In this document: one piece after another, positions 1 through 64,000 of the stretch
How positions within the stretch are numbered: position 1 is the stretch's first letter
How the letters are laid out: every line of letters starts with the position of its first letter
From: Nemertoderma westbladi
Lineage: Eukaryota; Animalia; Xenacoelomorpha
Length of the DNA stretch: 64,000 bases
Direction of reading: 5' to 3'
NCBI GenBank assembly: GCA_032718475.1
Contig: JAUCBJ010005882.1
Coordinates: forward strand, 11,281 to 75,280
Notes under the pieces: model-generated
Seen by the model: the letters and a program-made list of their open reading frames with translations, nothing else
Databases searched by the model: none
Told to the model about the DNA's origin: nothing
Translations under genes and position numbers: made by a program

Positions 1-7
1 AACTTAC

Positions 8-220
8 TAAGTACATCTTCGGCGTCCTCCTTCTTAACGTCCTGGAGGGGCAGTAGATGTGTGAACTGGTCCGCGTCGTCCACCAAATCCAATTCATCCA
101 CAATCGCGGGGTAATCCTTAAAACCATCTTTACGTACGGCAAACATTACCTCGATCATATATTGAACACGTTTGTCGATTTGTGAGTCGTGAAGGATTGC
201 TCGTAGTCTATCGTATATAG
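8..220 (-). CDS. CWC22: CWC22 exon 6; gene continues beyond the window's left edge
   Basis: ttcag acceptor and A|gtaag donor. Encodes AIYDRLRAILHDSQIDKRVQYMIEVMFAVRKDGFKDYPAIVDELDLVDDADQFTHLLPLQD. Confidence 0.95.
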
Positions 221-664
221 CTGAAAGGGGAATAAGTCATTGATAGATAAATATGTTGTAAGACGTGAAATTAATCTTGATCTTGAATATATTTATCATT
301 GAACTTATAGGAGTGTAAACGATAAGCCGACAAACGACAACGATAACTATGGAACTGGACCGTGTGATCTTTACTCTCGTTTATTGCTCTAATTTAGTCC
401 AATTTTAAAAAAAACACAACTAAATAAATATATAGTATTATTGTGAATTGTGATGTTGCTTTTATCCATGAACAACAATTAGTCTAGCGTATTTGATTGG
501 CTAAAATCATAAAATATGTAAATATTGGACAGGTTAAGAAAACATCTGATTTACATCATTCTGTGAAAAGTAGCACTTTTCAGCGTTTTGAACCGAGCGA
601 GTGCAGTGAGGGTTGTTTACATAAATTAACGATCAAAAGTAGGTACAACAAGATGTATAATCAG

Positions 665-1877
665 TAGGGGTGTGCCGGATATCCGGCCGGGCCGAAATTC
701 CGTCCGGATTTAGAGGAAAAAATCCGGTTCCGGCTCCGGTCGGATTTAAATTTTTTGGCCGGATTTCCATTTCAACGAATTGTTGACAAAATTTACAATT
801 AATGTAAATTTTCAAAAATAAACTTTAAAATAAATTTTCGTTTAAATTCAAACAAAAATAGACATAAGCAAATACAATGAAATACAATACAATTTTTGTC
901 ATAGTTTGTACCGTTGGACTCAGCGTTACTAGCACTTAATTTATATAATATTACACGCCCATAATTATTAATTAATTATAATTTAATAATTATGGCCCAT
1001 GTGAAGAATACCAGACTTTCTGCCGTTATATTTCACTTTGCAGTTACCCCCAAGTGAAGAATACCAGGTTTTCACTAGAAACATAGGTTACAGAAGTGCT
1101 GAATCTAACCAAAACAATAAACGAATTAGTATATGTACAGGTTATGAGACAGAAATAAGCGCTATAAAACACTTAGTGAAGATAAATTAAAAAAAATAAA
1201 AAATCTTCATATATAAAATTATAATAAAAAGTCGACCGAAAAGTGAAATCCTTGTATTCTTCACATGGGCGATAATTATTATTAATTAGCCCATAATTAA
1301 AACGAGTATGTCTAGGTATATTGTTATAAATTGAGATTAAGCTTACCACTATGAATGACCAGTTTATATATTCGACAGGCAAATTTAGAAACTCTAGTAA
1401 ATCCAATTTAACTCAGAGTGTATAAAAATACAACAGCTATTATTTCTTCGTTCTATTTTTCAATTTGCAATTTATATTATCAAATCAATTCATTATGATA
1501 CTAAATATGCATGTACAACTATTTGTAAATTAGGAAATTATTCCTTATTTGCAGCCAACCAACGCAAAACGCTCTTCTCGTCCCCTTTAGATAATTGACA
1601 TATACTTACTAATCTACTTCTGAATTCATAATATGAATGAAGTCAAAGTCCATATCACATGACCTTGCTGATCATGATTAGCACGTTAGGTTCTGTATCT
1701 GTCGACGCAGGACCTAACGCACAAAGGACCAAATGATGGGTTCCCCTTCCTCAGTTCTGTTCATTCATACAGGTACCATAGCTTATCGGGAAAAACAAAA
1801 AATTCGGATTTTTTTTACAAATCCGGCCCCGGCTCCGGCCTCGACGGTTTAAAAATAGCCAATCCGGCACATCCCTA
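665..1877. mobile_element. Non-autonomous hAT-like TIR element in CWC22 intron 5
   Basis: TIRs TAGGGGTGTGCCGGAT / ATCCGGCACATCCCTA, with an exact 8-bp TSD ATAATCAG (657-664, 1878-1885) and subterminal CCGG repeats. Confidence 0.85.
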
Positions 1878-1889
1878 ATAATCAGTTTA

Positions 1890-2172
1890 TACGGCGGGTA
1901 AAAATGCTATATGAATGGGAGATTGTTTTAGGCTCATTAAGCCAAGGAATGCCTGTTCATCACCATGGGGGATTTTCCACAGTAAACCCTTCCACTCTGT
2001 TTCCCAAGTTGCTTTGGTTCCCATTTATCGACCACCGAAGGATGAAGGCCAGAGTTGGGCTAGGCTGCAGCAATTAAAGTACTGTGCCCAAACAGTGCTG
2101 TCCACTCTAGGGATCGAACCAAGGCTTCCTAATTGGAAGCCCATGAATGTCACCTCACCACTAGACCAGGCT
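1890..2172 (-). mobile_element. tRNA-derived SINE (degenerate)
   Basis: Minus strand begins CCTGGTCTAGTGG (A-box-like), has GGTTCGATCCC (B-box), then a non-tRNA body. Boundaries are approximate. Confidence 0.6.
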
Positions 2173-2451
2173 TAACGACCATTACCGGTATATATCTGCC
2201 TACTTACGTGGTACAGATGGACACTAAAACCACCTAAAGTCCTCCTGCATACAAAGTCCCATAGCTTATAACATAATCGGTACGGTAAATACATTTTATA
2301 GTCCGGTACATGAGTGAATAAGGTTCAAAGATAAGCGGGTTTATATACCGGAATCGATTCAAATTGTATAATAAAAGAAAGAACCGCAGCGTTTCTCCAT
2401 TTCGTACCGGACTTTAGATACTTCCGTTTCCGGTACATCTCTAACACATAC

Positions 2452-2587
2452 CGTGCATTCCTCTGGGTGTGACGTCATTCAGTTTATGACCGCATTCTTT
2501 CAGAAAACCTACAGCCATTTCGACTGAGTCATTGGTTGGGTTCTCCAGCAACAAAGTTAGTATTTCCAAAGCGATAATCTCATGGGC
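2452..2587 (-). CDS. CWC22: CWC22 exon 5 (MIF4G)
   Basis: tttag acceptor and G|gtatg donor. Encodes [45 protein letters not shown]. Confidence 0.95.
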
Positions 2588-2663
2588 CTAAAACGAAACA
2601 TTACAAAGAAATATAATTAATAAAAAACATAATAAAAAATGATATTTCAATATATTATGGGTC

Positions 2664-4007
2664 AATGCCAACCATATTGATATCAGATTAATATCCCTGC
2701 TGAATATAATTCCTGTGAACAAATAAACATTGATTTGTAGTAAATTTGAGATATTAGAAATACAAATAAAAAATTAACGTGGTCCGATTTTTTGTCACTT
2801 ATGTGACACTCAGTAAATGATTAATTTAATGGCATATAAATTGTCAAATATGAGCCATTAACCCGATGTGTTAACACTCCCACTAATATTCTTCCATATG
2901 AATAAGTTAGATGGCAATTTTAGGTGGTTAATCAGTGCATATGAATAATTGCGCGAGAGTCTCCAAAATGGCCCAAAAAAGTGTCCCTTAACGGAGGTTT
3001 TTTTTATCAGAAAACGCGAACTCAAAGATTTTCAGTGAGACTGCTCCGTAAACATTTAATTGGCCAGGTTGAAGAAACTGCCCTGTCCCATAACGTGACA
3101 TGATGTCCCATACTTGACATTGTATTGGGGACAGAAGTTAATCATGGTCTAACTTACATATAATTAATGGTTAGGGGCTTACCAGTCACAGATAAACTGT
3201 AACCTGAATTGACAACAGACGAAATTAATTTATTACCAAATTAACTATTTGTGGAAAGGGTTTTTAGATTGGGACAGTAGTTGAGAGTGGGATGTAAGTT
3301 GGGAATGGAACAGGAGTTGAATTCTAGTACGGGAGTTGTTTGAAGAATTTTATGATTTGTTTTTAATTGGAAAATAAATGTCAAAATTTATAATAATCGT
3401 TTCCATGCAAATTCCGTCCTATACTATATCAATATGTCCCATACATGACATAAAAAACTGTCTATTTACATTTTCAAATTAATTTTTTTAATATAAAATA
3501 ACGGTTTTCATTTGACCATAATATGTAACATTTTTGTGTATCACATTGTTATTAACAGGAAAAAAAACAACTAGCCCCACTTTTCACGGCAAAGTTGCCA
3601 GAAAGTGACACTTTGTCTTGTCACTCTATGTATAATTTATTTTTAGTGACAGAATTTTTAAATTTTATCTCACCAGAAAACTTTCCACTTCGATCTGACA
3701 TCTCTTGCCGGACACCTCAATACCCTATTAAAGGACTGCTACTTCAATTTTTCAAGAATATGGACATAAAGTACGAAAAAAATATTTATATATTTCCCAT
3801 ACGTGACAAAAAAAATTTTCTAAATTTTTGCATTCCAGAGCGATTCTCTCAATAACGGCCAAGAAATTTGTGGGGCACTTTATGGTTTCATATGCAGAAA
3901 TTATCGCTCTTTCTAACCATGACTATGGTATATTCTCAAAGTTGATTTCAAAATTCAACAAATTTCAAAAATCACGTACGGGACATTGGTCAATATGGTT
4001 GGCATTC
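2664..4007. mobile_element. Possible non-autonomous TIR element
   Basis: 17-bp inverted repeat AATGCCAACCATATTGA / TCAATATGGTTGGCATT with internal TGTCCCATAC-like motifs. No clear TSD. Confidence 0.4.
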
Positions 4008-5119
4008 ATTGAAATTCATTGAAAACAAGTTTTCTTGTAAATAACTTGTGTAAAGGATGTCCTTAAAGCAAGAAAGTATCAATAAGTTTGAAAGTGTCAC
4101 CTGACATGTCAAGGAGCCGATGGTATAAGTTAAATAATTTGGGATCAAAACTTTAATAAAATTACATTCCGATAGAGTTAGCACAACCACCACCACCACC
4201 AGGGCACCAGCTCTACAAAATGGTGAATAATGAAATAAAAACCACCGGGAAGTTATGTTAAGATTATACAATGTTAATAATAAATTATATTATGGAATGT
4301 TTGAATCCATATCATCTCAAAATAAATTACCTCAAAATAATTATCCCTACTAATATAACTCTCTGATGAGAGTTTTAATAGTTCAATAGTTGAGAATATA
4401 AATATCGGTAATTTTACCAAGTGATGTGGGGCGAGTCAAAACTGCCACCCATCATCTAACTGTTAATAATTATACTATGGCCGTTTTCTAAAATTCTGTG
4501 TGTGTTGGAAGCTATAATATAACTAGCCATTGTATAATTATAATTGTTCGCTAAAAGACGACTTACATCTTTTGCTGCACGAAGGCTCGCCCCACTCGTG
4601 TTATAGTGCAGTAACAGGCTATCCTACTTAACCCACAGGAGTATTAATAGGGTAGAAGCGGGATTCAGTAATTAGCTTGGGGTGGGGGGTGGGGGGGTGG
4701 GTGGGTGGGTGAAAGGTTGAGTTTCGCAATTTTCCCCGCCCGCTCCGTCTATTACCCTTAAAGTATAAGGGTTAGGGATATTACTAGATGGAATGGACGG
4801 GAAGATGGGGGGGGGGGGGGGGGGGAGACAATACTAAAACAATACGGTCAGAAACCGTAGAATGGAAACATCCAAATAAAGTTAGCCAATGACAAGAGGG
4901 TTCATAGAGTACGAGTACACTGCAGTTGTGTGGTAAAACACTAAATCTCGAAAATAAGCGTTTAGAGAAAAATTCGAGAACATTTTTAAATAGTCAAGAT
5001 CGGGTGATTTTCATATCACAGGGAAGAGGAAAACTTATTTAATTAATTAATTTCCCTAATGGTTCTTCCACATTCTTGAAAACATGTCGCTTAAAGTTTA
5101 GGAAACGAACGTAACTCAC

Positions 5120-5342
5120 CACTTCCTGGTTGACGAGATGAGCCAAGAACCTAGAGGAAGACAGACTGGGGGTCTTTAGGTTCCGTCTGTAGCCTTTACG
5201 GAAGGTGAGAATCAGTCGCTTAACGACCAGTTCGCCAATCTGTGGAAACTTCGTGTTTATAACGGATACGAGAGCCGCGTAGACGTTAGTGAAGGTAGGT
5301 GAGGCTGACTGGGCCTGGATTACAGACCGGGAGAATAAACCT
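5120..5342 (-). CDS. CWC22: CWC22 exon 4 (MIF4G)
   Basis: ttccctgtag acceptor and GTG|gtgag donor. Encodes [74 protein letters not shown]. The 5' boundary assumes the most proximal acceptor is used. Confidence 0.93.
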
Positions 5343-5712
5343 CTACAGGGAAATAAAGCGGAGTTAGTGAAGGTAGGTGAGGCTGACTGGGCCTGGATTA
5401 CAGACCGGGAGAATAAACCTCTATAGGGAAATAAAGTGGAGTTAGTGAAGGTAGGTGAGGCTGACTGGGCCTGGATTACAGAGCGGGAGAATAAACCTCT
5501 ATAGGGAAATAAAGTGGAGTTAGAGAAGGTAGGTGAGACAGACTGGGCCTGGATTACAGATCGGGAGAATAAACCTCTATAGGGAAATAAAGTTGAGTTA
5601 GTGAAGGTAGGTGAGTCTGACTGAGCCTGGATTACAGACCGGGAAAATAAACCTCTATAGGGAAATAAAGTGGAGTTAGTGAAGGTAGGTGAGGCTGACT
5701 GGGCATGGATTA
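5285..5712 (-). repeat. 78-bp tandem repeat, proximal block (about 5.5 units, including the real exon-4 start)
   Basis: Unit on the minus strand is tccactttatttccctatag|AGGTTTATTCTCCCGGTCTGTAATCCAGGCCCAGTCAGCCTCACCTACCTTCACTAAC. The last unit runs directly into unique exon-4 sequence. Confidence 0.97.
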
Positions 5713-5999
5713 TATAAGCAGTAGGTAATTATTCTATAACACAATACAATCCTGTAATCCAGTGTATAATATTAGTAGTACAACAATCCAGCAATATTAT
5801 AATTAGTAATACAGCGGTACAATAATTAGGCAGAACAACCTCACTCTGCCAGCTTTACATGTAGGCCTAACCCTCCACCTGTCACACTGTACTGTACATC
5901 TGTATGTATCTCTTAACCTCAGTTCAGCCAGTCCGGTACCGGTACAACCCACATTCGTACATCCCTCTATTGGGCCATGGCCTCTTATTTCCCCTTATA
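5713..5999 (-). repeat. 3' LTR (287 bp)
   Basis: Bounded by TATAAG...CTTATA and immediately preceded on the minus strand by the polypurine tract GGGGGGAG (6007-6000). Confidence 0.75.
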
Positions 6000-6064
6000 C
6001 TCCCCCCAGTTCATTAATGAACTAATCTTGAATTGTCACACATGTGGAAATCATAATTTTACTT

Positions 6065-9000
6065 TCAGTTTATATTAATCCCATATCTCATAGGTGGTCT
6101 TGACACTCGTCCCGTACGCAATCTATAGTGCTCTCCTGGTTCTTCAACTGCGTTTGCATTGGTATAATCGACAGTTTCCTCCAAACTTTCATTTGCAACA
6201 ATATTATCTTCTTCATTTGAGCTAGATTCACTGTTACTATCACTATAATTCTGGTGTTGTACGGGTACTGTTGTGCAGTACTGAGCAGTACTGAGATTAT
6301 TTGGGCTTATCTGCCCACATTCCGCTTTCCTAATGTCTTGTATATGTCGCTTGTATCCACCTGCTATAACTGACCAAGAATCTGGAACCGCCTCAATTAT
6401 CAGTGGGCCTCTCCATTTTGTGTGGCACTTTACATGTTGTTTCGGCTTAATATATACAAATTCCCCAATTTTAAACTTATATTCCATTTCCGGTTCTGTT
6501 GCAATAACTTCCGTAACACCTGGTAATTTGGTGATATGATTTGAGGTAAGCAGTTCCCATGGTGACTTATTTCCATGTGATGCAGTCCTGTTATACCAAA
6601 AGGCAATTTGCGTGGGTTCTTTGCCTGTTCTTGCTGCCCATGTCTTAATAGTTCTATGGGATCTTTCAACTATATTCCCTTGTGGTCTATAAGTGCACGA
6701 GGTCCGGTGTTTAACTTCCCATTTTTCCAAAAATTGTTTTGTTTCTTTACTCCTAAAAGCGGGTCCATTATCAGACAATAACTCTTCTGGGGGCCCCCAC
6801 TCAACAAATACTTGCTGCAATTCCTTTATAACTGCCTCTGCAGTTTCTTTATTAACTTTACGCCATATAGTAAACCCGGTAGCGCAATCGACCATTGTCA
6901 GATATTGGTTTTTATTTTCATCCTCTGTGAAGTCAGTTGATAGTCTTTCCCACCCTCGCTCCATCTTACAAGTTCCTTTTTTCACTGCAGTAACAGGATT
7001 TGGATCTATGTATTTGCATTTATTACAGCTATTGCACACTTCTTTGACTAATTTCCTTGTCACATTCATTGTCTGTAATTCTCTAAGTGCTTAGGCTGTA
7101 GCGGAGTACCCTAAACTTTTAAATTGTGAACTAATTTTTAAATTTAATTATATTTTAACGCGATTTTAATTGAATATACTGCTGAAGACGCCCGCGAGGG
7201 TGAAATGGCCATACGGTAAATAATTAACTTCATTTTTTATATATCCACGTGGTGAAAGACCCTTCCTTGCCTTTATTAATCCTGTAATTATGAATACGCC
7301 ACGTAAAACGTTGTTCCGGTTAATCCAAAACCTAAGTTTATCGAATTCCGTATCATTGTTACATAACATTTGAGTACGATCCGTATCTGTATGAGCAATT
7401 TGATGAATCTCTTTAATTCTCTCAATCACGTGTGCTTTGTTGCAAGGAACATTGTGTGCTTGTATTCCTATTCCTGCTATTTCCCTTATGTTTTTATTTT
7501 CGTCATTCCCCTTTAACCATGATTTCGGAACTCTGGTTAAGCAATCTGCCAGGTTCTTAGCAGATGTAATTTGCTGTATTGTCACTTTTATGCCATATTC
7601 ATCCACCGTCCTCTTTAATAGCTATAATCGTCTTCTTATTAACATTTTTGATAGACCTTTTGTCTTCAAACGGTGCTCATCATTCAACATTGATTTGATC
7701 CAACCATATGCTGAGCTCGAATCTGTATATATCGTAATTGTTTTAAGACCCCACTCAATAGCAATGTTTAACCCCTCAATGATCGCAGTCAGTTCTGCCG
7801 CATTTATATGCTCAGGGTCATCGTCTTTTCTCAACCATGCTCTATCCTCGGCGACTACCCCACCAATCTTCACTAACGCCCCAATGGCTATTGTACTTGC
7901 GTCGGCCCATACTTCTCCTACGTGAGTCTTCATTATTGGCCACTGACCTTGTGAGGGATCTACTTTATTGACTCTATCTACCACCTCAATGAGTTTCTTT
8001 CTAGTGTTCTCACTGATAGGATCATCCATGCTAACTGATGATTATTGGCGTTGTAGCCACCCACATGCAACGCGCAACCAACCAGAAATTAAATAATTAC
8101 CTCGGAGTTGACCAATCACAGCCAATAATTTTCGATGGGTCACTATCCCTTGAATAGATTCTATTGTCGGTAAATCGCTGTCTCTGATCCATCGACCATC
8201 CTTCACATACACTCCCAATATTCGAGCCCCATTTTTAACCTCCACTGGTTCTTTAGATTCAAGCCCAAATTTCTTCAAATGATTTCTAACATCATCAGCT
8301 GTAATTCCAGAATCCAGGTCCACATAGACATCATCACGGAAACTTTCTGTGGCTCTCTCAATCTTCTCGTCTTGTTTTAGCACAGTCTCTACAATATTGT
8401 CAAGTATCTTTGGTGCTGGGCCCAGTCCAAAACCAAGCTTGGTCATACAATATCGTTTGTCCTTATACTCAACAACTTGGTATGGATGCAGTTTAGAATG
8501 CACATTGACCTGCATATAGGCCCACTTCAAGTCAATCAGTGCTGTCCTTTCACCCATGGTAGCCCACTTTCTCAGTTTCTCAACACTGGTAGCTGATTCC
8601 GTTCAAGGTTCATTTATAATAAATTGATTCAATTTTCGAAAATCCATTATCGGACGTACTCGATCTTTTTTGGTTCATTTTTGTACATTAGAGGAATGAG
8701 TGCTTTTGTTTCCCCGTGAAATTCTTTTAACCATTCACCCATGCCAATATCAAACTTCTCCCGTAGTTCCTGGGGAATTTTGTATTGCTTTACTCTATTA
8801 GTCAGTTTGTCTGGGTTTTGTCCAGTGATGAATATATACTCTGTTTCCCATTATATTGAGATTGTAATCAAAGCTTCAGGATTAATATTTCCAACTGCAC
8901 TCATTAATTGTAAATTTGGGACTGAATTAAACAGCACACTAACAGTGTCTTTCGGCCCACATTGAATGGAGATCCCCCCCATTTTTTTTATAATGTTCCA

Positions 9001-9342
9001 TCCTATAACTAAGTCTAAGCCCCCAACCATGTCTACAATAACTAAAAATTCACATTTAGGCAAAGTGACATTATTAATTCTAATTTGTGTTTCAATTGTC
9101 CCCATAATCATATCTGTTTTTGTACCATCTAACATTGAAATAGTGTTTCCAGCCATCTTTCGATCTAAAATCCCATTAATCCTAGCACTACATTTATGTG
9201 AGACAATCGACTGCCTACAACCAGTATCTATTAACCCATCTACTGCAATTCCACCACATTCTGCCTTTATAATTGGCAGATCGCCCATTATTTTAGGGAA
9301 ACGGCCACTAGCGCATATGCCGTTCCCCTCTACTCGTTTCCC
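6065..9342 (-). pseudogene. pol: Retrotransposon pol (protease, RT, RNase H, DDE integrase) broken by stops, frameshifts and an insertion
   Basis: Protease LIDTGC (8851-9288). RT IDLKWAYMQ, LGFGL and FRDD (8042-8557). RNase H WADAS, AAEL and YTDS (7622-8029). Integrase STDF, SDNGPAF and VERSHRT (6065-7069). Confidence 0.92.
7094..7332. mobile_element. About 240-bp secondary insertion in the integrase zinc-binding region
   Basis: Non-coding block separating H..AH (7400s) from C..C (7030s) of the integrase HHCC motif, flanked by CTTAGG...CCTAAG. Confidence 0.5.
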
Positions 9343-10330
9343 TAGCTCTGTAGCCTTCCACTTGGCCGCATGGAACTATCTGCTCCAGTATGTTTGCAGT
9401 ACAGTTGCGAGCTATGTAGTCTGGTCCTCCACATCTAAAACAATTACTGGCAATCGAATCCCTATAGTTGTGGTAACTTGATTCTCCCCAACATTCTCGT
9501 GCATAATGTCCACTTTTTCCACATCTGAAGCAGTTAATCCCAAATCCTTGGCCTCGACCCCGGGATATATTTACTTGCCCTCGGCCAATTCTGAAATTTC
9601 CTCCATCTCTACCACGACCAGTTGTAAGATTGCCTATCTCTCGTCCCCGACCGAAACTTGTCCCATCTCGCTCTCGATGGAAACTTCCACCTCCTCGGGG
9701 ATTTTGGAAATTTCCAGGAAATCCTCCAGCAGCTCCAACAGATCCAATTGGATACGGTAGGCCGACAACTAATCCCCCTGCAGCTCCTACGGTGCCAGAA
9801 TCCTTATGTTGTTCTGACAATAATCTGCGGGCCTGAACAATTAGATTGTTCAGTTCCAATCCATCAACTAAAGCTTTGACCTCCCCAGCTATCCTTTCAG
9901 GAAGAACACTGACGAACTGCAGAGCAATAATTATATTAGCTACAACTGTCTCTACCGCGTTTAGTTTTATTTCATCAGACACTAATCCAAACAGTCGTTT
10001 TAAATCGGCTAGGTACGTATCCGCTGCCTCCCCATCCTGCAGTTTCCGTATCTTAAACAGTTCGTAGGCAGTATACTCGCTAACAGCAAATGCAGATATT
10101 AATGCCTTCTTTATTAGGTCACAATCTTGCTTTTCGGCGTTAGATAACTGACTCACTACTTCATACGCTGACCCATCTAACGACAATCGTAAATAAGTTG
10201 CCCGCGCCTCCTCTTTTAATCCAGCCTCGACCACTAATACATCATAAGTGTCATTAAATATCGCCAGCCACTGACTCGGATCTGTACTACCATTATACTT
10301 CTTAACATCATCTGAGAGTTTTGGAGCCAT
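9308..10330 (-). CDS. gag: Retrotransposon Gag with CCHC zinc knuckles
   Basis: 340-aa ORF containing CFRCGKSGHYAREC and a degenerate second knuckle CFRCGGPDYIARNC. The C-terminus is probably frameshifted. Confidence 0.88.
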   Translation of the reverse strand: MAPKLSDDVKKYNGSTDPSQWLAIFNDTYDVLVVEAGLKEEARATYLRLSLDGSAYEVVSQLSNAEKQDCDLIKKALISAFAVSEYTAYELFKIRKLQDGEAADTYLADLKRLFGLVSDEIKLNAVETVVANIIIALQFVSVLPERIAGEVKALVDGLELNNLIVQARRLLSEQHKDSGTVGAAGGLVVGLPYPIGSVGAAGGFPGNFQNPRGGGSFHRERDGTSFGRGREIGNLTTGRGRDGGNFRIGRGQVNISRGRGQGFGINCFRCGKSGHYARECWGESSYHNYRDSIASNCFRCGGPDYIARNCTANILEQIVPCGQVEGYRARETSRGERHMR

Positions 10331-10333
10331 GTT

Positions 10334-10345
10334 GCCCGGTTAGCT
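10334..10345 (-). promoter_or_regulatory. Putative primer-binding site AGCTAACCGGGC
   Basis: Directly abuts the 5' LTR. Its complement GCCCGGTTAGCT resembles the first 12 nt of eukaryotic tRNA-Lys (GCCCGGNTAGCT). Confidence 0.55.
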
Positions 10346-10552
10346 TATAAGATATAATAAGTAATATCAATCGTAATATCATTAATATCAATCACACACT
10401 ACTCCAGAATCAGGTTTATATTAACTCCTGCACTCAATACACCACCGGTAGGCCTACTCAGTCGTTCCACCCTAACTATCTACCTGTTTTAATTTACCGC
10501 CACCTTATATATATCGCAACTCAACCCACAGAGTCTCTTATTGTACCTTATA
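10346..10552 (-). repeat. 5' LTR (207 bp) with TATA box
   Basis: Bounded by TATAAG...CTTATA. TATATATAAGG at about 10513-10503 on the minus strand. Followed by a 15-nt leader and the gag ATG. Confidence 0.7.
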
Positions 10553-13500
10553 GATTACAGACCGGGAGAATAAACCTCTATAGGGAAATAAAGTGGAGTT
10601 AGTGAAGGTAGGTGAGGCTGGCTGGGCCTGGATTACAGATCGGGCGAATAAACCTCAATATGGAAATAAAGTGGAGTTAGTGAAGGTAGGCGAGACTGAC
10701 TGGGCCTGGATTACAGAGCGGGCGAATAAACCTCTACAGGGAAATAAAGTGGAGTTAGTGAAGGTAGGTGAGGCTGGCTGGGCCTGGATTACAGATCGGG
10801 CGAATAAACCTCTATAGGGAAATAAAGTGGAGTTAGTGAAGGTAGGTGAGGCTGACTGGGCCTGGATTACAGATCGGGCGAATAAACCTCTATAGGGAAA
10901 TAAAGTGGAGTTAGTGAAGGTAGGTGAGGCTGACTGGGCCTGGATTACAGATCGGGCGAATAAACCTCTATAGGGAAATAAAGTGGAGTTAGTGAAGGTA
11001 GGTGAGGCTGACTGGGCCTGGATTACAGATCGGGCGAATAAACCTCTATAGGGAAATAAAGTGGAGTTAGTGAAGGTAGGTGAGGCTGGCTGGGCCTGGA
11101 TTACAGATCGGGCGAATAAACCTCTATAGGGAAATAAAGTGGAGTTAGTGAAGGTAGGTGAGGCTGGCTGGGCCTGGATTACAGATCGGGCGAATAAACC
11201 TCTATAGGGAAATAAAGTGGAGTTAGTGAAGGTAGGTGAGACTGGCTGGGCCTGGATTACAGATCGGGCGAATAAACCTCTATAGGGAAATAAAGTGGAG
11301 TTAGTGAAGGTGGGTGAGGCTGGCTGGGCCTGGATTACAGATCGGGCGAATAAACCTCTATAGGGAAATAAAGTGGAGTTAGTGAAGGTAGGTGAGACTG
11401 GCTGGGCCTGGATTACAGATCGGGCGAATAAACCTCTATAAGGAAATAAAGTGGAGTTAGTGAAGGTAGGTGAGGCTGGCTGGGCCTGGATTACAGATCG
11501 GGCGAATAAACCTCTATAGGGAAATAAAGTGGAGTTAGTGAAGGTAGGTGAGACTGGCTGGGCCTGGATTACAGATCGGGCGAATAAACCTCTATAGGGA
11601 AATAAAGTGGAGTTAGTGAAGGTAGGTGAGGCTGGCTGGGCCTGGATTACAGACCGGGAGAATAAACCTCTACAGGGAAATAAAGTAGAGTTAGTGAAGG
11701 TAGGTGAGGCTGACTGGGCCTGGATTACAGACCGGGAGAATAAACCTCTATAGGGAAATAAAGTGGAGTTAGTGAAGGTAGGTGAGCCTGACTGGGCCTG
11801 GATTACAGACCGGGAGAATAAACCTCTATAGGGAAATAAAGTAGTGTTAGTGAAGGTAGGTGAGGCTGACTGCGCCTGGATTACAGACCGGGAGAATAAA
11901 CCTCTATAGGGAAATAAAGTGGAGTTAGTGAAGGTAGGTGAGGCTGACTGGGCCTGGATTACAGATCGGGCGAATAAACCTCTACAGGGAAACAAAGTGG
12001 AGTTAGTGAAGGTAGGTGAGGCTGACTGGGCCTGGATTACAGACCGGGAGAATAAACCTCTATAGGGAAATAAAGTGGAGTTAGTGAAGGTAGGTGAGGC
12101 TGACTGGGCCTGGATTACAGATCGGGCGAATAAACCTCTACAGGGAAACAAAGTGGAGTTAGTGAAGGTAGGTGAGGCTGACTGGGCCTGGATTACAGAG
12201 CGGGCGAATAAACCTCTACAGGGAAACAAAGTGGAGTTAGTGAAGGTAGGTGAGGCTGACTGGGCCTGGATTACAGACCGGGAGAATAAACCTCTACAGG
12301 GAAATAAAGTAGAGTTAGTGAAGGTAGGTGAGGCTGACTGGGCCTGGATTACAGAGCGGGCGAATAAACCTCTATAGGGAAATAAAGTGGAGTTAGTGAA
12401 GGTAGGTGAGCCTGACTGGGCCTGGATTACAGACCGGGAGAATAAACCTCTATAGGGAAATAAAGTAGTGTTAGTGAAGGTAGGTGAGGCTGACTGCGCC
12501 TGGATTACAGACCGGGAGAATAAACCTCTACAGGGAAACAAAGTGGAGTTAGTGAAGGTAGGTGAGGCTGACTGGGCCTGGATTACAGATCGGGCGAATA
12601 AACCTCTACAGGGAAACAAAGTGGAGTTAGTGAAGGTAGGTGAGGCTGACTGGGCCTGGATTACAGACCGGGAGAATAAACCTCTACAGGGAAATAAAGT
12701 AGAGTTAGTGAAGGTAGGTGAGGCTGACTGGGCCTGGATTACAGAGCGGGCGAATAAACCTCTATAGGGAAATAAAGTGGAGTTAGTGAAGGTAGGTGAG
12801 GCTGACTGGGCCTGGATTACAGAGCGGGCGAATAAACCTCTATAGGGAAATAAAGTGAGTTAGAGAAGGTAGGTGAGGCTGGCTGGGCCTGGATTACAGA
12901 CCGGGAGAATAAACCTCTATATAGGGAAATAAAGTGAGTTAGAGAAGGTAGGTGAAGCTGACTGGGCCTGGATTACAGACCGGGAGAATAAACCTCTATA
13001 GGGAAACAAAGTGGAGTTAGTGAAGGTAGGTGAGGCTGACTGGGCCTGGATTACAGACCGGGAGAATAAACCTCTATAGGGAAATAAAGTGGAGTTAGTG
13101 AAGGTAGGTGAGACAGACTGGGCATGGATTATAGAGCGGGAGAATAAACCTCTATAGGGAAATAAAGTGGAGTTAGTGAAGGTAGGTGAGGCTGACTGCG
13201 AGCCTGGATTACAGAGCGGGCGAATAAACCTCTATAGGGAAATAAAGTAGAGTTAGTGAAGGTAGGCGAGACAGACTGGGCATGGATTACAGACCGGGAG
13301 AATAAACCTCTATAGGGAAATAAAGTGGAGTTAGTGAAGGTAGGTGAGGCTGACTGCGAGCCTGGATTACAGAGCGGGCGAATAAACCTCTATAGGGAAA
13401 TAAAGTGGAGTTAGAGAAGGTAGATGAGGCTGACTGCGAGCCTGGATTACAGAGCGGGCGAATAAACCTCTATAGGGAAATAAAGTGGAGTTAGTGAAGG

Positions 13501-14420
13501 TAGGTGAGGCTGACTGGGCCTGGATTACAGACCGGGAGAATAAACCTCTATAGGGAAATAAAGTGGAGTTAGTGAAGGTAGGTGAGGCTGACTGGGCCTG
13601 GATTACAGAGCGGGCGAATAAACTTCTATAGGGAAATAAAGTGGAGTTAGTGAAGGTAGGTGAGGCTGACTGGGCCTGGATTACAGACCGGGAGAATAAA
13701 CCTCTATAGGGAAATAAAGTAGAGTTAGTGAAGGTAGGCGAGACAGACTGGGCATGGATTACAGACCGGGAGAATAAACCTCTATAGGGAAATAAAGTGG
13801 AGTTAGTGAAGGTAGGTGAGGCTGACTGCGAGCCTGGATTACAGAGCGGGCGAATAAACCTCTATAGGGAAATAAAGTGGAGTTAGAGAAGGTAGATGAG
13901 GCTGACTGCGAGCCTGGATTACAGAGCGGGCGAATAAACCTCTATAGGGAAATAAAGTGGAGTTAGTGAAGGTAGGTGAGGCTGACTGGGCCTGGATTAC
14001 AGACCGGGAGAATAAACCTCTACAGGGAAATAAAGTAGAGTTAGTGAAGGTAGGTGAGGCTGACTGGGCCTGGATTACAGACCGGGAGAATAAACCTCTA
14101 TAGGGAAATAAAGTGGAGTTAGTGAAGGTAGGTGAGGCTGACTGGGCCTGGATTACAGACCGGGAGAATAAACCTCTACAGGGAAATAAAGTAGAGTTAG
14201 TGAAGGTAGGTGAGGCTGACTGGGCCTGGATTACAGACCGGGAGAATAAACCTCTATAGGGAAATAAAGTGGAGTTAGTGAAGGTAGGTGAGGCTGACTG
14301 GGCCTGGATTACAGACCGGGAGAATAAACCTCTATAGGGAAATAAAGTGGAGTTAGTGAAGGTAGGCGAGACAGACTGGGACTGGATCAAAGACCGGATC
14401 AAGTCAATCCCTGGGGAATT
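10553..14420 (-). repeat. 78-bp tandem repeat, distal block (about 49 units)
   Basis: Same unit as 5285-5712, near-identical copies. The outermost copy (about 14352-14420) is diverged and is preceded by unique intronic sequence ttatttaattccccag. Confidence 0.97.
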
Positions 14421-14567
14421 AAATAAGATAATATTAAAAGCATATAAACTATTTAGAAATTAAATAGAACTCTTGAAATTCCAAATAGTAACTGCCAAGA
14501 ATAGACAATTTTTAAATGTCAGTTTAAAATAATATAAAAAAAAATAATTATATATAAATAAACTCAC

Positions 14568-14696
14568 CTGCCACGGATAATGTTCTCTTGAAACAGTTCC
14601 TTAACGATCTCAATAATATTAGATATATTGATTTTGTTAATTAAACCGTGGATAGATTTACGGAGGGCCTCCCACGACAGGCGCTGGTACAAAGCG
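14568..14696 (-). CDS. CWC22: CWC22 exon 3 (start of MIF4G domain)
   Basis: ttttcag acceptor and AG|gtgag donor. Encodes [43 protein letters not shown]. Confidence 0.95.
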
Positions 14697-15084
14697 CTGA
14701 AAATAGATATTATATTATATTAATATAGAATACTTGCCAAAACCACCAATCCATATATAATAGCCTCAATATAATGGACGAGTTGTTAAGAAGTCCCTTA
14801 AAATCAAGCGGGCACTTAATTTAAGTTGATTCAAAGGGACTTCTAGAATATCATATAACATGACAAAAACTTCCTCTTATAATTGGAATTCCAGAATACC
14901 TCCTTAATAATACTCATTAAGTTAATGGAGCTATTAACATAGTTGAATTTAATTATTTTACCAGTGTCCCATTGTATGTACTGTCCAGTGTCCATTAGTT
15001 GATTTGGAGGCCGGAAAACAGATAGATATAAGGAAATGAATAACATGTGCGAATATCCTGAACTTCATTGTTTAAAAAACTAAC

Positions 15085-15130
15085 CAGCAAACGTTTCGAG
15101 TACAAAACTGTATTCATCATCAGAGCAACA
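15085..15130 (-). ncRNA. Minimal type I hammerhead ribozyme-like motif
   Basis: CTGATGA-T-GAATACA-GTTT-TGTACTC-GAAAC-GTT-TGC. The second copy at 16482-16526 (+) has a mutated core, CTCATGA. Confidence 0.55.
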
Positions 15131-15210
15131 CACATAAATGCAGAAACTAATAATCATAATCATAAACAAAAAACTAAATACTAACATCAGGCAAAAATTA
15201 CTAAATAGAA

Positions 15211-16247
15211 GCAGAGGCAGTTAAGTTAGCAGCTGCAGAAACAGTTCCTGTATACCCTCGAAACAGGAAACGGGCCCCCTGGATTGACAACAAAATTCAG
15301 AAGTGTCGAAATGACCTCTACAAGGCGCAGAAAGAGTCCCGACTCAAACAGACTACAGCGGCCAAGAATGCAGTTAAGGCTGCATCCTAGGTCCCTGAAC
15401 AGGCAGTACTCTGTTAATTTACAGGAGCTAATAAACTAACAGGTTGATGCCATCAATGATGCTGACGACAGCAGGCAATCATCCCAGGCATGGAGATCGA
15501 TCAACTTGGTTGCTGGTCGAAAAAGCCAACCAACCACCAAGGTTAAGGCTGAATCACCAGCCGATCGCCTCAATGGTTGGAAGGCCCACTTTGAAAAGCT
15601 CCTCAATAGTGACCGGGTATTGCCTGATAACTTTATAGAAGTAAAAGGATCATGGATCGGGAAGTCAGATGAGGACCTTCGAATACGTAAGGGAAAGGCA
15701 TGGGCAGCCTTGAATAGGCTTTCCAGGATTTGGAAGTCACCGAGAATTAATCGGAAACTTAAGGTCCGATTATTTAGAGCAGCAGTAGTTCCAGTACTCC
15801 TCTATGGGAGTCCATGCTGGGCTCTAACTGCTGAGGACACCAAATCTCTGGATGGCACATTCACAAGAATGCTACGCCGAGTTCATTGTGTCAAGTACAA
15901 TGCACAGCACACATCTTCAACCAGACACTATATAACATTGGAGGTGTCTCATTGGTTCCCCCAAGCTTGACACTAGAACAAAATCGCCTCCGCTTTGCAG
16001 GACATTGCTTTCGCCGTGAGGACCAGCCAGTGCATAATCTTGTACTTTGGCAGCCTCATGGAGTGAATAAGCATGGTGGACAGCCCATGACTTTCTTGAG
16101 ACGCATCTTAAAGGACACTGGCCTTGAAGATGCGGATGATCTAGCAAATGTCATGGGTGATAAGGAGTTGTGGCGGTGCAATTTTACGATAAGCCGGCAC
16201 AGCATTCTTAAAAATGCAGCTGCAATGCAGCATGCCGATCCTAGTAG
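15211..16247 (+). mobile_element. RTE-clade LINE derivative lacking the RT core
   Basis: 12-bp TSD TACTAAATAGAA (15199-15210, 16248-16259) and a (TAG)n tail. Post-RT peptide KVRLFRAAVVPVLLYGSPCWALT...RLRFAGHCFR is fused directly to the pre-RT linker WKAHFEKLLN. Confidence 0.88.
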
Positions 16248-16910
16248 TACTAAATAGAATGAATAGCCCAAACGGATAGTAGGGCAGTCTACCCAGAAAA
16301 TAAGGCTAGTTTTATGGAGCTAAAACTAATCTGTTTTGTTTATTATGGGTAGGTTGGATGTCTCGAATGAAAAGGGACCCTGTAATGGCTGTATCAAAAT
16401 TGTAATTAGCTGAACCAATAATCGAACAATTAACGATTGTACACATCGCATGCAATATATTAGTTTCTGCATTTATGTGTGTTGCACTCATGATGAATAC
16501 AGTTTTGTACTCGAAACGTTTGTTGGTTAGTTTTATTAAACAATGAGTTTTAGGATATTCGCGCATGTTAATCTTTTCCTTATACTGTCCATTGCATCTG
16601 CCACTGAAATATGCGAGCGTCTAAATATTTTCTAACCAAAACAATAAACCAAATAGGAGAACGCATGTTATATTATAGCAATGTTAAAGGAACAAGAACT
16701 AATGCCTATACTAGTGCTATATGCTAAACTAATGCCTATACTAATGCCTATACCCAAGAAAAAACGAAACGCAAACTGGAAATAAACAATTGTGCATTAA
16801 AATATCCTGGTACAAATATATAAATACACAATCCACAAAGATGCCGGTATTGTAAATTTATATAATATAGAGCACTACATACTACAGTAGGCCTACTATA
16901 CAACACAAAC

Positions 16911-17282
16911 CTGGACTTGTCGGACGCATCTGTTTGCAGAGCCCGTAGACGATGGGGCGGGATATAGGCGCCGCCAATGAGGCCAGACAGAGTCTCTGAG
17001 CTCGGTGTGGGTCGGGCTGCCGTAACAGACGAGGTGGCAGCAGTCTGTCCACTGGGACCAGAACCAGAAGCAGCTATGGGATCTGGAACATTTTCTCTAG
17101 GGAGGCTTACATTAGATAGTCCTTTGACCTCTTCACTTGCCTCCCCTGTTTTAGACATCATCGTTGATTGATCTTCGACTGCATCGCCGACTTCCGAACC
17201 TTTACTTCCGATTTCCCCATCTTCTGGTTCAGATGAATGTTCCGAAACAGATTGTTCGGCCATAGAACTGGCACTGGAAGAG
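16911..17282 (-). CDS. CWC22: CWC22 exon 2
   Basis: tttag acceptor and AG|gtttgt donor. Encodes ...IGGAYIPPHRLRALQTDASDKS, matching the conserved CWC22 motif GGAYIPP.(K/R)LR...TDK. Confidence 0.9.
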
Positions 17283-17535
17283 CTAAAGATAAATAAACAC
17301 GGGTGTAGAAAGATAATATTATGGAGTAATCGTAATGTTAATACATCGGTGTCACAATGGAGAATGGCTGTAAGGGCAGAAGGGTAAGGGCCAACTTGAT
17401 CGGCTACCGCTACCTGGCTACGCTAACTACAGACAACTTCTTGCATTGATTGCTATAGCTCCGCATTTTTGTGTTTTAGACATGATCTATGTTGTACCGC
17501 TATCGTCAGATCGTGGCTCTATCACAGTCTGACAG

Positions 17536-18440
17536 CCAGGTTGGAATTCATGCATGAGCGCGCAGGTACGCTTTGTTGTTTTGAAATCACCGCGCACCTG
17601 AAATTGGCTCGTCGCGCACCTCATCATGTCATAATCCAAACAAAATCGCGCAGCTCATGTCATGCATATCTCAAAAAATCGCACAGTTCATAAGAACAAT
17701 TTTACATTCCTATTTTACAAGTTTGAGCGTTTTAAGCTTATCTTTACGTCTGTCTGTCTGTACGTTGAATCTAGGCTTACATAATAAATGTAATTTTTGC
17801 AACATCAAAATTGTTAATATTAAAAAATATTTTTTTAATCCACTACTACAGTATGGTGGCCCATCGGGCTCACTGCTTTTATAACAGAAAATATTATTTT
17901 AGATTACAAACAAAACATGTACCGGTAATTTCAAAAAAACGAATATTGAAATAGGTACCAGTCTGCCAATAATACTTTGTATAGGCCTACCTAACAATTA
18001 GGCTTAAACATACAGTTGGCTTATAATTAAGTCATACTTATAATACATTGTTACTTTCTGACTTTACCTGTTTACTAACGTAACATCGGCATAGCATAGA
18101 CCTAATAACAATACAACAATAGAGTACTGTAGTTAAAATAAATAGACAAATTCAGCTCCGGTTGCCGGTATTACAGTATTATGGTGAAGTGATTTGACTG
18201 TTTGAAGAATTGGAAATGAGAAAATAATGCGAGCGCAGCGAGCGAAATTTTTTTGTGTATTTTCGTGATTTCAATTAATTTGTGGTGCGCATCAGAGGCA
18301 GAGCTGCGCGCTGAGGCGCAACGCGCACCTGTCTCACACCCGAACGCGCACCTGTCTCACCCAAACGCGCAACGCGCATCTGGTTTGCGGTCATTCGCGC
18401 AGGTACGCGTCCGAGTTTTGCAGCATGAATTCCAACCTGG
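17536..18440. mobile_element. Non-autonomous hAT-like TIR element in CWC22 intron 1
   Basis: 18-bp TIR CCAGGTTGGAATTCATGC, exact 8-bp TSD TCTGACAG, subterminal CGCGCA repeats. Confidence 0.85.
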
Positions 18441-18708
18441 TCTGACAGTACAGGCGAGGCTGCGAGGCGCACTTTTTATTTTATATGGAAATCATACAGA
18501 GTTTTTTACTTGTCTGACTTGGGTTTACTTAGGAGGCCTAACTGCCTAACTGGCCTAATGTATTAATGGGATGTTTTACATGTACAGAGTACCGGTACAG
18601 ACTGCAGACTGGGATATTGGTTTGTTTACAGCAGTAGGCCTATCTGCCTATAACCAATAACCAGCATATTACTGTATCAACTGCTGAACTGATTAATTAA
18701 TAACAAAC

Positions 18709-18896
18709 TATTTAGGAATGACATGTTGGTATCCAATTTTATCCTCATCTGAATCATCCTCTGCAGAACAATGTTTCCGTTTGTTCGAAAATTTTGAATC
18801 CGCCCCACGTCCACCATCAGGTAGTTGTCTCTTCAAACCTTGAGATAATGTATTCCCATTGCTGGAAGGATAATTTTCATCCGCGGATCCAGGCAT
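18709..18896 (-). CDS. CWC22: CWC22 probable first coding exon (low-complexity N-terminus)
   Basis: ATG at 18896 (MPGSADENY...HVIPK). The exon ends TA|gtttgt. This phase-2 junction joins the phase-matched acceptor at 17283 to give TAC and an open frame into exon 2. The donor is the same gtttgt type as exon 2's. Confidence 0.6.
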
Positions 18897-21800
18897 GATC
18901 TTATGTTGATGATAGGCCTATTACCTTATTACAGTATTACTGCTGAGGCTGCTGCAGTCTGGCAGTGCTCAGTGCTGCTGTACTGTGCAGCTGTGCACTG
19001 TCTGATTGTCAGACTCTACCAGTCTACCAGACTGCCGGGTATAACTTTTGCGTAGAGGTATAGCCTACATAGAGGCTACATGTAGGTATGTGTAGCCTAC
19101 ATGTAGATGCACGTGTAGGGTGAATGTAGGTAGGTGTAGGTAGGTCTTTAAAAACAACAATGGTGAATGAATAGGCTTACACGGGGTACCCGGACCGGAA
19201 CTTCCTCGATGAGATGCGAATACGGCGAACGGGGGTGGTACCCGGAACAACCACGAAGAGATGCGCATATGGCGGGCGGTGGTATCCGAAACAACCAGGA
19301 GGAGATGCGAATACGTCGAATGGGGGTCCCCTGAATACCCACGAGACGGAGCCTATCAATACTACAGTACTGACAAAGGAAAAAACGACTGAACGATATA
19401 CCGATACATACTGTAGATCTTATGATCCTGCGGGTTCAGGCATGGAGGCTAATAACTTTGTATGGGACGAACGGCCCGAACCTGATGTTTCCAGTCAAGG
19501 AGGAATCGACTAACGGTTAGGGTTATTAGAGCTCGTCGTCGGTGTCCATGAGGGTCTGAGGATGAGTGGGTGATTCAATAAAACGCTAACAATGATACCG
19601 GACTGACTGATTGAACCAGAGTGGCGATGGTAGTCGCTGATGTATATACAGTATATTATATATATCATGTATTGATTGTTAGTAGATATTTTTTTATAAT
19701 ATTTGTTTATTAAATTGTCTTCAATGTCTATATTGATAATATTGTGTGCTGATTTTACTTATTTTCCATTTTATAAATCTTGCTGTGGCCGTTTTAATCT
19801 ACTATAAACTGCCGTATCAATTTCATGATATTTTAATGGATATGCAATTTAACTTCTTCTTTCTATTAACTTTCAATGCAATCAAATATAACTGTAAAGC
19901 TATTGACTTTCGTGTTATTGTTTTGCTGTTACTTCGAGATGGGATTTGAATCCCATCTGATTACTGATTAATTCCCATCATCGAGATGGGAATACTTTAT
20001 AATGAAACAGTGTGGTGGTCCGCGGGATAGTGGGAAGGGATGGGACTGTTGCTGGAATGTGACAGCCTGAAAAATTAAAACAAACAAAACTTCCAGACTT
20101 CTATATTTTTACTTTCAAAACAAAACGCCCAAAACATTTCAATGCTGAAAGTCCCATGGATGTATGGTTGATAAACAGATAAAGAGGGGCAGAGGGGGTC
20201 AGGGTTTCTGGTAGACTATAGTCCCCGCGATGATGGCTGTTTGTTTTAGGTTACTCTTACTCAATAAACATATAAATCAGAACGAGTTAATCTAATGGAA
20301 CGATGCCTTTCGTGGCGTTAGCATACTCAAATTTATTAGGGCCTAATATTTATGACGAGTAAGGGACTTTCAGTCTGGTTCCCGGCTTAATTTGACATTA
20401 TGTCAAATTTGACATGTGGCATGTCAAATTTGTCACTAATGTCAAAATTGCCATTTCGTTGTTTAAATTCTATCTATAGGCATACCGGTAGTTAAAAGAC
20501 AGATGGAGGCAAATACGGGTAGTTGGTAGTTGATAGTCATTACTGACTTAAATAGTTAAACAAATAGTTAATAATACGGTACTTTCTTTCGTTGTATTCA
20601 GTAAAAATATAATCAGGCAAGGTACGTGTAGGAGCAATCCCTCTGTGAGCAAGTCGAGTTCGATGGAAATGCTACATATGACATACTGACATATGCCTGC
20701 CTATCCCAAAAACAAGAACTAGTCGATTTGTACTTCCAAATCCAACAAGATATGAGCAATAGGTACCATAAAAGAGGAGCCTGAAACTGATGAATAGTCT
20801 GTTCTGAATCATTCATTTCATACCATTCAGCCATTAGAATAGGCCTATATATTATATTGCACTAGTCCTAATCTTTTGTGGTTCATAAATTGTATTGATA
20901 TTGAGTTCCGAAATTGCTGGGGACTGGCTGACTGGACGCAATAAAGTTGCATCCCTCTCCAGCTCCAGGGGAAATTGGACACAATTAACAGTTGCTTACT
21001 CTCAAAAATTAAACTGTAGCCTTTCTCTATTTCGTTCTATTGTGTTTAGTTTATTGTTTTGGTTAAAATAATGTGCCTTTGTAACTTGCTCCTTTCCAGA
21101 AGGAATCCGTAATTAAATATCCCATTTTTCATTTCATCAGTTGTCCAGTTTAAAATATAAAGCTATACCTAGGGTTCAACAGAAGGCACTTTATGGGGCC
21201 GAACCGATCCGAAGCAGGGTCAACTTCGGGCCGAACCAAATCCGAACCGAAGTTCAGAAAGTTAGCAAGTTATGGTCATAAATTCGCATTTACGTTACTG
21301 TACTGGCTGGCTGGCAGTGGCAGACTGGTTAAATTTGTACACTACCTGACTACCCGGTCTGCCGGTTAAAAAGTACGCATGTGATGGGATTAGTCCTACT
21401 GCCTACAATCAGTCGGTGAGAAGTCAAAAATTGGACTTCAAGTCCAATTTTAGACTTCAAGTCCAATTTTGGACTCCAAAGTCCAATATTGGACTTTAGT
21501 ACAACTCCAAGTGTACCCATGCTGCCATACTGTATATCGGTATTTAAATCAAAACTGCATCCCGTATCAGTACATATATATTACATAATTACAATGCAAC
21601 ATTATTTTAATGATCAAATTAATTATTATATGTATTACAAACAGGGATCGCACACGTCAGCACGTACAGTCAGACATCAGTAGTTACTTTTTGCGGTAGT
21701 GGTATAGCTTTGCGGTAGCCATGTAGCCTTACTGCCTTAGCGGTGTATGCCGCGGTAGCCTAGTTGAGTTATAGTTGTATAGTTAGTTCATTCATACCCA

Positions 21801-21906
21801 TACTGCCATACCTGTGGTATTTTCGTATGGCAAAAATAAGACTACTGTAAACTGTAACCTATTATGTTATTGAGTTTAATGTTTATTGACTAATTGTTTT
21901 GATTAG

Positions 21907-22331
21907 GTTCACTGTGTCAAGTACAATGCACACATCTCTGCATCTCCAACCAGACACTATATAACATTGGAGTTGGAGGTGTCTCATTCAGTCATTGGTT
22001 CCCCCAAGCTTGACACTAGAACAAAGCCGCTTCCGCTTTGCAGGACATCGCTTTAAGCCGTGAGGACCAGCCAGTGCACCTCATGGAGTGAATAAGCATG
22101 GTGGACAGCCCATGACCTTCTTGAGACGCATCTTTCTTTACTGTCTTAAAGGACACTGGCCTTGAAGATGCGGATGATCTAGCAAATGTCATGGGTGATA
22201 AGGCTGTAAGAGTGTAAGGGAGTTGTGGAGGCGCACTTTTGTCAACAAGCCGGCACAGCATTCTTAATACATAATAGGGCCTATATATATATAATGCAGC
22301 TGCAATGAATCATGCCGATTGTAGTAGTAGT
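21907..22331 (+). mobile_element. Degenerate 3' fragment of the same RTE family
   Basis: Colinear with 15880-16247, ends GTAGTAGTAG, and carries many small insertions. Confidence 0.85.
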
Positions 22332-22468
22332 ATGTGGTGAGGTTATAGGGCTCCTTCAATTGGTAAAGTCAAAAGTGGCCGTTTATTGTTTTAGTTAGAA
22401 AAGCCTGCCTCTGTAACCTGTTACTTTCCCTCAATAGGTTTATGATTATGACGTGTGTTACTTGTTAC

Positions 22469-24690
22469 CGGTCCTACTAATTACCCCAACCTACCCCAAC
22501 CTACCACAAACTACCACAATCTACCACAATCTACCCCAACAATTCGATACAGGCATCTAATTACCACAATGTTATTTTACAATGGCATCTAATTACCACA
22601 ATATACAGAACTCAAGTGTCTATTTACCACAAGACTACACTGCATCTAATTACCACAATATTATTTTACAATGGCATCTAATTACCACAATATACAGAAC
22701 GCAAGTGTCTAATTACCACAAGACTATACTGCGTCTAATTACCACAATCTATTTACGAACAAGACTACACTGCACACTGCATCTAATTACCACAATATTA
22801 TTTTCCAATGGCATCTAATTACCACAATATACAGAACGCAAGTGTCTAATTACCACAAGACTATACTGCGTCTAATTACCACAACACTATACTGCGTCTA
22901 ATTACCACAACACAACACTGCGTCTAATTACCACAATCTATTTACCACAAGACTACACTGCATCTAATTACCACAATATTATTTTACAATGGCATCTAAT
23001 TACCACAATATACAGAACGCAAGTGTCTAATTACCACAAGACTATACTGCGTCTAATTACCACAACACTATACTGCGTCTAATTACCACAACACAACACT
23101 GCGTCTAATTACCACAATCTATTTACCACAAGACTACACTGCATCTAATTACCACAATATTATTTTACAATGGCATCTAATTACCACAATATACAGAATG
23201 CAAGAGTGTCTAATTACCACAAGACTATACTGCGTCTAATTACCACAATCTATTTACCACAAGACTACACTGCATCTAATTACCACAATATTATTTTACA
23301 ATGGCATCTAATTACCACAATATACAGAATACAAGTGTCTAATTACCACAACACTATACTGCGTCTAATTACCACAATCTATTTACCACAAGACTACACT
23401 GCATCTAATTACCACAATATTATTTTACAATGGCATCTAATTACCACAATATACAGAACGCAAGTCTCTAATTACCACAACACTATACTGCGTCTAATTA
23501 CCATACCACAACGCTATACTGCGTCTAATTACCACAACACAACACTGCGTCTAATTACCACAATCTATTTAAGAACAAGACTACACTGCACACTGCATCT
23601 AATTACCACAATATTATTTTACAATGGCATCTAATTACCACAATATACAGAACGCAAGTGTCTAATTACCACAAGACTATACTGCGTCTAATTACCACAA
23701 CACTATACTGCGTCTAATTACCACAATCTATTTACCACAAGACTACACTGCATCTAATTACCACAATATTATTTTACAATGGCATCTAATTACCACAATA
23801 TACAGAACGCAAGTGTCTAATTACCACAAGACTATACTGCGTCTAATTACAACAAGACTATACTGCGTCTAATTACCACAAGACTATACTGCGTCTAATT
23901 CCACAATCTATTTACCACAAGACTACACTGCATCTAATTACCACAATAATATTTTACAATGGCATCTAATTACCGCAATATACAGAATGCAAGTGTCTAA
24001 TTACCACAACACTATACTGCGTCTAATTACCACAATCTATTTACCACAAGACTACACTGCATCTAATTACCACAATATTATTTTACAATGGCATCTAATT
24101 ACCACAATATACAGAACGCAAGTCTCTAATTACCACAACACTATACTGCGTCTAATTACCACAATCTATTTACCACAAGACTATACTGCATCTAATTACC
24201 ACAATATTATTTTACAATGGCATCTAATTACCACAATATACAGAACGCAGTGTCTAATTACCACAAGACCACACTGCATCTACTGTAATTACCACAATAT
24301 ACAGAATGCAAGAGTGTTTAATTACCACAATATACAGTACGGTAGTTATTAATATTCAGTGTCTAATTACCGCAAAACTTCACTAACGTCTAATTACCAC
24401 AATATACAGAACTCAAGTGTCTAATCACGGGTAGGACTAAAAACCCAAACGGACCCAAACGGTACCCAAACGAACCCAAACGGTGGAATACGGAGTTATA
24501 TCAACAGATGTTATAGTTGCCACAACGGGGAAACAATTATACGATTATATGAAATCATAATTACAGTAATGCAGCTTTTTGTGTTTTACATTCATGAAGA
24601 ACACAAAAAACGGTGCCAAGCCCGTATAAATGCAGAGGCTCATCTATCAACCACGCTACTTTACACGTATATGATATACAATAGACATCA
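22469..24690 (+). repeat. Left inverted arm built of TCTAATTACCACAA-cored subrepeats
   Basis: Dozens of TCTAATTACCACAA cores with a few recurring spacers in higher-order units, then a unique GGGTAGGACTAAAAACCC block. Mirrored at 28866-30719. Confidence 0.92.
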
Positions 24691-26606
24691 TTAAAAAAAT
24701 TAATCAAAAAAATAAAATAAAGTACAGTGTATTTTCTGAACGGGCATTTATCAGGGCAGGGCATTTGTAAATAAATTCCAAGGGCAAGGGCAAGGGTTCT
24801 GTTGTGCTCTGGGATATGTGGGCACAATTTACTGTAGGACACACAGTTATCACAATTGGTGGTGGAGAATGATATTTATAACATAAGCGACATTTACAGT
24901 AGCAAATATGTGAAAGAATTATGTATTTCAATCCATCGTTATTATTCGTGGAAGAGTTTCAGCGAGAAGAGTCAAAATTATGTCAACCTCGTACAGTACA
25001 AATTTCAACAGAATGGACGTGATTAATTACTCTGCAAAATTTTACTCTTAATCATAAAATCGGCCCACCCATCTATGAAATACTGGAAAACGGTGAAGGA
25101 AGAATTACGGATACTGTACCAGAAACGAACGAGACACAGGAAATACATAATTTGTAAGTTTAAATACTTTATTGAAGTAATAAAATTAACCAATAAATTA
25201 ATTGTGTTTAAACACCATTTAATTCCGAATAAAAATAGCCTTAGTTTATATAAATCAATTATTGGGGCACAATTTCAGTATATTATATCCATAACGAAAT
25301 CAGTTTATTTCATTTAGTAATAAGTTCTACAGTATATAGGTAGGTGAGTCTGTCGGTAGGTCAGTTGGTTAGTCTGTCGTTCAGTCTGTCGGTGGGTTAG
25401 TTGGTCACTCAGTCGTTCAGTCTGTCGGTTGGTTGATTGGTCGGTAGGTCAGTTGGTTAGTCTGTCTGTCAGTCGGTTGGTCAGTCTTTCATTCAATCTG
25501 TCGGTCAGTTTGTTGGTTGGTTGGTTGGTCTTGTGGCAGTTGGTTTTGTATGTGAGTCCGTCGGTCGGTTGGAAAATTTATCATTCAGTCTGTTGGTTGG
25601 TCGGTCAGTTGATGGATCGGTACGTCAGTTGGTTAGTCTGTCAGTCGGTCGGTCGGTTGGCTGGTCAGTCTGTCGGTCAGTCTCTCGGTCGGTTGGTCAG
25701 TATTTCGGTCAGTCTGTTGGTCGGTTGGTCAGTCGGTTGGTCAGTCAGTCGCTCAGTCTGTCAGTCGATTGGTCAGTCTGTCGGTCAGTCTGTTGGTCGG
25801 TCGGTTGGTCAGACTGTCGGTGGGTCTGTCAGTGTGTACCAAAAAAAAATTGTAAAAAAAGGTTAATTAAGCAATATTATATTATACAGTAATTAACCAC
25901 AGTAACTTTTAGAGGCTGAAATGAAGGAAGTGAGAGATGATAACAAAAGATTTCAATCCCGGTCCCTATTGGCTACCAATGTGAATTATCTACACGGCTA
26001 TTGGTAGATGGAAGGAACCCTTGCAGTACAAATAGTAATGGTACTACATGCATTAAGTCAATACATGCTTACTCTCTTCAGCTGATTTTATTTTTATCCA
26101 ATCATTGTGTGTGTGGCAAGGTAGCTTACAGAATCTTTGCTATTTTGCTAATTCTTTAAATTAAACTGCACAATAATAGCTTCACCCACACATATCCCAC
26201 AACCTATTTTTGTATATTCACATTTATAAGTGCCAACATCGCATCCATGTGATGGATGCGATCTGCCATCCTCTGCCAATCTCTGACAGTGTCAAAGGCA
26301 GTTTGGGTTGGGTTTAGAAATACAGTTCAGGTAGACATTCCGCACATTAAATTTATACAGAAATTTATACTGTCCTACTGATGGGATTCATACAGTATAT
26401 ACAAATTATAAATTCAGCCAGATATTTTATTAATATTGCCATTACTGTTTGCAATAGTTTTATACGAATATAATATATATTTTATACGCTTTTGTTGTGG
26501 ATTGCTCATCGGCTTGTGGATTCAGACGAATAAAGGATAATGAAACCAAAGGTATTATTCCCGAAATCGAAAGCATTATTCCCATGTGGAACCTGTTTAC
26601 TAAATT

Positions 26607-27653
26607 GTGAAACAAATCAACCCGCTATTATTTTGCGATCAATGCAGGATATGGTTCCATAAAGATTGTGAACAACTTAGTGAATCAACTATAGAAATGT
26701 TAAGTAGTCCAAATTTCGATAACATTGAGTACCTTTGTAGTCGGTGCGTAGAATTTCACGGGAAGTTTGATTTTATGGCATCGCTTGATCGCCTGGGAAA
26801 ATCAATTATTAACGATAACCTCGATAAAGCTATCGTAATGGAGGAGATATTTCTTCGCTCCAAAACAACAATAAATGTAAGTATTATTGATATTTACGAC
26901 ACTTTCGTCAATCTTGCCAACTCTGGGCTGACCATGTACTGTAAATTACTGTTGGTCATTGTTGACGTTAAACATCTCAAAGACGATATAAGTCGATACC
27001 TAATTAATAAAGTTGGCTGCGATGGGGACGAACGCAATGCTATCATAGGTATTATATTCGGTCCGAATGGTATTGCAAAAAGTTGTGATGAACATACGTT
27101 CAATACTCGTTTATTCGAGCTTATGCCCTTTTTAACAAAGTACCCAGTATTCGATAAGTACTTTGATACCCATGTGCGGGATACCTTGTATGAAAATATT
27201 TGTGTTCCACACCAAATGGGCTGTCACGAAAAACTGTGGACCAACAATAACTGCGAGTCCATCAACAATATACTAAAGGTCACTATCGATTGGCATCCAA
27301 AGAAATTGCCAGAACTAATAAGACATTTACACTCAGTAAGCGATTTACAAATGAGTGACCTTAGGCGAGCCCTATATGGTACAGGTAATTACGTTTTGTC
27401 CAATAAATTTCAAAAGTTTAGAGTTTCTCGCAACGTCTGGTTGCAGAAAACTGAAGCCCAAAAAGATAAGCTGGTAATGGACTTTATCCATAAGCGACTA
27501 CCATGTAGTGGATCTGGTCAACCTAAAGGGGAATCCGAAGTAATATTTTCAAAAGATAAAATATTCACGATGCCTAGAAGAAAAGGAACTGCAAAAAAAC
27601 CCCAACAACGCAAACGTCCCAAGAGCGAGCGCACCCGCATAATACAAAGATGA
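26607..27653 (+). pseudogene. PHD finger fused to the C-terminal part of a MULE-type transposase (internally deleted)
   Basis: CDQCRIWFHKDC...YLCSRC is a partial PHD finger. WTNNNCESINNILK is the catalytic-Glu motif typical of MULE transposases. Basic NLS-like tail. The N-terminal DDE part is not seen. Confidence 0.7.
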
Positions 27654-28865
27654 TTTATTTTCAGTCAGCCGAACTGACCGACCGTCTATCTAACTTAAGA
27701 TGGTACACACTGACAGACCCACCCACAGCCTGACCAACCAACCGACAGACTGACCAACCGACCGACAGACTGACCAACCGACCGACAGACTGACCATCCG
27801 ACTGACCCACTGACAATCAAACTGACCGACCAACACACTGACTGACAAACTGACCAACCGACCGAGAGACTGACGGGCAGACTCACCAGTGACCAACCGA
27901 CCGACTGACCGATAGACTAACTAACTCACCTACCGACAGACTCACCGACAGACTGACCAATAGACTGACCGACAGATTGAATGACAGACTGACCAACCGA
28001 CAGACTAACCAACTGACCTACCGACAGACTCACCTACCAAAGAACTTAATACTAAATGAAATAAACTGATTTCGTTATGGATATACTGTAATATACTGAA
28101 ATTGTGCCCCAATAATTGATTTATAGGAACTAAGATTATTTTTATTAGGAATTAAATGATAAAGCGCTACTTTATACATAATGATGTCCATTGTATATCA
28201 TATACGTGTAATACATATTGTTTTGGTTAGAATAACGTAGCAGTTTAACTAGCTCCTCTCCCTTAATTGGATGCTTTACCATTGAAACGAGATATAAATT
28301 ATCCAATTGCTTTCAGCCACCCCCCCCCCCCCCCCCCGTATAAATAAAGCGCTACTTTATACATAATGATGTCCATTGTATATCATATACTGTACATGTA
28401 AAGTAGCGTGGTTGATAGATGAGCCTCTGCATTTATACGGGCTTGGCACCGTTTTTTGTGTTCTTCATGAATGTAAAACACAAAAAGCTGCATTACTGTA
28501 ATTATTATTTCATATAATCGTATAATTGTTTCCCCGTTGTAGCAAATACAGTATAACATCTGTTGTGGCGATTGTGTCCCCCGTTGTGGCGATTGTTTCC
28601 TCCGTTGTGGCAACTATATCCTCCGTAGTGGCGATTGTTTCTTCCGTTGGGGCAACTATAACATCTGTTGTGGCGATTGTTTCCAGAGGGCGGCAACTTT
28701 AACTATAACACCCAACAATAAATACTTTTTATTTCAATAACTAAGTATACAGTACTTTAAATAGGGGGGTCTTTCGATACAAACGATATTTACAGAAATA
28801 ACAACTGATCTTTCAGCCCCCCCCCCCCCCCCCCCCCCCCCGTATAAATAAAGCGCTACTTTATA

Positions 28866-30719
28866 CATAATGATGTCCATTGTATATCATATACGTGTAA
28901 AGTAGCGTGGTTGATAGATGAGCCTCTGCATTTATACGGGCTTGGCACCGTTTTTTGTGTTCTTCATGAATGTAAAACACAAAAAGCTGCATTACTGTAA
29001 TTATTTTTCGTATAATCGTATAATTGTTTCCCCGTTGTGGCAACTATAACATCTGTTGATATAACTCCGTATTCCACCGTTTGGGTTCGTTTGGGTACCG
29101 TTTGGGTCCGTTTGGGTTTTTAGTCCTACCCGTGATTAGACACTTGAGTTCTGTATATTGTGGTAATTAGACGTTAGTGAAGTCTTGCGGTAATTAGACA
29201 CTGAATATTAATAACTACCGTACTGTATATTGTGGTAATTAGACACTCTTGCATTCTGTATATTGTGGTAATTAGATGCCATTGTAAAATAATATTGTGG
29301 TAATTAGATGCAGTGTAGTCTTGTGGTAAATAGATTGTGGTAATTAGACGCAGTATAGTGTTGTGGTAATTAGACGCAGTATAGTCTTGTGGTAATTAGA
29401 CACTTGCGTTCTGTATATTGTGGTAATTAGATGCCATTGTAAAATAATATTGTGGTAATTAGATGCAGTGTGCAGTGTAGTCTTGTTCGTAAATAGATTG
29501 TGGTAATTAGACGCAGTGTTGTGTTGTGGTAATTAGACGCAGTATAGCGTTGTGGTAATTAGACGCAGTATAGTCTTGTGGTAATTAGACACTTGCGTTC
29601 TGTATATTGTGGTAATTAGATGCCATTGTAAAATAATATTGTGGTAATTAGATGCAGTGTAGTCTTGTGGTAAATAGATTGTGGTAATTAGACGCAGTGT
29701 TGTGTTGTGGTAATTAGACGCAGTATAGTGTTGTGGTAATTAGACGCAGTATAGTCTTGTGGTAATTAGACACTCTTGCGTTCTGTATATTGTGGTAATT
29801 AGATGCCATTGTAAAATAATATTGTGGTAATTAGATGCAGTGTAGTCTTGTGGTAAATAGATTGTGGTAATTAGACGCAGTGTTGTGTTGTGGTAATTAG
29901 ACGCAGTATAGTGTTGTGGTAATTAGACGCAGTATAGTCTTGTGGTAATTAGACACTCTTGCATTCTGTATATTGTGGTAATTAGATGCCATTGTAAAAT
30001 AATATTGTGGTAATTAGATGCAGTGTAGTCTTGTGGTAAATAGATTGTGGTAATTAGACGCAGTGTTGTGTTGTGGTAATTAGACGCAGTATAGTGTTGT
30101 GGTAATTAGACGCAGTATAGTCTTGTGGTAATTAGACACTCTTGCATTCTGTATATTGTGGTAATTAGATGCCATTGTAAAATAATATTGTGGTAATTAG
30201 ATGCAGTGTAGTCTTGTGGTAAATAGATTGTGGTAATTAGACGCAGTGTTGTGTTGTGGTAATTAGACGCAGTATAGTGTTGTGGTAATTAGACGCAGTA
30301 TAGTCTTGTGGTAATTAGACACTCTTGCATTCTGTATATTGTGGTAATTAGATGCCATTGTAAAATAATATTGTGGTAATTAGATGCAGTGTAGTCTTGT
30401 GGTAAATAGATTGTATTAATTAGACGCAGTGTTGTGTTGTGGTAATTAGACGCAGTATAGTGTTGTGGTAATTAGACGCTGTATAGTATTGTGGTAATTA
30501 GACACTTGCGTTCTGTATATTGTGGTAATTAGATGCGCAGTTAGTCTTGTGGTAAATAGACACTTGCGTTCTGTATATCATGTATATTGTGGTAATTAGA
30601 TGCCATTGTAAAATAATATTGTGGTAATTAGATGCCTGTATCGAATTATTGGGGTAGATTGTGGTAGATTGTGGTAGTTTGTGGTAGGTTGGGGTAGGTT
30701 GGGGTAATTAGTAGGACCC
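28866..30719 (-). repeat. Right inverted arm
   Basis: Reverse complement of the left arm (TTGTGGTAATTAGA cores) with a different subrepeat number. Confidence 0.92.
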
Positions 30720-32511
30720 CTTGTTACTTCTGTACTTATTATGTGGAGACCCCAACACATTAATCAGTTACTAATCCCATTTCATTATCCTGTTATCCAG
30801 CCGTTTTATAATACCCTTCCTGTTGCCTGTTGTATGGAAAAATTAGAAGAGATGGTGGTAGCATCAACTTGCAGTATTTCTTTCTGATAGGGCTCCCATA
30901 GCCTTAGACGAAATCGTAGCTTGTACTGTAGTTAGCCTTAGCAGCAGCTGCAGTTGACTAACCTGGCATTGCTACCAGTAGGCCTATCCACCAAATATAA
31001 TTTGTAATTAAATATTTGTTGGAGCATAATCTAATCTAGTCCTAAAGACACTATAAAGTCCTGGGTACATAAGGCTCTAAGGTTAGACATAACATGAATA
31101 TAAATTGTAAACTAAACAATAATGCTAAAAGTAAAGTACAAAGTACCTAGAATGCTAGAATGTAACATTATATTATAAGTACAGTACAGTCAGTACACTG
31201 AAGATACATACAGAGCTTGCAAAGGTAACTTTCCATAACTTAACAGCTGTCTGGCTGTCTCTCATCTGTCATGCTTCATGTACCTTTAAGTTCGATTCTC
31301 AATGTCACGTCCAAAATTGGACTTAAAGTCCAATATTGGACTTTTGTAAAAATTCAAAGCCTTATAAAAAAAGTTCCCCCTGGTGAATTTCAGGTCCCCC
31401 TGTTCAAAACTCTTATTTTTTGATATATTTTCGATTAAAGAAAAAAAATCCCGCCCGATCCAATTACCCAAGGCCCTGGAACAATGGGCTGATTTGAAGT
31501 CCAATATTGGACTCACAGAAGTCCAATTTTGGACTTGAACTGGAGTCGAAGTCCAATTTTGGACTCAAGTCCAATTTTTGACTTCTCACCGACTGACAAT
31601 TGCGCCAATTAAAGATAAGTTATTTTCGGTAAAATAAACTTATCATTCGAGGTTAAGACCCCTAGATCCCTTCCTATAACAACATTAATTAGTACAACAA
31701 TGGACAAATTGATTAGTCTTACTGTCTAAGCTCAATTAGTCAATGTAATACTTGGAATATTTAGCAAAGTTTGCCCGGGCTTCTGCAGTATCAATTGCAG
31801 AAATCGAACCGAACGGAAATTGCCAAACTTCGGCCCGAACCGAACAGAAGCCGAAGCTTCTGTTGAGCCCTAGCTATATGCTATATAATACTGTAATAAT
31901 TAAAATTGATGTTGGATCAATTAAACAGATAAATACTGTAATAATAAACCTTCAACATCAAATCGATGAATCGTCTTATATATTTATACTAGGGGCCTAC
32001 TGGCAGTAGGGAACATACCCTTAAATAAGCTCCAAAAGTGGGTTCTTATTTAAGGAAAATGGCTCTTATTTAGGGGTTTTTGGGCCTTTTTTGGATATTT
32101 TTTCGATATAATATGCAATAACTTGTTTCAGGAAAAAATACCGCATAATTTTATTTCACAATGTAAAAGTTGGGTCTTTCTTGAACATAAAGCAAAAAAC
32201 CAGAAAACATTTCACCGTCCGGTTTTTTTTCTACAAGCGTTTTAAAATTGCATCAAAAATACGACTAGTTCCTAAATAAGGGGGATTTTTTAAATTTACC
32301 TTATTTAAGATATCGAAATTGTTCACATAGATACTAAAAGTCCCTAAATAAGAACTTTTTGACCTGGGTTTCTTATTTAGGAATACAATTGTATTCCAAA
32401 AGCTGCACATTCCTTAAATAAAATAAATATTCCTTATTCCTTACAGTACTGCAGTATGCCGGTATGTGTTACACTTCTTTCATAATTCTTTGATTTATGT
32501 CAGTCTGTATA

Positions 32512-33930
32512 TGTGGCTGGTTGCGAGAAAAGGGACCTGGGGAAAAAATGTTCATTCTGAGAAAAACGCGTTTAAAGTTTGGCTCTTAAAATCGACTGTT
32601 TTCATTGGTTTATTGGTCGTTATTGGGTTTTATTAGAGCGAAATTCAAACTGTATTATACTAGTAATAGTACTAAGCACTGTATACACTTGTTATTTTAG
32701 ATTATCGTAGAATATCTGTAGCCTATTCGGATAGTTATTGTACAAACAAGTTCACACGAATAATTTAGAATTTATTATGGAAACTGAAGCAGAGTGGCTG
32801 AACCTATTAAATAATAGGGTTTTCAGGTCGCTGATCATGATAAAACTTGTTAAAAATATTTTTTGGAAAAGCAACCATCATTTTTTGTGCTATTTTGGTC
32901 CACCAGTATGAAAAGTACAAGTAAAAAAATGTCAACATAAAAAAATTTGTGTTTGGTTTGATAATTCTGAACGTATGTGTTTTCGAGGTCGCTGATTACG
33001 ATGAATCTAGTTATAAATATTTCTGGTAATGCAAACCCAATTTTGGTGCTATTCTAATGCCCCAGAACTGGAAATTACAAGTAGCACAAACTTATAAACT
33101 GTCAAATTATGCCTATGATTTGGTAATTCTGAAGCTATACTGGTTTTCAAGGTAGCTGATTACGATATAACACGTTACAAATCATTCGTGGTAACGCAAC
33201 TGATTTTGAACAAAATTTTGGTGCTTTTCTGTTGGGACGAAAATTACAAGTAGCAAACATTTCAAATTGCAAAAAGCGAATTTGGTCGGATAATACGATA
33301 TTTTTGAGTGTCATATTCGTTATCAGTGTCCCAGAAAACCCATAATGTCTAAAATTCAGGTTGATTTGGTAATGATTTTTGGTTATCAAACTTTTGCTAC
33401 TTGTATTTTTCGTGCCGCACATTCACACATCGAAAAAATTGTTTTAATTCGTGATCAGCATTCCAAAAAAACCATATGTTCATAAAATCAATTTAATTTT
33501 GTGGTGATTTTTCATTATCATATTTGCACTACGATTTTTTTTCGTGCCCCAAAGGGCACATTCAAAATTACCAAAAATATTCTAGAATGTTATATTTGAG
33601 TTCAATATTTGTGATCAGTGTCCAAAAAAACCGCTATATATAGCGCAAAAAATTAATTTTAGTGAATTATAAAAATATTCGAAAATTTTAGCACGAAAAA
33701 TACCTGAGATGGATGCCAGAATGGACCACATCAAAAAATTAACATTGGTTGCGAGAAAAGGGACCTGCGTTTTTAATTTTTTGTTTAAACTCTCATAACT
33801 TTTTAACGAAAAACGATATGAAAAAACTAGTTCGATATTCGGAAAGCCCAGAAAATTCTGCATCTAATAGGCCTAAAAACGCAAAATCGACCATGTGGTC
33901 CCCAGGTCCCTTTTCTCGCAACCAGCCACA
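32512..33930. mobile_element. Non-autonomous TIR element with TA TSD
   Basis: About 32-bp TIR TGTGGCTGGTTGCGAGAAAAGGGACCTGGGGA, flanked by TA on both sides. An extra internal TIR copy lies at about 33746. Confidence 0.8.
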
Positions 33931-34769
33931 TATTGCTAATTGTTGGGTTAAGGATAAGGACAATGGTGCAACAATTGTCCTTATCCTTAACCCTTTATCC
34001 TTAACCTTAACCTATATAATATCGTATCATAATGAAGTTGCTAGCACTGGCATTCTTACCTCACACGGTAGCATAGAATAGCCCATTGATATTCAAAAGA
34101 ATAGCCCATCGCCCATCTGAGCGCACATACATTGTCACGTATTTCGATGAAACATGACTCAAGTAACTGGACATCGCCGCACAGTTTCGAAAAACTAACT
34201 TGTGTCCTGCATATCCTCTTCTGCTCCGCGTTACGCCCCACTTAGATGGATTGTCCACAATGTTGAACTTGAAAGGTGTGAAAAAAGTGAAAAACCAATG
34301 TCAATGTCATGTCAATAGGCACAAAGATGGTTCGGTCGGGCAGCTGATAGACATTATGAAGGTTAAAGATGATGACGTTTTGGCTCAACTGGCTCAGGCA
34401 GGAGTGGGACACGTTCGTGGGACCTTTGCGCAGCATGAAGTGAGCAAAGCCTTAGCTAGCCCTATCTGATAGGGGCCCCACCCCATTAACATGTTGCCTT
34501 TCGTTAGTCAGAGGTCGTTCAACACAATACTCGTCTCCTTAATTTGCCTCATTGCGTTCGTTTGTTTTTTGCCAAACTTCAGATTATTTCTAATCTTTTG
34601 ACAGATTACATACATACTAAGTTTCGTTTAATTTCATCATGGAATGACCGAGTTATTAGCAATAAAAAATTTACAACGACGACAGACAACTCGTTAATAG
34701 CACCCATATGCTAAGGCTTCGCTCACTTGAATGTGGCTCTCCCGCTCCCCCACATTCAATCCGGTTCGA

Positions 34770-36352
34770 CGCAGTTTGTTGCTCGTTGTTGCTCATTGCT
34801 GCTCGTTGTGCTTTATTATTTCTCATTGTTGGTCATTGTTGCTCGTTGTTGCTTGTTTGTTGTTGGTGCTCATTGTTGCTCGTTAGTTGTACTTTATTAT
34901 TGCTCGTTGTACTTGTACTCTATTATTGCTCGTTGTTGCTCATTATTGCTCAATGTTACTCATTGTTGCTCGTTGTTGTACTTTATTATTGCTCGTTCAA
35001 TCGTTGTTCCTCATTGTTGCTCGTTGTTTCTCGTTGTTGTACTTTATTATTGCTCATTGTTGCTCGTTGTTGCTCAATATTACTCGTTGTTGCTCGGTCA
35101 GTCGTTGTTGCTCATTGTTGCTCGTTGTTGTACTTTATTATTGCTCATTGTTACTCAATATATCTCGTTGTTGCTCAATATAACTCGTTGTTGCTCGTTC
35201 AGTCGTTGTTGCTCATTATTGCTCGTTGTTTCTCGTTGTTGCTCATTGTTGCTCGTTGTTGTTTTTTATTATTGCTCATTGTTGCTCGTTGTTGCTCAAT
35301 GTTACTCGTTGTTATACTTTATTATTGCTCAAAGTTACTCGTTGTTACTCATTGTCATTGTTGCTCATTGTTACTCGTTGTTCCTCATGTCCTAATTATT
35401 GGTCGTTGTTTCTCGTTGTTGTACTTTATTATTGCTCATTGTTGCTCGTTGTTTCTCAATGTTGCTCGTTGTTGAACTTTATTATTGCTCGTTCAGTCGT
35501 TGTTCCTCATTGTTGCTCGCTGTTTCTCGTTGTTGCTCATTGTTGCTTGTTGTTGCTCATTATTACTCAGCGTTACTCGTTGTTGCTCATTGTTGCTCGT
35601 TGTTGTACTTTATTATTGATCGTTCAGTCGTTGTTCCTCATTGTTGCTCGCTGTTTCTCGTTGTTGCTCATTGTTGCTCGTTGTTGTACTTTATCATTGC
35701 TCGGTGTTTCTCAATGTTACTCGTTGTTGCTCATTGTTGCTCGTTGTTGCTCGTTCAGTCGTTGTTCCTCATTATTGCTCATTGTTGTTCGTTGTTTATC
35801 GCTGTTGCTCATTGTTACTCGTTGTTGTACTTTATTATTGCCCATTTTTGCTCGTTGTTGCTCATTGTTTCTCATTGTTGCTCAATGTTACTCGTTGTTG
35901 CTCATTGTTGCTCGTTGTTGTACTTTATCATTGCTCATTGTTGCTCGGTGTTTCTCAATGTTACTCGTTGTTGCTCATTGTTGCTCGTTCAGTCGTTGTT
36001 CCTCATTATTGCTCATTGTTGTTCGTTGTTTCTCGCTGTTGCTCATTGTTGCTCGTTGTTGTACTTTATTATTGCTCATTTTTGCTCGTTGCTGCTCATT
36101 GTTTCTCATTGTTGCTCAATGTTACTCGTAGTAGTCGTAGTTGCTCATTGTTACTCGTTGTTGCTTATTGTTACTCGTTGTTGCTCATTGTTGCTCGTTC
36201 AGTCGTTGTTCCTCATTATTGCTCGTTGTTGTACTTTATTATTGCTCAATGTTACTCATTGTTGCTCATTGTTGCTCGTTGTTTTGTTACTCATCAGCTC
36301 ATTGTTCGTTTGTTGCTCGTTGTTGCTTATTGTAGGTCATTGTTGCTCGTGG
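34770..36352. repeat. Degenerate TTGTTGCTC(A/G) low-complexity minisatellite
   Basis: About 10-bp motif repeated with recurring TGTACTTTATTA and GTTCAGTCG variants. The ORFs in all frames are artefacts. Confidence 0.92.
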
Positions 36353-36832
36353 TGCATTTTTGCACCTATCCAATTAAGCTCAGAAGCTCCCTTATCGTGG
36401 GATCTAAGTTCGCTTCGCGACTAGCACGATGAGTACACAAGGCTTTTAATATCATAAATTGGGATCTAAGTTCACCTATTTAGGATCTAAGTTCACCCAC
36501 ATAGGATCTATGTTAGCATATATAGGACCTAATAAGTTCGCAAAGCCATAGGCCATAGGCCAGCGCAGAACCTTTCATCAAAGTCAGGCCTTGTAGGATC
36601 TAAGTTCGTTTTACCCATTATAAGTACTTTTATATGTTTAAAATGTAGCACAGTACAATATACTACAGTATAATATCGATAGAAAGTGGCCAACGCACAG
36701 TACACGTGGGATCTAAGTTCGCTTCTCCTCTCGCGTGTGCTAAGGAATTTGTATAAATTGGGATCTAAGTTCACCTAAGATCTAAGTTCGCTTTGCTTTC
36801 AACGTGGGATCTAAGTTCGTTTGCGATTAGGA

Positions 36833-39615
36833 TACTACTACTACTACTAGGATCGGCATGCTGCATTGCAGCTGCATTTTCAAGAATGGTGTGCCGTCTT
36901 TTCAACAAAATTGCGCCGCCACAACTCCCTCTCATTAATTACATGTGCTAGATCATCCGCACCTTCGAGGCTAGTGTCCTTTAACCCTATTAAACCCGGG
37001 GGGGGGGGGGGTCAATATGACCCCCCCCCGTGGTTTTTTTATTATAATTCTGAAACAAACGCAGTTGGGAATCTGAAATTTTATGACTTTTCCTAAAAAT
37101 CTATTGTCTTCATGGTAGTGAAAACCGTTTTCAAAAATATTTGGTACTTTTCGAGTTATAGCACCATTTTTTAACCCTACTTTTGGCACTTTTTTTGAGA
37201 CGTTTTTTGAAAATTACATTTCATTAAATATGAATTGTAACATCTCTATTTTTGATTTACACCGGTTTTTTGGTGTTAGAAATTGGATGGAATTCATATA
37301 AATTGATTTAGAAATTTCAAACTTGTTTTTTTCGATGGGTGCCAAATTTTGGTGCCAGCACCAAATTTTGAAATAAGTCAATTTTGTAAATTGATTGTTT
37401 GAAACTTGTTTTTTACGCAATTGGGGTTTTTTGGGGTTCTGGATTCGATGAAATATATACGAGTTGCACCAAGCGTATCAAACTTATATTTTTCGGTGCT
37501 GTGTGCAAATTTTGGTGCTAGCACTAAATTTTGAAAATCCATTCAATATATAAAATTGCTTGTGACAATTTATTTCTTGCGTTTTAGAGGTTTATGGCTG
37601 TTCTGAATTCAATGGAAAATATAATTATCGAACTAGACATCTCAAACTTGTATTTTTCGGATGTGGGTGCAAAATGTGGTGCTAGCACCAAATTTTGAAA
37701 ACCATCAAATATATCAATTGATTGTGTCACCTTGTTTCTTGCGTTATACGGGTTTGTGATGGTTCTGAATTCAATGGAATCAGTAAAAATTTCATAAGAG
37801 TTCTCAAACTTGTATTTTTCGCCGGTGGGTGAAAATTGTTGTGCCAGCACCAAATTTTGGAAAATATGCAAATTGATAAGTAGATAGTATCACCTTGTTT
37901 CTTGCGTTATACGGGTTTATGGGGGTCCTGAATCCGATGGAATCAATAAAAACAGCACTGGACATCGCAAACTTGTACTTTTTGGTGATGGGTACGAAAT
38001 TTGGTGCTAGCACCAAAATTTGCCAAATTACGCCGAAAAATACAAGTAGCAATGATCTGGCATATTAGAAATGTATTACATTAGAATCAGCGCCCTCGAA
38101 AACCTGAAAATGTAAATTTATAGCATCGTATAAGTGAATTAAAAATTTTGAGTTTTAACTGAAAAGTGCTGGTTACTTGTTTTTTTCATTTTTTTCCTAC
38201 GCAGAGAGGACTAAACAGCCATTTATAGTAATCATATCATTTTTAAATATTTTCCAATGTATTATGCACCCCAAAAAACCTGTATTGAAAAATAATTAGC
38301 CGAAAATGTATCTTTCAAATTTTGTGAAAATTGTGCACTACTTGTAATTTTGGTGCTGCAATATAACCACCCCAGTACATTTTTTAGAAATTTTTTTTTT
38401 TCGGTCGGATCCAGACAAGTGATACCTACGTACAAACAAAAAATCAGACGTTTTCGTAAATATTTGTAGATTTTAGAGGGGGGGGGGGGGGGGGGTCAAT
38501 ATGACCCCCCCCCCCCCCCCCCGGTATTTGTACAACATTTTATAGCCCGGTACTAATAGGGTTAAGATGCGTCTCAAGAAATTCATGCGCTGTCTACCAT
38601 GGTTATTCACTCCATGAGGCTGTCACAGCACAAGATTATACACTGGCTGGTCCTCACGGCAAAAGCAATGTCCTGCAAAGCGGAGGCGGCTTTGTTCTAG
38701 TGTCAAGCTTTGGGGAACCATTGAGACACCTCAAATGTTATATAGTATCTGATTGGAGATGTGTGCATTGTACTTGACACAGGGAACTCGCGTAGTATTC
38801 TTGTGAATGTGCCATCCAGAGATTTGGTGTCCTCAGCAGTTAGAGTCCAGCATGGACTCCCATAGAGGAGTACTTGAACTACTGCTGCTCTAAATAATCG
38901 GACCTTAAGTTTACGATAAAATTTGAGTGACTTCCAAATCCTGGAAAGCCTATTCAAGGCTGCCCATGCCTTGCCCTTGCCTTGCCATGGTGTGCCCCTA
39001 CTTTTACTTCTATAAAGTTATCGGGCAATACCCTGTCATTATTGAGGAGCTTTTCAAAGTGGGCCTTCCAACCATTGAGGCGATCGGCTGGTGATTCAGC
39101 CTTAACCTTGGTGGTTGATTGGCTTTTCCGCCCAGTAAGCAAGTTGATCGATTTCCATGCCTGGGATGATTGCGTAGCTGCTGTCGTCGGCATCATTGAT
39201 GGCAACAACCTGTTGGTTTATAAGCTCCTGTATATTAACAGAGTACTGCCTGTTCAGGGACCTAGATGCAGCCTTAACTGCATTCTTGGCCGCTGTAGTC
39301 TGTTTGAGTCGGGACTCTTTCTACGCCTTATGAAGGTCATTTCGGCACTTCTGAATTTTGTTGTCAGTCCAGGGGGCCCGTTTCCTGTTTCGAGGGTATA
39401 CACGAACTGTTTCTGCAGCTGCTAACTTAACTGCTTCTGCGAAGGCAGTATAACCCTCGCAGTGATCTGCTGCCTCAGAGGCAAGAACCTCATACCTGTT
39501 GCTCAGATGTAGTGTGAAGCTGGATCTCACACTTGGCTGCTGCAACAGAGAGGACCGACCAGTCATGCCGCGGCAAGGCGGATTTCATTGTTCTGCTACA
39601 GTAGCACGCAGACTT
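36833..39615 (-). mobile_element. RT-deleted RTE LINE copy split by a piggyBac-like insertion
   Basis: (TAG)n tail at 36833-36850. Homologous to 15211-16247 but extends further 5' (LHLSNRYEVL). Interrupted at TTAA 36981/38562. Confidence 0.88.
36985..38561. mobile_element. piggyBac-like non-autonomous element
   Basis: TTAA TSD, CCCTATTA...TAATAGGG termini, (G)nTCAATATGA(C)n palindromes near both ends, internal TGGTGCTAGCACCA repeats. Confidence 0.85.
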
Positions 39616-39616
39616 A

Positions 39617-41988
39617 GGCCCGGTTTCTCAAACTAAGTGCCCACTTATCCTAAAATTGCCACTTAATAATTAATTTTAAATGACCACTTTGTTAAATGGT
39701 AACCAGGTTTAAGTTAAGTGATGTTTCTCATAAAAAGATAACGAGCACTTAACCCTTTAGCACCTAAAGCAGGATTTTATTTGTGCCCCATAATCCTAAA
39801 CTAAAATCATAAAGTCTATCAGTCTTTCAAATGTCTTATCAGTCTATCAGTTTATCAGTCTTTCTGTCTGTTTGTCTGTCAAAACTTATAACAGAATACT
39901 AACTAACTAACATTCTCGCTCTGGGGGTTTTAAAGGTCGGTGATTTCATTTCTGATGTCAGTTTTCACTTTTAAATAAATATTGTCTGTTGGTCTGTCGG
40001 TCTGTCGGTCTTTCTGTCAGTCAGTCCGTCAAAACTAAAAAAGAATACAAACTTACTAACATTCTCGCTATGGGGGTTTTAAGGGGTGCTGATTTCATTT
40101 ATGATGTCAGTTTTATCGTTTACATAAATCTCGTCTGTCTGTCTGTCGGTCTGTCGGTCATTCTGTCAGTCAGTCTGTCAAAACATAAAAAAGAATACAA
40201 ACTAACTAACTTTCTCGCTATGGGGATTTTAAGGGGTGCTAATTCAATTTCTAATGTCAGATTTCACTTTTACATAAATCTATTCTGTTGGTCTGACGGT
40301 CTGTCGGTCTTTATGTCAGTCAGTCTGTCAAAACTTAAAAACAGAATAAAAACTAACTAACATTCTCGCTATGGAGGTTGTAGGGGGTGCTGATTTATTT
40401 CTGATGTCAGTTTTCAGGTTTACAAAAATCTAGTCTGTCTGTTTGTCGGTCTGTCGGTCTTTCTATCGGTCAGTCAGTCTGTCAAAACTTAAAAAATAAT
40501 ACTAACTAACTAACATTCTCGCTATGAGGGTTTTGATGGGTGCTGATTTCATTTCAGATGTCAGTTTTAACGTTTAAAAAAATCTAGTCTGTCTGGCTGT
40601 CGGTCTTTCTGTCAGTCAGTCTGTCAAAACTTAAGAAAGTATACAAACTAACTAACATTCTCGCCATGGGGGTTTTAAGGGTTGCTGATATCATTTCTGA
40701 TGTCAGTTTACACGTTTACATAAATCTAGTCTGTCTGTCTGTCGGTCTTTCTGTTAGTCTGTACGACTGTACTGTGGTTGGCATTATGTCATATACCTAA
40801 CACTAATAATACAGTCTACAATACAGCCTATCTACAGTACAGAATGGATTTTTTGCCATGAAGAGCACTAAATGTCATTAATACTGTCCACCAGTATACC
40901 TACTCTAAGAGCCTTCCAATAAAACATGTATTCCAGCATGACGTCCACTGCACGTCTTAGTGCTGTCCATGGTGACGTGCAGTGGAGTCATAGGCTCTAA
41001 GGGGTTAACTAAGTGGCCACTTTAATAATTTAAGGTAAAATTTATACTAAAGTGAAAGTTTTAATTCAGTAGTTACCGGACCGGTAGCTAACAGTTCAAT
41101 CAGTTAAATTTGTTTATATGTGAATGGAAGATCAATTTAATTTATTTTAATTACGTCTGAGCAAAGGGTGAGAACAAAACAAGAACCCAATACTTTAAAT
41201 AATAATAAATAATTTAAATAATAATAGTAATAATAATTAAATAATAAAATAATTTTAGCTAGGTAGACCAAGAATAATAGCTACCATAAAAAATCTATAT
41301 ATTTATGCCACGGGATGTTCTAGAAAATTAATTATGTTAAAATCTGCATTAAAATAGCTAGTAAAATATTGTCAATGAATACGTATCTACGGATCTCTTC
41401 CCAATATTTTACAGACGATTTAAAATGCCCTGTAGTGGCTCAGTAGAACAGTATCGTTATATACTTGTACCGGGTAGGAGTCAATGGCTTAAAATGACCG
41501 CAAACTCAAAATAAATTGTAGTGGAAGTTTGAAAATTGATTTGATTAAATTAAAAACATTAAGGGAATGGAGCAGGTTGCAGTGTTTTCAGGTGTTTTCT
41601 AACCAAAACAATAAACTACTGTATACATTATTTCATTTGCGGTCAATTTGCGTTGAAGATCACTATTTTCACTTACGGCCAATGTGCGCCACGATCTGAC
41701 TTGTAATGGATTGAGTTTGATGTTGTTTACCCTTGATTTTCGTCAATGCCTATTTATAACTCCTGGAACAAAATTTACGACACAAAGCAAAGCATTTTTT
41801 ATAAGCTTAAGACTTACGTGGCATGATAATGTACCTCCCAGGGCTAGTTAAGTTCTCCCTTAAATGTGAAACTTTAAATGGCCATTTAACTTTTGAGAAA
41901 CTGCAAATAAATTTAAGGGGGCACTTAGTAACAAAACACTTAGTTTAAGTGCCCAATTTAAGTTAAGTGAGTTTTGCGAAACCGGGCC
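39617..41988. mobile_element. PIF/Harbinger-like MITE
   Basis: TIRs GGCCCGGTTTCTCAAA / TTTGCGAAACCGGGCC, with TTA on the left and TA on the right. TAAGTG/CACTTA subterminal motifs. Confidence 0.7.
39753..41004. mobile_element. piggyBac-like element nested in the MITE, carrying a roughly 150-bp tandem repeat (about 6 copies, 39860-40750)
   Basis: TTAA|CCCTTTAG...CTAAGGGG|TTAA. Repeat unit contains AACTAACATTCTCGCTATGGGGGTTTTAAGGGGTGCTGATTTCATTTCTGATGTCAG. Confidence 0.78.
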
Positions 41989-42557
41989 TACTACTACTAG
42001 GATCGGCATGCTGCATTGCAGCTGCATTTTTAAGAATGCTGTGCCGACTTGTCAACAAAATTGCACCGCCAAAACTCCCTATCACCCATGACATTTGCTA
42101 GATCATCCGCATCTTCAAGGCCAGTGTCCTTTAAGATGCGTCTCAAGAAAGTCATGGGCTGTCCACCATGCTTATTCACTCCATGAGGCTGCCAAAGTAC
42201 AAGATTATGCACTGGCTGGTCCTCACGGCGAAAGCAATGTCCTGCAAAGCGGAGGCGATTTTGTTCTAGTGTCAAGCTTGGGGGAACCAATGAGACACCT
42301 CAAATGTTATATAGTGTCTGGTTGGAAATGTGTGCATTGTACTTGACACAATGAACCCGGCGTAGCATTCTTGTGAATGTGCCATCCAGAGATTTGGTGT
42401 CCTCAGCAGTTAGAGCCCAGCATGGACTCCCGTAGAGTACTGGAACGACTGCTGCTCTAAATAATCTGACCTTAAGTTTCCGATTAAATCTCGGTGACTT
42501 CCAAATCCTGGAAAGCCTATTCAAGGCTGCCCATGCCTTTCCCTTACGTATTCGAAC
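41989..42557 (-). mobile_element. 5'-truncated RTE copy
   Basis: (TAG)n tail at about 41989-42000. RIRKGKAWAALNRLSRIWKS... is near-identical to 15680-16247. Confidence 0.88.
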
Positions 42558-42727
42558 CACCACTGTTTGGAGGTGGGTAGGACAATATGCAAAAAGGGCC
42601 CTATGACAATTGACAAGACATTACGCCAAATTTAGAGCTGTTTGTTTGTCAAACGTCCTGTTTGCATAACGTCCGTCGCCCGACTGTGTATGCACTGCAC
42701 TTACTACAGTATGAACCACCCACAACC

Positions 42728-42786
42728 AAAGCCGGCACAGCATTCTTAAAAATGCAGCTGCAATGCAGCATGCCGATCCTAGTAGT
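42728..42786 (+). mobile_element. 59-bp RTE 3'-end insertion
   Basis: RTE terminal sequence plus TAGTAGT, flanked by the 14-bp TSD AACCACCCACAACC. Confidence 0.85.
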
Positions 42787-45200
42787 AACCACCCACAACC
42801 AGTCAATGAGTCATGTATTCTCCCACGCTTTTCAGATTTAAATTGAACTTTGGCGGGGTCAAATCGACTGTCTGTACTAGATAGTTTATACTTTTTAGTA
42901 ACGGGTTTTCATCTTTCTTGAAACGCAACATAAGTAGTAAGCACTACTGTAGGTAGTTGAAACTACAGGTATGATACTGTAGTTAAGACTTTCAACTTCA
43001 AACGTTATTGTCACCGGGCCTAAAGCGTTTGCGTTAATTTAGGCCGAATAGTGATTAATATAATTAGTGATTTAGGTGGGGGGATGTGTCAGTAAGTAAT
43101 AAATGTTTGCGTATCTGTCTAAAGTCTAAAGTTCAAGACAGGCAGTGGAATGATAGCAATTACTTCCTTATTGTTTTATACTGTATATGTAAAGCGGCAG
43201 GTTGGCAGTATTTACAGTAAATTATACATAATAATATGTTTGTTCATAGCATTATATAAGACAGACAGTGTCGTTATAGATAAGTAGTTGTGTACTCCTG
43301 TAAATTGTCTCTAAGAGTCTGTAAGTTTCTGGAAATTAAACCTTTGATATACCGATAGTATTAATAATTTATACAGTATATTACAGTGTCTATATATCAT
43401 GGCCTACAGTATTCTACACACGTGTAGGCCTAGTATGCCATGGTCTATATTTTAGTGGGGAATACATTTGTTGCGATAAAATATACATCTGTACCAGTGA
43501 TATATATATACAGTAGTCAAAGATTAGCTGTCGTAGGCCTATGTACTGTATGACTCTTTTTCTTAGTCGAAAGGAAACGACGTTGTAATTCTTCCGCCAA
43601 GCACGGTCGACATATCATATACACCACAGCTTCACTGCAGGTTTGCCCATAACCAACTTCCAAGCATTGCGGTAAACGTTGAGTAACGTAAATGTTGAGT
43701 CCAACGACAACCTGACATAATCCACTAATGTAGATGATCCATTGTCACACCAGATGCCAATTTACCAGCAATTTTAACGCGTTGTTCCTTCGAGACATAA
43801 ATCGTTATCGTGACCAACATGGTTGGGTCGGTATGTAACATGCCCTCCACCTATTCACAAAAAAATCGGTATATTTATATTTATTAAGTTTATTTAATAT
43901 TTTTGAAATTATATTATTTAAATATTGCGATTAAGGAATTAGAAAATTTTATAAAGACTTCCTTTATACGACATGGAATAAAAAATTATTTAGGATGGGC
44001 GTCTTTAGATGATATACAATATATTACTGTAATAATATGTGAAGACCGGACGAGACCCAACTGGGCAAACCTACACGAGATTATTCACAAATATAATAAA
44101 AAATAATAGGAATACAATAAAATGTAATATATTTAGTTTACCTGTACTATTCAAGCGCGCCGTTATTACACCCGGACAACAAGAATCGATTTTGAGGGAA
44201 CCTTGAACTTTCAATTCCCGTGCTGTATGTAGGCCTACTGTTGAAAGGCCGATTCGATAGCTACTGTATAGCACGTAGACCTATCAGTGGCGACGCAGTT
44301 TTGGCGATGTAGCGTGGCTTACTTGCAGTTTCTTCTTCTGTCATTTTCCAATCATAAAAGTCAGAATGCGTAAAAACAAATAATGGCATATATTAACAGG
44401 AAGAGGGGACTTCACCCAGAACGTGAGATTAAATTATCATTATATAATTATTTAATATGCAGCTCGCCAGGCTGTGCCTACATGTGGCAACCATCACAAA
44501 ACATTAGAGCCGTTAAGGAGATAAACATTAATCAGTATTTTAATGTAAAGTCCCTTTATATCTTGTTAAGCACTGTATATTCGCGTTAATGTACAGATAA
44601 TTTGACAAAGTAGACCTAAAACCGATACCGAAACAAGTGAAATTCTAATTTGATACCATAAACTTTCGTTTCTGTATGGTACCGTACAGGACTGACAGTA
44701 GGCCTAGTGCAGAAATGAGAACAAGTGAAATTCAAATTTCCCGCGGGAGCCATTCTGCAATTAAATCTGTATTACATGAACCCTGTCTTCCTTCTGAACT
44801 TTGGCCTGTATCTGAATTGCGTTGAGAGTGCTGAGCTTGAGTGCTGACTCAACCCACCGGTACCGCCATATCTGTATACATTCGGAAAGTAGTACAGTAA
44901 GAAAAGAAGGCTGTAGTACGGGCTCAAATCAATTTGGTGCACGAAAGCCCGATTTTTTTGGTTATGGAGTGACTACTGATGGCCTGACCATATGCTGATA
45001 TGGTTTCCCTCAATTCTGCAATTGCAGAATTGGTAAAGTCAGAAAGTAATCGTTTATTGTTTTGGCCTCTGTAACCTGCTCCTCTCCCTTTAAAAATGGG
45101 CAATTTTGATAAAAAAAAATGTGGTGTGCATGTGCACCAAGTTGATTATTCCCGTAGGATACTGACATACTGACATAGGCCTGTAGGCGTACTGATTACC

Positions 45201-46796
45201 ATGGATTTCTTAACTAAAGCAGCAGTTATACCCAACGCAATTGGACGTATCCTAACATTACAGGAAATATGTTATACAGGTGTCACCCGGACATTAGCAA
45301 AACTAATTATAAGCGCCGAGTCTCAGAAAAAATCTCCCGATATTAAAGCTAGGCCTATATGTAATTGGCTAGCGATAACTGCACCCAAGCTTCGTATGGT
45401 CATGAGGAAATATATACTGCGTTCTTATATATTGGCATTTCATCAACTGGACGTTATATATGAAATATACGAACTTTGTAATTACGAACAACCTTCGCCA
45501 TCCACCCAACCCGCCCTACTGCCTCACAACAAAGAGCGAATAACTTTGCACTACATTATGGAATCCTATAAAGATATATTCATTGCTCAATGTTTCTTTC
45601 CCCTGGATATCTTAGTTGTCGATGGTAAAGAAGTGTTTGGTGAAGAATTTTCCGAAGGTGTAATTCGCAAACTATTACAGTGGGTCCCGTTAATGTCTCC
45701 AGGGTTGAGGGAGTTGGATCTGGATAGATCAGCACCTATCTCGATATCCGAAATGGGGTTTGGTAGAATTAATTTCCCTCAACTAAACACACTAAAGATG
45801 AAATCCTTGAAAGTAAATAATGACGCAGTCAATGCTATCGCACAATCCTGTCCCAACCTGGTAACCTTGTGCTTTCCAGGATCTGATATCATCACCTTTA
45901 CGGGACTTCGTTGTCTTCACCAACTAGGAAGTTTGCGAACTTTGAAAATAATTCGATGTTGGAAAATATCAGTCGACGATCTAATAGATTTACATGAATT
46001 ATTACATCGGGTTTCTATCGTTATAGATACAAATATTGCAATGAAGCTACTAAAGGGTTTAATTAAGCGTGAAATAAATCCATCCGACACAAACTTCAAC
46101 TTTAATGATTTCACTTTAGCATATGACTATGATGTTACAAATCCTATTGAATCTATCTACGACCAACGTAAAGACGTTCTCTCTTACTGCAAAGATACCG
46201 TTGAGAGTTTAAGGTTCAATTTAAATTGGACACGGGAGTTGACTTGGGGAGTATATCGGACCATTGCTGAACATCCACTATTCGAACCGCTACTAGAATT
46301 TGGACATTTAAAGTGTTTGCAATTTTATAATGTCGATGTTTATGATTATAAATGCATTTCGGATGCCGTTAATAAAGGAGTTACTTTTCCTCAAGTCGAT
46401 CGCTTAGTATTGAAACATTGTAATGTTTCGTATGTTGATTTAGTGCGAATGTTCCCAAACTTAAAGGAGTTCACTATAGCTGATACCGATCCCATTATAG
46501 GAAACGCCCTCCCACTAATGAACTCTGTAGAGACCCTTGGTATAGATGTACGGTCTAACATGTCTCTTATAACAGCCCTGCCTAAGTTCCCTTCTGTTAG
46601 TAAACTAACGATTGATTTCTGGATTGTTGAACAAACATTCAATAAAGAAGAGGTTCTACTCGATATGGAGAATTTATTTGCTTCAGAGAATCTCATAGAG
46701 AGACTAAAGAGCTTTAGGTATACTCAGCGTAGAAAATCAGGTTTCGCGCTGTTTATAGTCGAAATATTTGGGAAAAGATGTAAAAACCTGTTGTAG
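45201..46796 (+). CDS. Intronless 531-aa leucine-rich-repeat protein with an N-terminal BC-box-like motif (putative cullin-RING substrate receptor)
   Basis: Long uninterrupted ORF with ACC ATG G context. TLQEICYTGV fits the BC box (T/S/P)LxxxCxxxV. LRRs include LRELDL, CPNLVTLCF, LRTLKI and FPNLKEFTI. Confidence 0.72.
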   Translation: MDFLTKAAVIPNAIGRILTLQEICYTGVTRTLAKLIISAESQKKSPDIKARPICNWLAITAPKLRMVMRKYILRSYILAFHQLDVIYEIYELCNYEQPSPSTQPALLPHNKERITLHYIMESYKDIFIAQCFFPLDILVVDGKEVFGEEFSEGVIRKLLQWVPLMSPGLRELDLDRSAPISISEMGFGRINFPQLNTLKMKSLKVNNDAVNAIAQSCPNLVTLCFPGSDIITFTGLRCLHQLGSLRTLKIIRCWKISVDDLIDLHELLHRVSIVIDTNIAMKLLKGLIKREINPSDTNFNFNDFTLAYDYDVTNPIESIYDQRKDVLSYCKDTVESLRFNLNWTRELTWGVYRTIAEHPLFEPLLEFGHLKCLQFYNVDVYDYKCISDAVNKGVTFPQVDRLVLKHCNVSYVDLVRMFPNLKEFTIADTDPIIGNALPLMNSVETLGIDVRSNMSLITALPKFPSVSKLTIDFWIVEQTFNKEEVLLDMENLFASENLIERLKSFRYTQRRKSGFALFIVEIFGKRCKNLL

Positions 46797-46943
46797 GACG
46801 CTATGAAGACTTTATTGAACTGAACTAAATTTAATTGAACGGGCAACGTGGACTAGAGATGGCGTACGTTTACCTGGGGTTCATTAGGGGTTGGGGTTGA
46901 AGGCCAGGGTTGTGCCCTCTTCTCCTCATCTGGCACACAAACC

Positions 46944-48140
46944 TGAGGGTTGTGTGCCAGGTGAGGGGAAGGGGCCAGGGTTGTGTGCCAGGTGAGGGGA
47001 AGGGGCCAGGGTTGTGTGCCAGGTGAGGGGAAGGGGCCAGGGTTGTGTGCCAGGTGAGGGGAAGGGGCCAGGGTTGTGTGCCAGGTGAGGGGAAGGGGCC
47101 AGGGTTGTGTGCCAGGTGAGGAGAAGGGGCCAGGGTTGTGTGCCAGGTGAGGGGAAGGGGCCAGGGTTGTGTGCCAGGTGAGGGGAAGGGGCCAGGGTTG
47201 TGTGCCAGGTGAGGAGAAGGGACCAGGGTTGTGTGCCAGGTGAGGAGAAGGGACCAGGGTTGTGTGCCAGGTGAGGAGAAGGGGCCAGGGTTGTGTGCCA
47301 GGTGAGGAGAAGGGGCCAGGGTTGTGTGCCAGGTGAGGAGAAGGGACCAGGGTTGTGTGCCAGGTGAGGAGAAGGGAGCAGGGTTGTGTGCCAGGTGAGG
47401 AGAAGGGAGCAGGGTTGTGTGCCAGGTGAGGAGAAGGGACCAGGGTTGTGTGCCAGGTGAGGAGAAGGGACCAGGGTTGTGTGCCAGGTGAGGAGAAGGG
47501 ACCAGGGTTGTGTGCCAGGTGAGGAGAAGGGGCCAGGGTTGTGTGCCAGGTGAGGAGAAGGGGCCAGGGTTGTGTGCCAGGTGAGGAGAAGGGGCCAGGG
47601 TTGTGTGCCAGGTGAGGAGAAGGGGCCAGGGTTGTGTGCCAGGTGAGGAGAAGGGACCAGGGTTGTGTGCCAGGTGAGGAGAAGGGACCAGGGTTGTGTG
47701 CCAGGTGAGGAGAAGGGACCAGGGTTGTGTGCCAGGTGAGGAGAAGGGACCAGGGTTGTGTGCCAGGTGAGGAGAAGGGGCCAGGGTTGTGTGCCAGGTG
47801 AGGAGAAGGGGCCAGGGTTGTGTGCCAGATGAGGAGAAGGGACCAGGGTTGTGTGCCAGATGAGGAGAAGGGACCAGGGTTGTGTGCCAGATGAGGAGAA
47901 GGGACCAGGGTTGTGTGCCAGATGAGGAGAAGGGACCAGGGTTGTGTGCCAGGTGAGGAGAAGGGACCAGGGTTGTGTGCCAGATGAGGAGAAGGGACCA
48001 GGGTTGTGTGCCAGATGAGGAGAAGGGACCAGGGTTGTGTGCCAGATGAGGAGAAGGGACCAGGGTTGTGTGCCAGGTGAGGAGAAGGGACCAGGGTTGT
48101 GTGCCAGGTGAGGAGAAGGGACCAGGGTTGTGTGACAGAT
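46944..48140 (+). repeat. 31-bp G-rich tandem repeat (about 38 copies)
   Basis: Unit CCAGGGTTGTGTGCCAGGTGAGGAGAAGGG(G/A). One inverted copy lies at 46915-46943. Confidence 0.96.
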
Positions 48141-50894
48141 GGTTTAGAGCGTATGGTTAACTGAACTTACAATCATACTTGAGATATTTGAATAGGCGAG
48201 AAGTATCGGACCTCGACAGCCTATTTAGTAACAGTAAGAATGTGTTGGCAAGCTGAAATTTTCGAGGTGTTTGTTATTAGACATTTATTATAGGAAGACA
48301 CTACATTTACTTTTACAATCTGGAATTATTTTTAAACATTGAATATTAAAAGCATTAAAATCTTGCCAACTCATAATCTCAACCTTTCGAACGGAATAGT
48401 CGAATTTCGCTAAACAGAAAATTAGTGAAAAAAAGCGGTGATTTCTGCTTCTTTTATTTAATCAGTAATTAAAAAATGCAATTAAATATCCCTGTTAGCT
48501 AATCGAGATAAGTTGTACATATATTTCTAACGGCCACAAAATCTGGATTACCGGAGATCCCCCCTCCCTTTCCGTTGGGATTGATAAGTTTTGTTTAATT
48601 AATTACACAATATATTAAATATGTATGGAGGATGAATTGGGTTAAACTAATTATTATTACTTGGAATTTCATACCTTATGTTTTATATAACATTAGGGTC
48701 TGAATTATTACATAATACACTATATGTGTACTATTGTACACATATAGTGTATAATTATTAATCTGATATTGTTCCAAAATATTTATTTATTATTTATTCG
48801 GATGACTGATGTTTACTCTGCTCGTTTATATATTTGGTAATATTATTATTACATATTATTATTATTAAATTATTGGAGATATGGCCCCGTATGCATAAAA
48901 CACTTACGACCGTCGTAATCCTCCGATCGTCGTATGTCAGCAGATACGACTATAGTAAACAAAATCGTTGTGCATAAAAATTGTCAGCCTCTTTGATTGT
49001 AAACTTAAGTAAGATTCATTTGGATCGTAAATTTAAGGGTGCTGCACTCTATCGAGTTAATAAACTTACGATCTGCCCCAGTTTACATTGAACTCAATTT
49101 CTATTGGCTAAAAGTTATTATAGATATTGTTGATAAGGCTACCTCTATAAAACAATACAACAGTCGTGAATTATCTCTCATTTACCACACTTTAATTTAA
49201 CAACTTTTTTAAACAAATTGCACCCCGCTATTTTATTAATTACAATCAAATGCTACGAAATTTCGTACGGTAATAGTTTAGTACTGTTTTTTTTTTACCT
49301 CAGACTTGGACGGATTTTTAATTTTTTTAAACTATTTCGCAGCTAGCATGCCGTTATAAAAAGTCTATTAGCACTTTTTAACCACCTCTACAGGCTTTAT
49401 TTTTAGTTTTTGGAATACAATCCAGATTTCTAAAGACCATTTTGTCTCTGCAGATTGTGAATATGATAACCATTTTTATATTTCAACAGGAATTGCCTGT
49501 GATAGGATACCAGCTTTTTAACAAAAATGAAAAGCAAAGGCCTATTTCTTCTGTAACTTTCTCCTTCTTACGTTTCACTTCTGTATAATTTTTTTACTTA
49601 GCTCTGCGTTTAAAACTTTTCAGTTTGTTTCTTCACATATTCTAGAATATATATTCGATTTGAGCTATCTTATACTATGGATGTATGTACGTCTACAGTA
49701 ATTAGTGGGCACTTTAGTGAGGTTGCTGTAGCGAAATAAGGTGAAAATTTTAAAAAATCTGGTGTTGTTAAAAAAAGTTGTCATATTATTACGGCCGGGT
49801 TGTGGGGTACGTGAACAGTTACATCTGTGTTTAATTGGGGGATGATTTATCGACTACGTGTCTCGGCGCAGTGGCGGTACGGCTAATGTCGCGTTACGGC
49901 TAATTTTCAGAGTTGCCGTACGTAACGCGACTTTGAAAGTCGCGGTACGGCTACTCAAAAAGTCGCGTTACGGCTAATTGTCGCGTTACGGCTAATCTAT
50001 TGTCTTGGTTTTACATAGGGAATCATTATCAATATTATTCTACTGTATGGTGTTTACGTACAGATGAGAAAGGTTCGTAAAATTTAATGTAATAATGTTT
50101 TACAGCATGGGAGTATCCAGGGGGGGGGGGGGGGGGGGGGGAGAAATTTAACTAAAAAATCGTAATTTATTAATTATTGTATTATTATTGTTGTATTGAG
50201 TACCACAGTACACAGTACCATAGGTATATTGGTCGAAAGTATATCAGTATTTTGCCGAAATATTGCACTTTTAATTTATCATTATATTAATCAAATCAAA
50301 AGTACTGTATCTAAAACTAAAGCTCTTGAATTAGCCAGTCATCGTCCGCGTATGGCATTTGGTTCGGTGGTGGGGTGGGTTGGAATGGTTCGGACGCGAA
50401 GGGGTGGTTCGGGGGTGGGTTGGGAAGAAAGGGTTCGGCCGGTTCAGTGGTGGGGTGGGTTGGAATGGTTCGGACGCGAAGGGGTGGTTCGGGGGTGGGT
50501 TGAGAAGAAATGGTTCGGCCGCGAAGGGGTGGTTCACTACACCAACATGCCAGTCGGGATCACCACCCCCTCCCAATGCAGCTGGACTTTCAACTGGGTG
50601 ATCGGCGGCTGGAAGGACAGCCATTGCCTGCTTGTCAGTCCCCAAACAGAACGCCATATGGTCCAGGTAGCGAGCCAGGCGTTGGTTAACAACATCGATC
50701 TTATTTGTTCTAAAATACTAAATTATTATTTATTCAGAGGGCTGATGTTTACTCTGCTCGTTTATATATTTGGTTATATTATTATTACATATTATTATTA
50801 AATTATTGAAGATTTGAAGTGCTACTGTATAATTATTAATCTGATATTGTTCTAGAATACTTAATTAATATTTATTCGGGTGACTGGTGTTTAA

Positions 50895-51335
50895 TCTAGT
50901 TTTATTGAGTATCATTTATGTTTTGGTTAGAAAACAATACCACTGTTTTCCACACATACCACACATTTTCCAGGATTTGTGTATATTTTCTGTATCAACC
51001 ATGTAACCAGTTTCAATGAGTATCATTTATTGTTTTGGTTAGAAAACACAATCACTGTTCCTGTTTCTTTCCTATGATTGGTGTATTTTCTGTATCGACC
51101 ATGCTGATGCAACCAGTTTAATTCAGTATTGTTTATTGTTTTAGTTAGAATACCCCGCCACTGTAACCTGTTTCGTTATAGCATGATTGGTGTATTTTCT
51201 TTATCGACCATGTAACCAATTTTATTGAGAATCGTTTATTGTTTTGGTTAGAAAACAACGCCAAAGTAACCTGTTCCATTCCCATGATTTGTTTATTTTC
51301 TGTATCGACTATATAACCAGTTTTATTAAGTATCG
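50895..51335. repeat. About 120-bp degenerate tandem repeat (3-4 copies; another copy at 53380-53490)
   Basis: Recurrent TTTATTGTTTTGGTTAGAAAAC...CATGATTGGTGTATTTTCTGTATCGACCAT. Confidence 0.75.
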
Positions 51336-51924
51336 CTTCATGAATTTCACGAATAAACGGACATAGGGGCTCATAAAAAAAACCTTCGCAGATAACCTTT
51401 TTAATGTTTGGATATCATGCCTAATATCCTAAATTATCTGAAATGAGAAATTGGAAGCAAATTCCGTTATGTGTGGGCTCCTACTGTACTTGCAAGTTGA
51501 AATTGACTGAACATTTTTTAACATTTTCCAAAATCTCTGTGCGAATTTTGCCTACAATTATGGCGAAAATACAGTCATTATAAATAACATTAATCCTAGT
51601 CTGTTTGTTTGCCTGTGTGAGTGATGGTTCAACCTCGGTTGTAGTTAAGAAATAATTTATTTTTGGTTTCCTAGAAAGCAATCAAAAAATAACAAAACGA
51701 TATTGCGAATTTCGTAATTCCGTAACGAAAACATGACATTTTTTAAAATAACTACTCAACATGTGACATTCAAATTTTAAATTCTCTTCCTCTAACCGCT
51801 GGGCAATACGCAATTATTTTCCTTTTGTGGCAATGTGATATATAAGTCGAGATATTTGCGTTACGGAATTACAATTTCGCGTTACGGAATTACGTTACGG
51901 AATTACAATTTTCCAACTATGCGT

Positions 51925-52945
51925 GGCGTTAGTCTTGGTGTAGACTATAGAGTGGTACACTGCGTGACGTTAGTGTTGGTGTAGACTGGTACACTTCGAG
52001 ACGTTACTGTTGGTGTAGACTGGTACACTGGTAGACCTTAGTGTTGGTGTAGACTGGTACACTGCGAGACGTTAGTGTTGGTGTAGACTGGTACACTGAG
52101 AGACTTTTGTGTTGGTGTAGACTGGTACACTGAAGAGACTTTAGTGTTGGTGTAGACTGGTACACTGAGAGACTTTAGTGTTGGTTTAGACTGGTACACT
52201 GCGATACGTTAATGTCGGTGTAGACTGGAACACTGCGAGACTTTAATGTTGGTGTAGACTGGTACACTTCGAGACGTTACTGTTGGTGTAGACTGGTACA
52301 CTGGTAGACCTTAGTGTTGGTGTAGACTGGTACACTGCGAGACGTTAGTGTTGGTGTAGACTGGTACAATGCGATACGTTAACGTTGGTGTAGACTGGTA
52401 CACTGCGAGACTTTAATGTTGGTGTAGACTGGTACACTGGGCGACGTTAGTGTTGGTGTAGACTGGTACACTGCGAGACGTTAGTGTTGGTGTAGACTGG
52501 TACACTGAGAGACTTTTGTGTTGGTGTAGACTGGTACACTGAGAGACTTTAGTGTTGGTGTAGACTGGTACACTGAGAGACTTTAGTGTTGGTTTAGACT
52601 GGTACACTGCGATACGTTAATGTCGGTGTAGACTGGAACACTGCGAGACTTTAATGTTGGTGTAGACTGGTACACTGGGAGACGTTAGTGTTGGTGTAGA
52701 CTGGTACAATGAGAGACTTTAGTGTTGGTGTAGACTGGTACACTGAGAGACGTTAGTGTTGGTGTAGACTGGTACAATGCGATACGTTAATGTTGGTGTA
52801 GACTGGTATACTGCGAGACTTTAATGTTGGTGTAGACTGGTACACTGGGGACGTTAATGTAGACTGGTACACTGTGAGACGTTAATGTAGACTGGTACTA
52901 CACTGAGAGACTTTTGTGTTGGTGTAGACTGGTACACTGAGAGGC
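51925..52945. repeat. 34-bp tandem repeat (about 29 copies)
   Basis: Unit GTTAGTGTTGGTGTAGACTGGTACACTGCGAGAC with variant positions. Confidence 0.95.
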
Positions 52946-54025
52946 CTTGCTACTACAGGTACTAACTAGCCTTCCTTGCTGACTTAGCCTTTATGGCTGT
53001 AGCAATACAGACATATGCAGCCATTACATTACACTGTTACAGGTACCCCACGGGCATGGGTACCCATACTTAATATTGCCTGTATGGGCCTGCAGGTAGC
53101 AGTATCCAAAGCAGAAAAGATTCTGAGATTTCGATATTGGCACTCTGGTTGCCTAGGTAACTGATGACAGACATAAAACAGCTGATTTCATCTTGAATTA
53201 TATTGCAATATTAATGTTACAATAATATTGGAATATAATTCAATACATTGGAATATAATTTAATATACTGCAATATTGTAATTCCATGTAAGCTGATTGA
53301 TTTCAATAATAAAACTGATTGAATGTTTATACTGATTGAATGTATAAATATTGGATTTTGAGCCATTTGTGATGCCATAATTGTTTTGGTTAGAAAACAG
53401 TCATTCTACACTGTTTCTTTCCCATGATTGGTGTATTTTCTGTATCGACCATATAACCAGTTTTATTGAGTATCGTTTATTGTTTTGGATACATCCCTCA
53501 TTCTTTATCACTGGGAAATGTCCAGGATATCGCACAAGGGCCAATCTTTATTACGTCGAAGTCACCCACCCCCCCCCCCCCCCTCCCCCTATCTGAACTG
53601 AATGTCTGGAGGTTTGGGAAATGAGTCGCAGAAGTGCTAAGGATTAAAATCCACTAAACAAGGGAAGCCGGCATAGCAAACTCAATGCAGCCGGAACGCA
53701 GTATGCCGTTTATTAGATTAGATCACAGCAATCAAATTTGAGTGGGATTTCGGTCGTATAAAGTCACCGACCAATTAAGTAGTACCGGTAATTCACGTCA
53801 ACGATTAGTATATTGCTAAATTAAATAAATTACTAAAAATATTTAAATTTCTGAAAATTTAACATAACTAAATATAATTTATGGAGCACCAGTTTTCGCA
53901 GTTTATTATATTTAAGTTTCGTTCATTCCTATGGGTATAAACACCTTCCGGTTGTCATGCAGTTAATTTAACGAACTAATTATTATTACTATTCAATAAA
54001 TAGTTCGGTTTAGCTCTAAAACCTG

Positions 54026-54817
54026 CTATAACAAGGGAACGCAAACAAACATGGTGAGAGGCTCGCTAGTCGTTATAGTAACACTCGAATCAACAACAAC
54101 ATTTGATGTAGACACAAGTTCCCCGAATGCCAGCCTGTGATTGGTCAAATTCCACTTTAGCCCTGTTGTTGTGACAGACTTACAGGGAGAGCCAATGGGC
54201 ATTAGGGCGCAAATGTTACCCTGACAACCATCCAGCATTACGACATGACTTCCTCGATCTAAGTTAAATAGGATAGAGTTGTTACCATAAATATATACCG
54301 AAATATTATGGTTTTCTAGAATAGAATTAGCGAGATACAGGTTGTGAATATGGTCCATGGTGTGATCTAATCTGCCGACCGCTTTATCGCAAAGTACGTA
54401 GATGCTGTTTACATTGAGGTTCCGTCGCTGGATTTCTTTACACATATGCTGCAACGCTTTAGTGAAATCAGTGGTATCATCGTCTAATACCTTAATCAAA
54501 GGCACCCCCAATAGTGAAAAATAGGAACTGGCCTCTTCGGTTATCGAATCTAAATCACCAATAATAAAGTCTGGGATGTACGGCATTGGGGCGTCGTGAG
54601 TTCCTTCTAACTCTTTGTTTAAACTCATGAGATGGTCGGCTGAGCCGTCTGCTACTCCAACAATGAGGGATCGTTCCCACAGGAATCGCAGAGAGCGTTG
54701 AATGTGTTTGAGGGGGGCGTTAAGTAAGATTAGAGTGAATTCCTTGGACTCGAATGGTTCGTTTAGGTCAACAACAGGGGTCCACATGCGAACGGGAGTA
54801 TCAGTTGCATCCGCCAT
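54026..54817 (-). CDS. TPK1: Thiamine pyrophosphokinase 1, intronless
   Basis: Motifs ADGSA, PDFIIGDLDSI, DDTTDFTKAL, GRLDHT and VTTTGLKWNL...FGELVSTSN. Confidence 0.95.
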   Translation of the reverse strand: MADATDTPVRMWTPVVDLNEPFESKEFTLILLNAPLKHIQRSLRFLWERSLIVGVADGSADHLMSLNKELEGTHDAPMPYIPDFIIGDLDSITEEASSYFSLLGVPLIKVLDDDTTDFTKALQHMCKEIQRRNLNVNSIYVLCDKAVGRLDHTMDHIHNLYLANSILENHNISVYIYGNNSILFNLDRGSHVVMLDGCQGNICALMPIGSPCKSVTTTGLKWNLTNHRLAFGELVSTSNVVVDSSVTITTSEPLTMFVCVPLL

Positions 54818-55607
54818 TGTTACTGATGATTTATAATTTTGTTTTGTTGAATTAATGATAAAGTTGACAATGATACAGTAGAGTTGTAGTGCACGTGAGT
54901 AACTAATTAATTAATGTACATAATTAATCAACTTAAGCAAAATTAGTAATTAAACTGTAACATGCGACAATTTTTGGAGATACGCATCCATCAAACAAAT
55001 ACGTTACATACGTATTAGATTAACAACCCTCAACCCCCCCCCCCCCCCCCTCACGTACGGATATTATGGCAATTTACAACAAACTCTCTTAACTTGAAAG
55101 TCTTTTTTTTCTATTAACGTTACCGGTTTGGGGCGGCATGTTGGGGGATTTCTACCATATGGTACTTTACCTCCCCAGAGAATGTACCAACCAAGTTATG
55201 AAATAGGGAACGTTTACTGACTGAATGGATGCTTTCCTTCTCCCATTTGATTTTATACCAATCATATTGTGTATCGTGTTCCATAAAACTATAACATTTG
55301 TTAGACGTAAAAACAACCATCACCATACGGACGTACGGTACGTACATTGGTACATACAATAAGCAAATAAGGCCCATGTGAAGAATACTAGAGGTTTTAT
55401 CTTTTCTGACGAAATTTTATTGAAACTTTATGAAGAATGTATTTTTTTTCAATGTCTCCTTATTAAATATTTTAAAACGTGGGGCTAAATTGCAAAGTGA
55501 AATAAAACAAATAAAATAAAACTGCTGAAAGTCTGGTATGGTATACTTTTCTCATGGGCCGAAAATGAGGTAACCCTAGACTACCCCCCCCCCCCCCCCC
55601 AAACGCG

Positions 55608-57044
55608 TTATCTGGACAACTTTGGCCCAGGCGGAGGCAACATCGGTCTAACTACAGCGTCCCACTCGCTCAACCAATCAGACCACGAACTGGACCGAAC
55701 CCCGTGCCCCAGTTCCTCCAACAAAGACGACGTTTCGACCGGAAATCCGGCTAGTAAGTCAACCAACTGTTCGGCGAGTTGCGCGGATTCACGGAAGACC
55801 AGCCCATTGCGACCGTGGTCCACCAACTCCGGTAGACAACCGAAAGATACCGCGCAAACCGGTAGACCGCAGCCAAACATATCGACCACCTTCATCGGTA
55901 AATCCAGCCCACTGGAGGACAGATGGAGACTGACGCCTACATCAGCAGAACCCAGGAGCTTAGGGTATTCTTCAGTCTCCAACCAAGGAGTACAGAAAGT
56001 AACATTCTGTAAGTTTAGTTTATCGATTTCCTCTTCATAATACGACTTTAGAGGGCCTTTACCTGTGATCACGCATAACACCTTAGGTAATTTACCCTCA
56101 TACTCGTTTGAACTACAGATTGCGTCGTAGATTGCCATGGCTTTAAGTAGAATTGAGAAATCCTCATCTGGCGTCCAACTAGTACTGCTGATAACCATGG
56201 CTGGTCTATCTGATCTCACAGATACATCAGTACCGGCACCGTAAGTCGACGTTGTGAATAGATTACCATCTGTTCCATCGATGCATTTAAACTCATTGTA
56301 AGAATGCTTTAATTTTTCAAACAATTTGTGTTTTTCTTTGATGTTTGTTCTTGAAAAGTTCGCGTACGGTCTATCATACAATACTGTAGTATTATGATTT
56401 TGGCGGAGTTCAATTCCGTTTTCTTTTAAATGAACGCTCATTGCCTTGGTAACACAAATATTAAGATAAACACGCCGTCCAATAAAATATTCTATTCCGG
56501 CGGATATACGAACAAACGGGTGCCGTTTGCCCAATGACAACGCCAGAATCGAATGACCCAAATTGTGCCAATCGATGACCAATGGGCAGCCGTAAAATAT
56601 AGAGGCGATGGCGACTACAGGAAGTATTGGGATGGAAGGTGGATTCTGAACAAGAATAAACTCGGGCGATGGAATACAAAACATAAATGAACGAACCAGT
56701 TGTAAGGCCAAGAGAACCGTTTTATAAACGTAATTGGAAATCTGTGCAATACCATTCGTAACATTTTTTGTTGAGACACTTTCGATTGGCATAATAATGA
56801 TAGAAGGATTTGAGCCCACATCCTTAATTGGATTCGATTCCATGTAACCAATCAAGGTAACACGGTACCCTGCCCTAGCTAAGGCGACTGCATGGTACTG
56901 TGTTCGAGGACTTCTACCAATATCTCCAAGAACAACAACACAAACATTATTTCCTCGAACACAATTTCTTTTGTAAATAAATAGTGTCAATAACAGAGTA
57001 ATGAGGAATAAACAAAAAACAACAGCACATTCGATTACTCCCAT
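55608..57044 (-). CDS. ALG1: Chitobiosyldiphosphodolichol beta-1,4-mannosyltransferase, intronless
   Basis: N-terminal TM segment. Motifs VVLGDIGRSPRTQYHA, QNPPSIP, IDWHN, SSTSWTPDEDF and SSSGLDLPMKVVDMFGCGLPV. Confidence 0.97.
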   Translation of the reverse strand: MGVIECAVVFCLFLITLLLTLFIYKRNCVRGNNVCVVVLGDIGRSPRTQYHAVALARAGYRVTLIGYMESNPIKDVGSNPSIIIMPIESVSTKNVTNGIAQISNYVYKTVLLALQLVRSFMFCIPSPEFILVQNPPSIPILPVVAIASIFYGCPLVIDWHNLGHSILALSLGKRHPFVRISAGIEYFIGRRVYLNICVTKAMSVHLKENGIELRQNHNTTVLYDRPYANFSRTNIKEKHKLFEKLKHSYNEFKCIDGTDGNLFTTSTYGAGTDVSVRSDRPAMVISSTSWTPDEDFSILLKAMAIYDAICSSNEYEGKLPKVLCVITGKGPLKSYYEEEIDKLNLQNVTFCTPWLETEEYPKLLGSADVGVSLHLSSSGLDLPMKVVDMFGCGLPVCAVSFGCLPELVDHGRNGLVFRESAQLAEQLVDLLAGFPVETSSLLEELGHGVRSSSWSDWLSEWDAVVRPMLPPPGPKLSR

Positions 57045-59589
57045 CGTGGATCGTACTGTACTGTTAGGCCTACTGCCTACTGACGTACTGAGGCCTACGA
57101 GTACGTATAGAAAACACTGCTACATTACAATAATGACTGAATGGAGTAGGCCCTAGGTTATTTCGAAACACCTGTTGCTGGGTAGGTATCGGTAAGCGGT
57201 AAAGGTCGTTCTAGTTCTAGTTCTAAAAGTACGGTACAGGGGTACCGGTACTGACATAGCAGCATAGTGTCGGTATTCCTTCGGCAGTACGGTAAACAGA
57301 AACTAGGAAAAGTTAGAGCTTCCTGGAAAACATGCAACAGTGCAACAACTCTACTGTATCCAGGTATCTGTCTATAACCCTGCAGTCTGCCCTGTAATCT
57401 GTAACCAATCGTCTGCATTAGCGCAACCACGGCAACCAAAGGATTGGTGTATTCATTCCACTCTAATTGCATTGCATTGTAGATTCTGTTGCGTTCTATA
57501 ACATTCTATTTCTGTAGCGCTGATGGCACAACAAGCACCAGACGCAAAAAACCTGTTTCTTCAGTCTGATAGCAAGCACCAAGGCCTACTAGAAGAGTTG
57601 CGGTGCCGCTGCTACAGTACTAACATTGCTGAAGTGTAACAGAATACAGATATTGATAATAATGGCTATTCTTTCATTCTCAGATACTCACTGTATTGGT
57701 CTTAGGGGTACCCCTAATTTTGTAGGCTATACAATCAGGTAGTATAATAGTAGGGCCTACTGTACGGTTGTGATTTTGGGCCATACAAAATATGCCAAAA
57801 AAATAAGTTAGGAATACTAAACATAATTGGAACATTTGTATTCAGGAAAATATTTGGAATATTATGTAAATTCATGCAGTCATGTGGGGCGAGCCACGAA
57901 GTGATCGAAGCCCTGGGGTACCATTAACGAGTTATATGTCGCCGTCGTAAATTCTTGATCGCTAATAACTCGGTTATGCCTTGATGAAATTAAACAAACT
58001 TGGTACGTATGTTGTCCATCGAAAGTTTAGAAATTTTCCGAGAAAAATTTGCGTGGGGTCTTGAGGACGAGCGAAACGAAGCTTAATGAAGGAAACGAGT
58101 ATACTCTTAAGCAACCTGATTTAGCATATTGGGCGATATGTCATTTAGTTTAGTAGAGGCCTAAAAGGTAATAAATCAGCGGTTACTCGCACAGTTTCGT
58201 GATTTCGATAGTTAAAGGTGTAAGACGTACTTACTGTATAATGCGCTTGGGCGGTTCGTCCCAACTACATCTATCATGTAGATGATTGGAACAAACTTAA
58301 AGGTTAATAGTTTGCGGTTGTTCATGGATGTATAGATACAAAGATCATACAAATTTTGCGACTTGATTGTTCGTCAACAAATAACGACCCGTTTGTGGTC
58401 AGAAATTACAGTACTTTCTCCGTGTTGTCGAACAACTTAAAGGGTGCCACATTATTTTCTGAATGAATATTTTCTGGAAAAAATGTTCCTAATTTTTTTC
58501 TGTAAAAATATTCCTAATTTTTTCACAAAAAATACTCGTAATTATTTTCAGAAAAAATGCCTAATTAATTCTTACAGCAAATATTTTAGGCATATACTGT
58601 ATTATGTATGGACCCAAATTACCATCGTAATATGGATATTGTGACTAATACAATAAACGAAAGTCAATAAAACAGGTTAGATTTTTATTTTTGGGAGTAA
58701 TCATCCATTATTTGCGACGCTTTCCCTGGTAGCCTATTATTGATTGGTCAAATAAGTGTCGATTTCCCCATATCTGTGGCAAATAATCCTTTAACATTTA
58801 CCAGTCAATGTCGTTAACATTAGACGGAAAGTAGCAGGTTACTGACGGCTTTTTTTACAAAAAAAATACACGTTCACGTTACAAATTGACGGAAAGGAGC
58901 AGGTTATATAGGTGGGATTTTCTGCCTCTAAATTCAAGTTATCACCGAATTAGGGGTATCTTTAATATTACTGTAGAATATTACAGTATACAGTAATCCT
59001 GGCTGTGTTAAAGCAAAGTATTCGGTAAATAGGAAATACCTTTAAAAAATTAATAATTTTCGTTAAATACCCATGTTGCCATGAAAGTCGTGGCTGTTCA
59101 TGGGACAAGATTGTGCACTGGCTGGTCCTCACGGCGAACGAAATGTCCTACAAAGCGGAGGCTGTTTCCTTCTTGTTACAAGCTAGGGGAGATTAATGAA
59201 ACACCCCCAAGGTTGTATAGAGTCTGATTGGATATGTATTTTGGTCTAATGTGTCAGATTGAGTGTAACCCAAGCAAAACTTAGTAGATGAAACTTATAG
59301 TTAATGAATTTAATTAGTTGTTTTCATCACAAGTGGAAAAAACAATAAATTATACTACAGTAAGTAATGTGTTGATGTACTCTATAATACCCTACCAGTA
59401 GACTATAGTACTACTGAATATGACCTGGCCGACGAAAGGGTCATGTGGTGAAACATACTTTACAATCACTATGATTATTGGCCACGATATAATATCAATG
59501 ATTTCCAAAAGATTTGTGATTGGTGTCGATTATAACTACAGTGTATTATTACTGTAGAACTTAGGTATAGTGATAGTGTAGGGCCTACC

Positions 59590-59780
59590 TATAGCATGAT
59601 GTACATATAGTTCGTATAGCATGATGTACATATAGTACGTATATCATGATGTACATATAGTACGTATAGCATGATGTACATATAGTACGTATAGCATGAT
59701 GTACATATAGTACGTATAGCATGATGTACATATAGTACGTACAGTATAGCATGATGTACATATAGTACGTATAGCATGAT
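59590..59780. repeat. 25-bp tandem repeat (about 7.5 copies) just downstream of the AXDND1 stop
   Basis: Unit ATAGCATGATGTACATATAGTACGT. Confidence 0.9.
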
Positions 59781-59833
59781 TCATTTCCTTCAAGATCTTC
59801 ATCACAGATGTGGAATATACTAAAATATTTACT

Positions 59834-62068
59834 TCATCTTTTTCTCGGAGTTCCTTTTCCCTTTTTTGGGGCAGCAGCTTTTGTGGCTGGTTTAGGGGCT
59901 GTCTTGACAATCATATCATTAGCTTCCTTTAATTGTTTGACAAGATCGTCGTGTTTGATCCTCAATGATTCCTCTTCCAACTTAGATATAGCGAGTTCGG
60001 CTTCGAGTTCTTTCACCTTTGTATTACTTTCGCTCAAATTTGTTTCGGTTTCTTCAGCCCTTTCTTCAGCTTCTTGTGCCCTAGATTCGGCTTCAGTTAA
60101 CTGATTTTGTAGAATATCAATCGCTTCGAGAGCTTCGTATGCCTTCCCTCGTCCGCCTTCCGACGAAATATTTCCCTTAGTTACCAATTGTTTTGTTGTT
60201 ATGGCGCCTTGTTTCTTAGCAACTAAATTAATATTAACTTTGTGAATGTTTTCATCGTCACCTACCACATCCAATTTATCCAGCGATTTCCCCTTTGCCT
60301 TCTTAGTTTGTTTGTCATCTTGTTTTGGTAAGGTTTGATCCCCTAAATCACTTGGGTTTACATCATCCTCGCTTATAGTATCATCACCAGGGATTAGTCC
60401 TGGAAAGGCCACCCCTTCAGTTAGTAGATTGGCAAGAAGTTTTGAATTTTTAATCCATTCGTTAGCTTCGTTTTTTAGGTCTTTAAGTCGTTTCGTTTTT
60501 ATTGTTGTTGAAACAGCGTCGGTGCCAGATGTGCTAGGTCTCGAAAAATCTTGCACCGGAACAACCGTTGAACAGCAGTTAATAATGTAATCACTGAAAG
60601 CTTCCAATTCAACAACAATCTCCCTGATGCTGTCGATTATTTGCCTCTCGGATGACAACTGTACCATGGTCATACCACTGTCGTCAACATCGTCGTCATC
60701 ATCTTGGTTTGGAGCAAGTCTAAGCACAACTTGCACCAACCAATAAGCCATCCGTCGATGGACTTCATCAACTTCCTCTTTAAGAGAGTGATCTTCGTTA
60801 TCGACACCCTTAGATGTAGCATCAACCCACGAAATCAACTCCTTCACAATCTCAACAATATCGACAATTTGCTGCGGTTTCTCAGATTCTAAAAGTTTTG
60901 GAGAACCCGTGTACTTAGAGATATCTAGAAGACCTCTCATCCAAGATTCAATATTATCGCGGAGTTTCACCCACTCTGATTCGTGAGGCATTGCTCCACC
61001 TGAAATGATGCCATTGAGTTTTAACTCCCAGGCTTCAATTTCATTGGATAATGTTATTAACAACTTTGCTGAACCATTCTCTCCTGTGATTATCACTTCC
61101 ATTTGCTGCATCAACAACTTCATACGTTGGTTTAGCTCCACCATGATATCGTATTCCGGGTAGTTTTCACCATATCTGCTTTTATGTCTACTGAACAATT
61201 GAAGACCAGATTCAGTCCATCCATCAATGTATACTTGAATGTGAACCAAAAGATCCTGATTCTCCAGTAATTGATCCCCAGAGTAGCGTTCAGCTTCCTT
61301 ACTCAGTATAACTTGCCAATATTTAAATTGTTCATAAATTTCTTCAACCAATTCTATACTGGGATGATTAACAGTAAACTCTGAAACAACATCATCATCA
61401 ACTTTGTCTAGGAGATTGCTAACATCATTGTACAAAGAATCAATAACCTTTTCAGTAGTATTATTTTCAAAGTTGAGTTTAATTCTGTAGCGGTCTATCT
61501 CGTAGCGCCAGTTGTCAGTATTGTCTCGTAATTTCGCAATGGTTTCAGTATCTTCATTAGTTAAAAGTGAAAGAAAGTGGTCGCCAATATTGTGCCATTC
61601 CTGACCGCAGGTAAGCACACGCCGAGCTGTGGCTAAGTTATTTAAATCGATTGTTTTTAGAGCGAGGTTAAAAGCCGCGTTGCACCATAATTCCCGAGTG
61701 TCTGCGAGCGAGGAGATTTTCTTCTCTAATCGATGTCTTTGAAGTTCGTAAAGTTCGTGATATTCTGAAACAATGTTTGAATGTTTTTCTGAGTCCAGTA
61801 ATGCCCTTTTGAGATCCTCTTTCGTGGTACCAGCTTCGGCAGTGAGCTTTTCGTTGTGTTCTCTGACTGCTTCTAGTTGATTAGTAAACATTGTAATAGA
61901 ATCTTTGAACCCTTCCAACTCCTCTTTAAGTCGTCTATCTAGAGCCCTTTGGGCCAGGACCTCTGAGTGCATGTCCTTCACATGTTCGGGGATCTTGCTC
62001 AATAGGTTGGCATAGCAACCACGAAGGTGAGACAATAATTGCCCCCGTTCTAAACATTCTATGCTTAC
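59834..62068 (-). CDS. AXDND1: Axonemal dynein light chain domain-containing protein 1, large 3' exon
   Basis: ttttttttag acceptor, then VSIECLERGQLLSHLRGCY..., which continues the p28-like motif ELIRQVS..C.ERG.LL. Long coiled-coil ORF to TGA at 59834. Confidence 0.82.
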   Translation of the reverse strand, partial: VSIECLERGQLLSHLRGCYANLLSKIPEHVKDMHSEVLAQRALDRRLKEELEGFKDSITMFTNQLEAVREHNEKLTAEAGTTKEDLKRALLDSEKHSNIVSEYHELYELQRHRLEKKISSLADTRELWCNAAFNLALKTIDLNNLATARRVLTCGQEWHNIGDHFLSLLTNEDTETIAKLRDNTDNWRYEIDRYRIKLNFENNTTEKVIDSLYNDVSNLLDKVDDDVVSEFTVNHPSIELVEEIYEQFKYWQVILSKEAERYSGDQLLENQDLLVHIQVYIDGWTESGLQLFSRHKSRYGENYPEYDIMVELNQRMKLLMQQMEVIITGENGSAKLLITLSNEIEAWELKLNGIISGGAMPHESEWVKLRDNIESWMRGLLDISKYTGSPKLLESEKPQQIVDIVEIVKELISWVDATSKGVDNEDHSLKEEVDEVHRRMAYWLVQVVLRLAPNQDDDDDVDDSGMTMVQLSSERQIIDSIREIVVELEAFSDYIINCCSTVVPVQDFSRPSTSGTDAVSTTIKTKRLKDLKNEANEWIKNSKLLANLLTEGVAFPGLIPGDDTISEDDVNPSDLGDQTLPKQDDKQTKKAKGKSLDKLDVVGDDENIHKVNINLVAKKQGAITTKQLVTKGNISSEGGRGKAYEALEAIDILQNQLTEAESRAQEAEERAEETETNLSESNTKVKELEAELAISKLEEESLRIKHDDLVKQLKEANDMIVKTAPKPATKAAAPKKGKGTPRKR

Positions 62069-62139
62069 CTAAAAAAAATAAGTAAAAATGATTAAAATAA
62101 CATAAAGTATTTCTACAGTTACTACGTAAAGCGGCAACC

Positions 62140-62575
62140 GATGACTTAAACCTATACTCAATTGGTGCAGTAAAGGAAAGGGTTCGAAATAAACCGCAGA
62201 AATGTACCAAATTTCAGATCTATAAAAATGTAATAAACCCTGAACTGTCAGTTTCCCTGATTTACAAAAAAACTGAACAGAATGTGCCTGACTTCAAACG
62301 AATTGCATTAAGTAGACTGAGATTGGTATCACACAACTTGCGTAGTGAGAGAGGAAGGTGGAGCCGCACGCCACCTAGCGAGAGGGTCTGCAAATGCGAC
62401 AACATGTCTGTGCAAGATGAACAACATGTGCTGTTATACTGTAGTCTTACAAAAAAAATTACGGGAAAACTACGGATACACAAATTGGTTATCTGTAAAT
62501 GATATGATGACTGAGGATAGAAATAGTATTAAATTATGCACTTTTGTGTATGAAGTACAGGAGGTGTTTAAATGA
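62140..62575 (+). mobile_element. 3' fragment of a non-LTR retrotransposon in the AXDND1 intron (antisense to the gene)
   Basis: LSRLRLVSHNLRSERGRW...RVCKC...DEQHVLLYC is a LINE ORF2 C-terminal Cys/His motif. Confidence 0.75.
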
Positions 62576-63207
62576 GAATTTAATTTGATTAATAAATTGG
62601 AAAGTGCAGTAGTGGTGGTGGGATCTTGGACATTTAGTGGACATTTGCAATTTTCTCTCTATAATTATCTGTATTATTACTTTGTTTAAATTGTTGTGCT
62701 CTATAGTTTCATAATAAGTGTCAATAAATATATGTTATGTATATTATTATAGGTTTGTGTAGTAAAAGACAATAAACCGTTAAATTATATAATTAAAAAA
62801 TGCGTATTAAATCACTATGGATTTGGGATTTGCGTGAATTCACCCCCCCCCCCCCCCTTCCCCCCACCTGTCTCTGATTTGGAATATAGTGGATTAGGAT
62901 TACATGCACTGTAAAGTAGTGCTCTGTATACTAGGGTTAAAAATATTTAAGTGAAGTTATCCACTCATAGAATTTTAAACACGGGAGATAACCCAAAGGT
63001 TCCCTCTCGTGGCTCTAAGGTTCCAAGGAGGAACCACTCACGTATAAAAAGTCTAGCTTACGGACAACCAATGCGAAATATTTTCAACCATTCTCAGGAA
63101 TTTAAATCCTTACTTGGGATCACAATATCCCCGTGCCTCTACATTCTATTATATTTGCTTCTGTAGGCACACACTGTACTTTTAGTTTCTTTTATATGAA
63201 AACTAAC

Positions 63208-64000
63208 TTGACGAATAAGTTCGTGGAAAACCATGTTATATACATTTTGCTCTTGTTTCACCAGTTCTAAAAGGTCATGTAGCGGTGTGGTCTGTTGCTC
63301 TACATCCGAAACGTTATCTTTCAGTTGACACCCAATCACTCCCAGTTTGTCTAGAATATCATCCAAAGCATCCTTAAGCATTATAACCTCCTTGCGGCTC
63401 GCTGGCTTCAACGATGGGAACACCGTCAAATGGTTTTTATGATCTTCAGTAGCCACTGTGTATTGATCTTCAAAAACAGCCAATCCGGTGACGCCTTTAT
63501 TCTTGACGACTCTATATTCGGCGGGGAGGATAGTGTTAGGCAACGTAAAACTACGAGGTCCGATTCTAGAATCTTTAGTTTTCCTCACGCTAGATGGGTC
63601 GCTCGGCCGACGGTCTATCACAGGGGGTAGTTTATCCGGGTCTGCTAATCTGGGTTTAACTGCGTCGTAAAGAAATGTTATATCTTTTGTTCCGGCTCCG
63701 CATGTACACGGCGGATTGTCTACCAAATGGGACAGTTTTGCGCGACAGTCACTGTGATGCCACGCGCTCGCAACTTTATTCTTTACTTGGCGTTTACTCG
63801 TCTTTTCTTGGCCGGATTCCTTTCGCAGACCGTAGGCTGGTTTCATGGCGAAGATCACATCTTTGGGAATGCTGGACAGAAGTTGTGCTGAATCCAGTTG
63901 TACCCTCACTGGGTCGTGTCTCTCTGATCCGATGTTGTCCACTACCATATTATCAGGGTTGGCTTCGTCTGTGTTCAACAAGTTTTTTATATTTTCGTTG
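63208..64000 (-). CDS. AXDND1: AXDND1 upstream exon (frame open to the window edge)
   Basis: FPSLKPASRKEV...EQNVYNMVFHELIRQ|gttagt. The phase-0 join to 62068 restores the conserved motif. Confidence 0.82.

Follow-up and report, generated by a model that had tools for sequence, protein, structure and literature searches.

The window analysed here, a 64,000-nucleotide stretch of a Nemertoderma westbladi contig, carries on its minus strand a CWC22 gene with a tandem repeat of an intron end and exon start. Five exons are predicted. The first coding exon, from a predicted ATG at 17263, spans 16911–17263; it is followed by exons at 14568–14696, 5120–5342, 2452–2587 and 4–220, after which the gene runs past the window. 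The limits of the first and last of these were predicted from sequence only. The five exons join to 352 residues without a stop, and an RNA contig has a leader about 390 nt longer than the predicted 5' end, by its record coordinates. The donor of the exon upstream of the array (14568–14696, GT at 14567) matches the consensus at 9 of 9 positions, and the four donors of the gene at 7 to 9; GT sites within the repeat unit match at 4 to 6. The exon after the array (5120–5342, donor GT at 5119) forms part of the MIF4G domain and matches human CWC22 with an E value of 5e-30; the best of the protein matches listed show no more than 76% identity across it. The initial annotation was right to assign it to CWC22 but numbered it exon 4 (and the one before it exon 3); counting from the ATG at 17263, it comes third among the coding exons.

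Structure of the array

The intron between these two exons contains 54 repeat units of about 78 bp and one decayed edge copy, giving 55 anchored segments. Each unit consists of a 20 nt acceptor followed by 58 nt of exon start; 47 units are 78 nt long, five are 80 nt, and one each is 79 and 77 nt. Identity to the unit consensus averages 96.6%, with a minimum of 93.6%. The count agrees with the approximately 55 copies of a 78-bp unit first proposed. The claim that only the final unit continues into the remainder of the exon (5342–5120) also holds; unit 54 contributes the first 58 nt of that exon as its coding portion. Tandem Repeats Finder (TRF) reported 49.2 copies at 10553–14397 (score 6672) and 5.5 copies at 5285–5712 (score 772), both far above chance expectation. 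YAG is present in 53 of the 54 units, having been lost from the unit at 10656, so that 52 AG-bearing decoy units lie upstream of the last acceptor. The unit length is divisible by three and the unit is open in frame.

All parts of the array lie on the minus strand. The edge copy, unit 0 (14352–14440), retains its own acceptor, with the AG ending at 14411, and has a stop two codons past the join. The upstream block (10553–14351), delimited by TRF and the anchored segments, holds units 1 to 48 and the 5' half of unit 49; the downstream block (5363–5712) holds the 3' half of unit 49 and units 50 to 53, whose acceptors at 5655, 5577, 5499 and 5421 are in frame and stop-free. The spacer of unit 54 (5343–5362) is the 3' splice site used in the spliced contig described below. 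CACTAAC had been described as branch-point-like, but it does not derive from the intron: it belongs to the exon's own codons, a Phe-Thr-Asn stretch at the tail of each preceding unit. The CTAAC closing unit 53 (5363–5367), which starts 25 nt before the exon, is predicted to act as branch point for the acceptor that is used. The amino acid at the unit end is His in 116 of 117 matched proteins (a mammal-heavy set, 120 examined) and Asn here; the idea that homogenisation forced the branch-point motif into the protein was rejected, since 19 of 150 diverse representatives also carry Asn.

The array is not the single uninterrupted block from 5285 to 14420 that was originally described. Of that 9,136-bp span, 4,840 bp are an overlooked retrotransposon within unit 49 (5713–10552, on the same strand as CWC22), and the repeat proper measures 4,227 bp. 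The element encodes a gag zinc knuckle, protease, reverse transcriptase, RNase H and integrase in the order typical of Ty3/gypsy elements (Pfam zf-CCHC, Asp_protease, RVT_1 below cut-off, RNase_H and rve), and is flanked on both sides by the 5-bp sequence TAATC. It is a broken LTR retrotransposon: self-alignment found no matching LTR pair, the terminal regions being dissimilar with only the last few bases in common, and its end-to-end alignments gave no self-match and nothing better than E 0.09 among those listed.

The 5' part of the intron is unique sequence, and in 26 of 126 diverse CWC22 matches intron-like sequence runs up to the same boundary. On this reading the intron appears to predate the repeat, and creation of the intron by tandem duplication was ruled out on the same two grounds.

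DNA and RNA sequencing evidence

Short-read DNA contigs from two studies covered the unit at approximately 24 to 79 times the depth of the flank (four bins, 5296–5371). Summed contig depths vary between runs and do not equal copy numbers. DNA runs of the two studies contain unit-unit junctions, the unit 0 junction (run X1) and element junctions, including the 3' junction of the retrotransposon (run X3); one DNA run may have supplied the assembly itself. The exact copy number is that of the assembly, and no individual read was found to cross the whole array, as would be compatible with an assembly artefact. Such an artefact is nevertheless extremely improbable given the 31 distinct segment sequences, arranged as ordered variants, and the high depth and junctions in the DNA runs of both studies.

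Splicing was read from one contig of run X4, 2,559 nt in length with a depth of 544 and no mismatches, in which 14568 is spliced to 5343, and 5120 to 2587. Its two loose ends correspond to the 3' end of the exon at 14568–14696 and the start of the exon at 2452–2587. None of the runs listed as containing the sequence is recorded as RNA; X4 is labelled 'DNA?' and is read here as RNA because no intron bin is covered and the contig is spliced at both ends. The contig is continuous through the shared 58 nt and is the sole X4 record on 4840–5400; no spacer-bearing contigs were found in this one run of assembled contigs, from which rare or NMD-degraded isoforms drop out. This supports the first suggestion that normal CWC22 is made by skipping more than 50 near-identical acceptors, at least in the main isoform of this run, the contig passing over 52 AG-bearing decoys. 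A search for CWC22 proteins of the organism with a 26-residue insert gave none among the best 120 of 602 matches, a set from which its own CWC22 is also absent.

Decoy acceptors and variation among units

Use of any of the four nearest decoys (5655, 5577, 5499 or 5421) would insert 26 to 104 residues in frame and without a stop, and would therefore trigger no NMD. Leaky, unregulated use of this kind, in which a few transcripts would encode CWC22 with extra residues in the MIF4G domain as a mildly harmful burden, fits the near-identity of these acceptors to the used one, and one repeat unit of the human ABCA7 VNTR is reported to be retained at low level (PMC5954066). The resulting exons would, however, measure 301 to 535 nt against the normal 223 nt, and the main X4 contig is unbroken through the shared 58 nt with no spacer contig beside it, so we regard such leakage as unlikely. 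A further point in its favour is a weak excess of synonymous alleles among the units (9 of 18 in the exon-derived part; one-sided p 0.03–0.07 depending on transition weight, post hoc), which could reflect some selection on the reading frame.

Each unit also carries AGGT 2 nt in (TAG-AG-GT), with a donor match of 5/9. In sequence terms, splicing to a decoy followed by splicing from its AG-GT to the corresponding AG in the final unit would restore the exact normal mRNA for 51 of the 52 upstream AG acceptors, and human UBC is described as using tandem AGGT sites of dual specificity (PMC10809524). This outcome is automatic for any tandem copy with AGGT, though, and the donor is weak, the second step requires a GAG acceptor 2 nt after TAG, and no intermediate was found among the contigs. 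Such a two-step rescue, whose end product would be indistinguishable from that of direct splicing, is highly improbable.

Neighbouring units are more alike than distant ones (0 of 5,000 permutations as extreme), and block duplications occur within the array; a rank test of distance against difference across all units did not reach significance (rho 0.06; 134 of 2,000). The variants among the units show ordinary minisatellite turnover, and this pattern of near-unit likeness, duplicated blocks and a decayed edge is reported for the amphioxus globin gene BflGb6 (PMC3087553; PMC3902484). Extra conservation of the splice signals was sought across the units and none was significant, the AG and CTAAC positions being variable at 1 of 7 sites versus 22 of 71 elsewhere (Fisher p 0.67, with little power). 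Nor does RNA structure appear to hide the decoys, as a three-unit fold was no better than shuffled sequences (z -1.11; 31 of 200 as good).

The array was initially proposed as a possible autoregulatory or copy-number-tuned decoy. In such a device the acceptors would bind U2AF/U2 or be used occasionally to give unproductive CWC22 mRNA, with feedback through CWC22 or EJC levels. An AG, and CTAAC at a fitting distance, are kept in 52 decoys, and every acceptor upstream of the element reaches a stop on read-through, with no good donor within the units. Such a loop is conceivable, as CWC22, which deposits eIF4A3, is required for NMD (PMC11703147), and the length of the ABCA7 VNTR is reported to correlate with exon skipping (PMC5954066). 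Against this, the four nearest decoys lack the premature stop of a poison element, the signals show no significant extra conservation, no spacer-bearing contig is present in X4, and a broken retrotransposon interrupts the array. CWC22 moreover acts once the acceptor has already been chosen. The same layout is found in globin, Adh3, troponin C and PGBD5, genes unrelated to splicing (PMC3087553; PMC3902484), and no paper on a CWC22 repeat or CWC22 autoregulation is among the literature matches listed. Autoregulation is without support in the present data, and we consider it quite unlikely.

Comparison with known boundary repeats and interpretation

Tandem repeats across an intron/exon boundary are known from amphioxus as 'mirages', in the globin genes BflGb6 and BflGb9, Adh3, troponin C and PGBD5. 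Of these, BflGb6 shares the polarity of the CWC22 array, an intron 3' end with an exon start. In mirages, as here, most units carry the signals, the mRNA is normal, and the interior is homogenised with a diverged edge (PMC3087553; PMC3902484). By the definition in PMC3087553, the CWC22 array is a boundary-spanning, head-to-tail repeat with YAG in 53 of 54 units; normal mRNA is made from the authentic site, on one spliced contig and for the main isoform only; and the near-far test (0 of 5,000) and the decayed unit 0 indicate concerted evolution with a diverged edge, although the rank test across all units did not reach significance. That definition further includes length differences among alleles or individuals. 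The CWC22 array has 54 units, whereas BflGb6 has 3 to 6 and PGBD5 no more than 7 (PMC3087553; PMC3902484). Unlike the amphioxus mirages, the CWC22 array is split by a 4.8-kb retrotransposon, has an open unit that is a multiple of three, and lies in a gene for a core spliceosome factor. The CWC22 array is thus probably a large further case of a kind already described in lancelets.

Related arrangements have been described in human genes. In CBS 844ins68 an intron/exon junction is likewise duplicated, and splicing takes place at the downstream site, so that the exon copy before it is lost with the intron, but there is a single extra copy rather than a tandem array (PMC2630376). The 37-bp VNTR in IVS7 of F7 (PMC1557585) and the 25-bp VNTR of ABCA7 (PMC5954066) also repeat a real splice site, with the copy beside the exon body being used; these repeat the donor, whereas the CWC22 array repeats the acceptor, and no effect like that linking ABCA7 VNTR length to exon skipping was seen here. 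The tandem units of UBC each carry AGGT, as do those of CWC22, but are coding and variably included, while the CWC22 units are intronic in the RNA seen (PMC10809524).

The array is thus very probably a mirage-type minisatellite of 54 tandem copies of the CWC22 intron end and exon start, most likely neutral and tolerated, with the last copy used in the RNA examined. Of the options first put forward, neutral expansion tolerated through exon definition fits best with the contig joining 14568 to 5343, the lack of significant signal conservation, the element within the array and the published layout. A 78-bp segment straddling a long-standing intron/exon boundary would have been duplicated, the array would have grown by unequal crossing-over or slippage, and a retrotransposon would later have inserted into one unit. 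The last acceptor is likely favoured by exon definition because it alone lies at the normal 223 nt from the exon donor with the rest of the exon after it; its branch point would be supplied by the exon-derived CTAAC of unit 53, and the upstream copies, with no good donor close by, would be discarded as intron. Mirages are reported to leave splicing undisturbed (PMC3087553; PMC3902484), and CBS 844ins68 splices at the distal site (PMC2630376). Were the array to contract to its decayed first copy, the allele would be null, and retention of one or more extra copies is therefore probably obligatory.

The CWC22 array is a large natural case in which the spliceosome selects one of 53 near-identical 3' splice sites, and its variant-tagged units offer a ready substrate for distinguishing exon definition from 3' scanning. 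It also presents a hazard for annotation, as in-frame open units could pass as coding repeats. That the array functions as a splicing device, in which low, CWC22-sensitive decoy use gives products repaired through AG-GT or lost, so that CWC22 dose, and with it EJC loading and NMD strength, depends on the number of copies, is very unlikely. If regulated use were true, it would be a novel case of repeat copy number tuning a factor that controls NMD and EJC deposition.

The CWC22 gene and its intronic array

Five exons of CWC22 were located on the minus strand (17263-16911, 14696-14568, 5342-5120, 2587-2452 and 220-4), and their joined translation is stop-free over 352 residues. The exon at 5342-5120 was identified by its match to human CWC22 (E 5e-30), by a Pfam MIF4G match under the family cut-off, and by a contig from run X4, a sequencing run read here as RNA; the other four were placed from sequence, with the 3' end of 14696-14568 and the start of 2587-2452 coinciding with the loose ends of the X4 contig. 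If two internally repetitive algal gene models are set aside, the best named proteins among the matches listed were from animals, which makes an animal host likely. The intron ahead of exon 5342-5120 measures 9,225 nt, comprising a 157-nt unique start, a decayed edge copy (unit 0) and 54 tandem units, for which TRF reported a 78-bp period in two blocks of 49.2 and 5.5 copies. Each unit joins the intron's last 20 nt to the exon's first 58 nt, and YAG is present in 53 of the 54. The initial annotation correctly recognized the repeat, but more than half of the span it assigned to the array is not repeat, as a 4,840-bp insert had been overlooked. The CACTAAC that it read as branch-point-like is made up of codons of the exon itself, at the end of the preceding unit.

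The insert (10552-5713) lies inside unit 49, is flanked by TAATC at both sides, and carries broken frames for gag, protease, RT, RNase H and integrase, the Ty3/gypsy order. Its two ends (approximately 207 and 287 bp) showed no mutual alignment beyond the same few bases at start and end. The insert may be a chimera; alternatively, two insertions in the same phase of different units may later have recombined, and the apparent target-site duplication would then derive from the repeat itself. An AT-rich stretch of approximately 250 bp (about 7090-7340), possibly a nested insert, interrupts it close to where the integrase region begins.

Presence of the array and choice of acceptor

Four runs were compared with positions 4840-5400: three DNA runs from two studies, one of which may be the assembly's own source, and X4. 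In all three DNA runs the summed contig depth of the unit was approximately 24 to 79 times that of the flank (four bins, 5296-5371), which shows many copies, though it gives no copy number. A unit-to-unit junction and the 3' junction of the insert were recovered in run X3, and the unit 0 junction in run X1. The array is real, well formed and large; no read crossing the whole of it was seen, and the count of 54 units is that of the assembly.

X4 is labelled "DNA?" and was read as RNA on the grounds that no intron bin was covered and the only matching record was spliced. This 2,559-nt contig (depth 544) matched 5119-5344 with zero mismatches, and no spacer-bearing X4 contig was found on 4840-5400. 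Because the contig is spliced to the last acceptor and no spacer contig was found, the main mRNA passes over 52 AG-bearing decoys and unit 0, bearing out the earlier proposal that more than 50 near-identical acceptors are skipped. Contigs lose rare forms, so this result holds for the main isoform, and minor or degraded isoforms may exist.

Exon definition would select the last site. The donor of the exon lies 223 nt from acceptor 5343. Scored against the donor consensus, GT dinucleotides within the unit agree at only 4-6 of 9 positions, the four donors of the gene at 7-9 of 9. RNA folding received no support as the reason for site choice. Since each unit spans 26 codons and stays open in the CWC22 frame, use of the four decoys 3' of the insert, with predicted exons of 301-535 nt, would produce in-frame insertions of 26-104 residues with no premature stops. 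Reading on from any acceptor 5' of the insert, or from that of unit 0, meets a stop. Were the array to collapse onto unit 0, the stop would fall two codons past the join, so that the array likely could not contract to nothing.

On paper, a decoy could also be used in a two-step route, in which the AG|GT within each unit restores the normal mRNA. In sequence terms this would succeed for 51 of the 52 decoys, but such restoration is automatic for any tandem copy containing AGGT, and the route itself is very unlikely.

Age of the intron and other features of the window

Homologue comparison indicates that the intron is older than the repeat. Among 126 homologue matches with enough upstream sequence, 89 continue as RGR-G; manual reading of the remaining 37 gave 26 cases of intron read-through ending at this intron/exon boundary, nine coding-motif variants and two models skipping the previous exon. 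Three CWC22 gene models (P0001 and P0002, both named Closterium, and P0121) contain duplicated exon-sized pieces that look like boundary repeats or local duplications annotated as exons.

Elsewhere in the window, a 31-bp satellite of 38.5 copies (46946-48138), approximately 150 bp past an intronless LRR-type ORF, carries a donor-like CAG|GTGAG on the plus strand in most units, with its left-edge unit inverted; no exon was linked to it. On the minus strand, a 34-bp satellite of about 30 copies (51948-52943) has CACTAAC followed by CAG, with no coding exon evident after it. Two complex arrays (22482-24337 and 29230-30706) share a short unit in opposite orientation and similar flanking short repeats, resembling both ends of one large inverted-repeat element. 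Long uninterrupted minus-strand ORFs encode a thiamine pyrophosphokinase (54026-54910), an ALG1-like group 1 glycosyltransferase (55608-57119), and a coiled-coil protein that fell into no clear Pfam family (59834-62068).

Turnover, selection and comparable systems

Growth of the array would have proceeded by unequal exchange. The array shows block duplications and has a decayed copy at its edge; among 47 units of 78 nt, neighbouring units were more similar than distant ones (0 of 5,000 permutations as extreme), and the overall rank correlation between distance and difference was not significant (134 of 2,000). It is very unlikely that the units serve as regulated decoys. One of seven positions in AG and CTAAC varied, against 22 of 71 elsewhere (p 0.67, with low power). 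Within the exon-derived stretch of the same 47 units, 9 of the 18 variant alleles are synonymous, against 27-31% expected (one-sided p 0.03-0.07). This excess counts against a purely neutral reading, and may stem from old alleles of the real exon spread into the array. A proposal that the protein had the branch motif imposed on it was ruled out, Asn being found at that position in 19 of 150 diverse homologues.

CWC22 acts in EJC loading and NMD, according to PMC11703147; among the literature matches listed, none reported a CWC22 repeat or CWC22 autoregulation. In BflGb6 (PMC3087553), the 3' end of an intron and the beginning of the following exon are tandemly duplicated in 3-6 units, with concerted evolution that excludes the edges and undisturbed splicing. 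PGBD5, Adh and troponin C are given as further "mirage" cases, tandem repeats across an intron/exon boundary, in PMC3902484, and in human CBS 844ins68 the distal site is used (PMC2630376). The F7 and ABCA7 repeats are donor-side counterparts of the acceptor-side CWC22 array; in ABCA7, exon skipping follows repeat length, which makes it the strongest precedent for an influence of length. The layout of the array is already known as the mirage kind, of which CWC22 is a large case, and the array is most likely neutral.

What the first reader, a model, noticed from the sequence alone, without database searches (positions are those of the whole stretch)
5343..5712. Four proximal extra acceptors are in frame and stop-free, making a ladder exon that could add 26, 52, 78 or 104 aa inside the MIF4G domain
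Seen: the unit is exactly 26 codons ([26 protein letters not shown]). Acceptor AGs at about 5421, 5499, 5577 and 5655 are in phase with 5343 with no stop codons. In the distal block the frame stays open for more than 650 codons, and frame-breaking indel variants cluster further away (about 12850-13920). Inference: proximal acceptors give longer CWC22 isoforms with duplicated helices. Distal acceptors now read into a stop at 10655 or into the retrotransposon and would be NMD targets, so the insertion may have capped the usable ladder.
Basis: partly seen in the sequence, partly recalled or inferred. Interest (0 to 1): 0.7.

Follow-up and report, generated by a model that had tools for sequence, protein, structure and literature searches.

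The report
"Mirage" splice-acceptor repeat in CWC22
The boundary between an intron and the next exon of the splicing gene CWC22 has been copied 54 times head to tail and four spare copies sit in frame, but as in similar repeats known from lancelets and humans the cell likely uses mainly the last copy, so the longer proteins are a possibility, untested here for lack of RNA data.

Summary
Observation confirmed: a 78-bp unit (20 intron + 58 exon bases) of CWC22 is repeated 54 times; acceptors at 5421, 5499, 5577 and 5655 are in frame with 5343 and stop-free. This is a 'mirage' minisatellite, a described class (PMC3087553, PMC3902484); the scan noted eight such arrays in other genomes. Published cases splice mainly at the exon-adjacent site. 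The ladder is unproven: no RNA holder was listed; indels are not depleted proximally (p=0.39); 0 of 300 homologues carry a 26-residue insert; 7 of 10 amino-acid variants are residues rare or absent in homologues. For it: synonymous variants are in excess in the ladder frame (14 of 28, 8.2 expected, p=0.015), though equally in distal-only variants. The retroelement did not cap the ladder by itself: a stop at 10657 does, and the insertion removes one rung. Points of local interest: exon codons supply a branch-point motif to each copy; the probable ancestral acceptor (14411) is intact but reads into a stop; the inserted element's two LTRs are only 70% alike. New member of a known kind; interest 0.3.

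The parts
16911..17263 (-). CWC22 first coding exon found (ATG at 17263)
   Evidence: 0 of 11 conserved columns violated in its conserved end
14568..14696 (-). CWC22 second coding exon; ends in phase 2, donor CAG|GTGAGT at 14567
5343..14567 (-). Intron of 9225 nt if the last acceptor is used; 157 nt to the probable ancestral acceptor
14352..14430 (-). Unit 0: probable ancestral acceptor (AG ends 14411, AT-rich tract like the gene's other acceptors) and diverged first exon copy; one base longer than the exon, stop at codon 3 (14406)
10553..14351 (-). Distal block, 49 units; 48 keep AG; 7 off-length units at 12839-13941; TGA at 10657-10655 in the unit that lost its AG
5713..10552 (-). Ty3/Gypsy-like LTR element (zinc knuckle, protease, RT, integrase; pol broken by stops), same orientation as the gene, inserted inside one unit with a 5-bp target duplication TAATC
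10346..10552 (-). 5' LTR (207 nt)
5713..5999 (-). 3' LTR (about 287 nt) after a polypurine tract; 139 of 199 aligned bases match the 5' LTR
5343..5712 (-). Proximal block: remainder of the interrupted unit and four spare units; acceptors end at 5655, 5577, 5499, 5421; in frame, no stop
5343..5369 (-). Terminal acceptor: branch-point-like CACTAAC from the preceding unit's exon codons (A 21 nt before the end of the AG), 20-nt intron-derived tail, TAG
   Evidence: branch-point consensus recalled
5120..5342 (-). CWC22 third coding exon, 223 nt, MIF4G; donor GTG|GTGAGT at 5119
2453..2587 (-). CWC22 fourth coding exon (end approximate)
3..221 (-). CWC22 fifth coding exon (runs to the window edge)

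Best explanation
This is a 'mirage' minisatellite: a 78-bp piece spanning a CWC22 intron/exon boundary is repeated 54 times and split by a retroelement, and the spliceosome likely uses mainly the last acceptor (5343), making normal CWC22, with at most minor in-frame leak to the next one or two acceptors. Steps: (1, shown) the unit is 20 intron + 58 exon bases. (2, inferred) an old duplication made a second acceptor; it could work with only 20 intron bases because the exon's Phe-Thr-Asn codons spell a branch-point motif 21 nt before the AG. (3, inferred) unequal exchange amplified and homogenised the unit, leaving the border copy (unit 0) to decay. (4, shown) an LTR element inserted inside one unit. 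(5, inferred, recalled exon-definition logic) the acceptor nearest the strong donor at 5119 and next to the unduplicated exon sequence wins. (6, inferred) the synonymous excess reflects variants passed into the array from the coding terminal copy, not translation of spare copies. The in-frame unit length makes any leak cheap but is likely a tolerated accident.
For: Anatomy matches the class description. Published cases: mirages in Adh3, globins and troponin C do not give aberrant mRNA; in CBS 844ins68 the downstream of two duplicated acceptors is chosen; F7 pseudo-donors stay silent. The gene is under purifying selection (0 of 70 conserved columns violated in exons 1-4, 3 of 18 in exon 5), so one of the five in-frame acceptors must serve. 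Length of this stretch is fixed in the family: 3 of 300 homologue alignments have an insertion there (1, 4, 13 aa), none of 26. Spare units tolerate damaging changes: only 3 of 10 amino-acid variants are residues seen in 3 or more of 142 distinct homologue segments, no better than 37 of 127 possible changes (p=0.60); a proximal unit carries A to D, seen in 0 of 142. No proximal depletion of indels or stops (p=0.39). In-frame and stop-free arises in 14% of simulated duplications.
Against: No RNA test was possible. The five proximal acceptors are nearly identical, so nothing in the acceptor sequence favours the last. Synonymous variants 14 of 28 against 8.2 expected (p=0.015), none of the five other frames significant; linker alone 5 of 9 (p=0.039; 5 of 8, p=0.058 without the AG), which exchange with the coding copy does not explain; only 2 of 26 second codon positions vary against 20 of 52 others (p=0.003, post hoc, not corrected for base content). 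ABCA7 shows retention of one repeat unit in a donor-side array, so leak is real elsewhere. Why the intact acceptor at 14411, only 157 nt from the donor, is skipped is unexplained.
Confidence: 0.65

Rival explanations
1. Real ladder: the four spare proximal acceptors compete with the last, and a sizeable share (over 10%) of mRNA encodes CWC22 with 1-4 extra helix copies that loop out of the MIF4G domain.
For: In frame and stop-free; equal branch-point and tract sequences; synonymous excess including the intron-derived linker; unit equals one helix plus a turn, which could loop out.
Against: No 26-aa insert in 300 homologues; damaging variants in spare units; synonymous excess as high in distal-only variants (8 of 17) and distal singletons (4 of 7) as in proximal (6 of 11); published mirages silent.
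Confidence: 0.2
2. Unproductive-splicing switch: the intact ancestral acceptor at 14411 and distal decoys divert part of the pre-mRNA into stop-containing forms degraded by NMD, so array length or cell state tunes CWC22 dose.
For: 14411 keeps AG and an AT-rich tract like the gene's other acceptors, 157 nt from the donor, and reads into a stop at codon 3; all 49 distal units are unproductive; splicing factors often use such forms (recalled); ABCA7 repeat length affects splicing.
Against: No donor scoring 7 of 9 or better lies in either repeat block, so distal acceptors cannot close a short exon there; the ten such sites are all in the retroelement. No conservation data from relatives.
Confidence: 0.08
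3. The gene copy is crippled by the array (a poorly spliced allele or dying paralogue).
For: 54 competing acceptors and a sense-oriented LTR element in one intron; 3 of 18 conserved columns differ in exon 5.
Against: All five exons open; 0 of 70 conserved columns violated in exons 1-4 although unit 0 and the exon have had time to diverge at 6 of the last 45 bases and most of the first 14.
Confidence: 0.04
4. The array is an assembly artefact.
For: One sequence only; no genome or reads to check.
Against: Units carry 28 distinct variants in nested patterns, a diverged border copy, and an insertion with a target duplication.
Confidence: 0.03

Closest known systems
Amphioxus 'mirages' (globin BflGb6/BflGb9, Adh3, troponin C, PGBD5); PMC3087553 section 16 read whole, PMC3902484 one passage
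   Same: Head-to-tail copies of an intron 3' end plus exon 5' part (as BflGb6); most units keep splice signals; homogenised interior with a diverged border copy.
   Different: 54 units against 3-6 in BflGb6; unit is a whole number of codons and stop-free; array split by an LTR element; host is an animal whose lineage I could not fix (best CWC22 identity 76%); splicing outcome untested here.
Human CBS c.844_845ins68 (passages of PMC7490669 and PMC1802585)
   Same: Duplication of an intron end (52 nt) and exon start (16 nt); two near-identical acceptors; the downstream one is reported as selected.
   Different: One extra copy, 68 nt (not a multiple of three); G runs reported to drive the choice; here the sense strand between acceptors is pyrimidine-rich.
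Human F7 intron 7 37-bp VNTR (abstract of PMC1557585) and ABCA7 intron 18 25-bp VNTR (passages of PMC5954066)
   Same: Minisatellite that multiplies a splice site; the exon-adjacent site is the authentic one.
   Different: Donor side; F7 pseudo-sites silent; ABCA7 shows one-unit retention that shifts the frame, whereas one-unit retention here would keep it.
Intron gain by tandem duplication of an AG/GT proto-splice site (Rogers model, as summarised in PMC3087553)
   Same: Tandem duplication creates new splice sites inside a gene.
   Different: Here an existing acceptor is duplicated; the one AG|GT in the unit scores 5 of 9 as a donor; no new intron is indicated.

Membership tests
Mirage minisatellite | Tandem repeats whose unit spans an intron/exon boundary | tested here: met
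   20 intron + 58 exon bases, 54 units
Mirage minisatellite | Many but not all units keep the splice signal | tested here: met
   53 of 54 keep AG
Mirage minisatellite | Concerted evolution inside, border copy excluded | tested here: met
   mean pairwise difference 3.8-4.2 of 78 bases; unit 0 far more diverged
Mirage minisatellite | Length variation between haplotypes or cells | not testable with these tools
   no genome, no runs listed
Mirage minisatellite | Regular splicing is unaffected | not testable with these tools
   no RNA holder listed
CWC22 family | MIF4G domain homologous to human CWC22 | tested here: met
   E 5e-30 to 6yvh/4c9b; conserved columns kept
Recursive splice site (ratchet point) | Acceptor AG directly followed by a regenerated donor GT (definition recalled) | tested here: not met
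   AG is followed by AG-GTTTAT; the GT is 2 nt downstream and scores 5 of 9
Intron gain by tandem duplication | Usable donor and acceptor at the same offset of two units | tested here: inconclusive
   unit-internal GT sites score 4-6 of 9 against 7-9 for three true donors; crude score, no RNA
Coding VNTR (translated repeat ladder) | Repeat units present in mature mRNA and protein | not testable with these tools
Coding VNTR (translated repeat ladder) | Coding constraint on the units | tested here: inconclusive
   synonymous excess p=0.015, but no indel depletion (p=0.39) and no bias to tolerated residues (p=0.60)
Ty3/Gypsy LTR retrotransposon (inserted element) | gag zinc knuckle, protease, RT, integrase in that order | tested here: met
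   Pfam zf-CCHC, Asp_protease, RVT_1 (E 0.0014, below cut-off), rve
Ty3/Gypsy LTR retrotransposon (inserted element) | Near-identical LTR pair and target-site duplication | tested here: inconclusive
   5-bp duplication present; LTRs homologous but 139 of 199 aligned bases alike

The most novel reading that the evidence does not exclude
An essential spliceosome gene has moved to a repeat-born acceptor whose branch point is written by its own exon codons, and its nearest spare copies are spliced in and translated, giving CWC22 isoforms with extra MIF4G helices: a mirage that is not silent, with the synonymous bias in the intron-derived linker as its footprint.
Probability: 0.15. Interest if true: 0.65.

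Novelty: new member of a known kind. Interest (0 to 1): 0.3.

Why it matters
If silent, it is a large natural test of 3' splice-site choice: 53 near-identical acceptors plus an intact older one are passed over in an essential gene, and because the proximal products escape NMD, any leak could be counted directly in mRNA, which out-of-frame arrays do not allow. If the ladder is expressed, it would show intron-derived sequence and duplicated helices entering a conserved spliceosome protein through a minisatellite, something the mirage papers read here propose (exon recruitment) but do not show.

Tried and rejected
No genome held: copy number of CWC22 and other arrays untested. Search with the four-unit ladder frame found no protein with the repeats: best 120 of 521 listed cover 42% of the query, one 56% (P0167, normal spacing). 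Fold of one spare unit plus the exon: spare unit pLDDT under 50 with no helix; not used, because the flanking helices and alignment depth are missing. Lineage: CWC22 and TPK searches show an animal gene set but no close relative. Recursive splicing and Rogers-type intron gain rejected or unsupported. Other arrays of the window looked at in sequence only (46946-48138, 51948-52943): no coding exon seen at their ends. A higher-order repeat comparison was out of register and is not used. The donor coordinate tried for the fourth exon was wrong, so its row and one of four intron tails in the simulation are not true splice sites. Papers not held: Canestro 2002, Tsai 1996, Zhuo 2007. Literature searches for this locus (1 unrelated review listed), for in-frame acceptor VNTRs (0) and for non-identical LTRs (0) found nothing; these cover open-licence papers only.

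Full report
What is there. The minus strand of window 1-17300 holds five coding exons of CWC22; the third matches human CWC22 residues 195-268 at E 2e-29. Between the second exon (donor at 14567) and the third (5342) lie two blocks of a 78-bp repeat. The unit is the last 20 bases of the intron and the first 58 bases of the exon. There are 54 units, 49 distal and 5 proximal; 53 keep the AG. A Ty3/Gypsy-like element at 5713-10552 separates the blocks; it sits inside one unit with a 5-bp duplication.

Observation. Joined to exon 2 in phase 2, the acceptors at 5655, 5577, 5499, 5421 and 5343 give exons of 535, 457, 379, 301 and 223 nt, all stop-free. All 49 distal units are unproductive: 19 stop after frameshifts, 28 read to the TGA at 10657, one lacks the AG, one stops in the LTR at 10540. 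Without the insertion only the acceptor at 10577 would be added before the stop at 10657, so in the present sequence the insertion removes one rung; the order of stop and insertion is unknown.

Is in-frame surprising? 2910 of 20604 simulated duplications (10-60 intron bases from four tails of this gene, one of them mis-placed, plus 20-120 exon bases) are in frame and stop-free, 14%. The exon part is stop-free by descent and the intron part is pyrimidine-rich. Indels and stops: 0 in 5 proximal units, 9 lesions in 49 distal (8 indels in 7 off-length units, 1 stop), Fisher p=0.39; as about 4 independent events p=0.68.

Variant spectrum. Against the majority unit there are 28 substitution types (2 alignment artefacts beside an indel were dropped from 30). 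In the ladder frame 14 are synonymous, 8.2 expected when each change is re-dealt to a position with the same base (p=0.015-0.016); the other five frames give p of 0.098 or more. The intron-derived linker has 5 of 9 (p=0.039; 5 of 8, p=0.058 without the AG). Variable sites fall 9, 2, 11 on codon positions 1, 2, 3. It is weakened by three results: the excess is the same among variants seen only distally (8 of 17) as among those seen proximally (6 of 11); amino-acid changes are not biased to residues that homologues accept (3 of 10 against 37 of 127, p=0.60); and three variants are shared with the old border copy (without them 12 of 25, p=0.031). I infer that alleles of the coding terminal copy have been passed into the array by unequal exchange; this explains the exon part but not the linker, which rests on nine variants.

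Protein. In a model of a human-like homologue (P0012, pLDDT 91; matches 6yvh and 4c9b) the unit's exon part is helix 83-96, the turn and the first five residues of helix 98-114. The stretch is rigid in length: 187 of 188 scorable homologues among 208 have the same spacing as the normal product, and 3 of 300 spanning alignments among 357 proteins have an insertion (1, 4, 13 aa); many of these homologues are close vertebrate relatives. The window's gene violates 0 of 70 conserved columns in exons 1-4 and 3 of 18 in exon 5, so it is very likely functional and spliced to one of the five in-frame acceptors.

Mechanism. The 58 exon bases end in CACTAAC (Phe-Thr-Asn codons), 21 nt before the end of the next AG; 50 of the 58 minus-strand occurrences of this heptamer in the window are in the array. 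It fits the branch-point consensus (recalled) and would explain how a copy with only 20 intron bases became a working acceptor (inferred). Unit 0 at 14411, 157 nt after the donor, has an AT-rich tract like the gene's other acceptors and is probably the ancestral site; its exon copy is one base long and stops at codon 3. The gene must therefore skip it. The other introns are 2.2-2.5 kb, which suits exon definition (recalled): the acceptor closest to the donor at 5119 and to unduplicated exon sequence should win. No donor scoring 7 of 9 lies within the repeat blocks. The five proximal acceptors are almost identical, so some leak to 5421 is plausible and would escape NMD. None of this was tested on RNA.

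Comparison. Ebner et al. (PMC3087553; section 16 read whole; supplements not read) describe 'mirages', minisatellite-like duplications of intron/exon boundaries, including an acceptor-side case, with homogenised interiors, excluded borders and regular splicing by RT-PCR. PMC3902484 (one passage) says the Adh and troponin C mirages do not generate aberrant mRNA. In CBS 844ins68 the downstream acceptor is selected (passages; the primary paper was not read). F7 (abstract) and ABCA7 (passages) are donor-side; ABCA7 shows one-unit retention. PMC2630376 gave only reference-list hits. Three of the five mirage features were tested and met; two need RNA or more haplotypes. The scan's own notes list eight similar arrays in other genomes, one also codon-phased; these are unchecked AI notes and are not counted as support. 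I did not find this locus in print (open-licence library only).

Verdict. Real, a new member of a known kind. Terminal acceptor dominant 0.65; sizeable ladder 0.20; unproductive-splicing switch 0.08; crippled copy 0.04; artefact 0.03. Interest 0.3: size, the in-frame unit in an essential splicing factor and the unexplained codon-like variant pattern lift it above an ordinary mirage, but no expression evidence exists.

Noticed in passing
window 5713-10552: The LTR element's two ends share TATAAG...CTTATA termini and are homologous (score 98.5, best of 200 shuffles 80.5) but only 139 of 199 aligned bases match and lengths differ (207, about 287), although it sits in an array whose units differ by about 5%. 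Family trait, recombination between two insertions in different units, or conversion: unexplained. One literature search found nothing.
   Followed up: partly
window 14352-14430: Probable ancestral acceptor is intact and only 157 nt from the donor, yet leads to a stop at codon 3; divergence is concentrated in the first 14 bases after the AG.
   Followed up: partly
P0209 and P0210 (Closterium sp. NIES-65 gene models): Predicted CWC22 proteins with many internal tandem duplications of exon-sized pieces, perhaps mirage-like arrays read by gene prediction.
   Followed up: no
window about 22500-30600: Long inverted arms built of tandem repeats, 95-100% complementary, around an open frame at 26604-27653 with a PHD finger: a foldback-like transposon.
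   Followed up: no
window 46946-48138: 31-bp array (38.5 copies) with CAG|GTGAG in most units on the + strand, 150 nt after the stop of an intronless LRR frame (45174-46796); preceded by an inverted copy of the unit.
   Followed up: no
window 54029-54910 and 55611-57119: Intronless thiamine pyrophosphokinase and glycosyltransferase family 1/4 frames on the minus strand.
   Followed up: no
window about 15200-16100: Fragment of a non-LTR-like element (DUF6451) in CWC22 intron 1, opposite strand.
   Followed up: no
window 5165-5180: The exon reads RRNLKTP where homologues have a nearly invariant RNDK in one alignment; the column did not reach 90% in the wider set.
   Followed up: partly

What the first reader, a model, noticed from the sequence alone, without database searches (positions are those of the whole stretch)
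5713..10552. Gypsy element with a perfect TSD but two essentially unalignable LTRs
Seen: the 5' LTR (207 bp) and 3' LTR (287 bp) share only their termini and short motifs (TATAAG start; GTAGGCCTA; CAACCCACA; CTCTTATT....CCTTATA end). PBS, PPT and the GATTA TSD are all correctly placed, and the coding region has only a handful of lesions. Known: reverse transcription normally makes identical LTRs, so modest decay should leave them alignable. Inference, three options: inter-family plus-strand transfer through a shared PBS; recombination between two different elements inserted at the same GATTA of different repeat units; or a lineage with intrinsically asymmetric ends.
Basis: partly seen in the sequence, partly recalled or inferred. 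Interest (0 to 1): 0.7.

Follow-up and report, generated by a model that had tools for sequence, protein, structure and literature searches.

The report
Hybrid of two jumping-gene families
This retrotransposon has two different end repeats because its decayed front part and intact back part come from two sister families, joined at the matching point of the integrase gene with a piece of a third element between them, likely when a DNA break was patched; separately, its whole group carries an unusual primer site that would pair with the start of a tRNA rather than its end.

Summary
In detail: the 207-bp and 287-bp LTRs give no blastn match, and both sides carry GATTA. The cause is a chimera, not an asymmetric lineage. 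In contigs of the same organism (two studies), LTR B follows both a PPT and a PBS in a family with its own gag-pol. LTR A also occurs away from a PBS, and family A has its own integrase. A stops and B starts in register inside the integrase zinc finger. A is decayed (about 2% from contigs, four stops); B is nearly pristine (1 of 1373). The most likely origin is inferred: a Penelope cut in an old A insertion was repaired with B DNA, keeping the old TSD. Mixed-particle reverse transcription is the main rival. Relatives have ordinary identical LTRs. Side result: 45 of 61 related families carry a 12-nt primer site that matches tRNA nucleotides 1-12 rather than the CCA end; I did not find this in print.

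The parts
5285..5712 (.). 78-bp tandem array, left part (5.5 units)
   Evidence: unit table
5708..5712 (.). GATTA, left copy of the 5-bp target duplication (also part of the repeat unit)
5713..5999 (-). 3' LTR, family B type (287 bp)
   Evidence: 0 other letters to X1 record 1; joint 9343->5713 in X1, X2, X3; follows the PBS in X2, X3
6000..6009 (-). polypurine tract, family B
   Evidence: sequence; same G-rich tract before LTRs of relatives
6068..7085 (-). family B integrase from the Cys pair of the zinc finger to the stop; open frame
   Evidence: rve E 5.8e-17; 1 other letter in 1373 to X2 record 9
7086..7355 (+). 270-bp piece of a high-copy repeat, Penelope-like pseudo-LTR type, opposite to the Gypsy sense
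   Evidence: depth 2045-2599 against 114-249 beside it, opposite-strand joints, staggered loose ends; boundaries from loose ends at 7085/7086 and 7356
7177..7218 (+). type I hammerhead ribozyme motif (helix I 5 bp, extra base before helix II, palindromic helix III)
   Evidence: only hit on either strand of the window; 0 of 2000 shuffles of the insert; no Rfam hammerhead hit
7356..8041 (-). family A RNase H, linker and His pair of the integrase zinc finger; stop near 7624
8042..8685 (-). family A reverse transcriptase with DUF7047; stops near 8044 and 8605, frame change near 8680
8686..9375 (-). family A aspartyl protease and linker; stop near 8853, deletions against contigs
9308..10330 (-). 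family A gag with CCHC knuckle; small indels near 9390
10334..10345 (-). 12-nt primer-binding site, complementary to tRNA nucleotides 1-12; shared by A and B
10346..10552 (-). 5' LTR, family A type (207 bp)
   Evidence: 1 other letter to contigs; non-PBS neighbour in X2 and X3
10553..10557 (.). GATTA, right copy of the target duplication
10553..14397 (.). 78-bp tandem array, right part (49 units)

Best explanation
The element is a single hybrid of two sister Ty3/gypsy families, a decayed A front part and an intact B back part joined in register with a Penelope-like piece between them, and it likely arose after insertion, when a break in an old A copy was patched with B DNA. Shown (about 0.93): three-part anatomy, B+B family, own integrase of family A, in-register junction, age difference. 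Inferred (about 0.45): a Penelope-like endonuclease cut the resident A copy in the integrase zinc finger; the A sense-strand end primed copying of 270 nt of pseudo-LTR RNA (the polarity fits); the other broken end was resected and paired with a sense strand of the young B family, held in register at the break and at the terminal TATAAG hexamer that both LTRs share; B then replaced the 3' part of A while A's original GATTA duplication stayed. The product cannot make a whole integrase and is a dead end.
For:: X2 record 9 (4361 nt) matches 5713-7085 with 1 other letter, then runs on unlike; joint 9343->5713 in 3 of 4 runs; loose end behind 7085 in X1 and X2, and a skip joint from 7085 in X3; in X2 and X3 a contig matches the PBS and TATAAG up to 10351 and continues with the letters of LTR B; LTR A has a non-PBS neighbour before 10346 in both; family A runs on unlike the window before 7356 in both (1011 nt in X3); the A part ends at column 990 and the B part starts at column 991 of an alignment with 19 relatives; by hand, 11 + 19 = 30 residues lie between the second His and the first Cys, against 28-30 in four relatives counted; a random break would fall within about 2 codons in roughly 0.3-0.4% of cases (my estimate). 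A part 49 of 2498 (X3) and 47 of 2245 (X2) differences against 1 of 1373 for B (Fisher p 1e-8, 4e-9); all four stops lie in A; hammerhead motif in the insert, followed by an ATG-led frame open to the right junction. Capture of transposon cDNA and of several fragments at breaks is described in PMC11724301 (passages); Penelope 5' truncation and pseudo-LTR hammerheads in PMC8557442 and PMC4209133 (passages).
Against: No listed contig bridges either junction, so the chimera rests on the window's assembly (contigs drop rare variants). No contig showed an A-A allele at this site, which the model predicts existed. A+A is indirect: the 353 nt that X3 record 16 carries beyond the LTR could not be read, and depth is no copy number. 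A and B differ by more than 15% over most of pol, which hinders strand pairing, and the far join would rest on 6 bp. The age test uses only the longest listed pieces (7 of 8 for X3, the worse of two overlapping pieces dropped; 8 of 8 for X2) and may include subfamily differences; without the gag contig it is 11 of 1175 (p 0.002). The insert's Penelope identity rests on a motif, depth and inverted joints, not on a protein match.
Confidence: 0.47

Rival explanations
1. Mixed-particle origin: RNA of a decayed A copy was packaged with B RNA; minus-strand synthesis switched from B to A in register, the A plus-strand strong-stop DNA transferred through the shared PBS, and integrase inserted the hybrid once, making a true TSD. 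The insert came with the A donor or patched the junction.
For: Shared PBS and terminal hexamer. Inter-family cross-packaging and template switching are reviewed in PMC6894440 (passages). It gives a TSD and two whole LTRs without a 6-bp join. No contig in X1 or X2 ran over the ends of a stretch holding 23 nt of flank, which fits a young private insertion but is weak.
Against: Ordinary reverse transcription gives identical LTRs, so a further intermolecular step is needed (Lauermann and Boeke 1997: title seen in a reference list, paper not held, content recalled). The insert lies antisense to what the Gypsy RT would copy from a Penelope RNA, and the switch would have to fall exactly on the insert's edge.
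Confidence: 0.27
2. Two independent insertions, old A and young B, at GATTA of different 78-bp units (same array or homologue), later joined by recombination or deletion with a captured filler.
For: GATTA recurs in every unit and sits in a symmetric context, CTG-GATTA-CAG. It explains the age difference. Chimeric centromeric retrotransposons from genomic recombination are known in maize, there with mismatched TSDs (PMC4806543, passages).
Against: It needs the same phase and orientation in a 4.3-kb array. The one other LTR A neighbour seen is not this repeat. Homologous recombination would leave no filler, and end joining would not be in register.
Confidence: 0.13
3. Assembly misjoin of an A copy and a B copy through the high-copy insert.
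For: The junction is a high-copy repeat and no contig bridges it.
Against: It needs the same repeat at the homologous codon of both families and both copies in phase in the same array. The assembly resolves about 55 distinct repeat units.
Confidence: 0.05
4. A lineage with intrinsically different 5' and 3' ends.
For: Only the window itself.
Against: LTR B serves both ends in three runs. 26 of 30 informative relatives collapse to integrase-PPT-one LTR-PBS. Four relatives with both LTRs and flanks are 96.3-97.2% identical between LTRs.
Confidence: 0.02

Closest known systems
Chimeric CR retrotransposons of maize centromere 10 (PMC4806543; passages read)
   Same: Halves of different subtypes joined by genomic recombination or break repair inside tandem-repeat DNA.
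   Different: Those carry mismatched TSDs and alignable LTRs; here the TSD matches, the LTRs are from different families and a third element lies at the join.
Inter-family recombinants from reverse transcription, e.g. Ty1/Ty2 and plant cases reviewed in PMC6894440 (passages read; the Ty1/Ty2 label is recalled)
   Same: Sequence of two families in one element, switch at a homologous position.
   Different: Those progeny have two identical (possibly mosaic) LTRs and can found lineages; this copy has one whole LTR of each family and a broken integrase.
Penelope-like element pseudo-LTR with hammerhead (PMC4209133, PMC8557442, PMC11167929; passages read)
   Same: Short helix I, extra base before helix II, palindromic helix III, truncated and inverted copies, 3' end inside the ORF start, no TSD.
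   Different: Only 270 bp; no RT or GIY-YIG sequence seen, so a non-autonomous retrozyme-type derivative is not excluded.
Non-canonical priming: Tf1 self-priming, internal-tRNA priming of Copia elements, Conserved Hairpin Site of fungal GalEa (PMC5445492; passages read)
   Same: A short site right after the 5' LTR that does not match a tRNA 3' end.
   Different: Here the site matches tRNA nucleotides 1-12; no own-strand complement (1 of 57) and no 12-nt palindrome.

Membership tests
Ty3/gypsy LTR retrotransposon | gag then PR-RT-RNase H-integrase order | tested here: met
   Pfam zf-CCHC, Asp_protease, RVT_1 (weak, below cut-off), RNase_H, rve in this order
Ty3/gypsy LTR retrotransposon | RT phylogeny inside Metaviridae, named clade | not tested
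   No reference RT set was on hand; the profile of relatives hits Ty3 Gag-Pol and retroviral integrases in PDB; relatives are unnamed DUF7047-bearing Pol proteins, 36-46% identical
Ty3/gypsy LTR retrotransposon | two near-identical LTRs | tested here: not met
   Not met for this copy; met for family B and relatives
Ty3/gypsy LTR retrotransposon | PPT before the 3' LTR and short TSD | tested here: met
   5-bp duplication exact in 1, one mismatch in 2, absent in 1 of 4 relatives with flanks (read by hand)
Ty3/gypsy LTR retrotransposon | PBS complementary to a tRNA 3' end (TGG start) | tested here: not met
   Site starts AGCT in the window and in 45 of 61 related families
   B+B shown; A has its own 3' part
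Penelope-like element (insert 7086-7355) | type I hammerhead in the pseudo-LTR | tested here: met
   Descriptor hit, 0 of 2000 shuffles; Rfam gave no hit; minimum-energy fold recovers only part of it; cleavage untested
Penelope-like element (insert 7086-7355) | high copy, truncated and inverted copies | tested here: met
   Depth 9-23 times that of the B integrase in X1-X3; opposite-strand joints; staggered ends
Penelope-like element (insert 7086-7355) | telomerase-like RT and GIY-YIG endonuclease | not testable with these tools
   The piece holds only about 20 codons of an ATG-led frame; contig sequence beyond 30 letters is not returned
Tf1-type self-priming elements | PBS complementary to the element's own 5' sequence | tested here: not met
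   No match at 2 mismatches in the window's element; 1 of 57 in relatives at 1 mismatch

The most novel reading that the evidence does not exclude
The widespread DUF7047-bearing Gypsy clade to which both parents belong primes reverse transcription with the first 12 nucleotides of a host tRNA, cut free in the D stem after pairing (a Tf1-like cut made on a tRNA in trans): a priming mode distinct from 3'-end, internal-tRNA and self-priming. The shared site would also let sister families exchange ends, as in this hybrid.
Probability: 0.55. Interest if true: 0.7.

Novelty: new variant of a known kind. Interest (0 to 1): 0.42.

Why it matters
The chimera itself is a dead single copy. It shows that a matching TSD does not guarantee one insertion event, and that LTR divergence dating can fail outright. 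It also preserves an unusually precise record of break repair among three mobile elements. The wider point is the primer site: PBS searches usually use tRNA 3' ends (PMC13524379 used the last 12 nt; passages) and would miss this clade. If 5' tRNA pieces prime it, 5'-tRNA fragments gain a direct role in retrotransposon replication, testable by primer mapping.

Tried and rejected
No whole genome is held, so copies could not be counted or paired directly. No RNA holder was listed. Viral contigs held no relative of the RT. Rfam found no hammerhead, and the single-strand fold was not significant (z -1.05). No other copy of the element, insert or 78-bp unit lies elsewhere in the window. The repeat-unit variants show no clear break across the insertion, which does not decide between models. 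The line on 'loci with gag N-terminus' was contaminated by a false query and is not used. Run X5 covered almost only the insert. Parts without contig cover and unbridged junctions are not treated as evidence of absence. Earlier scan notes had nothing on this genome or sequence. Lauermann and Boeke 1997 is not held. Simple decay of identical LTRs was rejected: each LTR is within 0-1 letters of its own family contigs.
Full report
Observation. The element lies on the minus strand at 5713-10552 inside a 78-bp tandem array (5.5 units left, 49 right). The 5' LTR (A, 10346-10552, 207 bp) and 3' LTR (B, 5713-5999, 287 bp) both read TATAAG...CTTATA, GATTA lies on both sides, and a G-rich tract precedes LTR B. 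blastn at word size 7 finds no match between the LTRs. Global alignment still exceeds 300 of 300 shuffles under three scorings (z 3.0-4.5; 2.3-2.6 without the termini), so they are distant homologues. Pfam gives gag knuckle, protease, RT (weak), RNase H and integrase in Ty3/gypsy order.

Two parent families. No genome is held, so I laid Logan contigs of the same organism on the element (X1 and X3 are one sample, X2 a second study). One X2 contig of 4361 nt matches 5713-7085 with 1 other letter and then runs on unlike the window. A joint 9343->5713 appears in X1, X2 and X3 but not X5, so LTR B also follows a gag side. In X2 and X3 a contig matches the window's PBS and TATAAG to 10351 and continues with the letters of LTR B. 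Family B therefore has LTR B at both ends, its own gag-pol, and the same PBS. For family A, contigs match from 7356 on and run on unlike the window before it (1011 nt in X3). LTR A has a neighbour other than the PBS in both studies, and X3 record 16 runs 353 nt past its U3 end at a depth (304) like that of the A integrase contig (286). A+A is thus strongly implied but not read directly.

A third piece. Between the two parts, 7086-7355 has depth 2045-2599 against 114-249 in the B integrase, with opposite-strand joints and staggered loose ends. It holds a type I hammerhead motif at 7177-7218 on the plus strand, the only descriptor hit on either strand of the window and absent from 2000 of 2000 shuffles. 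Its short helix I, extra base before helix II and palindromic helix III are features given for Penelope-like elements (PMC4209133, passages). An ATG-led frame runs from about 7293 to the right junction, as expected if the 3' end lies in the ORF start (PMC11167929, PMC8557442, passages). Rfam did not detect the motif, and no Penelope protein could be tested.

The junction is in register and the halves differ in age. Added separately to an alignment of 19 relatives, the A part ends at column 990 and the B part starts at column 991, between the His pair and the Cys pair of the integrase zinc finger. By hand the two parts give 30 residues between second His and first Cys, against 28-30 in four relatives. 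I estimate 0.3-0.4% for such a fit by chance. The A part differs from the longest listed contig pieces at 49 of 2498 (X3; 7 of 8 pieces, the worse of two overlapping ones dropped) and 47 of 2245 positions (X2; 8 of 8), against 1 of 1373 for B. Without the gag contig X3 gives 11 of 1175 (p 0.002). All four stops and the frame changes are in A. Some differences may be subfamily differences, but the stops show decay.

Relatives. A metagenome scan gave 79 loci (61 families at 85% over 500 nt). Of 30 primer sites with an integrase upstream, 26 (22 families) read integrase-PPT-one LTR-PBS, the collapsed form of identical LTRs. Four loci with both LTRs and flanks have 96.3-97.2% identical LTRs. LTRs align over half their length in 0 of 12 pairs at 70-79% integrase identity, 1 of 1 at 81% and 4 of 4 at 99-100%. 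Unalignable LTRs are normal between sister families, and the clade is not asymmetric.

How it formed (inferred). A model must give a TSD, two whole LTRs, register, an insert exactly at the join, and an old A with a young B. Repair after insertion does so with one cause. A Penelope-like cut in a resident A copy primes the 270-nt insert from the A sense-strand end. The other end is resected and pairs with a B sense strand at the break and at the shared terminal hexamer, B replaces the 3' part, and the old TSD stays. Capture of transposon cDNA and of several fragments at breaks is described in PMC11724301 (passages), and cDNA as a conversion template in PMC7251063 (passages). Its weak points are pairing between sequences more than 15% apart and a 6-bp far join; no A-A allele was seen. 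Mixed-particle reverse transcription (PMC6894440, passages) gives the TSD freely but needs an intermolecular plus-strand transfer and a switch exactly at the insert's edge. Two insertions in phase need two coincidences. No contig bridges the junctions, so a misjoin is unlikely but open. Odds: 0.47, 0.27, 0.13, 0.05, and 0.02 for an asymmetric lineage.

Primer site. The 12 nt after LTR A do not start TGG. The motif AGCTA-N4-GGC occurs 62 times on the sense strand (56 of 79 loci) and 3 times on the antisense strand; 55 follow CA, 2 follow TA, and 52 have an ORF of 100 residues or more within 80 nt. It is present at an LTR end in 45 of 61 families; some of the other contigs are partial. Its complement begins a tRNA gene in 98 of 120 viral loci for the window's variant (Val 49, Lys 28, others) and in 22 of 79, 8 of 40 and 11 of 25 for three common variants. 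This test is partly circular, because three recalled D-arm letters were added to the patterns, and viral tRNAs only stand in for host tRNAs. That the common variants are 5' ends of eukaryotic tRNA-Phe and tRNA-Lys is recalled. An own-strand complement was found for 1 of 57 sites, so Tf1-type self-priming is not supported. Six paper searches, passages of PMC13524379, PMC5445492 and PMC7472051 and two look-ups in scan notes showed no report of it. Repbase Reports, subscription journals and supplements were not seen. The scan notes listed palindromic and self-priming sites in other clades, which I did not check.

Verdict. The finding reduces to a one-off chimera, a new variant of a known kind (compare PMC4806543, passages; first search, listing only), with an unusually precise junction. 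Interest 0.42, lifted by the primer-site result, which would deserve 0.7 if confirmed and unpublished.

Noticed in passing
window 10334-10345; L001-L079: Clade-wide primer site AGCTA-N4-GGC directly after the LTR end: 62 sense hits in 56 of 79 loci against 3 antisense; its complement is tRNA nucleotides 1-12.
   Followed up: partly
window 5713-5718, 10346-10351, 5994-5999, 10547-10552: Both families end TA...TA, whereas 55 of 62 sites in relatives follow CA and only 2 follow TA.
   Followed up: partly
window 22470-24693 and 28868-30718 (also about 25216-25689 and 27709-28158): Large inverted repeat with internal tandem arrays around an ORF with a PHD finger at 26604-27650; foldback-like element or captured exon.
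   Followed up: no
window 15211-16111 and 38562-39440; 15678-16252 and 41989-42556: Dispersed inverted copies at 90-96% identity, unclassified repeat.
   Followed up: no
window 45174-46793, 54029-54910, 55611-57119, 59837-62068, 63142-63999: Long uninterrupted host ORFs: LRR protein, thiamin pyrophosphokinase, group 1 glycosyltransferase, a 744-aa ORF without Pfam hit, weak axonemal dynein light chain; an intron-poor, repeat-rich eukaryote.
   Followed up: no
window 12815-13916: The 78-bp array holds higher-order blocks with 77-, 79- and 80-bp units.
   Followed up: no
window 7792-7826 and 7461-7468: Contigs of family A skip or replace these stretches (joints): subfamily variants.
   Followed up: no
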